Origin: an uncultured Candidatus Saccharibacteria bacterium
GTDB lineage: Bacteria > Patescibacteriota > Minisyncoccia > Phycocordibacterales > CAIZLB01
Direction of reading: 5' to 3'
Length of the DNA stretch: 64,000 bases
Assembly: GCA_964368945.1 (NCBI GenBank)
Contig: CAYJDM010000006.1
Location: 22,546 to 86,545, forward strand
Shown here: piece by piece, positions 1-64,000 of the stretch
Layout: every line of letters starts with the position of its first letter
How positions within the stretch are numbered: position 1 is the stretch's first letter
Translations under genes and position numbers: made by a program
The notes under the pieces: generated by a model
Databases searched by the model: none
The model's input: the letters and a program-made list of their open reading frames with translations, nothing else
What the model was told of the DNA's origin: nothing

Positions 1-491
1 TGATCAAGTCGATCCAATTCCCTCGCGAATCGCTCGTGCTCGCCATCGTCATCAAGAATATTTTTTCCCATATATTCGAGATCATCCTGTTCGGACTCCT
101 CCTCATATATATGCATATCAGCATCATCGGCCTCATCAGCTATCTGCCTCTGCTGATCCTGTTCGCTGCATTCATATACGGCGCATCGCTTCTCATCGCG
201 GCTCTGACCGTTTATTTTGTGGACTTGGACAATATCTGGAACTTCGCGGTGAGGATCATCTGGTTCGGGACGCCTATCTTTTATTCTATCGGGAATCAGG
301 CAGGGCTTCTCGCGCTGAACAAGGTCAATCCTATGTATTATTTCATAACCGCTGCGAGAGACTTGGTCGTATACGGACGCATGCCCTCTGCAAGCATCCT
401 CATCGGCACGATCTGCTTCAGCTTGGGATTCATTGCTGTCGGCACTCTGGTATTCGGAAAGCTCAAGCATAAGTTCGCCGAATTGATATAG
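1..491 (+). CDS. ABC-2 type polysaccharide/teichoic-acid exporter permease (Wzm/TagG-like); 5' end lies outside the window
   Basis: The reading frame is open from the window edge to the stop at 491. The ORF-track start at 36 is an in-frame GTG inside this longer frame. The product is polytopic and hydrophobic (LLLIYMHISIIGLISYLPLLILFAAFIYGASLLIAALTVYFV...). A Wzt-type ATPase gene starts 16 nt downstream, which is the canonical Wzm-Wzt pair. Confidence 0.6.
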   Translation, partial: IKSIQFPRESLVLAIVIKNIFSHIFEIILFGLLLIYMHISIIGLISYLPLLILFAAFIYGASLLIAALTVYFVDLDNIWNFAVRIIWFGTPIFYSIGNQAGLLALNKVNPMYYFITAARDLVVYGRMPSASILIGTICFSLGFIAVGTLVFGKLKHKFAELI

Positions 492-507
492 ATGACATAG
501 AAATATC

Positions 508-1212
508 ATGAAAAAAATCGAACTCAACGCCATCACCAAATCATTCAATATCGGCATCGAAAAGAAGCTGAGCGCTTTGGCTGCGCTCATATCGTCAATG
601 TCATCAAGGGAATCGAAAAAGCGATTCACTGCCCTCGATGGCATATCGCTCAAGATCAGCTCCGGCGAGATCGTCGGCATTACGGGCAATAATGGCTCGG
701 GCAAATCTACCCTGCTTCGCATCATCGCAGGGATTTATAGGCCAGACAGCGGAACGATCTCGATCGATGGGAAAGTGATCTCTATCATCAACCTCGGAGT
801 AGGCCTGATAGAGCGCTTGCCCATGAGGGACAATATCTTCATCGTCGGATCGCTGTTCGGCATGAGCCGCAAATCCATCAGGGAAAAATTCGACTCCATA
901 GTCGAATTCTCAGAACTTCAGCAATTCAAAGGAACGAAGATATATCAATTCTCTGCAGGCATGATCCAGAGACTGGCTTTTTCCATCGCCATCCATGCTG
1001 ATCCCGACATCCTCCTCCTCGACGAGGTATTCGAAGTCGGCGATGAAAGCTTTCGCAAGAAAAGCAGCGAGAAGATCAAGGAGATCGCTCGCGCTGGTGC
1101 AGCTGTAGTGCTCGTCAGTCATGACCATGAATTGATCGAGCGCAATTGCACATCAGTTATCCGACTCGAGCATGGCAAGGTCATTTCTATTTCTCCTGCT
1201 ACCGTATCGTAG
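508..1212 (+). CDS. ABC transporter ATP-binding protein (Wzt/TagH-like polysaccharide export ATPase)
   Basis: ATG at 508. Walker A GNNGSGKST, ABC signature FSAGMIQRLAFSIA, Walker B ILLLDEVFE, H-loop VSHD. Confidence 0.85.
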   Translation: MKKIELNAITKSFNIGIEKKLSALAALISSMSSRESKKRFTALDGISLKISSGEIVGITGNNGSGKSTLLRIIAGIYRPDSGTISIDGKVISIINLGVGLIERLPMRDNIFIVGSLFGMSRKSIREKFDSIVEFSELQQFKGTKIYQFSAGMIQRLAFSIAIHADPDILLLDEVFEVGDESFRKKSSEKIKEIARAGAAVVLVSHDHELIERNCTSVIRLEHGKVISISPATVS

Positions 1213-2086
1213 AGCGCTTTGATAGTGCAGAGTTTGCAGCGATCCAAAGATCAGAAGCCATAGTTCGCGCCTTTGCCGCGCAGAGCAATGCGATATATTT
1301 CCAATACCTCAATCCATCGCGCGGCGTGAGGTATCGTAAGCGCAGCGCATCCCCTATCATGCCGACGAGCCGCCTGAATTTGGTTAGGCCAGCATAATGC
1401 TTGATGATAGGAGCGCTAGGAGCAGATTGGCTCGCCGCCGTTCCGCGAGCAGAAATATGAGGTATGAAATTCCAAGCCTCATCCAGCCATCCGATATGCG
1501 ATCCCGCTTCGGCGCGCTGCTGTCCCCGCACATACCCATCGAAGAGCCTTTTCTCATCTTCAGACAAAGTATCAATCAAGCCGAAGTATTCCATGAATGC
1601 GGCCTGCTCCCACCATGGATGATTCGCATATTTTTCCATGCTCCACATCTCACTGAGGAGCCGCTTCGTGAATTCGGAATTACGCGCGACGATGATGCCG
1701 AGGTTTGGGCTTTTTTTGCCATTGATATCATGCCTTGCGACAAAGAAATCCCGCTGGCCTCCTGCCCCATATTCGATACGCTCAATTTCCGCGAGGATAT
1801 CCTTGCTTAGATCAACGACCATCGCATCGGCATCGATGCAGAAAACGAATTCATAGCCATTGTCGAAAGCCTGCTGCATGAGGGGTATTTTTTCCCATGA
1901 ATGCGGACGATCGCTCTGCTTCTCTCTGAACCTGCGGCAATCATACCCCGCCGCCTCGGCATATCTGCGCATCGATTCCCAAGCCAGATCTCCCATCTGC
2001 GCGAAAGATGCATCATAATACGTGACGATGCAGATATTCGATTTCCTTATCATGTCGCTTGCCGGGATCTCAGGCTTGTTTTGCAT
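1199..2086 (-). CDS. nucleotide-diphospho-sugar glycosyltransferase, GT34/MNN10-like
   Basis: 295 aa ORF. Segment RRYAEAAGYD...HSWEKIPLMQQAFDNGYEFVFCIDADAMVV shows the GT34-type arrangement with a DxD motif. Assignment rests on recalled family patterns only. Confidence 0.5.
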   Translation of the reverse strand: MQNKPEIPASDMIRKSNICIVTYYDASFAQMGDLAWESMRRYAEAAGYDCRRFREKQSDRPHSWEKIPLMQQAFDNGYEFVFCIDADAMVVDLSKDILAEIERIEYGAGGQRDFFVARHDINGKKSPNLGIIVARNSEFTKRLLSEMWSMEKYANHPWWEQAAFMEYFGLIDTLSEDEKRLFDGYVRGQQRAEAGSHIGWLDEAWNFIPHISARGTAASQSAPSAPIIKHYAGLTKFRRLVGMIGDALRLRYLTPRDGLRYWKYIALLCAAKARTMASDLWIAANSALSKRSTIR

Positions 2087-3140
2087 GGTGACTTATCGCC
2101 GCTTCTTGATGCGGCTTATTCTTTAAAAATCGATATGCTCTCGGCGAAAAGCGCCTGATGAGTATGCCGCAGAGGCCGATCATCATTTCCGCATTTCCGA
2201 TCAGTCTATTGCGAAAGCGCTTGAATATGCCCTTCCTATATCCTTCCTGATACCAGCGCTCGATATCTCGAATCTGCGCTTCGGGCATTATATGCGCGAC
2301 CGGATATGCATCGATCAGTTCCGGAGACAAGAGTGGCTTCGCTGGAGAATTGCGCGCCGCATTGCATGCCACAATCCATTCGCCATGCTGCGGATGCGAA
2401 GGGACCCATGGCTTTTCAATTATAAAATGCGTCATGATCGGCTCAATATCAGAGATATCCAGATGCGTCTCATGGCGTATCGAAAACGGATATATATTGT
2501 ATGCATTCGGCAATGCATGCCATTTCGGTATCATGAGATTCAATATCGCCTGCTCTGGCACGATGATCATCTCGCCATATGCGCGCCTGAGCTCCATCGC
2601 TTTTTCGAAAGCATCATCAGGAATCGCCGATGTCGGAAAAGCCATGAGCCCGCAATTGAATGCAGGATTCGCGAGGTCGAATGTTTTCGCCATATCGATT
2701 CTCTTTCGCGTATCATATCCCCTGATCATCGCGCCCATTGGAGTCAAAAGCTCGTCGCGAAGGAGCTGATTAGAAGACACCGCCGAGAATTCATGCACAT
2801 TCGCAAGATTGGTGATGCTGGAATGTATAAGTATGTCGCCATCCAGAAACAGCAATCGCTCCCACTGCCTGAAATATGGCTTGAGAATATGAAGCTTATG
2901 CCAGACGACTTCTGGCCATTTATATTGCGCGCAAATGTCATTTGCATATGGCAGATCCGGACAATGATAGACCTGTATTCCCCGGTCTTCGAACCATGAA
3001 AGATCATCGCCCTCAAGCTCATATGCGAGGAGCAGCAGATCGCCTCGCCATCCGCCTTTTGTCACGGCGCTATGAAAAAGCTGCATCGCCTGCTCGAGAT
3101 ATCCCTTATCCGCAAGTGTTATCAGGACTTCCTTGTTCAT
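2070..3140 (-). CDS. glycosyltransferase family 8-like (retaining GT-A, DxD)
   Basis: 356 aa. LLFLDGDILIHSS contains a DxD motif. The N-terminal LITLADKGYLEQAMQLFHS is typical of GT8/LgtC-like enzymes. The gene overlaps the upstream gene by 17 nt, consistent with an operon. Confidence 0.6.
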   Translation of the reverse strand: MNKEVLITLADKGYLEQAMQLFHSAVTKGGWRGDLLLLAYELEGDDLSWFEDRGIQVYHCPDLPYANDICAQYKWPEVVWHKLHILKPYFRQWERLLFLDGDILIHSSITNLANVHEFSAVSSNQLLRDELLTPMGAMIRGYDTRKRIDMAKTFDLANPAFNCGLMAFPTSAIPDDAFEKAMELRRAYGEMIIVPEQAILNLMIPKWHALPNAYNIYPFSIRHETHLDISDIEPIMTHFIIEKPWVPSHPQHGEWIVACNAARNSPAKPLLSPELIDAYPVAHIMPEAQIRDIERWYQEGYRKGIFKRFRNRLIGNAEMMIGLCGILIRRFSPRAYRFLKNKPHQEAAISHHAKQA

Positions 3141-3141
3141 G

Positions 3142-4380
3142 CTATTTCGCAGCCTTGCGCTGGTATGCCTCGATCTGGTCTTTTATTTTCTGTATAAAAA
3201 CCTCAACGTCGAACTCCTCCGCCCGACCGATGCAGTCATGGCGGTACTGATCAGGATTGAGGCGCAGCTCTGCGCTCATCTGCTTGATGGCATCAGCAAG
3301 CGCTTCGGAATTCTTGGCCAAAGCCTCCGCATTTTCCGCAGGCGCATTGATATAGTCCACGAGCTTGCCCGTCTTGCCATCGATGATCGATTCCTTGTAT
3401 CCGCCTTCATTCGATGCGATCACGGGCTTGCCGCATGCCATCGCCTCGACCACAGTCAATCCGAAATCCTCTTCCTTCGATGTGGCGATAAATCCCTTGC
3501 ATTCCGAATACAGCTTGCGCAAATCGACATCATCGAGCCAGTGCACGAGTTCCACATTCGCCGGCTTGATGCTTTCTACGAATGCCTTATATGCCTCGAA
3601 CTGAGCTGCGCCCTTTTCATAGCTTCCGACCATTATCATGCGCTCCTCTGGCAAAAGGCTCATAGCCTTCATCTGGATCTCGACCCGCTTATGACTGAAC
3701 AACCGATTGACCGATAGCCAATATGCAGAGTCTCCCTGCAGGCTCGGCTTCGCCTCGGACTTTGACATGATGACAGGCGGATTGATGACGACCGATTCGA
3801 CTCCGTAATATTTCCTCGTCCTCGCCTGCACATTGCGCGAATTCGTGACCCAGATGCCGACATGCTTGGCATAGCCTCGAGTGAGCTCCCGATTGAACCA
3901 TGTGAAGATATCGAACAATGGCCGCTTCATCGGCGAGAGCAAAGTCTGGCGAATCCATTTGCTGAAATGCCAGAGCTCATTGAGCGGCGAATGCACGTAC
4001 CACATATTCGGCTTATTCTTGACTGCGGCGCTCATTGCCCAGTCTCCTGCGATTATGAAAAAATCATATGGCCGCGCGTCTGCCTCAGAAATCTGCTTTC
4101 CCGATTCTTTCTGCTGCTTGATTTTTTTTGCCAAAAGCTTATTCGCGTCTATCGTGCGCATCTTCCAAAGCGCGAGCTGCTGGCGAAAGGGCGCCATTTT
4201 GGGCACTGCCCCGACCGAAGTGATGCGAGGCGCGATATCCGCATATCCCATAGCTTTTATCTTTTCGACATTCAGGCTGGTCGTATATACGTCAGCATCG
4301 AAGCCGCGAGCCAGTGCCAGCGTAACCAGCTCCGCCCCGCCGATATTGTCCATGAAGTTGTGGAAGATTGCGATTTTCAT
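3142..4380 (-). CDS. glycosyltransferase family 4 (GT-B)
   Basis: 412 aa. C-terminal EDFGLTVVEAMACGKPVIASNEGG is the GT4 E-x7-E signature. The N-terminus MKIAIFHNFMDNIGGAE is typical of GT4 enzymes. Confidence 0.8.
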   Translation of the reverse strand: MKIAIFHNFMDNIGGAELVTLALARGFDADVYTTSLNVEKIKAMGYADIAPRITSVGAVPKMAPFRQQLALWKMRTIDANKLLAKKIKQQKESGKQISEADARPYDFFIIAGDWAMSAAVKNKPNMWYVHSPLNELWHFSKWIRQTLLSPMKRPLFDIFTWFNRELTRGYAKHVGIWVTNSRNVQARTRKYYGVESVVINPPVIMSKSEAKPSLQGDSAYWLSVNRLFSHKRVEIQMKAMSLLPEERMIMVGSYEKGAAQFEAYKAFVESIKPANVELVHWLDDVDLRKLYSECKGFIATSKEEDFGLTVVEAMACGKPVIASNEGGYKESIIDGKTGKLVDYINAPAENAEALAKNSEALADAIKQMSAELRLNPDQYRHDCIGRAEEFDVEVFIQKIKDQIEAYQRKAAK

Positions 4381-4436
4381 TGATTTATTTGTTCAGGCCA
4401 TTATAGCAAAAACGGCCCCTTGGGCCGCCTTCCTGC

Positions 4437-5324
4437 CTATTTCCCCAATGCCATCGCCTCTGCCTTCAATTCCCCGAGCGCGGCCTCCGTCTGCTTTCCC
4501 TTCTCCGGAGCGCCGGCGACCTCCTGAATGCCTGGCGGAGTCCCATGCCATTCGAAGCGCTTTTCCATATAGCTGACGCCGCGGCCAGGAATCGTATGCG
4601 CGATGATCATCGATGGCTTATGAAAGATCGCCTGCGCAGTTCGCACGGCATTGACGATGGCTTCCATATCATGGCCGTCGATCTCCTGAACATGCCAGCC
4701 AAACGCTTTCCACTTATCATATAAAGGCGCAAGCGGCATGATGTCCTCAGTATATCCGTCGATCTGTATATTGTTGCGATCGATGATAGCGATCAGGTTG
4801 CCGAGCTTTTCCTTGCCGGCAAGCAATCCCGCTTCCCAGATCTGGCCTTCATTATGCTCGCCATCAGAGAGCAGGGCATAGATATGCCGTGGAGCAATCT
4901 GTCCATAATCCATTTTGTCTGAGATCGCCATTCCGACTGCTTGCGAGAGGCCTGAACCAAGCGGACCAGAGCTGGTCTCGAGCATGGGCAAAAATTCCCG
5001 ATGAGGATGACCTTGCAATCGCGATCCGAATTTGCGGAGCGTCTTTAGTTCTTCTACGGGAAAATATCCCGCATGCGCCATCGTCGCATACAATACCGGA
5101 CAGATATGGCCGTTCGAGAGGACAAGTCGATCGCGCTTTTCCCAAGACGGATTCTTGGGGTCATGATTCATCAGATTGAAATAGAGCGCAGTAAAGACAT
5201 CGGCCATTCCGAGCGGGCCTCCGCTATGGCCAGACTTCGCCTCGGCAAGCATCTCGATGATCGAGACGCGGACATCGTTCGCTTTTTTTTCTAGATGCAG
5301 TTTTTGCGCATCGGTGAGTGACAT
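4437..5324 (-). CDS. tkt: transketolase, N-terminal (TPP-binding) subunit of a split transketolase
   Basis: GHSGGPLGMADVFTALYF, GHPHREF and LSDGEHNEGQIWEAGLLA motifs. Length of about 295 aa matches the N-terminal subunit only. Start moved to the ATG at 5324 (MSLTDAQKL...). The ORF-track start at 5366 is a TTG that adds 14 unconserved residues. No C-terminal subunit gene is adjacent. Confidence 0.85.
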   Translation of the reverse strand: MSLTDAQKLHLEKKANDVRVSIIEMLAEAKSGHSGGPLGMADVFTALYFNLMNHDPKNPSWEKRDRLVLSNGHICPVLYATMAHAGYFPVEELKTLRKFGSRLQGHPHREFLPMLETSSGPLGSGLSQAVGMAISDKMDYGQIAPRHIYALLSDGEHNEGQIWEAGLLAGKEKLGNLIAIIDRNNIQIDGYTEDIMPLAPLYDKWKAFGWHVQEIDGHDMEAIVNAVRTAQAIFHKPSMIIAHTIPGRGVSYMEKRFEWHGTPPGIQEVAGAPEKGKQTEAALGELKAEAMALGK

Positions 5325-5349
5325 GCGCTTATTATAGCGCAGTTTTAGT

Positions 5350-5378
5350 TTTTTTGTCTTGCACAAACTGACAAAAAA
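5350..5378. promoter_or_regulatory. 9 bp inverted repeat (TTTTTTGTC-N11-GACAAAAAA) in the divergent tkt / Cys-rich-gene promoter region
   Basis: Read directly from the sequence. It lies between the divergent starts at 5324 (minus strand) and 5441 (plus strand). Candidate operator site. Confidence 0.35.
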
Positions 5379-5440
5379 GGTACCATGGCACCAGCAATCA
5401 CGTACAAATCAACAGCACACAATAGAAAGGATGCAAAACG

Positions 5441-6352
5441 ATGAGCAGAATTCTAGTATTAGAGGACATACCACGATGGCACCATTTGGTTTGGGACGAT
5501 AAGACAGAGCAGCTCCACCTGGAGATTCACAAGGCGATGCTTTCATGCCTTTCGCATAGCAATATGCAGGCATGGTTCTGGAGAGTTCCCGAATCCGAGA
5601 CGATTCTCCCACTCTTTGAAAAAGTGGAACCAGCTCTTGGCAAGGAGACCTTTGGAATCAACAGAGCGCTGACCCTGGTTCGATCGGAGGGAGATTGGCT
5701 TATCTACGCAATCAAGATCCCAATAGTGAAGAACCGCACGGGCATGACATGCCAGCATTGCGGCGGTACAGGCAAGAAGACATATGAAGGATGGGAAAAC
5801 GAAGACTGCGACTGGTGCGATGCCGACGGATGCGAGTACTCGCATGACAATTTCGAGCTTAGGCAAGTGACGGCAACCCTGTCCATACTCTTCTGCCTAC
5901 TTCATTATTCCGATATCTCAGTCGAGTCTGATCGCTGGCAGTTATTTTCGCTCGAGTCTCGAGCCGAGGACGGCATGCATGGGCATTCGGTCGGAGGATA
6001 CTCAAGCCCGATTTTCGCGAAGTGGATCGAGGGATTCTCAGATGATGCCAAGAAATTCGTGCAGTTAGGCGATGTCGAAAATACCATGAGGCTGGTGCAT
6101 GCCAAAATGTTCGGGACAACTCGCCATCCAGAACGCTTTACGGCTTGGATTCGACGGGGGCAATTCATGCTTGACTGCCCGGGCAACGCTTGCGAAATCC
6201 ACGTTGATCCTGACCTGCGATATGGTTCCGGCGAAGGCAATCGCATCGTCTGCCATAACCTTGACGGGGCATGCCAACAGATCGTCCTGCTCGCAGGCAT
6301 GGGCGGATTGGCTCTCAGATACGATAAGGCGAACATCGCAAAAGCCGTATAG
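5441..6352 (+). CDS. hypothetical Cys-rich protein with a zinc-ribbon-like CxxC-x13-CxxC cluster
   Basis: 303 aa ORF. No credible ORF lies antisense to it. Contains CQHCGGTGKKTYEGWENEDCDWCDADGC and a second cluster CPGNACEIH...CHNLDGAC. It is the only plus-strand gene within a minus-strand pentose-phosphate gene run. I recognise no family. Confidence 0.45.
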   Translation: MSRILVLEDIPRWHHLVWDDKTEQLHLEIHKAMLSCLSHSNMQAWFWRVPESETILPLFEKVEPALGKETFGINRALTLVRSEGDWLIYAIKIPIVKNRTGMTCQHCGGTGKKTYEGWENEDCDWCDADGCEYSHDNFELRQVTATLSILFCLLHYSDISVESDRWQLFSLESRAEDGMHGHSVGGYSSPIFAKWIEGFSDDAKKFVQLGDVENTMRLVHAKMFGTTRHPERFTAWIRRGQFMLDCPGNACEIHVDPDLRYGSGEGNRIVCHNLDGACQQIVLLAGMGGLALRYDKANIAKAV

Positions 6353-6380
6353 ACTTAGTCGTATTTAAAAAGTGAGAGCA

Positions 6381-6430
6381 AAAAGCCTCCGGCGTCACAG
6401 CGCGCCGGAGGCCTTATACTTTATCTTTTT
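6381..6430. terminator. bidirectional intrinsic terminator between convergent genes
   Basis: Perfect 10 bp stem GCCTCCGGCG / CGCCGGAGGC (6385-6394 and 6403-6412). AAAA lies on the 5' side and a T-rich tract (CTTATACTTTATCTTTTT) on the 3' side. Confidence 0.6.
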
Positions 6431-6453
6431 AAAAACGCCTCTCAAAAAAAACG

Positions 6454-7203
6454 TTACTCCCCGCTTATCTCCGCAAATCGGTCGAGTGCCTGAATCACCG
6501 AATCCGCATCATATACCGCAGATCCCGCGACGAGATAGCTGGCGCCTGCCTCGAATAGCTTGCTGGCAGTATCGAAAGAAACGCCACCGTCTACCGAGAT
6601 CTCGAGCGGCAATCCTCGCGTATCGATCTCCTTGCGAAACATGCGCACCATGTCGATGACGGCAGGATCGAATTTCTCATGCTGATGCCCAATATGGTCT
6701 ATGCCCATGCACTGGATGCCCGATAGCCTCGCCGCGATTTCCCAAATGAAATCGGCAATCGCGGGCGCGAGCGGCAGAAGCTGAGGCAAAACCGCGACGG
6801 AAATCTGCAAGCCGCGCAACGCCGCCACATCGATCGCAGCGCGAATCGTCTCTATATTGTCGCTGACAATGCCATTTTTTTCTTCGGAATGAATATGGAA
6901 AATAACGCGCGTGGCGCCAGCAGACGCCCAATGTTCAGCTGCGGCCGCAGGATCCGAAACCATGAGATCGATTTCGAAATCGAATTCTTCCCAGCAAGGC
7001 AGGCCACGCTCCTCGTTCACGATGGACATGAAATCCTCATCAAATTCCAAATGCCCGCTTTTGGTTCGCCGATATGGCCATGCCATTGAATCCGTGAATT
7101 TGCCATCCATGGTGTCGATTTGGACCCATTTGACGAGGCCGCTGACCTGAGTGATCTTTTCCTCGGCGTCGGCGAAATCCGATGCCATAACGGCCGGGAC
7201 CAT
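6454..7203 (-). CDS. rpe: ribulose-phosphate 3-epimerase
   Basis: MVPAVMASDFADAEEKITQV...IDTMDGKF matches the Rpe N-terminus (SILSADF...DVMDGHF). The C-terminal ISVDGGV is also Rpe-like. The ORF track extends in-frame to 7389, but the extra 62 aa would translate a 41 bp palindrome, so I place the start at the ATG at 7203. An ATG at 7287 is also possible. Confidence 0.75.
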   Translation of the reverse strand: MVPAVMASDFADAEEKITQVSGLVKWVQIDTMDGKFTDSMAWPYRRTKSGHLEFDEDFMSIVNEERGLPCWEEFDFEIDLMVSDPAAAAEHWASAGATRVIFHIHSEEKNGIVSDNIETIRAAIDVAALRGLQISVAVLPQLLPLAPAIADFIWEIAARLSGIQCMGIDHIGHQHEKFDPAVIDMVRMFRKEIDTRGLPLEISVDGGVSFDTASKLFEAGASYLVAGSAVYDADSVIQALDRFAEISGE

Positions 7204-7325
7204 CTTTTCATAGGGAGCGCGAGGCTCGTTTTGATTGCGATCAGCGTTTTGACCGCCCTCTGCCGCCTGATGTGGAGTCTTTTTCATATGGCTTGAGAAT
7301 ATCATACATGGCAGGCTTTTGCAGT

Positions 7326-7366
7326 GGTGTACCGAACTGTCACGTAACGTGATAGTTCGGTACACC
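7326..7366. repeat. 41 bp near-perfect palindrome (one mismatch), flanked by a GGCAGG / CCTGCC outer stem
   Basis: GGTGTACCGAACTGTCACGTAACGTGATAGTTCGGTACACC. The core CACGTAACGTG is itself palindromic. It lies between the rpiB stop (7417) and the rpe start. Confidence 0.6.
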
Positions 7367-7416
7367 ATGAGAGAGTCCTGCCTTGCCAAATTATGCCTTT
7401 GCCTTGTTTCCGTCTT

Positions 7417-7971
7417 CTACAATTCCTCGATCTGCTCTATCTCATCATTGCGACGCTCGTATTTGGGATCATGAGAAAAAGGCTCGGCTAGCCAAATTTC
7501 GACAACCTTGAGTGCCTCTCCGGGATCGATGAAGCGTGCGCCGAATGAAAGCACATTGGAATCATTATGCTGCCGCGAAAGCTTCGCGATGGTCTCGATG
7601 AGCTGCGATGATCCACCGACAGCTTTTCCTCCATAGATCACAGCGGCGCGCACATGCGGAAACTTATTCGCCGCCATGGCTTCGCCTTGCCCCGAACCGC
7701 CAATGACGATGCCGACCATATCCCGGTCATGAGGATGCTTCGAACGCTTTTCTCCATGAGCCGTATGCGATGTTCGAGTTCCATTGAATATGCTTTCCTC
7801 ATGCTTTGAGATATCCTCTGCCACCTTCGCGATGAATATCGGGAAATCATCATCAGGAGAAAAATCATGAGCGCCATGATCATGCATTTCATGGCCTTGC
7901 GCCTCGAGTTCGGCAATGAGAAAAGACTTGAGCTCAAACCCTGCATGATCGGATGCGATGGAGATTTTCAT
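7417..7971 (-). CDS. rpiB: ribose-5-phosphate isomerase B (RpiB/LacAB family)
   Basis: MKISIASDHAGFELK, GIVIGGSGQGEAMAANK and RAAV motifs. About 184 aa with an internal insertion. Confidence 0.85.
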   Translation of the reverse strand: MKISIASDHAGFELKSFLIAELEAQGHEMHDHGAHDFSPDDDFPIFIAKVAEDISKHEESIFNGTRTSHTAHGEKRSKHPHDRDMVGIVIGGSGQGEAMAANKFPHVRAAVIYGGKAVGGSSQLIETIAKLSRQHNDSNVLSFGARFIDPGEALKVVEIWLAEPFSHDPKYERRNDEIEQIEEL

Positions 7972-7999
7972 AGATCCATTTTATCACGAGCGACGAATG

Positions 8000-10261
8000 C
8001 TACCAGCCAAACAGCGCTTTGATCGCCTTGAAAATGCTTGCTCCTCCTCCTGATGCCGCATTGCTTATGGAGAATGCCGCATCCGAATAATCAACCTTGG
8101 TTCCGGTACTAGTCGTTACTCCTATATAGATCTTGTAAATCTCGCCGCTATCATATGTGCCTGAGGGGATCGTCCATTGAATGCTGCCATTCGTTATCGG
8201 AATGCGCGTGCCTATATTCGTATAATGCCTTCCATTCTTGAAGACGGCGACCGTTGCTACATGGTCCGAAGTGAGTCCTGATGTGCTCCATGTCACGGTC
8301 AGCGTATCGCCAACCTTGTATGCTCCGCCATTATTCTGAGAGAGGATCGTGATATATCCGCCATTGGTATTTACTGGAGTTGAAGCTGCTGGAGCCTGGA
8401 TCTGTGCGGGCGCCTGAGCCGGAACAGCAACCGGCGTTGGCGTCGGCGTTGGTATTGGCGCAGGAGCAGGCGTCGGAGTCGGAGCCACCGCTGCGGCAGG
8501 AGTCGGCGGAACTACTGCCTGAGCAGCCGGCTTGGCAGCCTGGGCATTCGCGACATCGCTGATTCCAGCCACATTCTTTATCATGAAGCTGTCCCTGAAC
8601 GATTGACTTGCGGGCGGATTGCCATTATCGGTCATGGTCACCGTATATTCATACGTATCAGCATCCAATGCGCCAGGAATCGCTCTGCCATAGTATCTCA
8701 CCGGTTCTTTGAAATATACCGCGCCCGTCGCAGCATCGACCGCTAGCAGATTCGCTCGATCAGATACAGATACCGTAACCTTGTCGCCATCCGGATCTGT
8801 AGGGCTGAATTTGATAAATGGATTGGATGGGCTCGTGACGATTCCTGCGGGCAATACGGAATATCCGCTATCATCCGGCGTCCAATTCGGGCTATTCGGA
8901 TCGAGATACTGCTTGTAATAGCCGCTGGCTTTGCCGAACAGAGGCGCATGATTGAGAGAATATGAATTGAAGCAGCCCAGATCGAATTGCTTGAGCTGAT
9001 ATGTTCCGCCAAGCTCGGTCATGGCGGCATTTATTTCATTTGCAAATTTTCCAAGCAAATAGCCTGAATTCGACTCGGTATGCAAGCCCAGAAGGACAAG
9101 CTGATCCGTAATGACAGCAAGATTAGGTTGCCCAGAATCCCCGTTGACCATTTTCTCGCTCAAATTATTATTCTGATGCATGTCATGCAAAAACAATGTC
9201 GCCGACGGATCGGTGATCAGGACGCCCTGGCTCGTTACGGATTTCAACCCTCCGAACGAATGCAGCAGCGGCCGATCGTTTTTATCCAATGAAATTATGT
9301 CAAAAGGCTGATTGCCCTGATCGGTTCGATATATCTTGCTGAAAGCGGCGCTTGGCATGATCGGATAATACGCGATATCAGCAGGAAGATCGCTGTCCAA
9401 TATGCCCACCGTAATGTCATGCCCTATCGTCTTTACCGCGGTCAATGTCCTGATATACGATGCATTGTCTGGCGAAACAAAGGCCATTTTGGCACCCACC
9501 TGTACGGGATAATGCGAAGCGACGACGATATGCCTCGGCGAGATCAGCGTTCCCGCTTGTCGGTACGGGTATCCATTGCTCGGATGGCTATTGAATGGGG
9601 ATACGCCGCTGAAATCCAATGCGGCTCTCCCCTTCGCAGTCCAAACATCAGGATTTCTTTTCCACGAACCATCGAGCGTCGTGGCCATAACCGACCAGAG
9701 ATTCGATGCGGCGGCGGTCGAATTCGATGCGGCGACGCGGCTTGCCGTCTGTGCCTTCATATGCGTTGCCAGATCTTTCGAGTCCAATTCCGCGCACGAT
9801 ATCGGAGCACTGAGTATGCGCTTCGCTCTCGCTTCGGCATGCCCATTATCCGCATTGGCGAGTCGCGCATTGTCGTTCTGCGGAGCTGCAGGCGCATCGG
9901 GCTTATTGCCGGCATCCACTTTCTTTCCGACGATCCCTGCCGCATTCTGACCTACCAGCCTTTGTATGAGCGCAACGGTCTTTGGCCCGACAGAGCCGAA
10001 ACCATTCGTGGAAGCCGAGCCCGAGCATATCGCCAGGTATTTGCACTGAAGCGATTTGATGGCAGTCTCAGTCGCCTTGCCATAATATTCAGTCTCGCTT
10101 CCTTCGGCTATTACGGGCTGGCCCGCGAGACGCAATGATTTCTGAAGCTCTTTTACGTTCGGATTCTTATCCCCCAATCTCAAAGGCTTTGCATCGGCGG
10201 CAAATACCGTTAGCGGAATTATCAAGGTGATCAGCACGGTCAGGAGCAAGCTTTTTTTCAT
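8000..10261 (-). CDS. secreted multidomain protein: N-terminal peptidoglycan-binding domain, trypsin-like peptidase-like region, Pro/Thr linker, Ser/Thr-rich beta-sandwich C-terminus
   Basis: Signal peptide MKKSLLLTVLITLIIPLTVFAADA. PG_binding_1-like segment LGDKNPNVKELQKSLRLAG...YGKATETAIKSLQ. ISPRHIVVASHY and MVNGDSGQPNL resemble the His (TAAHC) and Ser (GDSGGP) motifs of S1 peptidases. PTPAAAVAPTPTPAPAPIPTPTPTP linker. C-terminal VGDTLTVTWSTSG...GSIQWTIPSG is Kre9/KNH-like. Confidence 0.55.
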   Translation of the reverse strand: MKKSLLLTVLITLIIPLTVFAADAKPLRLGDKNPNVKELQKSLRLAGQPVIAEGSETEYYGKATETAIKSLQCKYLAICSGSASTNGFGSVGPKTVALIQRLVGQNAAGIVGKKVDAGNKPDAPAAPQNDNARLANADNGHAEARAKRILSAPISCAELDSKDLATHMKAQTASRVAASNSTAAASNLWSVMATTLDGSWKRNPDVWTAKGRAALDFSGVSPFNSHPSNGYPYRQAGTLISPRHIVVASHYPVQVGAKMAFVSPDNASYIRTLTAVKTIGHDITVGILDSDLPADIAYYPIMPSAAFSKIYRTDQGNQPFDIISLDKNDRPLLHSFGGLKSVTSQGVLITDPSATLFLHDMHQNNNLSEKMVNGDSGQPNLAVITDQLVLLGLHTESNSGYLLGKFANEINAAMTELGGTYQLKQFDLGCFNSYSLNHAPLFGKASGYYKQYLDPNSPNWTPDDSGYSVLPAGIVTSPSNPFIKFSPTDPDGDKVTVSVSDRANLLAVDAATGAVYFKEPVRYYGRAIPGALDADTYEYTVTMTDNGNPPASQSFRDSFMIKNVAGISDVANAQAAKPAAQAVVPPTPAAAVAPTPTPAPAPIPTPTPTPVAVPAQAPAQIQAPAASTPVNTNGGYITILSQNNGGAYKVGDTLTVTWSTSGLTSDHVATVAVFKNGRHYTNIGTRIPITNGSIQWTIPSGTYDSGEIYKIYIGVTTSTGTKVDYSDAAFSISNAASGGGASIFKAIKALFGW

Positions 10262-10349
10262 ATATGATATTTATTGTGTATGTCGAATAATCATATCACA
10301 AACGATATGCTTCGCTTTTCCGAGGATCCTCTTGCACCCCCACTCATCT

Positions 10350-11186
10350 CTACCCGCCCCTCTTATCCTGCGCATGGCTTTCCGCCTCGGCCTTTGTCAC
10401 GCCAACGAAATTGGATGATCCGTCTGCGCCCTGGACGAGCTTATAGTATGTAGTCGTCGTAGCGGATTTTCCTTTTTCATCATATCTGACGATATCCCTG
10501 AAGTAATATCCCGTATCGTCCGGATTGCCCACGCCGTCCTGTTGCTCGACTTCGGCCAAATACCATCCCTGGCTGCCAAATCTGAAAGTATTGACGACAT
10601 AGATATCGCCCACGCCTCGGCCCTTGTAGAAGCTGTAGATTTCGCGCTTGTCCTTATCGAATTTCGCCAGTGACAATTCAGTGTAATCAGTGGAATCCGG
10701 ATTCCCAACGGTTCCATGCGGCCTCGCATCGATTTCGTACAATCTGAAGGCATGCGTCTGGGGGTTTTGAACATAAAATCTCGTACCGACATTGTATGCG
10801 CCAGCCATATACGAAAGCATCAAATCATCATATCCGTCGAAATTCACATCCATGGCCTGAATCCATGGATTATAGAATTCGCCTTCCTGCCAAAACAGCG
10901 GCGCTTTCACGATGCTTCCATCCGCGAATGTTATGACAGCGCCTTTGACCGTCTTATCGATCAGCGCTTTGAACTGCTTTGATTCGCCATAATCGCCGGT
11001 ATGATCCGCATCCACCGGCGCCATATCTTCCGTGCTGGATGCATTTGATTGGCCGGCATTATCCTTCACGACCTGCTCGATATCGACAGTCTGCGCATTT
11101 CGCTTGATATAGCTCGATATTGATGCCCATCCAATGAGCACGATTGCGAGTATGAGGATGAGCCATGAGATATGGTGTTTTTTCAT
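10350..11186 (-). CDS. membrane-anchored hypothetical protein (possible FG-GAP-like repeats)
   Basis: N-terminal TM/signal anchor HISWLILILAIVLIGWASI. Repeats DVNFDGYDDLMLSY, GNPDSTDY, GVGNPDDTGYY. Confidence 0.45.
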   Translation of the reverse strand: MKKHHISWLILILAIVLIGWASISSYIKRNAQTVDIEQVVKDNAGQSNASSTEDMAPVDADHTGDYGESKQFKALIDKTVKGAVITFADGSIVKAPLFWQEGEFYNPWIQAMDVNFDGYDDLMLSYMAGAYNVGTRFYVQNPQTHAFRLYEIDARPHGTVGNPDSTDYTELSLAKFDKDKREIYSFYKGRGVGDIYVVNTFRFGSQGWYLAEVEQQDGVGNPDDTGYYFRDIVRYDEKGKSATTTTYYKLVQGADGSSNFVGVTKAEAESHAQDKRGG

Positions 11187-11190
11187 ATAT

Positions 11191-11400
11191 TTATATTAAA
11201 GCATCTATGCTTATCAATATGAACAGACCAGGGACAGCGATCTGTGAATTCACATCGCAGAATTTGCTTGTCTTTGTATAATCATCGGGCGCATTGAATG
11301 GCGGCTGTGTCGTATATGTATGGCAGTATTTCGACTCTATGCCAGCAGCAATTAGCGATATGCCGATGAGTATAGCGGCTATGAGTAGGATTTTTTTCAT
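11191..11400 (-). CDS. small secreted/membrane hypothetical protein (69 aa)
   Basis: Signal-peptide-like MKKILLIAAILIGISLIAAG. Tightly spaced between neighbouring minus-strand genes. Confidence 0.35.
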   Translation of the reverse strand: MKKILLIAAILIGISLIAAGIESKYCHTYTTQPPFNAPDDYTKTSKFCDVNSQIAVPGLFILISIDALI

Positions 11401-11409
11401 ATCATGCTC

Positions 11410-11607
11410 TTATTTTAATAATTCCAATGCCTGATCAAAATCTGTTTTAAGAACCATAAGATCTGCGCCATATCTATCATCGGGGATACCGCTTGAGTGA
11501 ACGCCATTAGTCTGGACCCGACTTTTTATTCCATATGCCTGTAACATATTTTTTGCCATTTCAGCTTCTATCGTTGTCGCAAAGCTTTTTATCTTGATCT
11601 CTTCCAT
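11410..11607 (-). CDS. small DUF2007-like (putative signal-transducing) protein, 65 aa
   Basis: MEEIKIKSFATTIEAEMAKNMLQAYGIK...DDRYGADLMVLKTDFDQALELLK resembles DUF2007 family members from memory. Lies 6 nt downstream of gap. Confidence 0.4.
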   Translation of the reverse strand: MEEIKIKSFATTIEAEMAKNMLQAYGIKSRVQTNGVHSSGIPDDRYGADLMVLKTDFDQALELLK

Positions 11608-11612
11608 TTTTA

Positions 11613-12644
11613 TTAAATTAATTTACCGGCCTCCACAACATGTCGCACAAGCGAATGAGTGTATCCGCCCTCATTGTCATACCATGCAAGAACCTTTACC
11701 AATGTGCCATCTACGACTCGCGTCATCTTGAGGTCCGCAATCGATGCATGAGGATTGCCGATGATGTCTCGAGATACGAGCTCTTCATCAGTCGCCTCGA
11801 AGATCCCCTTCCATCGAGGCTCAGAGGCAGCGGCTCGGAGGAGCGCATTCACTTCTTCTACAGTCGTAGGCTTTGATGTGATAAAAGTCACATCGCACAA
11901 AGATCCGGTAATGACAGGAACTCGGACAGAGATGCCATCGAACTTGCCTTTGAGATCAGGGATGACTTTCGTAACCGCAATCGCAGCACCAGTAGATGAT
12001 GGCGCCATATTCATAGCAGCCGCTCGGCCTTCTCGCCAATCCTTCTTGTTCGGAGCATCCACGAGTGCCTGGCTTGCAGTATATGCATGCGTCGTATTGA
12101 GGATGGCCTTCTCGATTCCGATCTTTTCATGAAGGATTGAGATTACAGGGCTTGCGGCATTCGTCGTGCAAGATGCATTCGATGTGATGGCGCATGTCGC
12201 GAGAGCGGGCTGATTGATTCCCATCAATACCGTCGCATTCGCAATCGCTCCGGTTGGATCATCTTTGGTTGGAGCAGATACGACCACTCTCTTCGCGCCG
12301 GCTGTAATATGCGCATTGGCTTTGTCAGCCTGAGTAAAAAATCCGGTAGACTCGAGAACGATATCGACGCCGAGATCCTTCCATGGAAGAAGGGCTGGAT
12401 CTTTTTCGCTCAAATATTTCACAGTCTGACCATTGATGCTGAGCGTATTGCCTGCCTTGTCAGCTTTCACATCGAGATCGCTTCGGCCATATGCGCTATC
12501 GTATTTCATCAAGTATGCGATATTCTCGATATCCGCAAGGTCATTGATGGCAACGACTTCGAGCGTCGGCTCCATTACTGCTAGTTTGAGAAAAGCACGT
12601 CCGATTCGTCCTGCCCCATTGATTGCTACTCGTTTTTTTGTCAT
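11613..12644 (-). CDS. gap: glyceraldehyde-3-phosphate dehydrogenase, type I
   Basis: N-terminal Rossmann motif VAINGAGRIGRAFLK. Active-site SNASCTTNAASP. Confidence 0.9.
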   Translation of the reverse strand: MTKKRVAINGAGRIGRAFLKLAVMEPTLEVVAINDLADIENIAYLMKYDSAYGRSDLDVKADKAGNTLSINGQTVKYLSEKDPALLPWKDLGVDIVLESTGFFTQADKANAHITAGAKRVVVSAPTKDDPTGAIANATVLMGINQPALATCAITSNASCTTNAASPVISILHEKIGIEKAILNTTHAYTASQALVDAPNKKDWREGRAAAMNMAPSSTGAAIAVTKVIPDLKGKFDGISVRVPVITGSLCDVTFITSKPTTVEEVNALLRAAASEPRWKGIFEATDEELVSRDIIGNPHASIADLKMTRVVDGTLVKVLAWYDNEGGYTHSLVRHVVEAGKLI

Positions 12645-12672
12645 TTCTGTATATGTTGATTATTGAAATTAT

Positions 12673-12690
12673 ATGCAGAAATTATAGCAC
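12673..12690 (-). promoter_or_regulatory. extended -10 promoter (TGCTATAAT) for gap
   Basis: Minus strand reads GAAAGTGCTATAATTTCTGCA about 30 nt upstream of the gap ATG. The plus-strand complement ATTATAGCA is at about 12681-12689. No clear -35 element. Confidence 0.5.
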
Positions 12691-12703
12691 TTTCGGCTTA
12701 TTT

Positions 12704-15700
12704 CTATAAACCGAGCAAAGCCCTTGTTTTTGGCCCTACGAGGCCCCACCCCGTTGATACGGGATTTCCATAGCAAATGATTACCTTGTCGCATTGGAAT
12801 TTCTTTACGGCAGTCTCAGTAGTTGGGCCGAATACATCCGTCTCTGCCGCCGCATTTGCGGGAACGTCAGGAGCAGATCCATATGGGGCAAAATATCCCA
12901 GCGCCCGCAATGCTGTTCGGAGGGTTTTTACCAAAGATCCTTTGGAGCCGAGCATGAGCGAAGGCTTCTTCGGAGCCGCGGGAGCAGGATCGTTTGCCGG
13001 CGCAGCGGCATCGCTGCCATTCGCGGCATTCACGCTCGCTCTAGTTGCGGGACCGAATCTTCCTGCTGGCGGCTGGATGCCCTTCGATGCCTGGTATTTT
13101 GCTACCGCGGCCTTCGTCGCGGCTCCGAACGATGTCGTTTCTTTTCCCGGCGAGCCTGCGCCGCTCTGCGCGACCCTGAAGCCGTTGGCATTGAGGAAGA
13201 TTTGCAGCTGGCGCACGTCTTCTCCAGTCGAGCCGACAGAAAGATCCCGGAGGAATCTGTATGCATTGCCGATGCCTGATCCGTTTACGCCTGCGGGATT
13301 CGCTCCTGCCCAAGCCGTGCATCTCTGTCCCGTCGCATTGCTGAAGATCTGGCCCACGAGGCAGACGACCGGCGCGCCAGGATTTGCTGCAGTCGATGTC
13401 GCGGTCGATGATCCGTTTCCATAAATGATCGTGATGTTGCCGCCGGATGAATATCCTCCGCCTCCGCCGGACGATCCTCCTCCCGATCCGCCAGAACCTC
13501 CGCCATTTCCAGGATCCGGTGGCGTCACCACTATGACGCCCAATTCCGGATATCCATCAGCCACCTTGAGCCAAGTCGTATTGAAGTTCCATGAATCCAG
13601 TGGGGCATTCGTATTGTTGTTCTTGAAATAGTCGGAATTGTCTTCTATGCCTGTGCAGCCTGCTGGATCAGGATCCAGGTCGCTAGTACATAATCGATTG
13701 CTCGCAAGGGTTTTGTCATAGAATGAATTAGTGAAGGTCGAAACGTCTGCCGCATACCCTGTCATGGCCCCGACATACAGATCATCGCTTGAAGATGTCG
13801 CTATCGATACCGCCGCAAAAGAGTTATTGATATTTGTTCTAGCGGATCCCACAAGGCCTGCAACACCCTGGACCACATTGGGATTAGCGACGCTTGCGAC
13901 GATGTCGCCAGCGGCATAACTTTTTGAAATTGTTGCGCCTGCCCCATCGGTACCGATGATGCCTCCGATATAATTCACATAAGACTGGGTGGAGGTAGCA
14001 TGGATTGCCCCTGTCCAATAGCTATCCGAAATCGAGAGAGGCGCTGTAACGCTACCAATAATTCCACCAACTGTATCGATATACCCGCTGTCAGCAGAAA
14101 GCATAAGGCCGACTTCAGTTGAGGTCTTGCTGATCGTCCCGCCGGTATGCTGACCAATAAGTCCCCCTATGTCTTGCAGCTCGTTGGTGCTAGTCGCATT
14201 TATGCGCCCAGACACATGCATATTCTCGAGAGACCCCTGTCCGTCAGCAGTGTAGCTATATCCGAATAAGCCGCCGACACTAGTCATTCCGCTTACCGAG
14301 ACAAGCTGCATGTCTGTTAGAACTATAATATTTTCTATTGCCTGACTCTGATTTTTACCAGCGAATCCGCCGATATAGCTACCGCCGCCGAAATCGATAG
14401 CTAATGTGCTGGATGCATAGATATCGTGAGCACTTTCTTCAAATCCAAATAATCCCGCGAAGCCTCCGATTTGGGTAACGCTGGTATCGCTTTGCAGACT
14501 CACATTGACCGTTGAGGTCGCATTCGCCATTGAGGGTCCATGCAGCTCTCCGGCAAAGCCTCCAATACCCTGAGGACCTCCGACGCTTACGATTTCAACA
14601 GACCCTGATGCAGAAATAACACTGAAGTCGGCAATGGCATATCCAAAGAGACCGCCAACTGCGTATGCGGAATTAGAAGCATTTATATGCATATCAACAT
14701 CGGCGATTGCATTGCTCATAGAAGCCCCGGCAAATTGCCCGAACAGGCTTCCGGTATAGCTGACACCCTGTCCCGTGATGTCGATACTGCCGGTCGAAGA
14801 AACTGTATGCGCGATCGCATCGTCGCTGATGAAATATCCAGCCAATCCTCCAACATATGACAGATCACTATCAGACTGCAGATTCATATCCATGGTCGAG
14901 CTAACATTTACGAAAGATAACCCCGTGAAATACCCTATGACACCTCCAAAATATGAGCCGGCGGACGAAGATGCATTGATATTTCCAGACGACGAGCTTG
15001 AAGCGATGAGGCTTTCGCCATTGTCGTTGTCGATCTGGCCGACAAGTCCGCCAGCCCCATATGCAGATCCAGAATTTGCAGCAGCTGATATCGTTCCAGA
15101 ATAGTGGCTATTGGTCAATGTCACTTTTGCCCCAGTGCCGACCCCAAGCAAGCCGCCGGCATGACCCTGATTCGACTGCACAGTTCCCACACTCGATACA
15201 TCGTCCATGACAAGATCTGACGAATTCGAATACCCGACAACTGATCCCACATATTCATTGCCAGAAACAGATCCGCTGATATTGAAATTGCGGAATACGC
15301 CGCCAGATACATATCCGAACAGACCTACGAAGTCCTCATCTGGTCTATCTATGTTCAAGCCCGAAATCGTATATCCGTTTCCGTCGAACGAGCCGGTAAA
15401 CGGATTGCCGACGGTACCCACAGGAATAAACCCTTTGCCATCATTATCAGGATCGAAGCCGGTACAATCTATATCGTTCGCCAATACAAATGAGGCATAT
15501 AAGTCTTGAGACATGGCCTGCAATTCCGTACATGTCGTGATTGACACAAGTGACTTCGCGGTAAATGACTGAATGGCTCCGTACGCTGTTCCGACCGGAT
15601 TCTTGCTATATGCCTGGAAATAATATGTGGTTCCTGTTACCAGTCCCGTTATTTCCTCTGAGAAATTCCCAGTTCCAGTAAATGCACCAAGCGTAGTTGT

Positions 15701-18700
15701 TGAAACGCCCGTCGAGAGATCGCTCACAGTGCCATATATGAAGCCATGCTCAGTGGCATCCGCGCCCATAATATCGTCTATGCTGCCATTTAGGGTCGCA
15801 CTTGAATTAGTTACAAGCGAGGCACTTCCCGTAGTTACAGACTGAACATTATTCGTCAAAAATGATAGCCTCTGCCCGTATTCTATGCCTGTGCCATTGT
15901 TGGCATATGCGCGGAAATAATATGTCGTACCTGGAGCCAATCCGGAAATATTCGCAGAATAATCTCCGACTCCGACAAATGTGCCAAGTGTAGTCGTGGA
16001 AACGTCGCTAGAGAAATCGTTCGCCGTGCTGTATGCAAATCCATGCTGAAATGCATCAATGCCACTTATGTCATATATCGAGCCGTGCAAAGTTGCGGTC
16101 GTGCCCAAAACAGAAGTTGCCGGATGCGTAAGCGGCGCAATGATAGGAGCATAGATCTTTATGCGATTATTCGAGGTATCGGCGATGTACAGAAAACCGC
16201 GAGGATCTCGGAAAATACCCCCAGGGAAGCTGAATTGGTCGGCGCCTGATCCCTGAGAACCGAAACTCTTTATAAATATTCCGTCAGGTGAGAATTGCTG
16301 AACGCGATGGTTGTATGTATCGGCTATATATGCGATGCCGGTTGAAGTAGAGACGGTCACATCTTGCGGTCCTAGAAATCCGGGACCCCCGCTTACGAAG
16401 AACTGGAATACTCCAGCTGAATTGAACTTCGATACGCGATGATTGAGGAAGGTGTCTGTTATATAAATATTGTCTTCGGCATCAATTGCGACTCCATAAG
16501 CGCCTCCGTATTGACCATTGCCGCTTCCTGAGCTGCCGATATTCGTGATAAATGATCCATTTGAATCAAATTTCATGACTTTGGTAGGACCAAGGTCCGC
16601 TACATAAATATTGCCCATGCTGTCCAAGGCGATTCCCTCGACCTGATTAAATATGCTTGCATTCCCGAATTGCGAAAGATACGCTCCATTGGCATCAAAC
16701 TTCTGAACCCTCTTATTGCCAAAGTCAGTCACATATAGATTTCCGGAATGATCGATCGCTATATAGCGAGGAGAATTGAATTCGCCATCGCCAGAGCCCG
16801 ATGTGCCGAATTGCGATAGGTAATTTCCTGCGGCATCAAATTTCTGAATGCGATTATTGCCGGTATCCACTACGAAAATATTTCCATTGGAATCCGTGAC
16901 CACGCCTCTCGGACCGCTGAACTGCCCATCACCGGAACCAGACGTTCCGAATGAAGTATTGCCATCATTATCAGCGATCGTTATGGTGACCGATGAAACC
17001 GCCGCCTCATTGAAATCCGGATCTGAAGATGCGGCAGTTCCTGTGACAGTAACTGTCTTGATATTATTGTAAATACTGTCATCAATTGCAGAAACCGTTA
17101 CCGTCTGGGGCTGGTCCCAATCGCCTGATGTGAATGTGAGCATTTGCGGAGAGATTGATGCACCAGACCCCGCAATCGGAGTTGATGTAGCAAGCGTGAT
17201 CACGACATCGCTAGAAGGCTGCTGCTCCAGTACTATGTCGAATGAGTCATCGGATCCCCCTTCAGTAAGCGATATATCGGTCGGTGTGACGCTGACAGGA
17301 GAATTTCCAAATACCGGATAGTCGTTCGTCACGGCCTTCCATACATCAACGAAATCCCATGAGCTCATTGGCTCATTTATATTATTGCCCTTGAAATATT
17401 CTGAGTTGCCCGTAATGGCGGTACAACCGGATGGATCTGATTGATCGCTGCCGCTGCAATAATCTTGGCCGCTTAGTGTTTTGTCATAAAAGTTATTCGT
17501 AAGAACGGTGCCATTATCTCCTATAAAGGCACCGACATTCGTAGCAGGATCAACAGAATTCATAGAGAATGCAACAGCCGCAAATGAATCCGCGATATGG
17601 TCTCCAGACATTGAACCTGCCAAACCGCCGACGCTCTCGATTACAGAGCTTGAATCGAGAGCGATATTTCCGACAGTATAGCTTCGATTGATTGAAGAAG
17701 CTCCTCCTATTCCGATAATGCCACCGATATCCGAAACATAGGAGAGCTCAGAAGTCAGATCCATATCGCCCGTCCAATATGCATCAGAAATAGCGACATC
17801 GTAGTTACTGTCAAAGCCGATAAGTCCGCCAATGCGATCTATGTGTCCGTCTGAAACAATGTGAATGTCAACCGAAGAATTGCTTCGCTCAAAAGTCGCC
17901 CCGACATAATATCCAAAGATGCCAGCCACATCCTCGACTCCAATATCAGGATCACCCGAAGTTGATTCGATATCGATGCTTCCAGACGAGGAGACATTTT
18001 CCGCAGATGCACTTGGTTCAGTCCAGTATCCAACCAATCCGCCAATATGATTGGAATTCGAATCAGACACGATGCTTATGATTGCAGATGAGCTGCTATT
18101 GTTTATTGACGCACCAGCGTATTCACCTACGAGTCCTCCGATATCGCTTCCAGATCCTGTAAAATTGAAATTCATATTGCCCGATACTGAGCTTGATTCT
18201 ATATAACTGCCAGACGCATTAACACCTCCTATCAAACCTCCGAAACACGATGCGCCCGTCTGAGTTACCACTTCAATATTTCCTGAATAATGACCATTAG
18301 TAACCGTGATAATGGACACGCCTGTTCCTACCAACCCTCCGACACAGTCGGCAGAACCAGTAATCGCAACGGAGCTGTTCACATTTTCGATTACGAGATC
18401 CCCTCCATTTTGATTTGAATATCCGACGAGAGATCCGATCACGCCAGATCCGCTTATCGATCCGGCAATAGTCACATTGCTGAATGATCCTCCCGTCACA
18501 ACTCCGAACAGACCCACGTTTTCTTCCTCAGGCCGATTTATTGTCAGGTTCGAGATGGTGTGGCCGTTTCCATCGAATGACCCTCTAAACTCATCGCTTA
18601 GATTTCCGACAGGAATGAATCCCTTGCCATTATTCTCAGGATCGAATCCCGTACAATCGATATCGTTCGAAAGCGTATAATCTTGCGTTAGATCATAGGC

Positions 18701-19093
18701 CATCGCCTGGAGCTCGCTGCAATTCGTGATCGCTGCGTTAACGGGGTCCCCATCATCGGCGATCTCTACCGTGACAAGGCTCACAAGTCCGTCGAAAGAT
18801 ACATCGGACGAAGTCGACGAAGCCGTAATGGTGATAGTTCGAGTACCCGACTGAATGGCATCATCTATCGCGGAAACCGTAACCGTCTGAGGCTGATCCC
18901 AATCGCTTGGCGTGAAAGTCAGCAGTTCAGGCGATACGGTCGCACCCGAACCATTGCCCGGAGTCGAAGTCGCAAACGTTATCACGACATCGTCGGTCGG
19001 CGCTTGCTTGAGCTTGAGCGTGAAAGTATCGCTAGATCCTTCTTCGATTCCAAGATCAGTTTTGGAAAACTTGAACAAAGGATCTCGAAGCAT
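12704..19093 (-). CDS. giant cell-surface protein, C-terminal 2129 aa portion: Calx/Ig-like domains, 2 GLUG-motif beta-helix modules, 6 NHL repeats, 2 Ig-like domains, Gly linker, 2 C-terminal peptidoglycan-binding domains
   Basis: NHL repeats ([34 protein letters not shown] and five more). Repeated G-L-x-G blocks (VGGLVG, IGGLIG) after a conserved CSELQAM...NDIDCTGFD...[15 protein letters not shown] module, present twice. [17 protein letters not shown] linker. Two PG_binding_1-like domains at the C-terminus ([22 protein letters not shown]..., [23 protein letters not shown]...). There is no signal peptide at this ORF's own N-terminus, so it probably continues from the upstream 971 aa ORF (see findings). 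Confidence 0.85.
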   Translation of the reverse strand: [2129 protein letters not shown]

Positions 19094-19226
19094 CGGATAA
19101 TCATCCGTATCAGTAACCGTGACCCAGACGCTGCTGAAATTCCATTGATCGAGCGGCGGATTAGTGCTATTGCCCTTGAAATACCCTGAATCGTTCTCGA
19201 TCGCCGTGCAGCCCGCAGGATCAGGA

Positions 19227-22103
19227 TCATCGATGATCGTTGCAGAAATCCTGGCCGCTTAGTGTTTTATCAAAAAATGTATTATCAAAGCTCGCATAAT
19301 CGGAACCCGTAACCGCGCCGATATTCGAAGTCGGATTCACAGAAACGACCGTTATGCCCACGGCCGAGAACGAATCGACATATTGCGCCTGAATATCATA
19401 TCCTGTCATTCCTCCTATGTTTGAAACCGCATCAGCGGAATCAAGCCACATCTGTCCGGCAGCATATGTCCGCGTGAATATCGATGGATTGGTATCATGG
19501 TACCCAATCATTCCTCCCACGAATGCGATATATGCGCCAGTGCCTGTGGCATTGATCTGGCCACTCCAGTAGCTATCCGTGAAAGAAAGCGCCATCGACG
19601 ATTGGCCTACGAAGCCGCCTACATATGCCACTTCGGCATCCGAATCGAGATGCATCTCGACCGAAGATCTGCTGCGCGCAAATGAAATCTCACTGGCTTC
19701 GCCTTCAGCGAATCCCGTCATGCCGCCGATATCATAGATTTCCGCTGAATCGATCGTGATGCTTCCCAATGCCTGGACGTCATCTATATTGCCTTCGGGA
19801 TATATATATGAATATCCGTTCAGACCGCCGATATACGTAACGGCTCCGCTCGGAGCCTGGATCTCGATATCGGCATCGGCTATAGAATCCGTAATCGAGC
19901 CGGCCCCATAGTCTCCGAACAGGCCTCCTATGAGCGACACGGGGCCATTCGACTCTGTATGTATGGTCCCTGAATATGAGACGCCATCAACGATTCCCAC
20001 TTCATTGTAAAATGCGCCGACCAAGCCTCCGACATTCGCAACCTGGCCGCTCGCATCGGTTATGATGCTTATATCCATGGTCGAGCTGCTATTCGTGATC
20101 GAGGCTCCTTCGAAATAAGCGACCAAGCCTCCCACATCGCTAGACTGCGATGCATTCACATGATTAAAAACAATCGCGCCAGAAGCCGAGCTGTCCGAGA
20201 TGGTGCTGCCGCTTCCACCGCCGCCTGCAGAAAGTCCGCCTATCGAATCAATCTGGCCTCCGTCTCCATCGACTGTTATCGTACCGTCATAGTGGACATT
20301 CGTAAGCGTGGAATCAGGACCGAGATCCATGCTCGCTATCACTCCTCCGACGCCGGTGCCATGCCCAGTCACGTCAGCGGAAGAGAAAACATTCTCGACC
20401 ACAAGATCGTTCGTATCGGAAAGCCCGATAAGGGAACCGACATTGCCAAGCCCTTCCACGTTTCCGGCAAGGCTCACATCCTTGAATGTTCCGCCCTGCA
20501 CATATCCGAACAATCCTACATAATACTCATCAGGCCGTGCAATCGTAAGATTCGAAATAGTGTGTCCATTTCCATCGAATGATCCGGTAAACGGAATGCT
20601 ATCGTCTCCAACAGGCCGGAACCCCTTGCCATCATTGTCGGCATCGAAGCCGGTGCAGTCGATATCGTTCGAAAGCTCATAAGACGCTCCGAGACCTTCG
20701 GACATCGCCTGCAGCTCAGCGCAGTTCGCGATCGGCAGTGCTTCATTGTCCGAAACAGTGACGACGACATTGGAAATGATAACGCCGTTGAAATCACTAT
20801 CCGCTGAAGAGACAGACGCCGAGACATCTACGGTTCTCTGAGGATTTCCGACTCCATCATCAATACCCGTAACGGTTACGGTTTGCGGCTCATCCCAATT
20901 TCCAGGCATGAAGGTAAGCACCTCTGGGGAAATTGACGCGCCTGCCCCAACGCCAGGAGTCGAAGTCGAAAGAGTCACGATTACGTCATTTGCAGGCTGT
21001 CGATCGAGCACGTACGTAAATGTCGAAGAATCTCCTTCCTCGACGGAAAGCGCATTTACAGATGGGCTCACAAGCGTCGGGATGAATTTTTGAATACGCC
21101 CATTGTTCCCATCGGTCACGTATATATTGTTGGCGGCATCAAAAGCGGTCGCTTGCCCACTATTGCCAAATTCCCCATCACCGGATCCATCTGATCCGAA
21201 CTCAAATAGATATTTTCCGTCGTTGGTAAACGCTCTAATGCGCGCATTTGAGGAGCTTGTAACGTAGACAGTTCCATAATTATCTATTGATACGTCTTGA
21301 GCCCTGCCCAAGTCCGCATTTGATTGAGCGTCGAGACCGGGCTGACAATCTGAAGTACATACCTGATACTCCCTGTTTCCGTCGATAACGCCTTGGCCAA
21401 AGGTCAGAATAAAATTACCGGCGGAATCGAATTTCTGGACGCGATGAGCATTGTATTCGGTGACGAAGATGTTTCCAGAAGCATCTACTGCTATGCCTTG
21501 CGCGGCCGAAAACTGATTATTGCCGAATTGAGAAATATAATTCCCATCAGAATCAAACTTTTGAATCCGTGAATTATCGCTATCAACAACGAGAATGTTG
21601 CCAGACCCGTCAATCGCGATATCATGCACGAATCCGAATTCGCCGTCGTCGCTGCCTGCAGGGCCGCCGATATAGGAAACAAAATCGCCATTTGAATCGA
21701 ATTTCTGGACGCGACTATTGAGCTCGTCAGCCACGTATACATTCCCGGAAGAATCCACTGCTATCCCCTGAGGGCCGTTGAACTGGCCATCGCCGGAACC
21801 AAAGGAGCCGAATTGAGAAATGTATGTCCCCGTAGGATCGAATTTCTGCACCCGATGAGAAGTGCTGTCAGTGACATATATATTCCCTGCGCTATCCAAT
21901 GCGATGCCGAACGGACGATCGAACTGCCCGTCACCGGAACCCGCTGAACCGAATTGGCTCGCATACTGCATTCCTGCTTTGACTTCGTTTGGGGAGAAAA
22001 GCGTACTGACTAAACCTATTACCATGACTGCAACTAGAGCAAAACGCATCGGATATGCCAAAACCCTTCGCTTTGATTTTTTTAAATTAAAGAGTTTCAA
22101 CAT
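19227..22103 (-). CDS. giant cell-surface protein, N-terminal portion: signal peptide, 6 NHL repeats, Calx/Ig-like domain, GLUG module; ends in a premature stop in the middle of a conserved module
   Basis: Start placed at the ATG at 22103 ([43 protein letters not shown], a signal peptide). The ORF-track start at 22142 is GTG. NHL repeats ([33 protein letters not shown] and others). The same CAELQAM...DIDCTGFD...[11 protein letters not shown] GLUG module as the downstream ORF. The ORF stops at ...[15 protein letters not shown], in the middle of the motif that continues in the other frame. Confidence 0.8.
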   Translation of the reverse strand: [958 protein letters not shown]

Positions 22104-22217
22104 ACTTAAAAATACTGAGTTCGCCAAAGCGAGGGACAGCACATATATGCCAAATTATATCATGCGGGAGGCATGATTCTCAGTAAAACGTTGAAAACTA
22201 TGGCTATTTGCGTATTT

Positions 22218-23879
22218 TTACGCAATTCCGTTTACAAATGCGATTACGGCAGCCTTGGCAGCTGCAGGATTCACCGAGCCCTTGCTCGCCTTCATGATTT
22301 GGCCGACGAAAAACATCAGCGCGGCTTCCTTGCCCGCCTTATAGTCCGCCACTACGGATGGATGTGCGGCTACGAGCTCGGCGATCATCTTATTCAGAGC
22401 TTCTGGATCGTTTTTCTGGATCAAGCCATGGGCTTCGGCGATTTCCTTGCTTGTTTTCTTGATGATTTCTTCACGTGCGATGCGAGACAATGGAGCGGCG
22501 GAGTCTTTTTTGTTTTCTTCGATGTCGGGCACGCTGATATCTGCATATGCGAAGAAAAGCATGGCCAATGCATCCTTGGCGCCTCGAGACGATAGCTCCC
22601 CTGCCTTGATCATGAGGATGATATCCGCAAAATTTTGAACCGGTATCGAAAACGCCGCATCGGGATCACTTGACCCGCTTAGAGCGCCATATTTCTTGAT
22701 AAGTCCCGCGAGGTCAGACGTCACATAGTTCGTCGCAAGCTTGATGAGCTCTTTCTGCTCCGGCATATCCTTCAGCGCATCAGTGACAAGCTCGAAAAAG
22801 TTCCTGAAGCCTGTATTCTGAACGAACATTTCAGCGTCTTCAGCCTTCATTTCAAACAGGTTCACGAAACGATCGCGAACCTGCCAAGGCAGAGTCGGCA
22901 TGCCTGCATCGATCTCATGAGGCTGGAATTCCGGTATTTCGCTTATGAAAAGCTTTGGCAGATCAGGATCTGGGAAGTACATATAGTCATGCGAGTTTTC
23001 TTTCGCTCGCTGGCTGATGGTTTTGCCTGTGGCTTCGTCGAAGCCTCGCGTCTCCTGGACGAGCTTCTTTGTGGCAAGGGCAGCCTTCCATGCGACAGAA
23101 TCAGTTGGAGAAACCCCCTCTGCGAGTACCGCCTCGATCGCGGCGATATGTCGCTGGATTTCGAATTCGATAGATCGCTCTGCTGATCGGAATGAGTTGA
23201 TATTCTTGACCTCGGTCTTCACGCCGAAAGTCGCGAAGGCTTCTTTGGCGACGGGCTTCTGTGCAGCAAGCGCCTCATCGATGAAACGATGCGCAGCAGG
23301 ATCGGTCGATACCGAAATATTCACCTCGACGCGCATTTCGCCTTTTTCCATATTGGCCTCGCCTGCTCCTAGATATCGCAAGAGCAATTGCAGCTCCCGC
23401 CCGAAATCTCCGGCAGTCTTGGCATCGCGAATGACCGGCTCAGTCACGAGCTCCATGAGCGGCACTCCTGAGCGATTGAAATTCACGAGGCTGAAATCGC
23501 CCTTGTCATGAGACGAAGAAGCCGTATCCTCCTCAAGATGGATTCGCGTCAGCTCGACGCCTCGCAATGAGCCGCCAGTGATGAGAGGATGCGCGAACTG
23601 GCTGATCTGATATGCCTTTGGAATATCTGGATAAAAATAATTCTTTCGATCCCATTCAGTGAAGTCCGCTACGTTGCCGCCTATCGCCGTACCGATGCGC
23701 ACCATATGCTTGATCGCCTGCTTATTGAGGACGGGCAAAGTTCCGGGATGCCCCATGCAGATCGCGCAGACATTGAAGTTGGGTCGCTCTTCGTCCGGAT
23801 TATTTCGGCATGAGCAAAACATCTTGGACTGAGTCTTGAGCTCGGCATGGATTTCGAGGCCGATTACGGGATAATACAT
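22218..23879 (-). CDS. gatB: aspartyl/glutamyl-tRNA(Asn/Gln) amidotransferase subunit B
   Basis: MYYPVIGLEIHAELKTQSKMFCSC...NVCAICMGHPGTLP is the GatB N-terminus. Start placed at the ATG at 23879. In-frame ATGs at 23936 and 23987 would add unconserved residues. Confidence 0.9.
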   Translation of the reverse strand: MYYPVIGLEIHAELKTQSKMFCSCRNNPDEERPNFNVCAICMGHPGTLPVLNKQAIKHMVRIGTAIGGNVADFTEWDRKNYFYPDIPKAYQISQFAHPLITGGSLRGVELTRIHLEEDTASSSHDKGDFSLVNFNRSGVPLMELVTEPVIRDAKTAGDFGRELQLLLRYLGAGEANMEKGEMRVEVNISVSTDPAAHRFIDEALAAQKPVAKEAFATFGVKTEVKNINSFRSAERSIEFEIQRHIAAIEAVLAEGVSPTDSVAWKAALATKKLVQETRGFDEATGKTISQRAKENSHDYMYFPDPDLPKLFISEIPEFQPHEIDAGMPTLPWQVRDRFVNLFEMKAEDAEMFVQNTGFRNFFELVTDALKDMPEQKELIKLATNYVTSDLAGLIKKYGALSGSSDPDAAFSIPVQNFADIILMIKAGELSSRGAKDALAMLFFAYADISVPDIEENKKDSAAPLSRIAREEIIKKTSKEIAEAHGLIQKNDPEALNKMIAELVAAHPSVVADYKAGKEAALMFFVGQIMKASKGSVNPAAAKAAVIAFVNGIA

Positions 23880-24124
23880 GCGGCCATTTGACTCGATTGC
23901 ATATTTATTTTCTATTGATTCTGAGGCTGCATTCATGGCTTTGATGGGCGACTTGCTAGAATTTTGATGGCTTTTTAATGGTTGCATAATAGCATAAAGA
24001 AAAGAAAAAGCCCGCTCACGGGACTCTTCCTTTTTCGCTTTGCAGCGACCTCACTAATGAGGAGAAAGAGTCCCGCGTCGGGCTCTATGAGGGTTGGGCC
24101 GCGTCACGGCCCTGTTGTCGAACC

Positions 24125-24580
24125 TCAGGCCTTGATGCCGGCGACGAGGCCGGCTGCCACAGGATCGTCATCCAGAATCCCGGAGCTGATGATACGGGCG
24201 AGCAGATGACTGTCGGCGCCGGCGCCGATGATTCCCGGTGGACCGTCATTGCCATCGCCGATGCCGATGATGCTGCCGCCAATGACGAGGTAGGTTTTGC
24301 TGTCCGAACTGATCGCATTTGCTTTCAGTCCATTGTTCACGGTATCCCCAGGCAAAAAAGGCGGAGCCTGGTATTTGACGGCGAAGACCTCCAGAGAGGC
24401 CGTGGCACTGGCCATATCATTAGCCATGGCATCGTAGCCCGAGTCGTAGAGACTCTGAACTCCTGCGGCCCGGATGATCGGCTCAGGCATGGGCGGAATA
24501 TCAGGGGCGGCCCTGGCCTGCAGCGGGATGCTGACGGAAAGCAGCGCGAGCGCTGCGAGGGTGAGTGTGCGATTCATGGT
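24125..24580 (-). CDS. small secreted hypothetical protein (about 151 aa)
   Basis: Start placed at MNRTLTLAALALLSVSIPLQARA, a signal peptide with an AxA cleavage site. The ORF-track start at 24715 adds 45 residues with no signal peptide. Local GC is clearly above the window average. Gly/Ile-rich C-terminus (VIGGSIIGIGDGNDGPPGIIGAGA). Confidence 0.45.
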   Translation of the reverse strand, partial: TMNRTLTLAALALLSVSIPLQARAAPDIPPMPEPIIRAAGVQSLYDSGYDAMANDMASATASLEVFAVKYQAPPFLPGDTVNNGLKANAISSDSKTYLVIGGSIIGIGDGNDGPPGIIGAGADSHLLARIISSGILDDDPVAAGLVAGIKA

Positions 24581-24763
24581 ATTTTCTGGGTTCTGTATTT
24601 TCGGGTTCGGGTTTACTGACTCAGACAGCTCATAGCACGCGCTGTTATGCGCATGGGAAAGAGCTGCATCCAATGCTACACCCGCCAGACTGATCGTCAA
24701 GCGGGTGCTGTGCATTTTTTTATACCGGCATCCTGATGCGAAAAACTCGCGGATCAGGAGCGA

Positions 24764-25804
24764 CTAAGAGACAAACTTGATCAAGGTATCGCTGAATTTC
24801 TTTACATCGGCATCGTCGAGAATCGTAATATATTCAACGGCATTTTTTGCCATCGCGGACGCGAATTCTGGAGCCTCGCTGACGAATTTCTTCAATTCTG
24901 CGAGCTGTTCAGGCAGGAGCACATCTGTTTTTGTAAAAAGAATCATCTCGTCCTTTTCGCCAAGCGCCTGATCGAATGTCTCCAATTCATTTCGAATCGT
25001 CTTGTAGGTGCTGATGATCTGCGCTCCATCAGTTTTCATAATCGCACCTTCGCCTTCTGTTGCGACATTGAGGAAATGCTCGCATGTGATGCAATGCACG
25101 AGCAATTTCGTTCGCTTGATATGTCGGAGGAATTTATGACCGAGGCCCTTCCCTTCTGACGCGCCTTCGATGAGACCAGGAATATCCGCGAGAATATGCC
25201 CATAGAGATCTCCGAGATTCGGCTCGAGCGTTGTGAATTCATAATTTCCGACCTTCACATTTGCTCGCGTGAGAGCATTGAGGAGAGATGACTTGCCAGC
25301 ATTCGGAAGTCCGATGAATCCGGCCTCGGCAATCAATTCTACTTCTATATAAAAATCAGCTTCTTCGCCCGGCTTGCCATCCGTCTGCTGCTTCGGCTGC
25401 TGATTCGTCGATCCTTTGAAATGATCGTTTCCGAGGCCTCCATTGCCGCCCTTGAGAAGCAGGACTTTCTGGCCTTCTTCTTCGAGCCTGACCTCCTCTC
25501 CGGTATCGAGGTTTTTGATTATAGAGCCAATGGGAAAATCGATAACGAGCTCTTCGCCATCAGACCCCTTGCAGAGGTGATTGCCTCCATTCTCTCCGTC
25601 ATTTCCTGTGAATTCCTTGGTATTTCGATATCGAGCCAAAAGCCAGGCATCCCGCACAGCATGCGCGTAAACAGACCCGCCGCGACCTCCGTCGCCGCCT
25701 CCAGGACCGCCGAATTCCTTGAATTTCTCATGAATCCAGCGAACGACGCCGTCGCCGCCCTTTCCAGCCTTTATATGCAATGTCAGTTCATCGATGAGTG
25801 CCAT
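24764..25804 (-). CDS. obg: GTPase Obg/CgtA
   Basis: Obg-fold N-terminus MALIDELTLHIKAGKGGDGVVRW, glycine-rich GGPGGGDGGRGGSV, G1 motif GLPNAGKSSLLN, G3 DIPGLIEGA. Confidence 0.9.
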   Translation of the reverse strand: MALIDELTLHIKAGKGGDGVVRWIHEKFKEFGGPGGGDGGRGGSVYAHAVRDAWLLARYRNTKEFTGNDGENGGNHLCKGSDGEELVIDFPIGSIIKNLDTGEEVRLEEEGQKVLLLKGGNGGLGNDHFKGSTNQQPKQQTDGKPGEEADFYIEVELIAEAGFIGLPNAGKSSLLNALTRANVKVGNYEFTTLEPNLGDLYGHILADIPGLIEGASEGKGLGHKFLRHIKRTKLLVHCITCEHFLNVATEGEGAIMKTDGAQIISTYKTIRNELETFDQALGEKDEMILFTKTDVLLPEQLAELKKFVSEAPEFASAMAKNAVEYITILDDADVKKFSDTLIKFVS

Positions 25805-25855
25805 AATGGTTGGAGTGTAGCATATTATTGCGATTTGGCATCATCTTTCAAGATA

Positions 25856-25895
25856 TCAAAATAGCCCCGCACGATCGTGCGGGGCCGGAAGGTTT
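25856..25895 (-). terminator. intrinsic terminator downstream of the 25936-26556 gene
   Basis: Perfect 22 bp palindrome GCCCCGCACGATCGTGCGGGGC (25863-25884). On the minus strand it is followed by CTATTTTGATATC (U-tract). Confidence 0.6.
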
Positions 25896-25935
25896 TTCCA
25901 AGCTAAAACCTTGCCTTAACTTTATTATTTTTTGC

Positions 25936-26556
25936 TCAATTTGAAGCGAAACCGAGAGCACTGCAGAGAGCGTCGCGATCGTAGCCAAGCCAGCGATAGA
26001 ATGACAGCCACGAGCTACCATCGGGTGAGCGATAGAGATACAGGCTGTAGCGGTTGCCGTCTGGGTTGCGAAGTATCGTTCCAAGGAATTCGATCCAAGC
26101 GACATCGAGAGTTTTCTCAAGCCACTTTAATGTGATCTGATCCTTTTCACTGAGTAAGGTTTCTGCTATTTTTGCATCGGCCTGAATGGCTCGAAGTGTA
26201 AGCCGTGCCAGCCTTACTTCGCCGACAAGAGATGTTTCCGTCTTCTTGAAACCAGTCTGGCTGATAAGTCGGGTCGGATCCAGCTCAGTGATAGCCAATG
26301 AGCGGCCGTCCTGCTCCTCATCGCCTTCGAGGCCATTACCGTTCTTCGGACCGCGCCAGATCGTCCAGCCCGTACCGATGGAGATAGCGGGATCGAACGG
26401 TTTGGATCGGTCAATTTTGAGGATGGCGGGCTTGATCACCTGATCCGGCGACACCACGACGAGCTGACCGGCAAGAAACGCTTTGGCACGCTTTTCACCA
26501 CCGAGTCTGTTGAGCAGGGCCTCATATTGACCCATTGTCCAATTTGGATATTTCAT
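25936..26556 (-). CDS. hypothetical protein (206 aa), probably highly expressed
   Basis: ATG at 26556 and a clean 206 aa ORF (MKYPNWTMGQYEALLNRLGGEKRAKAF...). No family recognised. It has its own super-consensus promoter and structured leader upstream and a strong terminator downstream. Confidence 0.5.
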   Translation of the reverse strand: MKYPNWTMGQYEALLNRLGGEKRAKAFLAGQLVVVSPDQVIKPAILKIDRSKPFDPAISIGTGWTIWRGPKNGNGLEGDEEQDGRSLAITELDPTRLISQTGFKKTETSLVGEVRLARLTLRAIQADAKIAETLLSEKDQITLKWLEKTLDVAWIEFLGTILRNPDGNRYSLYLYRSPDGSSWLSFYRWLGYDRDALCSALGFASN

Positions 26557-26729
26557 AATACAACTAATAGTTGGGTTTTGATTGCTGCCCGCAATCAGGG
26601 TCCGTTTTCACGGAATGATGCAAAGGCTTAGTTCAATAACCGAACTTCGCCATAGCCAGGAAACGCCTATGATTAGGCATCTTTTGGCTATGGCGATTTA
26701 GCAAAAAAATCAAGGTTCTTACGATAAAT

Positions 26730-26758
26730 ATTATACATTTTTTAAGTGTATTTGTCAA
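26730..26758 (-). promoter_or_regulatory. consensus sigma70-type promoter: TTGACA, 17 nt spacer, TGTATAAT (extended -10)
   Basis: Minus strand reads TTGACAAATACACTTAAAAAATGTATAAT. The plus-strand complement has TGTCAA at about 26753-26758 and ATTATA at about 26730-26735. The predicted transcript start near 26722 gives a leader of about 165 nt before the ATG at 26556. Confidence 0.6.
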
Positions 26759-26783
26759 TCACTTACGCATCTCTGTAGAGAAG

Positions 26784-27875
26784 CTAAAACCTCGGCTCCT
26801 TCAGCCCCAACTCCCTGAACGTCTTTCGCACGAGCTGCAATGCGCCCTCTTTGCTTTTGGCCACTGCGAGAAATCCGGAATTATGACAAAAAATCGCATC
26901 AGGCACGCCGCTGGCTTTGGCCATCTCGTCATCGCGCAAGCCTCGCCAAGATTCAGGAAATGATATTCGCGTCTCGAATGTCTGGCCGCCCATGGACACC
27001 ATCTTGGCAGACCAGCCGCCTCGGAGGTCCGGATAGACAAAGATCAGTGGCTCGACATATTTCGGCATCTTGAATTCCTCGAATCGCGTCGGTATATATT
27101 TGTTTGAGACGATGACGCGCTTGTCGGCTGCCTTTTCGTATGCGGCACGAGCATCCTTCATTATTTTTTCCTTCTGCTTTGATTTTATGATAAAAACCCT
27201 CAGGGCATCCTTGGCAATCGGAACCATGCGCATGAATTGATTATCGAATTCCTTCATCAATGCGCCATTGGCTTTCTTTTGGACAGCATCGCTTGCCTTG
27301 TCTGTCAGTGCAGCTACCGGCTTCGCGCGCGCGGCATCTGAATCGCCTTTGACCGTATCGCAAACCGTGCTGATATAGTCTTCGAACAAGAACGGCGTGA
27401 CATCGTCGAATGCCGGCGTATAGATATACATGCCATTGTCCATGGCATCGATTCCTTGGACCATATGTCGGTCAACCCAGTCCGCAGCATATGGCGTGCC
27501 CGCGAGTTTTTTTCCAAATTCCTTCCAGACCAAGCCGAAAGAGGCATACTTCACGCCATTCTCGCGCACGCCGCTTCCCTCTCGCTGATGATGATCGAAC
27601 CAGCGCTTTTTCGCATTGTACTTGCCTCCGATATCTACGATGAAATCCGCAACATCCTCGAACTTCTGAGGCTCGAGCGTTCTGATGACTTTGATTTTCT
27701 TTGCAGGATCCTTGGCTGTCTGGCTAAAACCTTCGAGCTCCAGCATATAGATCAGCGTCGCCACGGCGCAGACATCATCAGGATGAAAATTCGCCGAATG
27801 CGTGACGATGATTTTGCCCGACTTTTTCGGCGCAGGCGCCTTTGCTGCGGCTTTCTTTGTTTTCGCGATAGCCAT
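26784..27875 (-). CDS. MYG1/UPF0160 family metal-dependent hydrolase with a Lys/Ala-rich N-terminal extension
   Basis: IVTHSANFHPDDVCAVATL matches the MYG1 N-terminal motif (GTHxGxFHCDEALA). C-terminal FCHNSGFLAVAKSKEGAL matches the MYG1 C-terminal motif. N-terminus MAIAKTKKAAAKAPAPKKSGK. The start overlaps the upstream stop as TAATG. Confidence 0.65.
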   Translation of the reverse strand: MAIAKTKKAAAKAPAPKKSGKIIVTHSANFHPDDVCAVATLIYMLELEGFSQTAKDPAKKIKVIRTLEPQKFEDVADFIVDIGGKYNAKKRWFDHHQREGSGVRENGVKYASFGLVWKEFGKKLAGTPYAADWVDRHMVQGIDAMDNGMYIYTPAFDDVTPFLFEDYISTVCDTVKGDSDAARAKPVAALTDKASDAVQKKANGALMKEFDNQFMRMVPIAKDALRVFIIKSKQKEKIMKDARAAYEKAADKRVIVSNKYIPTRFEEFKMPKYVEPLIFVYPDLRGGWSAKMVSMGGQTFETRISFPESWRGLRDDEMAKASGVPDAIFCHNSGFLAVAKSKEGALQLVRKTFRELGLKEPRF

Positions 27876-28987
27876 TATCGTGCGGACTGATTTATCTTTT
27901 CAGGAGAAACCACGACATTGTTTTCCTGTGCCTTCTCATCGCCGCTGAACATTTTTACCAAAACGAATAGGATGCTGAGAACGAGCGGGCCGAGGATGAA
28001 CCCTTCAGGGCCAAAGAACTGAATGCCGCCCAATACAGAGAAGAGGATGAGCAGAGGATGAATATTGATTCCTTTTTCCAAAATGATGGGACCGAGGAAA
28101 TTATCGATGAGTCCGACAAGCAGCATTGACCAGAGTATCTGGCCAACAATGGCCCACATGGGCGCGCCCGTCGCCACGAGGAAAATTACCGCAGGGATCC
28201 AGACCAAAGCCGTACCGACTCCGGGAACGAGCGCGCATACCGCAGCAACCGTTCCCCACAATGTGGCATTCGGAATCCCAAAAATCGCGAATCCTATTCC
28301 TACCAGCACGCCCTGTATGAGCGCGATGACGAGCGAGCCGGCTACGACAGAACGCACCGCCGTATTCACTGACTTGATGAAAGATTCATCCTTGCTCTTG
28401 CTCCAAGGCGTAAGGGCGATGATATGAGCCTTGAGTTTTTCTCCATCTCTCAAGAAATAGAAGAGCGCGACGAATGCCAGAGCGAGCTTCAGAACGAAAT
28501 CGATAGTGCCTGAGAATATTCCGCCGAGCTTCGAGACGACCCATGAAGAGAATCCCGCGAGATATGATTTGGTATCGATAGTGAATTCAGGCAGGAATCG
28601 CTGCGCCTTCCCTTCTACCCAATTCGTAATGCCGTCAGACGTAAGCGCATCCGATGAGCTGACATGCGTATAGAGCTGCTGCGCCTGATCGACGATCGTA
28701 TTGGTAACGAGGATGAGAGGCAGGATGATTATGATGACCAAAAACGCAACCGTGAGCAGCGCCGATAAGCCGTCTCTTTTGACGCCCTTGCGAATGCGCC
28801 TGAATACAGGGCTGAGCAATATCGCGAGGATCAATGACATCGCGATCACGCCGAAGAATGGCATGAATACGAAGAATGCCAGGATGAATACGATGACGAA
28901 TATTATGGTCGAAAAAACCTGCTGTTGCTTATTTGTTGAGGCGTTCATAGGCACAAGTATACCAAAATCCCTCAAAAAACAACCCAT
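27875..28987 (-). CDS. AI-2E family transporter (UPF0118/PerM-like)
   Basis: 370 aa polytopic membrane protein. Typical AI-2E N-terminus (FSTIIFVIVFILAFFVFMPFFGVIAMSLILAILLSPVFRRI) and C-terminal hydrophobic helices. Confidence 0.75.
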   Translation of the reverse strand: MGCFLRDFGILVPMNASTNKQQQVFSTIIFVIVFILAFFVFMPFFGVIAMSLILAILLSPVFRRIRKGVKRDGLSALLTVAFLVIIIILPLILVTNTIVDQAQQLYTHVSSSDALTSDGITNWVEGKAQRFLPEFTIDTKSYLAGFSSWVVSKLGGIFSGTIDFVLKLALAFVALFYFLRDGEKLKAHIIALTPWSKSKDESFIKSVNTAVRSVVAGSLVIALIQGVLVGIGFAIFGIPNATLWGTVAAVCALVPGVGTALVWIPAVIFLVATGAPMWAIVGQILWSMLLVGLIDNFLGPIILEKGINIHPLLILFSVLGGIQFFGPEGFILGPLVLSILFVLVKMFSGDEKAQENNVVVSPEKINQSAR

Positions 28988-29003
28988 CCGCTTCCTTGCA
29001 GCA

Positions 29004-29033
29004 AAAAAGACCGCCCTTTGCGGAGCGGCCTTT
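29004..29033 (-). terminator. putative intrinsic terminator after the 29056-31065 gene
   Basis: AAAAG-A-CCGC...GCGG-C-CTTTT hairpin with flanking A and T runs. Imperfect. Confidence 0.4.
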
Positions 29034-29055
29034 TCAGATCAGGGTCTGCCTGCTA

Positions 29056-31065
29056 TTACCAAGGGGTTACCGTGAACGTAGGGCTTTCAGCGTCGATATA
29101 CGAAGTATTGTTTGCTGGATATGTTCCATAGCCCAGGCCGAAGACCTTGAGGAAGTAGCCCGACTTGAGCTCTTCCTTCGTCTTGCCGGTTCGCGTCACG
29201 AATCGATTGACTATCTCATTCGTTATCTTGACCGGAGTGCCAGTCGCAGTGACGGTCGTCTGAGGAACCATGACTTCCCACTGTCCAGGAGAAAGCTTAT
29301 TCTGAAGCTGAACCTGGAATCCATAATGGCGGAACTTTGCGAGATTTCCGAATACCCAAGTCATATTGATATCAGGAGATGTGCTTGCATATGCGAATCC
29401 CGCGACCGGAGCAGTTACTCGGAGATATGGATTCGTGCTCGAAGCTTCCGCAGCCGTAGCGCCGGTAGTTCCTGTCGTCCCGGTTGTTCCAGTTGATGCG
29501 GTGTCGTATGCGAATACGAATTTGTCTCCATTATTTCTTGTCAAAACCATTCGGCCATTTTCGAGAGAAACCGTCGCGCCTGATGTCATCATGGCTATGA
29601 ATGAAGTTTCGGCAGGGGCGATGATAGCTGCCGTGCAGGCCATCATCGTAGATGTGAGATTAGGGGCAGTGATCACATTGCCCGTTCGAGTGAATGAGCC
29701 CGAGATCGAATTGCAGATATTCGCAGAAAGCGTTCCATTTCCTGTTCCATTGCTTGTGAATGTCAACGACGGAGTCTGCATAGGCGTAGTGAAGTCTCCA
29801 TTGAATGAAAGGAGCTTGAATGGAGTCGATGCGAGATATACGAGATTCGTCCCAGTATTGCCAGTTCCTGTATTCGTATTGGTATTCGCAGGCGCATTCG
29901 GATTCGTCACCGTGATCACGCCGCTTTCATCATATGCGAGCGCGCTCCACTGCGTTGGGCTTCCGCTCGTCTCGCCTGCCGGTCGCAAATATACTCGGAC
30001 CTTGTACGTTCCACCTGGAATATCAGAAGGCACAGGAATGGTAGTCGTCACATTAGAGACCGGATTATTCGGAGTGAATGATCCTAGAGAATATCCGCCT
30101 GAAACAGAATCATAGTAAGAGCCATCGCCTGACAAAGCCGAGCCAGACTGCGGGATCAGATAGAATGACAATGAATATACCTTGTCGGATGAGATCGTGC
30201 TCTGATATGCAAAGCTTCCTCCCGCGGCAACCGTTCCCGATGTCGGCGAAGTGATATCGATCATGGCAGCGCCAGTGCTGCCCGTATTTCCTCCATTCGC
30301 AATATCGAAGACCGTGAATTCTGAGCTGAAAGCCTGTCGGCACTGGATGCTCGAAAGCGCTGTACAAGAAGGGGTCACTTTTATCTTATATGTGAAATCC
30401 TTATTCAATGCGGAAGACAAAGTGAATGTCGAAGTTTTTCGTCCTGCTGCAGTCGCATATACCGTGCCGAATCGCTGGAATACGGTATCGCCTCGCACCA
30501 AGTCCACTGCATATGACATCCATGTCGGATTGCTCGTAGGATTCGGAACCGGATTATCAATCGATACGGTAATAGTTCCTCCGGCCGTATATCGATCATA
30601 TCGCGTCGGAGAGCTGACGATGATTCCGAGGGCTGGATTCGAAACCGTAGACCCTGTCGATCCGGTGCTGCCCGTTCCGGCAGTAGGATCAGTTGGCACT
30701 ACGCTAGAGTTGGGATTACAGCTGATTTCTCGAATCTTTTCTCGAGTCAAAGATCCCACATATCCTGCAGGGCTAGCCGGGATATTGTACTGTCGCTGGA
30801 ATGCGCTGGCCGCATTTCGCGTCTGAGGGCCAAAGAGGCCATTCGGAGTCGCAGCGAGATAGCCCGCGCTTTTCAGAAAGTTCTGGAGAACCGTAACCGC
30901 TCCGCCTGTAGAGGCATCAGTCATCGGATATTTCAAATTGACCGCGATATTCGCACAAGCCATGGTCGAAGCCGTCTGCGCATTCGCAGAAGTCGCTCCA
31001 GCCGTGGCGCTAATAAAGAATGCTAATAAAAATACTAGTGTCTTGTAAACGTGAACTTTTTTCAT
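29056..31065 (-). CDS. secreted protein with N-terminal peptidoglycan-binding domain and repeated Ser/Thr-rich beta-sandwich domains
   Basis: Signal peptide MKKVHVYKTLVFLLAFFISATAGATSANA. PG_binding_1-like segment YPMTDASTGGAVTVLQNFLKSAGYLAATPNGLFGPQTRNAASAFQ. TGSTGSTGST and TGTTGTTGTTG linkers. Repeated Kre9/KNH-like domains. Confidence 0.6.
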   Translation of the reverse strand: MKKVHVYKTLVFLLAFFISATAGATSANAQTASTMACANIAVNLKYPMTDASTGGAVTVLQNFLKSAGYLAATPNGLFGPQTRNAASAFQRQYNIPASPAGYVGSLTREKIREISCNPNSSVVPTDPTAGTGSTGSTGSTVSNPALGIIVSSPTRYDRYTAGGTITVSIDNPVPNPTSNPTWMSYAVDLVRGDTVFQRFGTVYATAAGRKTSTFTLSSALNKDFTYKIKVTPSCTALSSIQCRQAFSSEFTVFDIANGGNTGSTGAAMIDITSPTSGTVAAGGSFAYQSTISSDKVYSLSFYLIPQSGSALSGDGSYYDSVSGGYSLGSFTPNNPVSNVTTTIPVPSDIPGGTYKVRVYLRPAGETSGSPTQWSALAYDESGVITVTNPNAPANTNTNTGTGNTGTNLVYLASTPFKLLSFNGDFTTPMQTPSLTFTSNGTGNGTLSANICNSISGSFTRTGNVITAPNLTSTMMACTAAIIAPAETSFIAMMTSGATVSLENGRMVLTRNNGDKFVFAYDTASTGTTGTTGTTGATAAEASSTNPYLRVTAPVAGFAYASTSPDINMTWVFGNLAKFRHYGFQVQLQNKLSPGQWEVMVPQTTVTATGTPVKITNEIVNRFVTRTGKTKEELKSGYFLKVFGLGYGTYPANNTSYIDAESPTFTVTPW

Positions 31066-31085
31066 GCATATAGTATAGCAAATAA

Positions 31086-31130
31086 AAAGGCCGCACCTCT
31101 CTCCTTTCAGAGAGCGATGCGGCTTTTGTC
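31086..31130 (-). terminator. intrinsic terminator after the PurM-like gene, with promoter region for the next gene
   Basis: Nested hairpin GCCGCA-C-CTCTCT-CCTTTC-AGAGAG-CGA-TGCGGC (about 31090-31123). On the minus strand it is followed by CTTTTTATTTG. Confidence 0.55.
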
Positions 31131-31159
31131 GTCAAGGCCAGGCTCGGGCCTTGCTCGAA

Positions 31160-32326
31160 TTATCGAACGGCCAGGGTGTCGCCGGCAAATTCGAGGTTTT
31201 TCGGACGAATAACGACCTTCTTTTCGCCCGCCTCGACATAGCCTGCGACGAATGCCTCATGGCCGAGGCCGCGACAGATGGCGACGGTTTTCTCAGCGTC
31301 GGTAAGACGAACATACAGAACGAATCCTGCGCCCATATTGAAATTCCCGTACGCCTCCCTGTCGTCGATGGGGCCATGCGTCTGCAGAAAATCAAAGATC
31401 GGCAGCTGCGGAGGGAGCTTGTCGACGACATACGTGAAATCGCCAGGATGCCGCATAAGCTTGCGCCAAGCATGGCCAGTTACATTGACCGTATACGGAA
31501 TGTGAATTCCCGCATTGAGACAACCCTCGATCGCATCAACATAAATCCTGGTCGGATCAAGCAAGGTCTCCCCATATGTGCGACCGTCTGACAGAGTTGT
31601 CAGATAGCCTTTGGGCAAAGCCTTCAATGGGAACTTTCTCGGCAAAACCAAATTCCCGAAGCGCCGCCAGAAGCCGTCCTTTCTTTCGCCGATTAATCCA
31701 CACATCGTCAGCCCATTGGCATGAACGCCGGAGCTAGGAAGAATAACTATCGCATCGCCATGCTGAATATCGCCTGTTATGAGTCTATCCTTGGGAGCGA
31801 TAATCCCGACGGCGGACCCAGCAATGACAGCAGTACCCGGATTAATGATACCCTTGAGAGTTGGCGTCTCGCCGCACCCCCAGACGCATCTTGCCAAATC
31901 GCAGGCCTTTTTCCAGCCTGATACCAGATCATTGACGCGCTGTTGATCATCAAACCAATCAGAAGATCCGACGGCAAGGTGCATGGCAACCGACAGGGGC
32001 AATGCGCCCAGCGTAATCATGTCATTGACAATCATCGCGACGGCGCATTGAGCGATATGATCATAGTACGATTTGCCAGTGAGGATATACATTGCGTCTG
32101 CAACCCGATTCTTGGTGCCAAGCCCTTCTTCGACTTGAGCTATGTACATCTCCAGCATCTCGATGAGATAGACGCTTTCGCCACGACTGAGTTCGTACTC
32201 CTTGATTGCGCCACCCATCAGACGCGCTATATTGCCAGCAGTGCCTTTTGCGGCGAGCTGAGCGAGGCGCTTAAACGGATCCATAGCACCGTAATCGACG
32301 CCCGAACCCTTATAGGTCATATTCAT
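31160..32326 (-). CDS. AIR synthase-related (PurM-like) protein
   Basis: N-terminal TYKGSGVDYGAMDPFKRL resembles the PurM SYKDAGVDIDAGN region. At 388 aa it is longer than canonical PurM (about 345 aa), so it may be a PurM-superfamily paralogue. Confidence 0.5.
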   Translation of the reverse strand: MNMTYKGSGVDYGAMDPFKRLAQLAAKGTAGNIARLMGGAIKEYELSRGESVYLIEMLEMYIAQVEEGLGTKNRVADAMYILTGKSYYDHIAQCAVAMIVNDMITLGALPLSVAMHLAVGSSDWFDDQQRVNDLVSGWKKACDLARCVWGCGETPTLKGIINPGTAVIAGSAVGIIAPKDRLITGDIQHGDAIVILPSSGVHANGLTMCGLIGERKDGFWRRFGNLVLPRKFPLKALPKGYLTTLSDGRTYGETLLDPTRIYVDAIEGCLNAGIHIPYTVNVTGHAWRKLMRHPGDFTYVVDKLPPQLPIFDFLQTHGPIDDREAYGNFNMGAGFVLYVRLTDAEKTVAICRGLGHEAFVAGYVEAGEKKVVIRPKNLEFAGDTLAVR

Positions 32327-32419
32327 AATGTTATTTGATTCTACGAGTTGAATGGGCGGATCCGCGTGATGCGAGTCCGAACTTACCCGGAATCAGAGTA
32401 TCAGATCAGTAACTCCATA

Positions 32420-32626
32420 TCAATACTCGGCCTTCTTTGGTGGCTTAGATGATTTCGCCGCTTTAGCCTTTGGCGCTTTTGTCATCTTCGGAACCTCCAA
32501 CGTCACCCAGACATCGTCAGCCTTGCATACGAGCATGGTTCGATCGTATTCCTTCTTGGTTTTCGAATCATTGCTGATATCTTTTCGCATCGACTTCATT
32601 TCCTTATTGCATATTGGGCAGTTCAT
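32420..32626 (-). CDS. small zinc-ribbon protein (about 68 aa) with a Lys-rich C-terminal tail
   Basis: Start placed at the ATG at 32626 (MNCPICNKEMK...VCKADD...KMTKAPKAKAAKSSKPPKKAEY). The longer ORF-track frame overlaps the NUDIX 3' end. Contains a CPxC...C motif. Confidence 0.4.
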   Translation of the reverse strand: MNCPICNKEMKSMRKDISNDSKTKKEYDRTMLVCKADDVWVTLEVPKMTKAPKAKAAKSSKPPKKAEY

Positions 32627-32642
32627 TTTTTTATTATATAGC

Positions 32643-33039
32643 TTAGAAGATAAATTTCTCAAAAAAATTCCGAGTCGCAGGCCATAATTGCATGGCGACG
32701 ATTTCGCTTTTGGCGAACCAGCCGATTCCGGCAATCTCGTTTTCATCAACCTTCATCTCCCCTTGCGAGAGCTCGCATTCCCACCAATGAACCAGTATGC
32801 CCGTCTCATCAGCGATGCTTTCAGCGAGCTTGCGCAAAGGAACCGCCTGCAAGCCTAACTCCTCCTGAATCTCTCTAACGAGCGCATCCTTATCGGATTC
32901 CCCATCTTCCAAATGCCCGCCTGGCGGATACCAAAAAACCGGCATATTGACCGTAATCAGTTGACGATTTCACCAAGAGATATTCATCGCTGCCATTCGC
33001 GTTTTTTCGCGACATGATACCAACGGCAATTTCTTTCAT
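32643..33039 (-). pseudogene. NUDIX hydrolase gene interrupted by a +1 frameshift in a T6 homopolymer (A6 on the plus strand, about 32933-32938)
   Basis: From the ATG at 33039 the frame reads MKEIAVGIMSRKNANGSDEYLLVKSSTDYGQYAGF. After the run GGTTTTTTGGTAT the other frame (ORF 32643-32945) reads WYPPGGHLEDGESDKDALVREIQEELG, a Nudix box. Removing one T restores a single ORF of about 130 aa. Confidence 0.55.
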
Positions 33040-33054
33040 ATTGTTTGCCTTGGC

Positions 33055-36000
33055 CTAGGCATTCGCCCCATGGCACTTTTTATATTTCTTATTCGAACCG
33101 CAAGGACAGGGGTCATTTCTTCCTACCTTGTCTTCGCCTTCTGATCGAGAGATTACGGGTCGGGCCATGCCGCTCTGCGATCCATTCGCAAGGGAGTTTG
33201 CCATGCTGCCTCCGAATCCGCCTCCAGCAGATCCAGTATGCCCGAGATTCATATCTCGAGCGAGATCTTCGGATGTATCGCGAGCAGCGACGACAGGAAC
33301 GCTTTCTTCCATCTTCATCTGGGAGCCGACATCGAGCGTGATCGATGTGAGGACCTGAACGGCCTGAGCTTGGATAGCAAAATCCATATCCTTGAAGAGC
33401 TGGTGCCCTGATTTTTTATATTCGACGAGAGGGTCTCGCTGCCCATATGCCCGCAAGTTGACGCTGGCTCGGAGATGATCCATGGTCTCGATATGCTCGA
33501 TCCAGAATGTATCGATAGACTGGAGCATGATCGTTCGGAAGATCTTGAGGAAAGCCATAGGATCGCCGGAGAGCTCGTCGATTTCCTTTCTCTTTGCATC
33601 GAGCTTTTCGTCTTCTGACATTTTCGCCTGATGGTTTGTCGAGACATCCGCGGCATTTCCATTGTCATCGAGATCAGCGACGCCATATGAATTCTCTTCG
33701 TCGGCCTCCTCGCTTTCTTCATCGCGCTTCAATGTCTTTGCGAAATCCTTCAGCCGCGCAAAAGCGACTTCGAGATTATGCTCATTGCCAGCCTCTCCGC
33801 CGAGAAGGATGGCTCGCCTATCCTCATAGATCCGCTTTCGCTGCTGATTCAAAACATTGTCGAATTCGAAGACATGCTTTCGAGAATCGAAGTACCAGCC
33901 TTCGATCTTTGTCTGGGCAGTCTCTAGCGTTCGTCCAACCATGCCGCTCTCTATAGGCATATCGTCAGGAATCTTCATGCGAGTCATGAGGTTTTTGACA
34001 AAATCATTCCCTGCAAAGTTGCGCATCAGATAATCCTCGAGCGAGACATAGAACTGCGTCTCTCCAGGATCGCCCTGTCGTCCAGATCGTCCTCGAAGCT
34101 GATTGTCGATTCGTCGAGCCTCATGCCGCTCCGTACCGAGCACGAATAATCCGCCGAGATCCCGGATCTCCTGCGCCTCTTCCGGAGTTGATGGAACGCC
34201 GCCCAATTTGATATCGACTCCTCGTCCTGCCATATTCGTGGCGATAGTGACGGAGCCCTTCTTTCCCGCCTGAGCAATCGTCTCTCCTTCCCGCTCCGCG
34301 AATTCAGGCTTGGCATTGAGCAATGCATATGGAACGCCCGCTCGCTTGAGCAAGGCACCGAGCTCCTGGCTTTTTTCGATAGAAACCGTACCGACAAGCA
34401 CGGGCTGACCCTTCTCATGCAATTCCTTGATCCTGTTTACTGCGGCCTGGAATTTGCCGGCTTCTGTTTTGAAAATGAGATCCCTCTTATCGAGTCGAGC
34501 GATCGGCCTATGCGTAGGGACCGAGACGACATCGAGATCGTAAACCTTTACGAATTCTTCTGAGCTTGTCTGTCCAGTTCCCGTCATGCCTCCGAGCTTC
34601 GGATATAGTCGGAAATAATTCTGGAATGTGATAGAGGCCTGCGTTCGCGATTCCTGCTGGATTCGCACGCCTTCCTTGGCCTCGATAGCCTGATGCAAGC
34701 CTTCTGACCAGCGATGGCCGGCCTTCACTCGTCCCGTAGCGGGATCAACGATGAGGATTTCTCCATCCTTAACGATATAGTCGACTTCAGCCTTATAAAT
34801 CGCCTTTGCGCGGATGGCATTCTCGAGATGGTGAACATATTTGACGCCTCCTTCCGAATACATATTCTTCATGCCGAGCGCGGCTTCTGCGGCATCGATG
34901 CCCGCATCAGTGATCGCAATGCTCTTATATTTTTCATTCGTCGTATAATGCTCGCCTTCTGTCAGGTTACGCGCAATCTGTGCGAATTTTACATAAAGCT
35001 CTCCGGAGTCCGCTACCGCAGCAGAGATAATGAGAGGCGTTCTCGCCTCATCGATGAGAATGGAGTCCACTTCATCCACGATCGCATAATGGAATTCTCG
35101 CTGTCGAAGTCCTCGCGGCTCTCGCTCCAGATTGTCTCGGAGATAGTCGAAGCCGAATTCGCTATTCGTACCATATGTGACATCGGCCATATATGCCTCG
35201 CGTCGATTGACCGGTCGGAGGAATTCATACTGAACCTTGAAGGCGCCGATCTCTCGCTCCTTATCTAGGACGACGTTTATATGCGCGGCCGCTTCGATCG
35301 TCTTATCGGTTCCCGCATCTGTCCCAGTCGTTTCTGCTGGCGGCGCGATATGAGAAGGATCATATACAAAACTTTCCTCTGAATTGACTACGGCAGCTGA
35401 GACTCCGAGCAAAGAATAGATCTGCCCCATCCAAACGGCATCTCGTCGCGATAGATAATCATTGACCGTTACGACATGAACGCCTCGCCCCATCAATGCA
35501 TTCAGATAGACAGGCAGCGTCGCCATCTGCGTCTTTCCTTCTCCGGTTTTCATTTCTGCGATCATCCCATCATTGAGAACGAGTCCTCCGATGAGCTGAA
35601 CGTCATAATGCCGCTGATTGAGCGCGCGCTTTGCGGCTTCGCGAACGAGGGCGAATGCTTCTGTGATATGAGGCTCGAGAATCTTCTTGATCTCGGCTTT
35701 GGTGAATCCCGAAGTGCGAACATCCTGCGCTCCGGCAGCTTTGGAATTTCCCGATGCAGACCGATTGCCGCTCAGAACCTCTGCTTCGGCATCCTTCTCA
35801 GCATTGGCTTTTTTGTCAGCAAGAAGAGCATCCGCCTTCCCCTGGATCTGGGAACGGAGCGCATTGCTGCGAGCCAGGAGGCCGGCAGCATCCAAGGCCT
35901 GTATTTCAGGCTCGAATGCATTAATAGCCTCTACGGTCTTACGGTAGGACTTGACTCGGCGTTCCGAGCTGCTTGGGAAGATGGTGTTTAGGATGCTCAT
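33055..36000 (-). CDS. secA: preprotein translocase ATPase SecA
   Basis: Start placed at [11 protein letters not shown] (ATG at 36000). DEAD-like motor motifs. C-terminal zinc finger [15 protein letters not shown]. 981 aa. Confidence 0.9.
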
Positions 36001-36077
36001 ATATATGTATGTATTGGGTATATACTGTAGCACTTTTGGCCTAGGAATTGAAGCCTCTCTGGCCCGTCCCTACAACA

Positions 36078-36110
36078 GAAAAACCCCGGACGAATCCGGG
36101 GCTTTTCCTA
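36078..36110 (-). terminator. strong intrinsic terminator upstream of secA
   Basis: Perfect 7 bp stem CCCCGGA / TCCGGGG (36084-36090 and 36095-36101) with a 4 nt loop. On the minus strand it is followed by UUUUUCUGUUG. Confidence 0.65.
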
Positions 36111-36143
36111 AGTAGTTGTCTACTCCTTTAAAGAAGTGGAGAC

Positions 36144-36233
36144 TATCGAGAAGTTTTCTTCTTCGCTGGTGCCTTCTTCTTTGCAGTCTTCTTTTTAGGA
36201 GCTGCCTTCTTTGCTTTCTTTTTTGCTGCCATG
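36144..36233 (-). CDS. putative 29 aa Lys/Ala-rich basic peptide (MAAKKKAKKAAPKKKTAKKKAPAKKKTSR)
   Basis: Clean ATG-to-TAG frame found by hand; it is below the ORF-track length cut-off. The terminator above lies about 40 nt downstream. A TTTACA-N16-TAAATA box ends 2 nt before the ATG, which would make it a leaderless transcript. Same Lys/Ala-rich composition as tails on three other proteins in the window. Confidence 0.3.
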
Positions 36234-36466
36234 ATATTTATTGAAAGATCTTTATTTGTAAATCTTTGCACTCGCTGACGATGCGCGCGCAAATACATAA
36301 GTAATTATCATGCAAGTGCGCTCGTCAAACAATAATCATATGAATTTACATGTGGATAACCGTACGACATTGAATATCAAGGTTATTTTCGATCTTCGAT
36401 ACTTAACATGTTAATCTTTCGACCCTTCATGCGCTATTTTTTCCGCGCAAATCCGATTTCGAAGAA

Positions 36467-38815
36467 TTATTTCGCTTCTTGCAGCTGCTTGATCGCCGCA
36501 TCGATCTGAGAAGTGAGGGTCGCATCGATCGCCTTGAGCGCATTCATTTCCTTGATCGCATTGCTCTTGTCCTTCAGTCGGACATAGACATTGATGAGCG
36601 TCGATCGCAATTCCACATTCTTTGGATCCGCTTCGATCTCCTTCTTGATGAGCGAGATGATTCGTGCCTGCTGCTTCGTATTGAGATATGCATTCAATAC
36701 GGCGACATCCTGGACGTATGCGAGCTTGGCCTCAGTCGTAGTCGCGAATGCCTCAGCCTCTGCCGCCTTTCCTACCAAGACAAGGGATGCGATATAGAAT
36801 CGCTTCGCCTCCTCATTTCGCGGCTCGAGATTATATGCATAGAGAGCGGTATCGTATGCTTCCTGATTTTTGCCCAGCTGCATCTCAGTGACGATCTGCA
36901 TGATGAGGAAAGACTGCTTCTTTGGAGAAAGAGCGACGACCTCCTTGACCTGATTGTATGCCTGCTCATTCATGCCGAGCTGGCTGAGCAGCATCGTATA
37001 GAAGTATCGAGGGCGAGGATCCTTCGGGCTTCGCGCGAATTCCTTTTCGAAAGCCGCAGTGATGTATCCGAATGCGGCAGACTTAACCTCAGGCGAAGCA
37101 TTCGATGTCAGCAAAGCAGAACCCTTCTGAGCGAGCTGCTCGAGCTGTTCGGTATTCGTCATGACATTCATCTCATATGCTTCCTTCACCTTTTCGAATT
37201 GCTGTTCGGGTGTCTGCTTTACGACTTTGCCAGCAGAGTTCCTCGTTTCAGGTCGCAAGCCATCGAGAAGGACGCTATTGGCATATACCGGCTTGAGATT
37301 CACCTGATAATATACGAAGCCCATGACGACCGCGCCGATGACTGATGCGGCCAATGCATATGTAGCCTGCATGCCGAAGTCCATCCGATCGTTCTTTGAC
37401 TGCTTATGATTATGCGCGGTTCCATTTGCATGCGCATGCTCTGCCAATCGCTGCTCCTTATCGGATCGATATGCATCATGAATGAAAGCGAGGACCGAGA
37501 AGAATAGGATATAGCTCGAGAGGTTATCGAATACGAATATATTGTGACCGAGATATGCGGCGAATCCTCCGATGATGACCGCTTTCGCTCCGAATGACAT
37601 ATTCTGCGGAGAGATTTTCCAAAGCATATAGATAGCCAACGCGAATAGCGATAGGTATGAAAGGAGTCCCAAGATTCCGGCAGAGACCATCCAGTCGGTG
37701 AATACATTATGGCTTCGATCGAACCATTGCTCCTGCGCATACATAGCCGGATTGTATTTTTCCGCGAATACATAATGGAAATCGTCCAGCCCCCATCCGA
37801 GCACAGGCCTGTCCTTTACGCCATCCCATGCGATGCCCCAGAGCATGGTTCGCGCGCTTCCCTGATTCTCGAGCACGCCCTTCACGTCGAGCGTCACCAA
37901 TTCAGCGAATCGGCTGAGCATGTCTGAATTCTTTATGAATGCAGCCTGCTTAAACAAGCCGAGGAAGAGAACGACGGCAACAGAGAATATGACGAGCGTT
38001 ATGCCCACCTTGCGCAATGCCTTGTTCTGCCGCTCGAAGATCGCGATGAGAACGGAAGAGATGAAGATTCCTCCCACAAGGCCTACGAATGATCCTCGGG
38101 TACCCGTATTGAAGAGAACGATGAGATTGAAGATCGCGACCAGAGAATAGAATCCGATCGAGACGAAGGATCCTTGCTCCGAAAGCGCTTTCATAGAGCG
38201 ATGTCCTATTTTTTTCATAATAAAAAACAGACAGACGAAGATATGGATCAAGGAATAGACTCCCAGATAGCTGGAATTGCCCAATCGGCCGAAGATTCGG
38301 TAGCCGGTATGGTTCGGATCAGAATAGAATGTGAGGAAAGCCTCGATTCCCACGATGACGCTCATTATGAGAGTGGCATTGAAAAACCATGTCCACCAGC
38401 CATCTTTCTTTTTCATAGTAGATCCAGCGACGAGGAAGAATGCGAATAGATGCAAAAAGAGAACCAATCCCTCCATTCGCTCAAAGTTGCTCCAGAATGC
38501 CTTGAGCGGATCGATAGCGAAGATGGTAGAAAGGCTCAGGATGACGAGGAAGGCGCCCACTCCCCACATGAGCGGAGACATCTTTGGCCGAGAATCCCTG
38601 TCGATGACCGCCAATACTATATATATGAGTACGGCTAATTCGGCTACGACTCTGAAATAGACCGCCTTTCCGGTAATGAATGGGAAAAACAGGTCATTAA
38701 ACATCACGAACGGACTAATGACTGCCAGCATTATGACGAATGGCAGTATGTTTTTTAGGGTATTGGCTAATTTTTTCATACCCGCAAGTATATCATCAAA
38801 ACCAAGCCCTTTCAT
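36467..38815 (-). CDS. O-antigen ligase / Wzy-like polytopic membrane protein with C-terminal TPR repeats
   Basis: Start placed at the ATG at 38815 (MKGLGFDDILAGMKKLANTLKNILPFVIM), preceded by GAGGA. The ORF-track start at 39220 would overlap the divergent epimerase gene. About 10 TM helices. Wzy_C-like GTRGSFVGLVGGIF. The C-terminal 300 aa are TPR-like (AYNQVKEVVALSP..., AYDTALYAYNLEP...). Confidence 0.7.
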   Translation of the reverse strand: MKGLGFDDILAGMKKLANTLKNILPFVIMLAVISPFVMFNDLFFPFITGKAVYFRVVAELAVLIYIVLAVIDRDSRPKMSPLMWGVGAFLVILSLSTIFAIDPLKAFWSNFERMEGLVLFLHLFAFFLVAGSTMKKKDGWWTWFFNATLIMSVIVGIEAFLTFYSDPNHTGYRIFGRLGNSSYLGVYSLIHIFVCLFFIMKKIGHRSMKALSEQGSFVSIGFYSLVAIFNLIVLFNTGTRGSFVGLVGGIFISSVLIAIFERQNKALRKVGITLVIFSVAVVLFLGLFKQAAFIKNSDMLSRFAELVTLDVKGVLENQGSARTMLWGIAWDGVKDRPVLGWGLDDFHYVFAEKYNPAMYAQEQWFDRSHNVFTDWMVSAGILGLLSYLSLFALAIYMLWKISPQNMSFGAKAVIIGGFAAYLGHNIFVFDNLSSYILFFSVLAFIHDAYRSDKEQRLAEHAHANGTAHNHKQSKNDRMDFGMQATYALAASVIGAVVMGFVYYQVNLKPVYANSVLLDGLRPETRNSAGKVVKQTPEQQFEKVKEAYEMNVMTNTEQLEQLAQKGSALLTSNASPEVKSAAFGYITAAFEKEFARSPKDPRPRYFYTMLLSQLGMNEQAYNQVKEVVALSPKKQSFLIMQIVTEMQLGKNQEAYDTALYAYNLEPRNEEAKRFYIASLVLVGKAAEAEAFATTTEAKLAYVQDVAVLNAYLNTKQQARIISLIKKEIEADPKNVELRSTLINVYVRLKDKSNAIKEMNALKAIDATLTSQIDAAIKQLQEAK

Positions 38816-38912
38816 TCCCCTGCTAAGTCCTCGGTCTGCCAAGTCAGACCCTAACAGCCCAGATGCCGCCAAGTGACAAAGCTTCCGGCTTGCCCTATAA
38901 TTTGCTCCATAT

Positions 38913-39890
38913 ATGACTACATCAAAAACAGCCCTGGTTTGCGGCGCGGGAGGATTCATTGGCAGCCATTTGGTAAAGCGACTCAAGTCTGAAGGATATT
39001 GGGTTCGAGGCGTAGACCTCAAAAATCCGGACTTCGGAGCCTCTTTTGCCGATGATTTCGTCATCGGAGATTTGCGAGACCAGAGCATATGCAAGGCAAT
39101 CCTTGATCGGCCTTTCGATGAGGTATACCAGCTCGCAGCGGATATGGGCGGAGCGGGATATATTTTCACTGGAGAGCATGATGCGGACGTGATGCACAAT
39201 TCAGCGACGATCAACCTCAATATCGCTCACTATGGTCAGATCGCTGGCATCAAGAAGATTTTTTACTCATCATCAGCCTGCATGTACCCCGCATACAATC
39301 AGGAAGATCCAGAAAATCCAAACTGCAAGGAGGATTCTGCCTACCCTGCCGCTCCAGATAGCGAATATGGCTGGGAAAAGCTTTTCAGCGAGCGACTCTA
39401 TCTCGCATATAATCGAAACTATGGATTGAATGTGCGAGTCGCGCGATTCCACAATATCTTCGGACCAGAAGGAACATGGACTGGCGGAAAGGAAAAAGCC
39501 CCAGCAGCAATGTGCCGAAAAGTGGCAATGGCAGCCGACGGCGGAGAGATTGAGATCTGGGGCGATGGCAAGCAGACGCGATCATTCCTATATATAGACG
39601 AATGCCTCGAAGGCGTGCGAAGATTGATGAATCAGGACGAATTCCTAGGACCGGTCAATATCGGATCTGATGAAATGGTTACTATCAATCAGCTCGCAGA
39701 AATGACGGCAGAAATCGCTGGCAAGAAAATCGACCTCAAGCATATCGACGGTCCGCTCGGAGTGCGGGGACGAAACTCTGACAACACCCTCATTAACGAA
39801 AAGCTCGGATGGGCTCCTGGCAAGACTTTGCGAGAAGGACTCGAGAAGACATATGCTTGGATCAATGAGCAGGTTGAAAAAAATAAATAA
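38913..39890 (+). CDS. NAD-dependent nucleotide-sugar epimerase/dehydratase (extended SDR; GDP-mannose 3,5-epimerase-like)
   Basis: Rossmann motif VCGAGGFIGSH. Catalytic YGWEK (YxxxK). Confidence 0.8.
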   Translation: MTTSKTALVCGAGGFIGSHLVKRLKSEGYWVRGVDLKNPDFGASFADDFVIGDLRDQSICKAILDRPFDEVYQLAADMGGAGYIFTGEHDADVMHNSATINLNIAHYGQIAGIKKIFYSSSACMYPAYNQEDPENPNCKEDSAYPAAPDSEYGWEKLFSERLYLAYNRNYGLNVRVARFHNIFGPEGTWTGGKEKAPAAMCRKVAMAADGGEIEIWGDGKQTRSFLYIDECLEGVRRLMNQDEFLGPVNIGSDEMVTINQLAEMTAEIAGKKIDLKHIDGPLGVRGRNSDNTLINEKLGWAPGKTLREGLEKTYAWINEQVEKNK

Positions 39891-41173
39891 TGTCCGCCAT
39901 ATCCAAACTGAAGGTTATCTTGTCCCATGGTGGGTTCAAACGCTATTTCGCTAATACTGGATGGCTTGTAGTTGGGCGCGGCATCGCTCTCATCCTTTCA
40001 TTCTTTGTGGCTACGTATGTGGCGAGATATCTTGGACCGACCAATTATGGAACCCTTAGCTATGCGATCGGTTTCGTGGGGCTCTTTTCATTCCTTGCCA
40101 ATCTTGGAATCGACCAGATCATCTACAGAGAACTGATCAAGGATCCGGGAAAAAGGGATATCCTGTTGGGATCATCACTAGGGCTCAAGCTCGGCGCAGG
40201 AACGCTCGCATTCGCATTGGCAAGCATCACTTCCCTTTTTATCGACAAGAGCGCATTCGTGACATCGCTGATTTTCATCATCAGCCTTTCATTCTTGTTC
40301 CAGCCATTCCATATCGTCAATTTTTATTTCCAATCTCAAGTAAAGGCGAAAAAAATAACCATAGTCCAATTGATAGTGGCATCCATCCTCGCCATCGCGA
40401 AGGTGGCTCTCGCCCTATACGGATTCGGAATCTATTATTTTTCTGCCATATTCGTTCTCGAGGCTTTGCTATACGCGATATTCTATATCTCGCTCTACCA
40501 CAAGAGCGGCAATGCACTGGCATGGAGATTCGATAAAAAAATGGCATGGTTCATCCTGAGCGAATCTTGGCCATATATGATCGCCACCGCCCTTGCCGTC
40601 ATTTATACGCGCATCGATCAGGTGATGATAAAACATATTATCGATACGACTTCAGTGGGCATATACGATGCCGCCGTTCGAGTGGCTGAAATATGGTATT
40701 TCATTCCCGGAGCAATCATCACATCGATGTTCCCCGCGATAGTCAATGCGAGAAAGGCGGCAGATGGCAGCTATGAAAGAAGGCTGCGGCATTTCTTTGT
40801 CATCATCACGATAATCGCAGCCGCATTCGCCTTGCCGATACATCTGCTATCGAAATGGATAATCAATACTCTATACGGCATCGGATATTCGGGCGCCGAT
40901 GGCATCCTCAGCATCTATGTTTGGGGAGGGATAGGATTCAGCCTCTCTATGGCGATTACGCAGTATCTGAGCGCGGAGCATCGCAAGGTGGCAATATTCG
41001 CCAGCTCTCTCATCGGCATGATCATCAATATCACCCTCAATATCGTCTGGATTCCGATATATGGCATGCAGGGGGCGGCTTGGGCAACCCTCGTGGCATA
41101 CTCAATCCTGCCATTTACAATCCTCGTTTTCAGGCCTATCAGAAAGCATATTATCCTGATTTGCAAGTCCTAA
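39890..41173 (+). CDS. Wzx-type oligosaccharide flippase (polysaccharide biosynthesis protein, MOP superfamily)
   Basis: 427 aa with about 12 TM helices. The N-terminus FANTGWLVVGRGIALILSFFVATYVARYLGPTNYGTLSYAIGF is typical of Wzx/RfbX. Start overlaps the upstream stop. Confidence 0.75.
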   Translation: MSAISKLKVILSHGGFKRYFANTGWLVVGRGIALILSFFVATYVARYLGPTNYGTLSYAIGFVGLFSFLANLGIDQIIYRELIKDPGKRDILLGSSLGLKLGAGTLAFALASITSLFIDKSAFVTSLIFIISLSFLFQPFHIVNFYFQSQVKAKKITIVQLIVASILAIAKVALALYGFGIYYFSAIFVLEALLYAIFYISLYHKSGNALAWRFDKKMAWFILSESWPYMIATALAVIYTRIDQVMIKHIIDTTSVGIYDAAVRVAEIWYFIPGAIITSMFPAIVNARKAADGSYERRLRHFFVIITIIAAAFALPIHLLSKWIINTLYGIGYSGADGILSIYVWGGIGFSLSMAITQYLSAEHRKVAIFASSLIGMIINITLNIVWIPIYGMQGAAWATLVAYSILPFTILVFRPIRKHIILICKS

Positions 41174-41206
41174 TCCGTCGGAAATCGGTATGATATACTG
41201 TCATTC

Positions 41207-42070
41207 ATGATTACAAAACCGGCAGTGGATGCAGCATTGAAGCAGATCGATAGCGAAGTCAGAACGTTGAAGATATCCCCTAAAAGCCTCGTTAAATTCA
41301 CCGACTCGAAGGATGACCAGCGATTCTTCAGCTACTTCAATGGGACGAATGAGTATTATCACCGTGCGCTTCCCCTTTTGATCAATAAGCTCGGGCTCAA
41401 GAATATAGTCGAGCTCGGCAGCCGCGAAGGAGTATCGACGCTCTGCATCTGGGATATGCTTCCTGCCGATGCTCACTTTACGACCATAGACCTGCTCAAG
41501 GATCAGCGATATTGTCCTGATGCCATGTATTCCGACCCGCGAGTCGATTTTATCTTTGGAGATGTCAGTGACCTCTCCATCTTCGAGGGCAAATACCCTT
41601 TTGATATAGACCTGCTTTTCTCCGATACGATTCATTATAATTTCCAGGTCACTGACGAATTCGAAATCTATCAGTATTTCTTGGCAGATACCTGCCTCTT
41701 TGCAATCGACGATATTCATATAAACGATAAGGAGAAATTTTTCGATAAGATTCCATATGAGAAATGGGATCTGACCGAGCTATATCACAAATCAGGCTGG
41801 GGAATGTTTCTATATAAGCGAAAGGAAAAGCTGACCCGCGAAGAGCGATTGCTGAAAGCATATCAAGCCTCTGCGGCAATCTGGAAGCGGAAGACCGAAG
41901 AACAAGAGGCCATCGCACAGAAATTCACCAAACGGTCACCGAAGCATATTGCCAAGGCGACGATCAAGAGGGTAAAGCCCCTGCATTCCCTGCTGACAGG
42001 CGCGTATAATAGATACAATGCGAATCGGCTCCGCAAGCGAACGCAAAGCATAATCAATCCAAACAAATGA
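41207..42070 (+). CDS. putative class I SAM-dependent O-methyltransferase (CmcI/family-3-like)
   Basis: VELGSREGVSTLCIWDML (motif I-like), TTIDL, DLLFSDTIH (motif II-like). Weak, pattern-based. Confidence 0.4.
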   Translation: MITKPAVDAALKQIDSEVRTLKISPKSLVKFTDSKDDQRFFSYFNGTNEYYHRALPLLINKLGLKNIVELGSREGVSTLCIWDMLPADAHFTTIDLLKDQRYCPDAMYSDPRVDFIFGDVSDLSIFEGKYPFDIDLLFSDTIHYNFQVTDEFEIYQYFLADTCLFAIDDIHINDKEKFFDKIPYEKWDLTELYHKSGWGMFLYKRKEKLTREERLLKAYQASAAIWKRKTEEQEAIAQKFTKRSPKHIAKATIKRVKPLHSLLTGAYNRYNANRLRKRTQSIINPNK

Positions 42071-43011
42071 AGATAATCGCCCTTTTTCCCATAAAGAATG
42101 ACCGCTGGATACTCGATATCGTCATACCCCAGCTAAAGAAATTCGCCGACGAAATCCTCGTATTGGACGGAGGATCGACGGATGGTACGATAGAAACCCT
42201 CAGATCGTATGGCGTAGAGGTCAAGGATCAGGACCAGTCGAATATGAATTATTCATCATGGCGGCAAGAGCTGCTTGATTGGGGGCGCGAGCGAGGCGGC
42301 ACACATTTCATCTGGCTCGATGCTGATGAGGCATTCACTACGAATTTTCTTCCGATTTTCCGAGACGAGATAGCCAAGCTCAAGCCGGGACAAAAGCTCG
42401 CGATGCAATGGCTTTGCCTTTGGAAAAGCCCATATGTATACCGTGAGGATTCTTCGGTATGGAGCAATCTCTATAAGGATTTCGTATTCTGCGATGACGG
42501 AAAGGCGGTTTTCGAAAGAATAAAGCTCCATGAGGGCCGAACGCCCGGACCGAATAATGAGGAAACTTGGGTTAGGCTGCCGTTGGAAAAAGGAGGCGTT
42601 CTCCATTTTCAATTCGTTCCATTCCAGCGCTTTCAGATCAAGCAGGCTTTCATGAAATGCAGAGAGCATATTATGAACAATGCCACTCCGCGACGGCTGA
42701 ATTATAAATATAGCGAGACGCTTGATACGAAAAAGGCCCGCACAAAGCCGATTCCAGAAGCATGGCTCGAGGGCATTACGGGAATGGACAAGATCGAAGA
42801 CACTGCCAATACGTCATATGACAAGCAGATCATGCAGTACTTCGACGAGAAAGGAATCGAATTTTTTGAGCCAATGCAGATTTGGCATATCAAAAAATAT
42901 GCGGATATGTTTATTTCAAAAGTCGGTCGCAAGCCTCGTCCTCAGGCCCACCCTGCCATCGTCATCTGGGCGGCAAAATTGCGAGCTAAGATAAAGAAAG
43001 CATTACGATGA
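42067..43011 (+). CDS. glycosyltransferase family 2-like
   Basis: ILVLDGGSTDGT is the GT2 nucleotide-binding signature. WLDADEAF is a DxD-like motif. ATGA overlap with the upstream gene. Confidence 0.6.
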   Translation: MKIIALFPIKNDRWILDIVIPQLKKFADEILVLDGGSTDGTIETLRSYGVEVKDQDQSNMNYSSWRQELLDWGRERGGTHFIWLDADEAFTTNFLPIFRDEIAKLKPGQKLAMQWLCLWKSPYVYREDSSVWSNLYKDFVFCDDGKAVFERIKLHEGRTPGPNNEETWVRLPLEKGGVLHFQFVPFQRFQIKQAFMKCREHIMNNATPRRLNYKYSETLDTKKARTKPIPEAWLEGITGMDKIEDTANTSYDKQIMQYFDEKGIEFFEPMQIWHIKKYADMFISKVGRKPRPQAHPAIVIWAAKLRAKIKKALR

Positions 43012-45137
43012 TCAATGAAGCCGAGGCAAGGAATTCAAAGATGAAGGTCGCCTTCGTCAAATTCGGAGGCGTGACCATAGGCGGCAGCGAGCTCTGGATC
43101 CAGAAGATGGCGGTCAATCTCCCGAAGGAAAATCTGGAGATCGACTATTATTATTGCGACGATACGCCCTATATAGGAGGCGACCATACTCCTGCCGAAT
43201 CAAGCCCGGAAAGAATCGAATACCTCCGGAACAATGGCGTCAATGTCATCAAATTCTCGGTCAAGGCAAAAGATATCCGAACGCTCACGCATGACTGGGT
43301 CGATACTGATTTTTGGGAAAAATTCGACGAGTCAAAATACGATCTGATCCAGACCGTCAAAGCGGGCCCGAAAGAATATCCTTTTTATAAGATGACGAAG
43401 CCCGTCGTCGAAATCGTCGCGCTGGCCAATCGACCTGATACGAGCAAGAATATCGCATGGAGCTTTCATTCTTCGAATTGGCAGAGAGCTCAATGGATTC
43501 GAATCGGAGGATCGATCAAGAAGAGCTCAGTGCTCACTTCCCCTATCGAGACGCCGCAATCGACCGAGAATTACAGAGCAGATCTCGGCATTCCAGCCGA
43601 TGCGATCGTCGCTGGCTTTCATCAAAGAAACGATGACCTCATATTCAGCCCAATCCCTCTCAATGCCTTCGCGGAGCTTAGGAAGAAATACCCTGAGGAA
43701 TCCAAGAATTGGCATTTCATAATCAAAAATGGAAGCGGCCTATATCGCGATCAGGCAAAGAAGCTCGGGCTGGAAAATATCCATTTCCTCGGCCGCACGC
43801 CGGACAGCGCAAGCGTTTCCAAATTCCTCAATACGCTGGATATCTTTGCGCATGGCAGAGCGGACGGAGAGACATTCGGAGCGATTTTCGTCGAAGCGAT
43901 GATGCATGGCAAGCCTTGCATATCGCACTATAGTCCGGAAGGCGCCAATGCGCAGCCGGAGACCATGGGACCCGCGGGAGTCTTTGCGATGAATGAGGGC
44001 GAATATGCCGTCCTTCTCGGCAGGCTTTTTACCGATAGCGCTTATCGCAATAAACTCGCAAGCAAGGCGAAATCGCATGTCGAATCGTATTATTCGATGG
44101 ACAAATGCATAGCCGAGACGATAGAAATCTATGAGAGGATTTCTGGCAAAAAAATCTCGGATGAGAAATACCGCCAGCTGACATTGCATCGGCCGATTCC
44201 CTATGGATATTCCGATATGGGTTTTCTCTATGCCGGAGATATGAATAAGATCGACAATATCGCCTATCATGTGCTCTATGGCGGAATTCCTGAAGCATTC
44301 GATGTCGCGATCGTCAGGGCCCTTCTTCCTTTTACAAATACCTTCTATGATGTCGGGGCGAATACCGGCATCTACTGCTGGATTGCAGCACAGAATTATG
44401 CGAAGCGAGAGGATCGGACGAAGACCAAGGCATACGCCTTCGAACCGCAATCGGATTGCGTGATCGCTTTAGAGGCGACCAGGACATTGAATAATTGGGA
44501 AGGCATAGTCGACATTCTGCCTATCGGCGTCGGTGACCAGCCAGGAAAAGGCAAGCTCTATCTTTCGGGAACAGGAAGCAGCCTGACTGATGATTTCGCA
44601 GGAAAAGACCTGCCTGCGCAAACGATCGAAATCAAGACCCTCGATTCCCTCCGAAATGATTCCGCCCATTCGAATAATCAGCCTGCGGATTTTATCAAGA
44701 TAGACGTCGAAGGATTCGAGCTCGCCGTGCTTCACGGAGCCGCTGAAACCATCTCGAACGATAAGCCCATTCTATTTATCGAAATAGCCAACCGCATCCA
44801 GAGCAGGAATTTCAAGAATGAAAAATACGCCGAGACGCTTGCATGGCTCAGGGATCATGGCTATCGCATCTGGAAATGCCATAACAATGCGATTGAGGAA
44901 ATCAACGCCCGATATGATGGCGATCCGCAAATCGATATGTATCTTTGCCTTCATAAGGAAAAACATGCCGACCTCGTGCCCGTATTCACGAATGCCGTGA
45001 AGGCATATAGGTCAGAAAATCTGATACTTGGATTAGTCGAGAAGAGACTCGTGAGAAAAGCCATCCGAAGGATCATCCCGCCTTATATCACCCTTCCAAA
45101 GCTCTTGGCATATGCCAAGCGAATGCTTCGACTTTAG
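43008..45137 (+). CDS. bifunctional protein: N-terminal GT4-like glycosyltransferase fused to a C-terminal FkbM-family methyltransferase
   Basis: N-terminal part has ETFGAIFVEAMMHGKPCISHYS (GT4 E-x7-E). C-terminal part has FYDVGANTGIYCW and DFIKIDVEGFELAVLHGA (FkbM motifs). 709 aa. Confidence 0.65.
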   Translation: MINEAEARNSKMKVAFVKFGGVTIGGSELWIQKMAVNLPKENLEIDYYYCDDTPYIGGDHTPAESSPERIEYLRNNGVNVIKFSVKAKDIRTLTHDWVDTDFWEKFDESKYDLIQTVKAGPKEYPFYKMTKPVVEIVALANRPDTSKNIAWSFHSSNWQRAQWIRIGGSIKKSSVLTSPIETPQSTENYRADLGIPADAIVAGFHQRNDDLIFSPIPLNAFAELRKKYPEESKNWHFIIKNGSGLYRDQAKKLGLENIHFLGRTPDSASVSKFLNTLDIFAHGRADGETFGAIFVEAMMHGKPCISHYSPEGANAQPETMGPAGVFAMNEGEYAVLLGRLFTDSAYRNKLASKAKSHVESYYSMDKCIAETIEIYERISGKKISDEKYRQLTLHRPIPYGYSDMGFLYAGDMNKIDNIAYHVLYGGIPEAFDVAIVRALLPFTNTFYDVGANTGIYCWIAAQNYAKREDRTKTKAYAFEPQSDCVIALEATRTLNNWEGIVDILPIGVGDQPGKGKLYLSGTGSSLTDDFAGKDLPAQTIEIKTLDSLRNDSAHSNNQPADFIKIDVEGFELAVLHGAAETISNDKPILFIEIANRIQSRNFKNEKYAETLAWLRDHGYRIWKCHNNAIEEINARYDGDPQIDMYLCLHKEKHADLVPVFTNAVKAYRSENLILGLVEKRLVRKAIRRIIPPYITLPKLLAYAKRMLRL

Positions 45138-46120
45138 AAGTCGGTCAATTCATTCTGAATATATTTGACCGTCTTTTGTATGCCTTCTCTGATCGAATGC
45201 GTGACCTTCCACCCTATCTTCTTCAGCTTGGAATTGTCGAGATGAACGAAGCCATTGTCTCCCTTCCATCCTATTTTTCCTCCTTCATATTCTTTCTTTA
45301 TCTTTATATTGCCTGATTCGAGGATGGAATCCACGATATCGTTCACGGTAATCACCTCGTCATGCCCGATATTGAATATATTGACCTTTCCCTTTCCAGC
45401 CTTGATCGCCATAAACATGGCATTTACCCCATCGCCGACATAGATAGAAGACTTCTTCTGCTTACCGTCTGAAAGCAGCGGCAAGACCTTCGGATTCTTT
45501 TTTACCTTCTTGAGTACATCATAGATGATGCCATGCGTATACCTCTCTCCGACGAATGATACGAATCGGAAGATATATGCATTCCAATCATAATAGCTTG
45601 CATATGCCTGAATATAGGTCTCAGATGAAGCCTTCGCAGCGCCATAGAGCGAAGTCGGCGCAAAAGGCGCATCTTCAGGCGTAGGATGTATTTCGGCATC
45701 GCCGTATACTGACGAGGTAGAAGCGAATGCGATCTTTTTTACCCCATTCTTGAACATGGCCTCGAGAACCGAATGCGTCGCCTCGAGATTCTGCTCATGA
45801 TTCCTATAATGATCATTGAGGCCGCTTCGCACATCTGCATGTCCGGCAATGTGAAATACGAAATCCACTCCCTTCATCGCTTTCGTCAGCTTTTTTGTGT
45901 CCAAGACATCGCCAGTGATCAGCTTGAAATTCTTATTCTTGAGATGATGCGCGACGAATTGCTTTCTTCCTGTAGAAAAATCATCATAGACGATCGCCTC
46001 ATTACCTTCCGCGATGATTCTGTCGACGATATGCGAGCCGATGAACCCTGACCCGCCTGTAACGAGGTACTTGATTTTCGCCTTTGTCTCTGGCTTCTTA
46101 GTTTGTTTTGTTTTTTTCAT
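45134..46120 (-). CDS. UDP-sugar 4-epimerase-like NAD-dependent epimerase/dehydratase with a Lys-rich N-terminal extension
   Basis: MKKTKQTKKPETKAK followed by YLVTGGSGFIGSH. Catalytic YGAAKASSE (YxxxK). Confidence 0.8.
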   Translation of the reverse strand: MKKTKQTKKPETKAKIKYLVTGGSGFIGSHIVDRIIAEGNEAIVYDDFSTGRKQFVAHHLKNKNFKLITGDVLDTKKLTKAMKGVDFVFHIAGHADVRSGLNDHYRNHEQNLEATHSVLEAMFKNGVKKIAFASTSSVYGDAEIHPTPEDAPFAPTSLYGAAKASSETYIQAYASYYDWNAYIFRFVSFVGERYTHGIIYDVLKKVKKNPKVLPLLSDGKQKKSSIYVGDGVNAMFMAIKAGKGKVNIFNIGHDEVITVNDIVDSILESGNIKIKKEYEGGKIGWKGDNGFVHLDNSKLKKIGWKVTHSIREGIQKTVKYIQNELTDF

Positions 46121-47090
46121 ATGCCTGATTGATTATTGATAAAGCGTATTTCGCCTTCTTGAGCTCCTCATCTCCCGTATCCCCTTCTCTGATCTTTTTC
46201 AAAAAGATTTTATTCTCCGCCTCCCAGCTATTGTCATCGCCTGGAAATTCGAATTCATCGACTTTGGGCGGACCCATTTCAGGACTCATTGTATAAAGGG
46301 TAAGCTTTTCTGTTCCATAGCTGCGGCCGAGTCCGTCGATCTGAATCTTGGCGGTTTTGAGCATGATTTCAAAGCTGAATACATTCTTCCATTCGAGACA
46401 TGTGGTTACGAGATTGGCGACAGCAGTCGGACCTTTCAATATGAGAAAAGCGGAATCCTCGAGCTTGGTCTTCCAATACAATGTATCGGTATGAGCGAAT
46501 TTGCATTTGAGCTCGCCCGCAAACATATTGGTTAGATCGATGAGATGGCATCCCTGATCGAGAAGCTGTCCTCCGCCCGAAATCTCCTTATCGAATCGCC
46601 ATTCCTTTTCATACCCTAGGCGAGCGCCATGTCCGTATTTCGCGCGAATGAATAAAACCGGACCGTACTTGCCCGAATCAACGAGAGCCTTCGCTTTCTG
46701 CATGGCAGGATGGTAGCGATGATTGTATCCGAACAATACTACGGATTTCTTGCCCGCTTTCTTGTATGCGCTCTCGAGTTTTTTGAAATCAGCGAGATTG
46801 CGAGCGCCAGGCTTCTCGAGCAGAACATGCTTGCCTTTGGCGATGGCCGCGGCTCCGATAAGCGAGAGATTATTATTCGTGGTGCAGACGATGACGGCAT
46901 CGATCGATGGATCGCTTACCACTTTCTTCCAATCGGTTTCCGCGCGGCATTTGAATTCAGCCGCAAATGCATCCGCTCTCGCTTTGTCGATATCGCAGAT
47001 GACGGCAAGCTTCGCTCCGTTCTTTCCTTTTGGAAGAGACAGCGCGCGTTTTTTTCCTATGAGACCAGCTCCGATGATTGCTATATTCAT
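46098..47090 (-). CDS. Gfo/Idh/MocA family oxidoreductase (WbpB-like sugar-nucleotide dehydrogenase)
   Basis: MNIAIIGAGLIGKKRA Rossmann N-terminus and characteristic C-terminal alpha/beta domain. Overlaps the upstream gene by 23 nt. Confidence 0.8.
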   Translation of the reverse strand: MNIAIIGAGLIGKKRALSLPKGKNGAKLAVICDIDKARADAFAAEFKCRAETDWKKVVSDPSIDAVIVCTTNNNLSLIGAAAIAKGKHVLLEKPGARNLADFKKLESAYKKAGKKSVVLFGYNHRYHPAMQKAKALVDSGKYGPVLFIRAKYGHGARLGYEKEWRFDKEISGGGQLLDQGCHLIDLTNMFAGELKCKFAHTDTLYWKTKLEDSAFLILKGPTAVANLVTTCLEWKNVFSFEIMLKTAKIQIDGLGRSYGTEKLTLYTMSPEMGPPKVDEFEFPGDDNSWEAENKIFLKKIREGDTGDEELKKAKYALSIINQAYEKNKTN

Positions 47091-47099
47091 ATTGTTTTA

Positions 47100-48422
47100 T
47101 TATTCCGTTCCGATGCCGAGATATCTGAATCCATGCTTCTTATAAAGCTTAGGGTCGAGAAAATTCTTCGTATCGATTATTATCTTCTGTACTACTTTTG
47201 ACGAGAACATGCCCGGATCGATATATTGGAATTCTGGCCAATCCGTCATCAGGATCATGACATCCGCATCCTTGGCAAAGGAGCCGACCGTCTTTGTGAC
47301 GTCAATGTATTCATAGCCTTCAGCCTTCGTCTGTATGGCAGGATCATATGCCTTTATCTTGCAGCCTTCTGCATGAAGCAGGCTTGCGAGCTCGAGAGAC
47401 ATCGATCTGCGCAGCGTATCCGTATTCGGCTTATATGTGAGCCCGAGGATGCCCACAGTTTTGCCCTTGAGCGTTGGCAGAATCGATCTGATCTTGCTTA
47501 CGAGCATTGGCAAGCGATCGCGATTGACCTGGTGGATGGCATTGAGCATCTTTGGCTCATATGTGAGATCTCGAGCGATCTTGCGAAGCGATTGTATATC
47601 TCTGCCCAAAGTGCCTCCGGCGAAACCGAGGCCGGGATTGAGCGGCGCGCTCGGACTGACTCTTTTATCGAGCTTCATGGCCTTCACCACATCCGTCATA
47701 TTGGCGCCGACCTTTTCTGCAAGATCCGAGAGCTCGCTGCTCAAAGAGATACATGTCGCTAGGTAGGTATTGAGAGCATGCTTCACCATCTCTGCGCTCT
47801 CAAGCCCCATGGTGATAATCGGGCAAGGGAAAGTGAAATCCTTTTCGAATTGATCCATGACTGCCCGATCGTCTGATCCTAATATGATGCGATCCGGAGT
47901 AAGGAAAGTGGCAAATCCATTTCCGAGCCGGAGGTTTTCCGGGAAATATATTACTTTCGGCTTCTTATTGCCCGCCGTCTTCAGAGCATTGATCAGATTG
48001 CGAGAAGTGCCAACCGGTATCTGGCTAGAAATGACTATGGTCGATTCAGGGTTTGCGTTTTTCTGCAGCAATGTAAAAATCCTATCAACGATTTGCATCT
48101 GAGGAATATCATCATTATCGACTTCGAGATCATATGTTATGAAAATATAATCCTTATTCTGCAGGGACTTTTCGGAAGTCGAATATTCGAGATTGTCTGA
48201 ATACGCCTTGATCGTTTCCTCTAGGCCTGGTTCGAATATCGGAGGTATTCCCTTTTTGAAATCATCTATGACGGCCTTATTGAAATCGAAGCCCGTTACA
48301 TGAAAACCAAGCTTTGCCAGTGAGGCGGCATAAACCGAGCCGAGATGCCAAAGGCCCACGACGGCAATCCGCTGGCCTTCCATTCTTGGAGCGACTTTTT
48401 TATTTGCCATAAAATAGATCAT
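47100..48422 (-). CDS. UDP-glucose/GDP-mannose dehydrogenase family protein (nucleotide-sugar 6-dehydrogenase, WbpA/WecC-like)
   Basis: IAVVGLWHLGSVYAASLAKLGFHVTGFD (NAD-binding). Catalytic Cys region GLGFAGGTLGRD. About 440 aa. Confidence 0.85.
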   Translation of the reverse strand: MIYFMANKKVAPRMEGQRIAVVGLWHLGSVYAASLAKLGFHVTGFDFNKAVIDDFKKGIPPIFEPGLEETIKAYSDNLEYSTSEKSLQNKDYIFITYDLEVDNDDIPQMQIVDRIFTLLQKNANPESTIVISSQIPVGTSRNLINALKTAGNKKPKVIYFPENLRLGNGFATFLTPDRIILGSDDRAVMDQFEKDFTFPCPIITMGLESAEMVKHALNTYLATCISLSSELSDLAEKVGANMTDVVKAMKLDKRVSPSAPLNPGLGFAGGTLGRDIQSLRKIARDLTYEPKMLNAIHQVNRDRLPMLVSKIRSILPTLKGKTVGILGLTYKPNTDTLRRSMSLELASLLHAEGCKIKAYDPAIQTKAEGYEYIDVTKTVGSFAKDADVMILMTDWPEFQYIDPGMFSSKVVQKIIIDTKNFLDPKLYKKHGFRYLGIGTE

Positions 48423-49248
48423 TATCTATCCTGCGCAGCTTGAGCAAATCGCCATCCGCCGGCAAACCCTTGAGCATTTCATGATTGTCCCATTTGGCGC
48501 TGAGAAGTCGCCCGGTAACATTGTCCGCGTCTGAGGTGCAAAGGAAATGAATTAGGGCAATGACCTTGTCTAGTGATTCGCCGCCTTTTTCTTTCTGCTC
48601 CAATGCCTTCTTATACGAATCAGTGCCTGCCCTATCCGGACCTCCAGCAAGCAAGGCTTCCGTCATGCCCGTATTGATAGCGCCTGGCGCCACTGCATTG
48701 ATCTGAATATTCGACGCGACAATTTCGCTCGCTATCGTCTCCGTGAATCCAACAACTGCGGCCTTTGAAGTGAAATAAGGAGAGAAATTAGGCAAAGGCT
48801 TTTTGCCCCCTACCCCGGCTCCCGCAAAATTTATGATCTTCCCTTTTCCTGCTTTTTTCATTATTGGCAAAACGAATTTCGAGCAAGCGACCGTACCAAG
48901 CAGATTGACATTGATCGCGCACGCCCATTTATTAATATCGCATGTTTCGAGCGAGCCAATTTCTCCATATATTCCGGCATTGTTTACGAGGATATCGACT
49001 GTTCCGAACCGCTCGACTGCCGAATTGATTACTTTTTCACAATCAGCGACAACCGAAACATCTGCCTGGATGCCGACGAATCTCTTGCCAGTAGGATCAA
49101 CCGAATGCGCTGCCGCTGCCGCCTCCTCACCATTTCGCGAACATACGAGAACGCATGCGCCGGCATCAAAAAAGCTCCTGGCAATCGCATTGCCAATGCC
49201 CTTCGTGCCACCGGTCACTATGATGCTCTTTCCTGTAAAATCACTCAT
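48400..49248 (-). CDS. SDR family oxidoreductase
   Basis: IIVTGGTKGIGNAIA (TGxxxGxG), NNAG, YxxxK (YFTSKAAVVG). Confidence 0.8.
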   Translation of the reverse strand: MSDFTGKSIIVTGGTKGIGNAIARSFFDAGACVLVCSRNGEEAAAAAHSVDPTGKRFVGIQADVSVVADCEKVINSAVERFGTVDILVNNAGIYGEIGSLETCDINKWACAINVNLLGTVACSKFVLPIMKKAGKGKIINFAGAGVGGKKPLPNFSPYFTSKAAVVGFTETIASEIVASNIQINAVAPGAINTGMTEALLAGGPDRAGTDSYKKALEQKEKGGESLDKVIALIHFLCTSDADNVTGRLLSAKWDNHEMLKGLPADGDLLKLRRIDNDLFYGK

Positions 49249-49263
49249 TCGAATCGTAATGTA

Positions 49264-50049
49264 TTATTTCTGGCTCTTCAATGTCTGCCATGCCTTGTCG
49301 AAATCAGCATTGGTCTCGATCGTTCGCTGGCTGAAAAGCATTGCTTCCAATGTCTTTGGCGTGATCGTCACGATATGCGCGCCAGACGCGAAGGCGTCTC
49401 CGACCTGTCCGACATTTCGGATGCTGCCGACGATGATCTTTGGATTATTGTATCCGCCCTCCTTGAGGAATTCATTGAGTGCTGCCGTTATTTTTGCAGG
49501 ATGTGCATTGACCTCGGCTGGCTTACCCATTATTTCATGCTCCTTGATGAATGCTTCATTTGTTCGATACTTGTCCTGATCTTCCATAGTTCGAGCCCAG
49601 AAAAGGCTGATGAATGAAGGCGCCGGATGATTTCGAGTGGCGAGAGCAGCCATGATGAGCTGCTCATATGTCATCATCGCCGTGACATTGACTGGGATTT
49701 TCAAGTCGCCCAGCTTCTTGATTACGACGAGGCTCTTGAGATCATTTGGGATGATAGGAACTTTGATGACGATATTTGGAGCGAGAGCCCGGTACTTTTT
49801 TGCCTCCTTGACCATTTCCTCCACTGATGCACTGCTATCAGAAAGCTCGATCGAAACCGGTCGATTCTTCATGATCGCGCACATTTTCTTGATCGTCGCG
49901 TTGAGATCCTTGAGCTTGACGCCATCCTTGAGCATGATGCCCTGATTGGTCGTGATGCCATCGATGATGCCAGTTTTGTCCCATCTTTCGATTTCGGCTA
50001 TGTTAGAAGAATCCAGAAAAACGCCTCGGTCGAACGTCAGTTTTTTCAT
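49264..50049 (-). CDS. tal: transaldolase family protein
   Basis: GIIDGITTNQGIM and IVIKVPII are transaldolase/FSA-family motifs. 261 aa. Confidence 0.6.
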   Translation of the reverse strand: MKKLTFDRGVFLDSSNIAEIERWDKTGIIDGITTNQGIMLKDGVKLKDLNATIKKMCAIMKNRPVSIELSDSSASVEEMVKEAKKYRALAPNIVIKVPIIPNDLKSLVVIKKLGDLKIPVNVTAMMTYEQLIMAALATRNHPAPSFISLFWARTMEDQDKYRTNEAFIKEHEIMGKPAEVNAHPAKITAALNEFLKEGGYNNPKIIVGSIRNVGQVGDAFASGAHIVTITPKTLEAMLFSQRTIETNADFDKAWQTLKSQK

Positions 50050-50054
50050 ATATA

Positions 50055-50708
50055 TTGGTGTGGTATATTAGAAATCAAGTGTATACCACAAAACCAGCAG
50101 AGGCAAACGCCTCAAAAAAGGCGCTATTCCTCGATCGAGACGGCGTAATAAACCATATGATCCGTCAAGGGGAATCATATGACTCGCCCCAGAGTGCAGA
50201 GCAAATCATGCTCGTAGACGGGATTGCCGAGGTAATAGCATGGGCGAATTCTCAAGGCATCCGCGTAATCGAAATATCGAATCAACCAGGCGCAGCCAAG
50301 GGGAAAATGAGCATGGAGACGCTCAATGAGATAGACGAGCAGGTCTTTTCCCTATTGCGGGATAAAGGGGCTCATATTGATAAAAGATATCTCTGCGTCC
50401 ATCATCCCAAAGGCACGGTCTCCAGGCTCGCCATCGAATGCGAATGCCGCAAGCCAGGCATCGGGCTTTTCAAGCAAGCCGAATCCGAGCTCGGCATCGA
50501 TATCGCCAATAGCGTATTCATCGGAGACAATGTCTCGGATATGCGAGCCGGCGAAAAAGCAGGATGCAAGACGGTCTTTTTTTTCCACACTGATGATACC
50601 CCTGAAAAAGTCGGGAAGAATCGCGAATACCTAGCGACAGAGGCGAAGCATGTGTCCAGATCGCATGAGGAAACTTTGACTTTGGTCCAACAGCTGCTTA
50701 CCATATAG
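50055..50708 (+). CDS. gmhB: D-glycero-D-manno-heptose 1,7-bisphosphate phosphatase (HAD superfamily, GmhB-like)
   Basis: LFLDRDGVIN (HAD motif I). CECRKPGIGLF (histidinol-phosphatase-family CxC/K motif). FIGDNVSDMRAGEKAG (motif III). Apparent TTG start; an 8 bp inverted repeat lies over the start region. Confidence 0.7.
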   Translation: MVWYIRNQVYTTKPAEANASKKALFLDRDGVINHMIRQGESYDSPQSAEQIMLVDGIAEVIAWANSQGIRVIEISNQPGAAKGKMSMETLNEIDEQVFSLLRDKGAHIDKRYLCVHHPKGTVSRLAIECECRKPGIGLFKQAESELGIDIANSVFIGDNVSDMRAGEKAGCKTVFFFHTDDTPEKVGKNREYLATEAKHVSRSHEETLTLVQQLLTI

Positions 50709-50711
50709 ATC

Positions 50712-51440
50712 ATGAAAGCAATTATAGTTGCAGGAGGCAAAGGCGAAAGACTGAAGCCACTGACAGAAACGCGTCCAAAGCCCATGATCGAAGTCGGAGG
50801 AAAGCCCATACTCGAGCATACGATCAACCTATTCAAAAAGCATGGGATAACAGATTTCGTTATTGCCCTCTGCTATCTTCCTGAAGTCATTACCTCATAT
50901 TTCGGAAACGGCTCTGCATTCGGCGTCACCATTGAATACACGTACGAGAACCTGACTCAGCCACGTGGCACCGCTGGAGCGATATTTCCAGCTAAGTCCC
51001 TAATCCAGGATACATTCATCGTCACTTATGCCGATACCCTGAGAGACCTGGACATCTCAGCGCTTATCCAGGCGCATCGAGACTCGAGAAGCTTCGCCAC
51101 ATTGAATGTCTACAAGCATACTGGAGAGAATTTCAAGAGCTCGCTGAAGTTCGATGATCAAAATCTCCTTACCGAATTCACTGAACTGCCTTCGTCACAG
51201 AAACTCGAAGGAGATTTCGCTTGGTCAAATGGATCATTCTATGTCTTCGAGTCCGAAATATTCGATTATATCCCTGAGCAGTCGAATGCCGACTTCGCAA
51301 AGGATATTTTCCCGGTTTTGCTTTCGGAGCACAAAAAAATATCCGTCTTTCCAAGTGACGGATATTTCATCGATATCGGAACCATTGAGACCTTGAAAAA
51401 GGCCGAGGTCGATATCCAGACCGGCGCTATCGCAATTTAG
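50712..51440 (+). CDS. hddC: sugar-1-phosphate nucleotidyltransferase (D-glycero-alpha-D-manno-heptose 1-phosphate guanylyltransferase-like)
   Basis: MKAIIVAGGKGERLKPLTETRPKPMIEVGGKPIL is the nucleotidyltransferase signature. Follows gmhB by 4 nt. Confidence 0.7.
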   Translation: MKAIIVAGGKGERLKPLTETRPKPMIEVGGKPILEHTINLFKKHGITDFVIALCYLPEVITSYFGNGSAFGVTIEYTYENLTQPRGTAGAIFPAKSLIQDTFIVTYADTLRDLDISALIQAHRDSRSFATLNVYKHTGENFKSSLKFDDQNLLTEFTELPSSQKLEGDFAWSNGSFYVFESEIFDYIPEQSNADFAKDIFPVLLSEHKKISVFPSDGYFIDIGTIETLKKAEVDIQTGAIAI

Positions 51441-51993
51441 GATGCGTAGCGATCAGGTGCCAAACGATAGCCTGAAAGCTTTCTGCCAACGGCGTGATGA
51501 GCTCCGCTTCCGCGATCGGAAGAAGAACCGAAGCATGAGCGACCTTGCGCGTATGTCCTCCATCGCGGCTGATGATTCCCGTTATTGTCGCGCCCTTTTC
51601 CTTTGCATGATCCAAGGCCTTGATGATATTCGTGCTGATATTCTTTTCAGCGTTTCCTCCTCCTACAGAAAATACCATGACCATATCCTTGTCATTGAGA
51701 CGGCTGCCCTTTAGCCAATTGCTGAAGATCGTATCCCAGCCATCATCGTTTGCTCGAGCGGTAAGCTCCGAGACATTGTCAGTAGGCGTATATGTTTCTA
51801 TATTGCAGATCTTGCGGAAATCATTGACCGCATGAGAGCAGTTCGCAGCGGATCCACCTACGCCCAAGAGGAAGAGTCTCCCCTCTCTCTGCTTTAGCGC
51901 AACGAATAAATCTACGAGCGCCTCGATCTCTTTCGTATCCAGGCTCGTGGCAAGCTTAACTGCCGTATCCAAATATTTTGTTATGTAATCCAT
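51427..51993 (-). CDS. gmhA: phosphoheptose isomerase (SIS domain)
   Basis: LFLLGVGGSAANCSHAVNDF and MVMVFSVGGGN are SIS-domain/GmhA motifs. 188 aa. Confidence 0.85.
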   Translation of the reverse strand: MDYITKYLDTAVKLATSLDTKEIEALVDLFVALKQREGRLFLLGVGGSAANCSHAVNDFRKICNIETYTPTDNVSELTARANDDGWDTIFSNWLKGSRLNDKDMVMVFSVGGGNAEKNISTNIIKALDHAKEKGATITGIISRDGGHTRKVAHASVLLPIAEAELITPLAESFQAIVWHLIATHPKLR

Positions 51994-52006
51994 AGATGAT
52001 TAGGTA

Positions 52007-53071
52007 TTAAAAATTAATTAGAGTCTTTGTTCCTTCGAAATCGAATCTGATCTTGCGCTCTTCGAGGCCGATCTCCTTCATGCGCTTTCGAAAGGCGCCC
52101 TTGTTCTCTTTTACATAGAAGACGAACCAGCCTCCTCCTCCGGCACCCATGATCTTTCCTCCCAAGGCTCCTGCAATCATAGCCTCTTTGTACCATTCGT
52201 CAATTTGCGTATTAGACACCTGTTCCGAAAGCGTCTTCTTGATCTTCCAATGCTCATCGAAGGTACGGCCGAAGGCATCGACATCTCCATTTTCCAAATA
52301 TTTCTTTGCCTTCTGCCCGAGCTTCTTTATCGCATCAAGCGCCTTGAAATGCTTGGCGCCCTTCTTTCCATCGGATGATTTCTTTGCCTTATTCGCAGCG
52401 TCTGCGAGAGCTGTGCCCGCATCGCGATAGATTCCCGTTCGGAAATAAAGCAAATTTGATTCGAGCTCTGAGATGGCGTGGAGCGAAAGCGATACCGGCT
52501 CCATGGTTACATTGCCTTTCGTATCGCGCTCATAATAATTGATGCCCCCATGAGCGACGATGTATTGATCCTGAGGACCGATGAAATCGCGCCCAAGTTT
52601 AACCTTCTCGATAGAATATGCCTTTTTTCCAAGCAAGGTCTTTGAGATCGACTCGCCTTTATATGTATACAAAGCGTTAAGGAGACCAACCTCAAGGGCT
52701 CCGGATCCTCCCAGTCCCGATCTGCCAGAAACCTCGGATGTGATATTGACGCTGATTCCGCTTTTGACATCGGCATGCTCGAGACAGGCTTTTACATACA
52801 GATTCGGAATATCCTTGTATGAATTGCTCTGAGATGCCTCATGGCCGTATGCGTAACCGACAAATCGAGCATCTTCGGTCATGGTAAGAGTAACAACGAG
52901 ATACCTATTTATTGTCGCGCTTATCCATGCTCCGCCTTTGACATCGCTATACCAATCGACATCTGTCCCTCCTCCGGCAAGGGTTATGCGCATCGGGGTC
53001 TGCGTGACGATTACCGCTCTTTCTCTGTACGTATGAGGACGCTTAAACACTTGTTCTTTATCCATATGCAA
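52007..53071 (-). CDS. hddA: GHMP-family D-glycero-alpha-D-manno-heptose 7-phosphate kinase
   Basis: GHMP motifs PMRITLAGGGTDVD and SGRSGLGGSGALEVGLLNALY. Adjacent to gmhA. Confidence 0.75.
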   Translation of the reverse strand: MHMDKEQVFKRPHTYRERAVIVTQTPMRITLAGGGTDVDWYSDVKGGAWISATINRYLVVTLTMTEDARFVGYAYGHEASQSNSYKDIPNLYVKACLEHADVKSGISVNITSEVSGRSGLGGSGALEVGLLNALYTYKGESISKTLLGKKAYSIEKVKLGRDFIGPQDQYIVAHGGINYYERDTKGNVTMEPVSLSLHAISELESNLLYFRTGIYRDAGTALADAANKAKKSSDGKKGAKHFKALDAIKKLGQKAKKYLENGDVDAFGRTFDEHWKIKKTLSEQVSNTQIDEWYKEAMIAGALGGKIMGAGGGGWFVFYVKENKGAFRKRMKEIGLEERKIRFDFEGTKTLINF

Positions 53072-53129
53072 GAAAGTATATATATGTATGGAGGGTTATA
53101 CAAGCCGCGCTCATGTACCACACTATATA

Positions 53130-53175
53130 AAAAAGATCCCCGCACACGGTCACGGGGACCTTCTGTGCGGGGACG
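53130..53175 (-). terminator. terminator/attenuator-like structure between the NUDIX gene and hddA
   Basis: CCCCGCACA (53137-53145) pairs with TGTGCGGGG (53164-53172). An alternative pairing uses the internal CACGGGGACC. On the minus strand it is followed by TTTTTTATATAG. Confidence 0.5.
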
Positions 53176-53203
53176 GTTATTCGAATGGACGAAATACGAG
53201 CTC

Positions 53204-53815
53204 TTAGCCCCTCTCTCCGTCTTCGTATTCGAACTCTGCGAGCCTCAAGGCATCGGCGAATGGCTTCGGAAAGTTCCGCGGGATGCGCGAGAACCATTTA
53301 TGTTCGCCGACACTGCCATCGCCTTCGAACTTTTCAGGCACGCTTTCGAGTTCCACGACATACAGATGCCAGAGGCTCCACCACGGCCGGTTCGGCGCGC
53401 ATTGGCTCTCTGGATTCAGCGTCGGAAACTCTCCGAGGTATTCGTACCCGAGACCGTCGAGATCGAGACCGATCTCCCTCTTGACCACCCTGATGAGAGC
53501 AGCCTTCGAGGTTTCGCCGGCCTCGATGCGTCCGCCTTTGAGGAAGTACTCGTTTTTCCATGGACGCTCCTTGCGGCGCGATCCAAGGAAATGAAGCACT
53601 CCGTCGAAGCGGCAGACTACAATAAAGTCAGCGGTCGAAGTCACTCCGAAGTGCTGAGTATCGGGCATGGCAGGCACAGGGATCCACTTCATTTGTGCCC
53701 TGACGGCTTCCCTGGTTGCTTCATCGGCATCGTAAAACGGGCCGAGACGATCTGGGAATGCAGGATTCAGAGGCGCGGCGGAAGGATCCGCCACGAGAGA
53801 TATCTTCTCGCTCAT
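53204..53815 (-). CDS. NUDIX hydrolase
   Basis: Nudix box GGRIEAGETSKAALIRVVKREIGLD. 203 aa. Confidence 0.65.
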   Translation of the reverse strand: MSEKISLVADPSAAPLNPAFPDRLGPFYDADEATREAVRAQMKWIPVPAMPDTQHFGVTSTADFIVVCRFDGVLHFLGSRRKERPWKNEYFLKGGRIEAGETSKAALIRVVKREIGLDLDGLGYEYLGEFPTLNPESQCAPNRPWWSLWHLYVVELESVPEKFEGDGSVGEHKWFSRIPRNFPKPFADALRLAEFEYEDGERG

Positions 53816-54059
53816 TTTTGGTTAGTATTGGATATGCGGCTTTTAGGCGCTGGTTTTTTGGGCTGGAATGAACTGTCGCTAAAGGAATTGGCAGCAGTTT
53901 TTAGCATGTATATTATGCATCTATATTGTGTAAAAGTCAATAGCACGGATCCGATTCAACCAAGGCACCTTCCCCACCAGCAATGCCTTATATATCCCCA
54001 AAATACATGCTAAAATGACCCTTATACCAAATTAGCCAAGCTGTTTTATCAGCAAATAC

Positions 54060-54914
54060 ATGAAACACCTCGTATTAGGATCATCAGGACAGGTCGGAGA
54101 AGGTCTCGTCGAATACATTCGCAAGATCGGCCATGAAGCCATCGAATTCGATATCGTGCGAAACGTCGAAGAAGACCTGCGCATTCCGAATAATCCCCTG
54201 CTCGACAAGGCCGTATCGGAAGCTGACTTCGTTTTCTTCCTTGCATTCGATGTGGGAGGCGCGCGATACCTCAAGAAGTATCAGGAGACATATGACTTCG
54301 TGACGAACAACCAGAAGCTCATGGTCAATACATTCGAGGCCATCAAGAAGCATGGCAAGAGATTCATCTTCGCATCGAGCCAGATGTCGAGCATGACTTT
54401 TTCCAATTATGGCGTTCTCAAGAATCTGGGAGAAAAAATGACCGACATCCTCGATGGCCGAGTCGTGAAGTTCTGGAATGTATACGGATTCGAGCGAGAC
54501 CTCGAGAAATCGCATGTAATCACCGACCTCATCCTCAAGGCGCATAAGCAGAAGGAGATCAGCCTCATGACAAGCGGTCAGGAAGAACGACAATTCCTCC
54601 ATGTAGAAGACTGCGCGAAATGCCTCATCACGATCGCGGAGCGATACGATGAGATCAGCAAGGAACACCCTCTCCATATCACGACATTCGAATGGACGAA
54701 AGTCATCGATGTGGCGAATATCATCAGCCACAATTTCGACAATATGCCAGTCGTTCCGACTATCGTGGCTTCTGATCAGCAAAACGATGTGCAGCATGCC
54801 ATCAAGAATGATGCCTCAACTTATATTTTGCGATTCTGGAAGCCTGAAATCGATCTCAAGACCGGCATCGTGGACATTATCAAGCGCATGAAGGAGCATG
54901 GAATGATTTCATAG
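54060..54914 (+). CDS. NAD(P)-dependent epimerase/reductase (RmlD/extended SDR-like)
   Basis: HLVLGSSGQVG Rossmann-like motif, YGVLKNLGE (YxxxK). A TGCTAAAAT extended -10 lies about 45 nt upstream. Confidence 0.5.
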   Translation: MKHLVLGSSGQVGEGLVEYIRKIGHEAIEFDIVRNVEEDLRIPNNPLLDKAVSEADFVFFLAFDVGGARYLKKYQETYDFVTNNQKLMVNTFEAIKKHGKRFIFASSQMSSMTFSNYGVLKNLGEKMTDILDGRVVKFWNVYGFERDLEKSHVITDLILKAHKQKEISLMTSGQEERQFLHVEDCAKCLITIAERYDEISKEHPLHITTFEWTKVIDVANIISHNFDNMPVVPTIVASDQQNDVQHAIKNDASTYILRFWKPEIDLKTGIVDIIKRMKEHGMIS

Positions 54915-54949
54915 CGAGCGAATGTTTTTATACTAAAAAATTAAAAAAA

Positions 54950-55912
54950 ATGAACAGTACAAATCCAAACATCATCGTCAGCACCATCACGCCGAGCTTC
55001 CGCATGAAGCGATATCTCCAGCTATTCCTCGAAGAACTCCCGCAGCAGACATATTTCGATAAGATGGAAGTGGTCCTCGATCATAATGAGCCGGATGAGG
55101 AGGAGATCGCATGGGTAAAGGAATTCCAAGCCAAGCATCCTGGCCGAATCAAGCACATCATCACCAATCCCGTCGCTCCTATCGGCACATCGATGAATAC
55201 CTGCATCCGCGAGGCATCTGGAAAATACCTGACGATCTGGAATGTGGACGACCTTCGAACGCCTGACTCCATCGAGCTTCAGGTTCGCGCGATCGAGGAA
55301 AAGAATGCGGATATCGCTTTCGGCGACTATCTCATCGTCCGCAAATTCGCCCCTGCAGGATCGATCACATCAGGCAAATGGGTGAGACATGCTGATATAC
55401 CTGAATCAGAATATACTCGAGGCATGATCTTCGGGCCTTTTATCATGTTCAAAAAATCCCTCACTGAGCGAGCTGGGATGTTCGATGAGCAGCTCGTATC
55501 TGGCGCTGATTTCGACATCTCAGTACGGCTCGCATTCAATGGCAAGGCAGTCGTTGCCGACGGAAATCTCGGCTACTATCTCAATGAGGGCAAAGGCGCG
55601 AGCACGCGGCCGAATTCAAAGCAGAAGATCGACCGAACCATCATCGAGCTCCGCTTCGGAATCTATGACAAGATGGATTATGACCTCGTCGCTGAGGCGA
55701 GCACATACCATCTGCATCATGTCATTGTCGATGGTGTCCCGCATCTCATTGATCTCTATGTCCCCAATTATCGAGCGGTAATCAACCAACGCCTCAAGGA
55801 ATGGAAGGCGCATGGCGTGCGAAGATTCATTACGAGAAAAGTATTCATGACTGACAAGATCAAGGGCAAGATCAGGAATGCAGCAAAGAAGGTCCTAAGG
55901 GTTGGCAAATAA
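54950..55912 (+). CDS. glycosyltransferase family 2
   Basis: IIVSTITPSFRMKRYLQLFLEEL (GT2 N-terminus), WNVDDL (DxD). Confidence 0.65.
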   Translation: MNSTNPNIIVSTITPSFRMKRYLQLFLEELPQQTYFDKMEVVLDHNEPDEEEIAWVKEFQAKHPGRIKHIITNPVAPIGTSMNTCIREASGKYLTIWNVDDLRTPDSIELQVRAIEEKNADIAFGDYLIVRKFAPAGSITSGKWVRHADIPESEYTRGMIFGPFIMFKKSLTERAGMFDEQLVSGADFDISVRLAFNGKAVVADGNLGYYLNEGKGASTRPNSKQKIDRTIIELRFGIYDKMDYDLVAEASTYHLHHVIVDGVPHLIDLYVPNYRAVINQRLKEWKAHGVRRFITRKVFMTDKIKGKIRNAAKKVLRVGK

Positions 55913-56738
55913 TATGCGACAATTCCTCAAACACCATCTTTCCATAAAGACCAAGGCCAAGCTGCTCGCTTTCGAGCGCCTGACCAAGCTTCTTATTCGT
56001 CCTCAAGTAGCGCGAGACTTGTATATCTACAATGAGCTCAAATCCGCCAAGCATGCTGGAGAGCCCCGCTTCTCCATAAAGATCGTGGATGTCTTCCCTA
56101 TCACGGGCGAGAATACGAAGTATACGAGCTTCGACAGGCATTATGTATATCACACATCATGGGCCGCTCGCGCGGTATCGGAATTGGATTCTGCCGCAAA
56201 GCAATCAGGGCGAAATGACTATAAGCATATCGATATCTCTTCAAGCCTTTATTTCAGCGGCATCGTTTCCGCATTCGTTCCTGTGGATTTTTATGACTAT
56301 CGACCAGCGGATCTCCGCCTCGAAGGATTGACGACGAATCCTGGAGACCTCATGAAGCTGCCATTCGCCAGCGACAGCGTCGAATCAATCTCTTGCCTCC
56401 ATACGATAGAGCATATCGGCCTCGGCAGATATGGCGATCCCATCGATCCGGATGGCGACATGAAGGCGCTCGCTGAATTGAAGCGCGTCGTCAAAAAGGG
56501 AGGCTCGCTGCTTATCGTCGTGCCCGTTGGAAGACAGCGGATCGAATTCAATGCGCATCGCATATATGCCCCAAGCCATATGAATGATCTGATCTGCGGC
56601 GATGGAGAATTTTCTCTCAAGGAATATGCCTATATACCCGAAACGGATAAGGAAGGCGGCCTCGAGCGAGGAGCCGACCTGAGCAAGGGCTCGAATGATA
56701 GATATGCCTGCGGATGCTTCTGGTTTACGAAGAATTGA
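55902..56738 (+). CDS. putative SAM-dependent methyltransferase (DUF268-like)
   Basis: ISCLHTIEHIGLGRYGDPIDPDGDMKALAELKRVVKKGGSLLIVVPVG resembles the class I MTase motif II/III region as found in DUF268-type proteins. Weak. Confidence 0.4.
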   Translation: MANNMRQFLKHHLSIKTKAKLLAFERLTKLLIRPQVARDLYIYNELKSAKHAGEPRFSIKIVDVFPITGENTKYTSFDRHYVYHTSWAARAVSELDSAAKQSGRNDYKHIDISSSLYFSGIVSAFVPVDFYDYRPADLRLEGLTTNPGDLMKLPFASDSVESISCLHTIEHIGLGRYGDPIDPDGDMKALAELKRVVKKGGSLLIVVPVGRQRIEFNAHRIYAPSHMNDLICGDGEFSLKEYAYIPETDKEGGLERGADLSKGSNDRYACGCFWFTKN

Positions 56739-56769
56739 TCAAAATTTAATCACATACAATATACACAAA

Positions 56770-57714
56770 ATGAACACTGAAAAAAGAATGGAATTGCAGA
56801 AAATGATACTCGCTAATGTCAAAAGCTCAGAGTCCAAGCCGACTCGCTTGAGCAGGCTGCTCAAGGAACCGGTAAAGTCCATTCCTTTTTTCTGCAAGCA
56901 GGTCATCGCGCGCATAAAGCCTTTCAAGGTCGACTATAAGACGCTTTGGAACGATACGATGTCATTCTATCTGCCCGAAGGAAATGCCATCTACTATTAT
57001 GGATATTATGAAGCGGACCTGACGAATTTTTTCATCAATGCGATCCATGATGGCGACGTATTCTTCGATATCGGAACGCATGTCGGATACTATACCCTTC
57101 TCGCCTCTCGCCTTGCCGCTTCTTCAGGATCAGTGCACGGATTCGAGCCTACGCCAAGAACGTTCAAGACGCTTTCTGAAAATATGGCGAGGAATGCGGG
57201 CGCTGCAGACGGAATATCACGAGCGAAAGTCTCGCTTAACAATGTGGCGGTCTTGGATCATGAGACCGAAATCGATTTCGTGGATTATGGGCCAAAAAAT
57301 AGCGCCTTCAATAGCTATAAATCGCGAGACGGAGAAGGCATGGAATTCCTAGGACAGCCAGAGCACTTCAAGGCAAAGACCATATCGCTCGATGCTTACT
57401 GCAAGGAGAGATCTGTCGCGCCGACCATCATCAAGATCGATGCGGAAGGAGCAGAGCATCTCATATTGCAGTCGATGAACCAGATACTCGAGAATGCCAA
57501 GCCTATCGTCACTATCGAAGTCGGCGGCGGCGCAGAATGGAAGCATAATTGCGATCAGTCGATTGATTTTCTCCTAGGAAAGGGCTATGCATGCTATGAG
57601 ACGACGATCGAGGGCAAAATTAAGCCTCATATCAGGCAGGATCTATATCACTACGACAATCTCATCTTCATCCATCCGGAAAAGATGGCCAAGGTGCAGA
57701 ATATTTTGGCATAA
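56770..57714 (+). CDS. FkbM family methyltransferase
   Basis: FFDIGTHVGYYTLLAS and IIKIDAEGAEHLIL (FkbM motifs). Start moved to the ATG at 56770 (MNTEKRMELQKM), just after the upstream stop. Confidence 0.7.
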   Translation: MNTEKRMELQKMILANVKSSESKPTRLSRLLKEPVKSIPFFCKQVIARIKPFKVDYKTLWNDTMSFYLPEGNAIYYYGYYEADLTNFFINAIHDGDVFFDIGTHVGYYTLLASRLAASSGSVHGFEPTPRTFKTLSENMARNAGAADGISRAKVSLNNVAVLDHETEIDFVDYGPKNSAFNSYKSRDGEGMEFLGQPEHFKAKTISLDAYCKERSVAPTIIKIDAEGAEHLILQSMNQILENAKPIVTIEVGGGAEWKHNCDQSIDFLLGKGYACYETTIEGKIKPHIRQDLYHYDNLIFIHPEKMAKVQNILA

Positions 57715-57725
57715 AGAAAAACCGA

Positions 57726-58703
57726 ATGCTCAATATACTTACCAGACCTCCGAAAATATGGTTCCCAGGATCAGCGAGGTATTTTTCGAAATGGCTCATA
57801 AAGAAAATCCTGAACAAGAAGCGCGGCCCTGACGGAGTGCTCGAAAGCCTGAAGCGAGGACTGAATGAGCTCCGCTTCCCTTTCGTCATCAATGCTCCGC
57901 TGCAAAAAGGCCAAATCGTCCATGTGATTAGCAATATGGAGGCGCTCAAATATGCAGTCGCTCATAAGGAATCAGTCGGCATAAGCAAGCTTGTTGCAGG
58001 TCCTAATTTGGTCGTGCTGCCAGATGAGCGTGACAGCCTGCTCGCCTCTACGCTGATCGATATAGTCCTCACCGTTTCTCCTTGGGTCACTGATTTGTAT
58101 GGAAAAATAATTCCGAGCCTCATTCCAAAGATGCATATCTGGCCAGCAGGAGTGCAGATGCCCGATGCAAATGCGTATATGAGCGATAGCCCGTCGAATA
58201 TTGATCAGAATTTCATTTGCATAGTCTTCAAGAAAAAAGTTCCGGTCAATATTTACGAAAAAGCCATTCATGCCCTTGATGAAAAAAAGATCAAATACAA
58301 GGTCTTCGTATATGGCACATTCAAGCAGAAGGAATATTTCGACGCCCTCTCCAGTATTTCTGGCCGAAATGGATTCATGATCTATCTTCAGGAATCCGAG
58401 AGCCAAGGCATAGCATTCCAGGAAGCCTGGATTCGCAATGTCCCTACCCTTGTCTGGAATAAAGGTTCGTATACCAGCACCACGGGCATCAACGTGACCG
58501 GCAATGTAGGCGCCCCCTTCCTTACAGATGAGGCCGGCATGCTCTTCAGCGGCATAAGCGATCTGGACGCAGCGCTCGATGCTTTTATCCTGAAAAAGGA
58601 TGCCGCAGATCCATCCAATGCCTTTCACCCTCGGGAATATTGTCTGCAGAGCCTCACTGACAAGGCCTCAGCGCAGACATATCTACGGGCCACAGGCTTA
58701 TAG
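57726..58703 (+). CDS. hypothetical protein, possibly a GT-B glycosyltransferase
   Basis: C-terminal ESQGIAFQEAWIRNVPTLVWNKG loosely resembles the GT1/GT4 E-x7-E region. Otherwise unassigned. Confidence 0.35.
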   Translation: MLNILTRPPKIWFPGSARYFSKWLIKKILNKKRGPDGVLESLKRGLNELRFPFVINAPLQKGQIVHVISNMEALKYAVAHKESVGISKLVAGPNLVVLPDERDSLLASTLIDIVLTVSPWVTDLYGKIIPSLIPKMHIWPAGVQMPDANAYMSDSPSNIDQNFICIVFKKKVPVNIYEKAIHALDEKKIKYKVFVYGTFKQKEYFDALSSISGRNGFMIYLQESESQGIAFQEAWIRNVPTLVWNKGSYTSTTGINVTGNVGAPFLTDEAGMLFSGISDLDAALDAFILKKDAADPSNAFHPREYCLQSLTDKASAQTYLRATGL

Positions 58704-58715
58704 TATAATGACCGC

Positions 58716-59621
58716 ATGTTTTATACAGCCATAAAAAGCGGATTGGGAAACCAGATGTTTCAGTATGCATATGGCTATACTGCCGCCAAAAAAGCCGGAT
58801 TGGATCTATCGCTCGATACCAGCGCATATGGGAGGCAGTTTGCAAAAGATACGCCGCGCAATTTCACGCTTCAGCATTTCAATATCGAAGCGAAGATAGC
58901 AACTGACGAAGAGACTGCGCGCTTTCATACCACTCTCAGATTCTTCTTGCGCAGGGTTCGCAATAAGCTTTGGCCATTCGCGAATATGACTTTTTATCCA
59001 AAGGAATTCGCAGTCAAAGACGGCCAGTACAAGGAGGGCTATTGGCAGAATGAAAAATATTTCATCGATTGCGCGGACGATATCCGACGTCAGTTCACGC
59101 TCAAGGCCGGCTTTGGCCCAGAGGCATCAAGGGCACTCGATGAGATTCGGGCATGCAAAGAAAAAGGAATCATCACCGTACTTGTTCATGTCCGTCGGGG
59201 AGATTTCGTCACGAATGTCCACGCCCGTGCTGAACAAGGGGCGCTCGACATCGACTATTTCAAGCGAGGCATCGACCTTATCGCAGAGAGGATCGCGCTC
59301 AAGGCAAAGATGGGAAATGATTTTGAGAAAAACATTCCGAGCATCCATATTTTCTTCGCATCAGACGATATCCCTTGGGTTTTAGAAAATATCAAGACCG
59401 ATTTTCCATCAAGCGCCATAAGCGCACCAGGCATCAAAGATTATGAAGAGCTTCTTATAATGTCGAATTGCGATCATTTCGTAATCTCGAATTCGAGCTT
59501 CAGCTGGTGGGCGGCTTGGCTTTCTACCAATCCGAACAAGATCGTCATTGCGCCCAAGCGATGGCGAGTGGATAATGCCGATACAAGCGATGCTACCCCA
59601 CCGAACTGGCTTCGAATCTAA
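58716..59621 (+). CDS. alpha-1,2-fucosyltransferase-like glycosyltransferase (GT11)
   Basis: GT11 motif I GLGNQMFQYAYG and motif VLVHVRRGDF (HxRRGD). Confidence 0.75.
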   Translation: MFYTAIKSGLGNQMFQYAYGYTAAKKAGLDLSLDTSAYGRQFAKDTPRNFTLQHFNIEAKIATDEETARFHTTLRFFLRRVRNKLWPFANMTFYPKEFAVKDGQYKEGYWQNEKYFIDCADDIRRQFTLKAGFGPEASRALDEIRACKEKGIITVLVHVRRGDFVTNVHARAEQGALDIDYFKRGIDLIAERIALKAKMGNDFEKNIPSIHIFFASDDIPWVLENIKTDFPSSAISAPGIKDYEELLIMSNCDHFVISNSSFSWWAAWLSTNPNKIVIAPKRWRVDNADTSDATPPNWLRI

Positions 59622-59631
59622 TATCTAATAT

Positions 59632-60477
59632 ATGAGCGATACAGCGAATACCGACAATAAGCCGAATATTTCGGCAATCATACCGACGAGAAATGGCCAT
59701 GCAACGATCGCGCGGGCAATTCAGAGCATGCTGGATCAGACTTTGGTTCCGTCTGAGATCTTGATCATTTCTGACAATGATGTGATAGACGCTGCGGGCA
59801 AGATCGCATCCGATGAGCTGCATGCCGTCATCGCTAACAATTTTGCAAATGAAAGTTTCTCAGAAGACGCAAGAGGCAAAATCCGCATAATCCAAGGACC
59901 ATCGAAAGGCCCCGGAATTGCCCGCAATCTCGGAGTCGAAAAGGCATCGAACGATCTGATCGCCTTTCTCGACGATGACGATATATGGAGCGATAAGCAG
60001 AAGCTCGAGAAGCAGGCCGCTTATCTGGCAAACCACCCTGAGATAGATGTCGTCGGAGCGGAGACAGCTTTTTTCATAAGAGAGAATGGCGAAAAATTCC
60101 AGACAATAACACAGCCAACAGATCCTGAGGCGGTACGCGATCAGATGCTTGTCCGCAATCCCCTCATCACATCTTCCGTCTTGATGCGCCGACAGGCATT
60201 CATCGATGCGAAAGGCTTCAAGCCAATGTATCTCGCCGAAGACTATGACCTCTGGCTGCGCATGAATCGCAAGCGAAATCGAATCTCAAATGTACCCGGC
60301 ACATCGATCGAATATACCGTACGCGAAGGCAGCGCTTCCCAGAAAAGAAAAGTCCGCATGGCATATGCGGTCGCTTCTCTCGTATTCAAGAATGCATTTT
60401 TTTATCCAAATAAATTCGCAATCGTAAAAGCGAAATGGCCAATCTTCAAGAGATTGCTAGCTGAGAAGCTTCGATAA
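59632..60477 (+). CDS. glycosyltransferase family 2
   Basis: ISAIIPTRNGHATIARAIQSMLDQT (GT2 N-terminus), AFLDDDDIW (DxD). Confidence 0.7.
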   Translation: MSDTANTDNKPNISAIIPTRNGHATIARAIQSMLDQTLVPSEILIISDNDVIDAAGKIASDELHAVIANNFANESFSEDARGKIRIIQGPSKGPGIARNLGVEKASNDLIAFLDDDDIWSDKQKLEKQAAYLANHPEIDVVGAETAFFIRENGEKFQTITQPTDPEAVRDQMLVRNPLITSSVLMRRQAFIDAKGFKPMYLAEDYDLWLRMNRKRNRISNVPGTSIEYTVREGSASQKRKVRMAYAVASLVFKNAFFYPNKFAIVKAKWPIFKRLLAEKLR

Positions 60478-63051
60478 GGTATCTATATCGACTTCCGGCG
60501 CGGCTGGCTGTGCCGCAGGCGCAGGAGTATGCGCTTGCGCTTGAGTTTCAGCATGCGGCTTATGGTGAGCGGCATGATGCGAAGCCAGTTTTGATTCAGC
60601 GTGAGGAGTCGGAGTCCTATGTTCAGTGTGCGGCGCATTGACAGGATGTGAAGCATGCATTGCGCGAGAATCCGTATCAGCAGACCGTGCGCCGCTTTGC
60701 GCATGCTGCCTTTCTGGATGCACGGCATGAGTGCGTGATGATGCATCGTGAGCATGGGTTCGAGGCTGGGCATGATGCGCAGGATTATCGGTTCGAGGCG
60801 CATGCGTCTGCTGAGCAGGTGTCGGCGCTGGCGCAGGGGCTATCGGTACAGATTGCGGTTGTGGCTGCGGACGAGATTGGGGCAGCGACTGCGGTTGTGA
60901 TGCCGGCGCTTCTCTCTCAGGATTCGAAGGCACTTCTCCAAGCACGCCGAGCAAGGCATTCTTTAGATCAAGGATGTTTTGAGGCTTGGCTGTCTTTGCC
61001 TCATTTCTCACCTTCTGCTCTTCCTCATTTCGGCTTTTCAAATAATTGAGCGAGATCGCTTCGCGCAGGGATTTCTCCCTATCGACTGCTGGCTCGATCG
61101 AATCGACGCTGGAATTCTTGTGAACCTCATGATCATTCCTGAAACCGCGCGGAGATGCCGCGACGGATTCCGTCGGATCCTGCTCTTCGAGGCCTTCGAC
61201 TTTTTCTCCAGCCAAAAGGCTCTCGAATGCCTTAGCAAAAGGCTTCTCTGTCTTTGGGCTGCTTGGACCGCGGCCATCATCGCGACGAGGTCTATCGTCT
61301 GATCGCTCGCCGAACCTACTTCCTGTGCGGTCGCCTGCAGGCCTGTCTCCGCCTCTGTCATTTGATCGTCCGGCAAAGCTTCCAGCATTCGGCGCTCCGC
61401 CGCTCGATCTCTCCGGAGATCTTTCTCCGAATCTTTCGCCTCCTCTACCGCCGCGATCGCCCGATCCCGACATAGACGAATTCGCAGATGAGCCGCCTGC
61501 AAATCCAGAATCTCGTCTCGGCGGCCGATCGCCATAATTGCCAGCGCCTTGTGATCCGCCGCCCGATGATCGCGGAGCGCTATCTCGATTGTCTCTATTG
61601 CCAGAGAATCCGCCTTCGCGTCCGCCTCTGTCGCCGCCGCCAGCATATCCTCCGCCCTGACCTCCTCCTTGGCCACTCTGTCCACCCTGAGGGTGCGATG
61701 AAGGCGCGCCATATCCGCTCGAGCCGCCGCCTGCGCTTGGTGCATTGGGACCTGGCAGGATTTTATCAATATGCCATTGTCGAATCATATCTTCTACCTG
61801 CTCGCGAGGATGCGCGAACTGTGCTCGAGACGAATCGATGATTTCCTTTACATATGTCTTCTCAGGCTTTGCGATCGGCGCCATTCCCATGGCAGAAAAA
61901 GGAGGCGAAGTAACATAGTCGATCATGAGCTTCAGATACATCTGATATTGCTGCAAGTTCACGAGGTCCTCGGCGCTGAATTGCGGCACGAATTCTTTTT
62001 CAAAAACAGCCGCATCGTATGCGCCCACTCGGAATACGACCATGGAACCGACGTTACCGAATACGGCAGCGCGCACTTCCTCGGTCATCTGCTCGATATA
62101 TTGGTGAGCGATGGTGAGCGAGAGCTTATACTTTCGTGCCTCGGACAAGATATCGGCAAATGATTCATTGGCAAAAGACTGAAACTCATCCACATAGAGA
62201 TAGAATTCAGCCGCTTCCTTGAGCTCCTTCTCATTCAAGTCGGCTCGTGACATCGCGGCGAGGTAGATCTTGGTAATGAGCATGGCTCCGAGCAAGTTCG
62301 CATTCGCCTCGCCAACTCGTCCCTTCGACAGGTTCACTATGAAAATCTTCTTCTGATCCATCATCGCTCGGATATCGAAAGAAGATTTCGGCTGGCCTAT
62401 GATATTTCGTACGAGCGGATTGGCTACGAATTGTCCTACCTTGTTCTGGATGGCAGGAGCGGCCTCGGCTGCGAATTTGTCCGTATATTTTGCATATTCA
62501 TCTACCCAGAATGATCGCACTGATGGATCAGTGATATTGTTCACCACCGTCGTTCTGAAATCCTTGTCCACGAGCATGCGGTTCACGCCCATCAATGTAG
62601 ACTCTGGATATTCGAGAAGAGCGAGCATGATATTCGAAAGGATATATTCCATTCGAGCAGAGAAGGCATCCACCCAGATTCGCTTGAAAGCGGACATGAG
62701 GCCGTTGACGACGAGATGTCTTTTTTCTGGACCTACATCCTCGAGCACATTGAAAGAGATGGGGTGATCGAGGTCGAAAGGCGCGAAATATACGACATCC
62801 TTGATGCGATGCTCTGGAATATATTCGAGGAGGAAGTCCGCGGACTTTCCGTGAGGGTCGATAAAGGCAAGCCCTTCCCCATTCTGAATATCCTGAATCG
62901 CCAGGTTTTCAAGAAAAGTCGACTTACCCATACCCGTCTTTCCGATGACGTACATGTGTCGCGAGCGGTCTTTTTTCTTTATGCCAAAACGCACCCGCTT
63001 ATTGCGGGCATCCGTCTCGCCGAAATATGTTACTCGCTCGTTATCATCCAT
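60457..63051 (-). CDS. TraD/TraG/VirD4-like type IV coupling-protein P-loop ATPase (about 430 aa) fused to an intrinsically disordered C-terminal tail (about 430 aa) rich in RGG and His/Pro/Ala/Gln
   Basis: Walker A YVIGKTGMGKSTFLENL, FIDPHGKSADF, Walker B FYLYVDEFQSFA, LTIAHQYIEQM, and FRVG arginine-finger region. The tail carries GGQSGQGGGQGGGYAGGGDRGGREGGFSGNRD...RGGRGGERFGERS..., then PQPQPQSVPIAPAPAPTPAQQTHAPRTDNPAHHAQPRTHAHDASSRTHAVHPER... The tail DNA is GC-rich and produces spurious overlapping ORFs. Confidence 0.7.
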   Translation of the reverse strand: MDDNERVTYFGETDARNKRVRFGIKKKDRSRHMYVIGKTGMGKSTFLENLAIQDIQNGEGLAFIDPHGKSADFLLEYIPEHRIKDVVYFAPFDLDHPISFNVLEDVGPEKRHLVVNGLMSAFKRIWVDAFSARMEYILSNIMLALLEYPESTLMGVNRMLVDKDFRTTVVNNITDPSVRSFWVDEYAKYTDKFAAEAAPAIQNKVGQFVANPLVRNIIGQPKSSFDIRAMMDQKKIFIVNLSKGRVGEANANLLGAMLITKIYLAAMSRADLNEKELKEAAEFYLYVDEFQSFANESFADILSEARKYKLSLTIAHQYIEQMTEEVRAAVFGNVGSMVVFRVGAYDAAVFEKEFVPQFSAEDLVNLQQYQMYLKLMIDYVTSPPFSAMGMAPIAKPEKTYVKEIIDSSRAQFAHPREQVEDMIRQWHIDKILPGPNAPSAGGGSSGYGAPSSHPQGGQSGQGGGQGGGYAGGGDRGGREGGFSGNRDNRDSAPRSSGGGSQGAGNYGDRPPRRDSGFAGGSSANSSMSGSGDRGGRGGERFGERSPERSSGGAPNAGSFAGRSNDRGGDRPAGDRTGSRFGERSDDRPRRDDGRGPSSPKTEKPFAKAFESLLAGEKVEGLEEQDPTESVAASPRGFRNDHEVHKNSSVDSIEPAVDREKSLREAISLNYLKSRNEEEQKVRNEAKTAKPQNILDLKNALLGVLGEVPSNPEREAPASQPQSLPQSRPQPQPQSVPIAPAPAPTPAQQTHAPRTDNPAHHAQPRTHAHDASSRTHAVHPERQHAQSGARSADTDSRAMHASHPVNAPHTEHRTPTPHAESKLASHHAAHHKPHAETQAQAHTPAPAAQPAAPEVDIDTLSKLLS

Positions 63052-63164
63052 AATGTGCTGTGCTGATGGATAAAGTATATCAGAAAGCGTGGCGGTTTTA
63101 TATGTGCTTTTTTGCGCGAAAGTTGAGCGCTTTTGTATGAGTTTTTATATAAAAAAATAGACGA

Positions 63165-63205
63165 GGGAAAGCCCGCCTGCACTGGGTGCGCGGCGGGCTT
63201 TGAGG
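63165..63205 (-). terminator. intrinsic terminator after the small membrane-protein gene
   Basis: AAAGCCCGCC...GGCGGGCTTT 10 bp stem (63168-63177 and 63192-63201). On the minus strand it is followed by a T-rich run. Confidence 0.5.
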
Positions 63206-63231
63206 CTTTCGCCTGTGGGCCTTTTTGACGA

Positions 63232-63597
63232 TTACTTCGTGCCTTCCGGCGCTTCGTATTCGTCGTAGTAATAGGTCTCGCCTTCTGAGCCGTAGTCGTC
63301 GTACTCTGACTCCGACGTCGATACGGCTTTATAGGCATAGTACCCACCTGCCGGATCTTCATAGGAGAAGCTGAATGTGTCGCCGTACTCGAATCTGGCG
63401 GAATTCACGTAGGTGTACGTCGGAAGCTTAGTGGCTTGAGGTTGCACGGCGCTCACGGTCAGTGAGGAATTCGGCTGGCCTTCAATGACTTCAAGCCGCT
63501 TGATGCGCGCAGCCAGAAAGCTGACGGAGAATGCGAGAGAGAGGGATCCGAGGAATGTGACGGCGAGCAAGGTGTTCTTAAAGGAGTTGATATTCAT
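63232..63597 (-). CDS. small membrane-anchored protein (about 121 aa) with an acidic Tyr-rich C-terminal tail
   Basis: Start placed at the ATG at 63597 (MNINSFKNTLLAVTFLGSLSLAFSVSFLAARIK, TM/signal). C-terminus ...SESEYDDYGSEGETYYYDEYEAPEGTK. The ORF-track start at 63771 would translate through the promoter below. Confidence 0.45.
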   Translation of the reverse strand: MNINSFKNTLLAVTFLGSLSLAFSVSFLAARIKRLEVIEGQPNSSLTVSAVQPQATKLPTYTYVNSARFEYGDTFSFSYEDPAGGYYAYKAVSTSESEYDDYGSEGETYYYDEYEAPEGTK

Positions 63598-63705
63598 GTT
63601 TTCTGAGTGCTGGGTGTTGGAGTGATGTATTTTGGGAAAGAAGCAGATTTGGTCGCAGAATGATCGTTTAAAATCACCGTAGCTACCATGACCTGTCTGG
63701 TATAA

Positions 63706-63734
63706 ATTATACACCTTTATTGTATATTTGTCAA
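63706..63734 (-). promoter_or_regulatory. consensus sigma70-type promoter: TTGACA, 17 nt spacer, TGTATAAT (extended -10)
   Basis: Minus strand reads TTGACAAATATACAATAAAGGTGTATAAT. The plus-strand complement has TGTCAA at about 63729-63734 and ATTATA at about 63706-63711. Nearly identical to the promoter at 26730-26758. Confidence 0.6.
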
Positions 63735-63739
63735 TAGTA

Positions 63740-63770
63740 CGAAAATAGGCCCGGTTGAGGCCTTTTTTCA
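63740..63770. terminator. bidirectional hairpin terminator
   Basis: AAAATAGGCCCGGTTGAGGCCTTTTTT: stem AGGCC / GGCCT with flanking A and T runs. Sits between the partial gene at the window end and the promoter above. Confidence 0.45.
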
Positions 63771-63810
63771 CGAATATCCATAAGAGATACCGGCGTCTTA
63801 ATACTGTGTC

Positions 63811-64000
63811 TTAGATAGCCAATGCCCCGCCCTTCGTATATACATTCGAGGCATTCCAGAGCATCCAGCTTGTCAGGCCGACATCGTATGTGGCTTTGAC
63901 CTGAGCGCGGATCATGTCAGAGGTATATGTGGCGCCGAGATTGAAGTCCTGCAGCCAAGGCCGGAGCTTGAGCGGATCGAGACCGATGGCCTTGAGCTTT
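63811..64000 (-). CDS. 3' fragment of a hypothetical gene running off the window end
   Basis: Minus-strand frame ...KLKAIGLDPLKLRPWLQDFNLGATYTSDMIRAQVKATYDVGLTSWMLWNASNVYTKGGALAI ends at TAA (63811-63813). No family assigned. Confidence 0.3.
   Translation of the reverse strand, partial: KLKAIGLDPLKLRPWLQDFNLGATYTSDMIRAQVKATYDVGLTSWMLWNASNVYTKGGALAI

What the first reader, a model, noticed from the sequence alone, without database searches (positions are those of the whole stretch)
60457..63771. Orphan TraD/VirD4-like coupling ATPase with an RGG-rich and His/Pro-rich disordered tail of about 430 aa, downstream of a small membrane protein driven by a perfect promoter
The N-terminal 430 aa carry the type IV coupling-protein (TrwB/TraD/VirD4, FtsK-HerA superfamily) motif set: Walker A GKTGMGKST, DPHG, Walker B VDEFQ, IAHQ. 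No VirB4, VirB6, VirB11, relaxase or pilin gene is present in this window. The C-terminal half is low-complexity: GGxGG and RGG repeats typical of nucleic-acid-binding tails, followed by PQ and HA/HT-rich repeats. Directly upstream, between two terminators, a TTGACA-N15-TGTATAAT promoter drives a 121 aa membrane-anchored protein with an acidic Tyr-rich tail (YYYDEYEAP). A TGATATACT extended -10 lies just before the ATPase gene. This is a coupling ATPase used outside a conjugation context. Possible roles are DNA or RNA uptake or export, or a defence or competence function. The partner membrane protein and disordered tail are not described in classical T4CPs.
Basis: partly seen in the sequence, partly recalled or inferred. 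Interest (0 to 1): 0.65.

Follow-up and report, generated by a model that had tools for sequence, protein, structure and literature searches.

The report
Anchorless tailed coupling-type ATPase, Patescibacteria
This is a real gene for a TrwB/VirD4-type motor ATPase that has no membrane anchor and carries a 430-residue disordered tail; it belongs to a very strongly conserved chromosomal family of Patescibacteria (CPR bacteria) that a 2025 survey already counted as coupling-protein homologues far from any secretion system, and its function is still unknown.

Summary
An 864-aa ORF (60457-63051, minus strand) has an N-terminal TrwB-fold ATPase (residues 1-430, all cited motifs present) and a ~430-aa disordered tail. 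The perfect promoter, two terminators and a 121-aa membrane ORF upstream are also real.

The gene is a T4CP-type ATPase outside any conjugative element. Window and flanks are ordinary Patescibacteria (Paceibacteria) chromosome.

It is not a one-off. Thousands of homologues exist, with the ATPase domain 70-92% identical across about 80 species and better conserved than neighbouring housekeeping genes. Quinonero-Coronel et al. 2025 already counted this family among 5,713 T4CP homologues, mostly far from virB4.

The small membrane protein is not a partner. It occurs in two species and a terminator separates it from the ATPase gene.

The RGG/His-Pro composition is lineage-specific and tracks genomic GC. 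What is conserved in the tail is a ~65-aa island and a C-terminal peptide (consensus EVPEDVLRKIL).

Paralogues pair with, or are fused to, DUF8128, a membrane protein with a tentative VirB4 N-terminal-domain-like fold. That fusion also occurs in SPO1-like phages.

Best reading: a soluble ring translocase docked to a partner through its tail motifs. Function is unproven.

The parts
61762..63051 (-). TrwB/VirD4-fold ATPase domain, residues 1-430. Walker A is at residue 37 and Walker B at 287. An all-alpha insertion spans about residues 105-225. There is no transmembrane segment.
   Evidence: Motifs. Pfam T4CP models. AF2 pLDDT about 95. Foldseek best match is TrwB, with TM 0.62-0.65 normalised to TrwB. 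Maximum Kyte-Doolittle 19-residue hydropathy is 1.25, with no window above 1.6.
61105..61746 (-). Disordered linker 1, residues 436-649. It is Gly/Ser/Arg-rich (RGG, GGxGG) and hypervariable between species.
   Evidence: Composition. pLDDT below 50. Tail identity to the nearest relatives is 19-45%. Composition tracks GC.
60910..61104 (-). Conserved tail island, residues 650-714 (KSLREAISLNYLK ... PQNILDLKNALLGVLGE), with two short predicted helices.
   Evidence: An island HMM scores 62 bits on the window. It is present in 197 of 205 clade members, above every shuffled tail. Helices 656-664 and 690-704, the latter in a 10-residue block of mean pLDDT about 73.
60496..60909 (-). Disordered linker 2, residues 715-852. 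It is Ala/Pro/His/Gln-rich and hypervariable.
60457..60495 (-). C-terminal peptide, residues 853-864 (PEVDIDTLSKLLS), plus the stop codon. It is a sub-clade variant of the family motif EVPEDVLRKIL.
   Evidence: The motif is in 171 of 205 close homologues, with a median of 3 residues between it and the C-terminus, above 99% of shuffled tails. The variant EVD[IFY]DTLSKLL is shared with L001, L082 and L091. Helix 856-863 has pLDDT about 82.
63052..63110 (-). Conserved upstream block of the ATPase gene. It includes the extended -10-like TGATATACT (63082-63074) and a 5-bp inverted repeat CTGAT...ATCAG. The leader is about 16 nt with no obvious Shine-Dalgarno sequence.
   Evidence: Sequence. The block is almost invariant in sister locus L091. 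No transcription data are available.
63232..63596 (-). Neighbouring 121-aa ORF with an N-terminal hydrophobic helix and an acidic Tyr-rich C-terminus. It is a young lineage-restricted gene, not part of the ATPase system.
   Evidence: Two hits among 5.8 billion proteins. One 44%-identical sister sits in the same slot and shares the core TYTYVNxARFExxDxFSFSYEDPAGGYY. Absent from 80 related loci.
63706..63734 (-). Consensus sigma-70 promoter TTGACA-17-TATAAT of the small ORF.
   Evidence: 12 of 12 matches. Conserved in L091.
63159..63178 (-). Intrinsic-terminator-like hairpin with a T-run between the small ORF and the ATPase gene.
   Evidence: The stem is kept in L091, with base changes on both arms that are consistent with compensation.
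63747..63763 (-). Terminator-like hairpin after the upstream DUF4015 gene, just before the promoter.
   Evidence: The DUF4015 gene runs off the window end and is complete in L081.

Best explanation
Statement.
The gene encodes a catalytically intact ATPase of the type IV coupling protein (TrwB/VirD4) fold. It has lost, or never had, a membrane anchor. It has become a vertically inherited, strongly constrained core gene of Paceibacteria-type Patescibacteria. It is not cargo of a conjugative element.

Proposed mechanism.
1. The ATPase domain assembles into a ring, as TrwB does, and uses NTP hydrolysis to translocate or remodel a polymer. DNA or RNA is most likely; an unfolded protein is possible.
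2. The C-terminal half acts as a long flexible tether. Its sequence is free to drift, while a ~65-residue island with two helices and a C-terminal amphipathic peptide are kept as docking motifs.
3. These motifs bring the soluble motor to a partner, probably at the membrane.
4. A paralogue in the same genomes does the equivalent job through a dedicated membrane partner, DUF8128. DUF8128 looks like a VirB3-like helix plus a VirB4 N-terminal domain and is fused to the ATPase in other lineages and in SPO1-like phages.

Shown: fold, motifs, lack of an anchor, conservation pattern, synteny, tail anatomy, existence of the paralogue and of DUF8128.
Inferred: ring assembly, substrate, docking role of the motifs, identity of the partner.
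For: - Fold and motifs. TrwB is the best structural match (TM 0.62-0.65 normalised to TrwB, about 415 aligned columns). It is also the best sequence-profile match in the PDB (E 1.4e-6). The Walker A lysine, Walker B D288/E289, R306 and Q317 are invariant across 85 homologues.
- No anchor. No hydrophobic segment is present.
- Core gene. More than 8,000 homologues scored in one search. There are 5,805 50%-identity cluster representatives at E<1e-30 and at least 587 tblastn-confirmed genomic matches in the one-genome-per-species collection. The ATPase domain is 69-92% identical across the loci. It is better conserved than syntenic neighbours: 74% vs 56% for RsmI, and about 80% vs 45-65% for DUF4015, RadC and 6PGL.
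- Fixed housekeeping synteny. The order is 6PGL-RadC-RsmI-DUF4015-ATPase-glycosyltransferases.
- No T4SS nearby. Window.
- Independence from VirB4. T4CP homologues are in 2,918 of 3,035 Patescibacteria assemblies against 2,417 for VirB4, and only 148 of 5,713 lie near virB4 (PMC12102498). Four of five named genomes with this gene are listed as VirB4-negative.
- Tail. Every homologue has one (93-460 aa). Its sequence is hypervariable and its composition follows GC. The island is kept in 197 of 205 members and the C-terminal peptide in 171 of 205, and both are predicted helical.
- Paralogue and DUF8128.
Against: - No experiment exists for any member of this family.
- The one cultured patescibacterium with Tn-seq data (Southlakia) tolerates loss of its t4cp homologue (as cited in PMC12102498). 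Whether that gene is an orthologue of this one is unknown.
- Ring assembly and substrate are inferred from TrwB only.
- The window's own C-terminal peptide scores below the threshold of the family matrix (0.3 against 5.1). It is recognised only by its position and by sharing the variant with its nearest relatives.
- The VirB4-like fold of DUF8128 rests on Foldseek alone, with low TM (0.34-0.39) and no sequence signal.
- DUF8128 was not found in the window or within +/-10 kb of any window-type gene.
Confidence: 0.5

Rival explanations
1. It is the genuine coupling protein of the chromosomal Patescibacteria T4SS (MPF-FATA-like), encoded in trans. It recognises substrates and hands them to VirB4/VirB6, using the tail motifs to bind substrate adaptors or the channel.
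For: It has the T4CP fold with an all-alpha domain. The Patescibacteria T4SS clusters lack a recognisable coupling protein (PMC10633639). About 80% of assemblies have VirB4. Encoding a T4CP far from virB4 is not unusual (PMC12102498). Classical T4CPs such as F TraD also use C-terminal tails to bind partners (general knowledge; PF12696 is marginal here).
Against: It has no transmembrane domain. T4CP homologues are more widespread than VirB4 (2,918 vs 2,417 assemblies). Four of five named carriers are listed as VirB4-negative, although one of them keeps VirB2, VirB3 and TrsD, and MAGs are incomplete. In Southlakia the T4SS is essential but the t4cp homologue is not. Conservation is far higher than is usual for T4CPs.
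Confidence: 0.25
2. It is a T4SS-independent DNA translocase in housekeeping DNA transactions. Candidates are chromosome segregation or resolution at division (FtsK-like), repair (HerA-like), or pulling DNA in during natural transformation. The C-terminal peptide would recruit it to the divisome or the uptake machinery.
For: It belongs to the FtsK-HerA-T4CP superfamily, and HerA is the second-best structural match. It is a core, highly conserved gene. Its architecture (globular NTPase, variable disordered linker, conserved C-terminal peptide) resembles that of FtsZ, and the peptide loosely resembles the FtsZ C-terminal peptide (recalled from memory, not tested). One DUF8128-ATPase pair lies about 3.5 kb from comEC.
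Against: At least Saccharibacteria do have FtsK (papers listed). No FtsZ, FtsA or competence gene sits next to the window-type gene. No FtsZ was available to compare the peptides. The RGG region is not conserved. Deleting comEC is not lethal in Southlakia (PMC12857230).
Confidence: 0.15
3. It is a component of an anti-phage or anti-plasmid defence system (MADS mad8-like or HerA-like).
For: PADLOC mad8 gives E 2.2e-14 (51.7 bits), stronger than any Pfam T4CP model, and several HerA defence models hit weakly. Non-CPR homologues sit among recombinases and transposases (Sulfitobacter plasmid, 41% identity). Some homologues are tandem ATPases whose C-terminal region looked nuclease-like by eye only and was not tested (P0249).
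Against: The chromosomal position is fixed and the sequence conservation extreme across about 80 species, which is unlike patchy, fast-evolving defence islands. No other mad genes, nuclease or DNA methyltransferase lie next to it. The neighbours are glycan-synthesis and housekeeping genes.
Confidence: 0.05
4. It is an ordinary mobile-element T4CP, a remnant of an integrated conjugative element.
For: T4CP profile hits. Distant homologues occur on plasmids of Streptomyces, haloarchaea and Sulfolobus.
Against: No integrase, relaxase, VirB4 or VirB6 lies in 64 kb or beyond the window edge. There is no tRNA. GC rises only modestly, to 0.54, in the 60-62 kb bin that holds the tail-coding region, against 0.47-0.53 elsewhere. 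Synteny is conserved and descent looks vertical.
Confidence: 0.02

Closest known systems
Type IV coupling proteins TrwB (R388), VirD4, F TraD and DotL
   Same: The fold is the same: a RecA-like nucleotide-binding domain with an inserted all-alpha domain, plus Walker A/B and the AHQ sensor region. TrwB is the best structural and best PDB-profile match. Like TraD and DotL, it has a C-terminal extension with a terminal docking-type peptide.
   Different: It has no N-terminal transmembrane domain. There is no linked relaxase or T4SS. It is a chromosomal core gene and is much more conserved. Its tail is far longer and intrinsically disordered. Curated T4CP models are passed only marginally (Pfam) or not at all (NCBIfam).
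T4CP homologues of Patescibacteria reported by Quinonero-Coronel et al. 2025 (PMC12102498)
   Same: This is that set. The orthologue in GW2011_GWA1_40_21, KKR54179.1, is listed in their Table S3 as T4CP (profile t4cp1), not near virB4. They note that only 148 of 5,713 lie near virB4 and raise possible exaptation.
   Different: The passages and tables I read give counts only. I did not see there the missing membrane anchor, the universal disordered tail with its conserved island and C-terminal peptide, the two paralogous loci, the DUF8128 partner, or the phage fusions.
DUF8128-ATPase module: split gene pairs in Parcubacteria, fusions in other lineages, PHROG phrog_5156, Bacillus phage SPO1 gp27.4 and phage G gp156
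   Same: The ATPase domain is homologous: 50-58% identity to the CPR forms and 23-26% to the phage forms, with the same domain boundary at the N-terminal beta-hairpin.
   Different: Those forms carry or adjoin a membrane module, which the window protein lacks. That module is a TM helix plus a ~350-aa domain with a tentative VirB4 N-terminal-domain-like fold. The tail island and C-terminal peptide are mostly absent from them.
HerA/FtsK translocases and the DndH C-terminal domain
   Same: Same ASCE P-loop superfamily, with hexameric ring translocases. Foldseek E is about 1e-13 to 1e-9.
   Different: Structural agreement is lower for HerA (TM 0.4-0.5), and the all-alpha domain is of the T4CP type. 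There is no HAS barrel, no FtsK gamma domain and no NurA partner. The DndH C-domain scores a comparable TM (0.64) but at a weaker E-value (1.1e-9).
MADS defence system protein mad8 (PADLOC PDLC04140)
   Same: It is the best-scoring model in the defence library (E 2.2e-14 over residues 8-373).
   Different: No other MADS genes are nearby. The gene sits at a fixed housekeeping locus and is highly conserved. The biochemistry of mad8 is not described in the text I could read.
FtsZ-type architecture (globular NTPase, variable disordered linker, conserved C-terminal peptide). This is an analogy only.
   Same: The layout is the same, and so is the evolutionary pattern: a hypervariable linker with a conserved terminal peptide.
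   Different: The fold is unrelated. The resemblance of the peptide to the FtsZ peptide is from memory and was not tested (no FtsZ in the held sequence).

Membership tests
Type IV coupling protein (VirD4/TrwB/TraD family) | P-loop nucleotide-binding domain with Walker A, Walker B and conserved catalytic residues | tested here: met
   GKTGMGKST at 37 and VDEFQ at 287. K43, D288, E289, R306 and Q317 are invariant in 85 homologues.
Type IV coupling protein (VirD4/TrwB/TraD family) | All-alpha domain inserted in the nucleotide-binding domain, with overall TrwB-like fold | tested here: met
   Seven helices lie between strands 86-89 and 236-240 in the AF2 model. TrwB is the top Foldseek match, with TM 0.62-0.65 over about 415 columns.
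Type IV coupling protein (VirD4/TrwB/TraD family) | N-terminal transmembrane domain anchoring the hexamer in the membrane | tested here: not met
   The Walker A motif starts at residue 37. The maximum 19-residue hydropathy is 1.25, and no window exceeds 1.6.
Type IV coupling protein (VirD4/TrwB/TraD family) | Genetic linkage to a relaxase and/or a VirB4-containing T4SS | tested here: not met
   None in the 64-kb window, in the 4.8 kb beyond it, or within +/-10 kb in related loci. Four of five named carrier genomes are listed without VirB4. A T4SS elsewhere in this genome cannot be excluded.
Type IV coupling protein (VirD4/TrwB/TraD family) | Scores above the curated family thresholds | tested here: inconclusive
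   Pfam PF10412 (25.8 vs 20.5) and PF02534 (24.6 vs 20.1) pass narrowly. NCBIfam TraD and VirD4 models score 39-49 bits against cut-offs of 250-650.
Type IV coupling protein (VirD4/TrwB/TraD family) | Couples a substrate (relaxosome or effector) to the secretion channel | not testable with these tools
   This needs genetics or biochemistry.
Patescibacteria window-type clade (defined here) | ATPase domain at least ~69% identical, no N-terminal extension, and a disordered tail carrying the island and a C-terminal EVPEDVLRKIL-type peptide | tested here: met
   The window is 69-92% identical to 80 loci. The island scores 62 bits. The C-terminal peptide is present as the variant EVDIDTLSKLL shared with L001, L082 and L091, although it scores below the threshold of the consensus matrix.
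DUF8128-associated ATPase (phrog_5156 type) | DUF8128 module fused to, or encoded immediately upstream of, the ATPase | tested here: not met
   tblastn with four DUF8128 modules finds nothing in the window or in any window-type locus. The upstream genes are the small ORF and DUF4015.
HerA/FtsK translocases | HerA HAS-barrel with NurA linkage, or FtsK transmembrane and gamma domains | tested here: not met
   PF01580 FtsK scores 13 bits against a cut-off of 24. HerA matches are structurally weaker than TrwB. No NurA is nearby.
MADS defence system (mad8) | Presence of the other mad genes in an operon | tested here: not met
   The neighbours are DUF4015, RsmI, RadC and glycosyltransferases. Only the mad8 model hits.

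The most novel reading that the evidence does not exclude
Paceibacteria carry a minimal, T4SS-independent translocation machine derived from the VirB4/VirD4 lineage. One paralogue is membrane-anchored through DUF8128, a VirB3-like helix plus a VirB4-N-terminal-like domain. The other, the window type, is soluble and is recruited on demand through short docking motifs at the end of a disordered tether. The same DUF8128-ATPase unit has been taken up by SPO1-like and other large Bacillus phages. If so, the family would be a missing link between VirB4 and coupling proteins. It would also be an essential-type polymer pump (DNA uptake, DNA segregation, or export to the host cell) in bacteria with about 700 genes.
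Probability: 0.15. Interest if true: 0.8.

Novelty: new variant of a known kind. Interest (0 to 1): 0.5.

Why it matters
Patescibacteria make up a large share of bacterial diversity and have tiny genomes. A gene they keep at 70-90% identity, better conserved than rRNA-methylase or RadC neighbours, is likely to do something central.

Coupling proteins are normally fast-evolving, membrane-anchored parts of mobile elements. An anchorless, core-genome version with a tether-and-peptide architecture shows how a conjugation motor can be domesticated.

The conserved island and C-terminal peptide give concrete handles for finding its partner, through peptide pull-downs or complex prediction.

The link to DUF8128, an uncharacterised family with no paper in the searched library, and to SPO1 gp27.4 gives a genetically tractable system (Bacillus subtilis and SPO1) in which to study the module.

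Tried and rejected
- A DUF8128 protein on a 21,430-bp contig seemed to share a contig with window-type locus L070. It was a different contig of the same length.
- My first translation of the small ORF was out of frame. I redid it.
- I looked for the DUF8128 module as a separate gene in the window and all loci. None was found.
- I looked for FtsZ in all held sequence, to compare C-terminal peptides. None was found.
- The MADS preprint gives no description of mad8.
- The literature search on FtsK in CPR showed only that TM7x has FtsK. This says nothing decisive about Paceibacteria.
- There are no tandem repeats in the tail DNA, and no Rfam family or tRNA in the window.
- I could not retrieve the second T4CP of GW2011_GWA1_40_21 (KKR53198.1), so I could not check whether DUF8128 lies next to it.
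- Rejected: mobile-element T4CP, because of the housekeeping context and vertical conservation.
- Rejected: the small ORF as a partner, because it is restricted to two species and has its own promoter and terminator.
- Rejected: the RGG region as a selected nucleic-acid-binding module, because composition tracks GC and the region is not conserved.

Full report

Yes. The minus strand carries an 864-codon ORF at 60457-63051.
- Residues 436-864 are low-complexity. A Gly/Ser/Arg-rich stretch has four RGG and two GGxGG. After it comes a mixed stretch, then an Ala/Pro/His/Gln-rich stretch.
- The coding DNA has no tandem repeats.
- An AlphaFold2 model built on 85 homologues gives pLDDT of about 95 for residues 1-430 and below 50 for most of the tail.

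Upstream of the gene:
- A 12-of-12 sigma-70 consensus promoter lies at 63734-63706.
- Terminator-like hairpins lie at 63763-63747 and 63178-63159.
- A 121-aa ORF (ATG at 63596) has a hydrophobic N-terminus and an acidic Tyr-rich C-terminus.
- TGATATACT lies at 63082-63074, 22 nt before the ATPase start codon.

Two corrections apply. Everything is on the minus strand. The second terminator lies between the small ORF and the ATPase gene, so the promoter does not drive the ATPase.

**2. What is the ATPase domain?**

- Pfam T4CP models (PF10412, PF02534, PF12696) and DUF87/HerA pass their cut-offs only narrowly. NCBIfam TraD and VirD4 models fall far below theirs.
- By structure the answer is clearer. 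TrwB, the archetypal coupling protein, is the top Foldseek match: TM 0.62-0.65 normalised to TrwB, about 415 aligned columns. It is ahead of DotL (0.54), Cag-beta (0.51) and HerA (0.4-0.5). The DndH C-domain scores a comparable TM of 0.64, but at a weaker E-value.
- A profile of the family finds only TrwB and DotL among PDB sequences.
- The model has a seven-helix insertion between the Walker A and Walker B regions, as the T4CP all-alpha domain does.
- The catalytic residues are invariant in 85 homologues.
- What is missing is the N-terminal transmembrane domain. Walker A starts at residue 37, and no 19-residue window reaches a hydropathy of 1.6.

**3. Where does it come from, and is it orphan?**

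- Homologues and related loci are from Patescibacteria. They are labelled Taylor-, Zambryski-, Adler-, Yonath- and Nomurabacteria, Paceibacterota and Parcubacteria. Many are auto-labelled Saccharibacteria.
- Thirty window ORFs scanned with Pfam gave ordinary chromosomal families. These include SecA, GatB, Obg, GAPDH, transketolase, Rpe, RpiB, an ABC transporter, an AI-2E transporter, giant NHL-repeat surface proteins and a large glycan-synthesis block. A few ORFs gave no match.
- The remaining ORFs at roughly 46-60 kb were inferred from the annotated synteny of L082.
- There are no tRNA genes and no Rfam matches.
- The source contig continues beyond the window edge with DUF4015, a TP_methylase (RsmI-like), RadC and a 6-phosphogluconolactonase-like gene (L081).
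- The same order recurs in a 536-kb contig of a 90%-identical relative, in the closest sister and across the 80 species loci. DUF4015 lies on the same strand within 3 kb upstream in 39 of 62 informative loci. Glycosyltransferase-type genes lie downstream in 59 of 69.
- No relaxase, integrase, VirB4 or VirB6 appears anywhere in these neighbourhoods.

**4. It is a core family, already counted in the literature.**

- One search scored more than 8,000 homologues.
- The exhaustive search found 5,805 50%-identity cluster representatives at E<1e-30.
- At least 587 tblastn-confirmed genomic matches were found in the one-genome-per-species collection.
- The ATPase domain is 69-92% identical over the loci. 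It is clearly more conserved than its syntenic neighbours in the same genomes: 74% vs 56% for RsmI, and about 80% vs 45% for DUF4015, 65% for RadC and 47% for 6PGL.
- Quinonero-Coronel et al. 2025 (PMC12102498) report 5,713 VirD4-type T4CP homologues in 2,918 of 3,035 Patescibacteria assemblies. Only 148 are near virB4, and VirB4 itself is in 2,417 assemblies. They note that the Southlakia homologue is dispensable and that exaptation cannot be ruled out.
- The orthologue in GW2011_GWA1_40_21 (locus L038) is KKR54179.1. This is entry 778 of that genome in their Table S3, labelled T4CP/t4cp1 and not near virB4. The window gene therefore belongs to a set that is already on record, although only as a count.
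- Four of the five named genomes that carry it are listed without VirB4. MAG incompleteness is a caveat, and one of these genomes still has VirB2, VirB3 and TrsD.

**5. The tail.**

- Every homologue has a C-terminal tail of 93-460 residues. The window's 429 is near the top of that range.
- Its sequence is hypervariable. The nearest relatives are 84-92% identical in the ATPase domain but 19-45% in the tail.
- Its composition follows the GC content of the surrounding DNA. Spearman rho is 0.63 for G+A+R+P and -0.60 for F+Y+M+I+N+K, with p about 1e-9. AT-rich genomes have Lys/Glu/Asn/Pro tails and GC-richer ones have Gly/Arg/Ala/Pro tails.
- The RGG and His/Pro character is therefore mostly drift in a region constrained only to stay disordered. 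It is weak evidence for nucleic-acid binding.

Two elements of the tail are conserved:
- An island of about 65 residues (window residues 650-714: KSLREAISLNYLK ... PQNILDLKNALLGVLGE). An HMM of it scores above every shuffled tail in 197 of 205 clade members and gives 62 bits on the window.
- A C-terminal peptide with consensus EVPEDVLRKIL. It is found in 171 of 205 members, with a median of 3 residues between it and the C-terminus.

The window has the variant EVDIDTLSKLL. It shares this variant with its three nearest relatives, but the variant scores below the threshold of the consensus matrix. Both elements are the only helical, higher-confidence parts of the tail in the model: helices 656-664 and 690-704, and helix 856-863 at pLDDT about 82. 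Both are rare in relatives below 55% identity, so they define the window-type clade.

**6. The small upstream protein.**

- It has no homologue in 80 related loci.
- It has only two hits among 5.8 billion proteins: itself and a 44%-identical protein.
- That second protein sits in the same slot in the closest sister genome, where the ATPase domain is 92% identical.
- The promoter, the terminator stem and a roughly 40-nt block upstream of the ATPase start are conserved between the two genomes. The terminator stem has base changes on both arms that are consistent with compensation.
- It is therefore a real but very young gene with its own promoter and terminator. It is not a conserved partner of the ATPase.

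**7. A different membrane partner exists for the paralogues.**

- At about 50% identity, many homologues carry the ATPase at the C-terminus, behind a TM helix and a ~350-residue domain.
- That module exists as a standalone protein family, DUF8128 (PF26449 in precomputed annotation; the local Pfam copy does not hit it).
- In Parcubacteria it is encoded immediately upstream of a T4CP-like ATPase, in a second conserved core locus: SecD-SecF-sigma70-DUF8128-ATPase-EF-P.
- Those ATPases are 56-58% identical to the window protein.
- GW2011_GWA1_40_21 has two separate T4CP genes. The two types therefore look like paralogues that coexist, although I could not verify DUF8128 next to the second gene.
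- DUF8128 has no P-loop (1 of 120 members has the pattern) and models confidently (pLDDT 85).
- The fused form is PHROG family phrog_5156. The ATPase matches its positions 391-805 at E 2e-56, and DUF8128 matches positions 50-355 at E 6e-17.
- It is present in SPO1-like Bacillus phages (SPO1 gp27.4, 906 aa), CP-51, JL and phage G gp156. No function is annotated for any of them.
- Further homologues are on plasmids of Sulfitobacter (41% identity, among recombinases and transposases), Streptomyces and haloarchaea.
- The PADLOC model mad8 of the MADS defence system hits at E 2e-14.
- No paper in the searched library mentions DUF8128.

**8. How it most likely works.**

The shown facts are these:
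- a catalytically intact TrwB-fold ATPase without an anchor;
- strong purifying selection on the domain;
- a fixed housekeeping locus;
- a tail that is free to vary except for two short helical motifs;
- a paralogue tied to a membrane protein.

From these I infer a soluble ring translocase. Its disordered tail would act as a tether, and its island and C-terminal peptide would dock it to a partner, probably at the membrane. The substrate is unknown. By analogy with TrwB, HerA and FtsK it is most likely nucleic acid.

Rivals:
- A true coupling protein serving the chromosomal Patescibacteria T4SS in trans. This is plausible because those T4SS clusters lack a coupling protein (PMC10633639). It is weakened by the missing anchor, by a wider distribution than VirB4, and by the dispensability of the homologue in Southlakia.
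- A housekeeping DNA translocase for division, repair or DNA uptake.
- A defence ATPase. This is unlikely, given the fixed locus and the conservation.
- A mobile-element remnant. This is excluded.

**9. Novelty and verdict.**

The gene family is known only as a line in a survey and as an automatic annotation ([quoted passage not shown]). In the papers and tables I read, I did not find the following:
- the anchorless architecture;
- the universal tether with two conserved motifs;
- conservation exceeding that of housekeeping neighbours;
- the paralogous DUF8128 module with a tentative VirB4-like fold;
- the phage fusions.

I rate it a new variant of a known kind, of moderate interest. The proposed partner and the functional reading of the RGG/His-Pro composition do not.

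Noticed in passing
L083:8001-11192, L085:8001-10813 and L087:10001-12773 (not in the window): A second conserved core locus in Parcubacteria: SecD-SecF-sigma70-DUF8128-T4CP-like ATPase-EF-P. DUF8128 (a TM helix plus a ~350-aa domain, no P-loop) has TrwK/VirB4 as its 13 best Foldseek PDB matches. No paper in the searched library mentions it.
   Followed up: partly
L090:3825-6545 (Bacillus phage SPO1 gp27.4); also phage G gp156, CP-51 and JL: Large Bacillus phages encode the DUF8128-ATPase fusion (PHROG phrog_5156, function unknown). This gives a tractable model for the module.
   Followed up: partly
window 63232-63596 (-) and L091:4217-4594: The small ORFan has a conserved core, TYTYVNxARFExxDxFSFSYEDPAGGYY, behind a variable hydrophobic N-terminus. 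It is driven by a perfect consensus promoter with a ~100-nt leader and is known from only two genomes.
   Followed up: yes
window 63052-63110 (-): A ~40-nt block before the ATPase start codon is almost invariant between two species whose tails have diverged to 45% identity. It contains TGATATACT and the inverted repeat CTGAT-N11-ATCAG, and leaves a very short leader without a Shine-Dalgarno sequence. It could be an operator or a structured start region.
   Followed up: partly
window 60457-60477: The 3' ends of the ATPase gene (-) and the convergent GT2 glycosyltransferase gene (59632-60477, +) overlap by 21 nt. A similar 24-nt convergent overlap is seen in relative L082 (12149-12172).
   Followed up: no
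window 12704-19093 (-) and 19227-22142 (-): Two adjacent giant predicted surface proteins. One is 2,129 aa with NHL-repeat beta-propeller domains, a weak, below-cut-off fibronectin-III match (19.8 bits vs 25) and two peptidoglycan-binding domains. The other is 971 aa with NHL repeats and a GLUG motif. More PG_binding_1 proteins lie at 8000-10261 and 29056-31065 (the latter with a META domain).
   Followed up: no
window about 36467-60477: A glycan-synthesis block of about 24 kb. It includes a 917-aa Wzy_C O-antigen-ligase-like protein with TPR, a flippase, a GT1-FkbM methyltransferase fusion (709 aa), a UDP-glucose dehydrogenase and epimerases (scanned here). GT11-like and GT2 genes at its ATPase-proximal end were inferred from L082 synteny. 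Related loci instead carry up to seven tandem GT1 paralogues downstream of the ATPase (cluster 2).
   Followed up: no
L081:2524-4077 and related loci: DUF4015 is 465-517 aa in the window's closest relatives. In other lineages it is about 390-430 aa and is preceded by a separate ~70-110-aa small membrane protein (cluster 4). This suggests a gene fusion or split at its N-terminus.
   Followed up: no
L072 and L073, the gene immediately upstream of the ATPase: In two loci the slot between DUF4015 and the ATPase holds a type IV pilin-like gene (N-terminal GFTLIELLVVIAIIG).
   Followed up: no
P0249 (1,193 aa; not in the window): A distant homologue has two tandem T4CP-like ATPase domains. By eye its C-terminal region resembles a PD-(D/E)xK nuclease, hinting at a defence-like use of the family outside CPR.
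   Followed up: no
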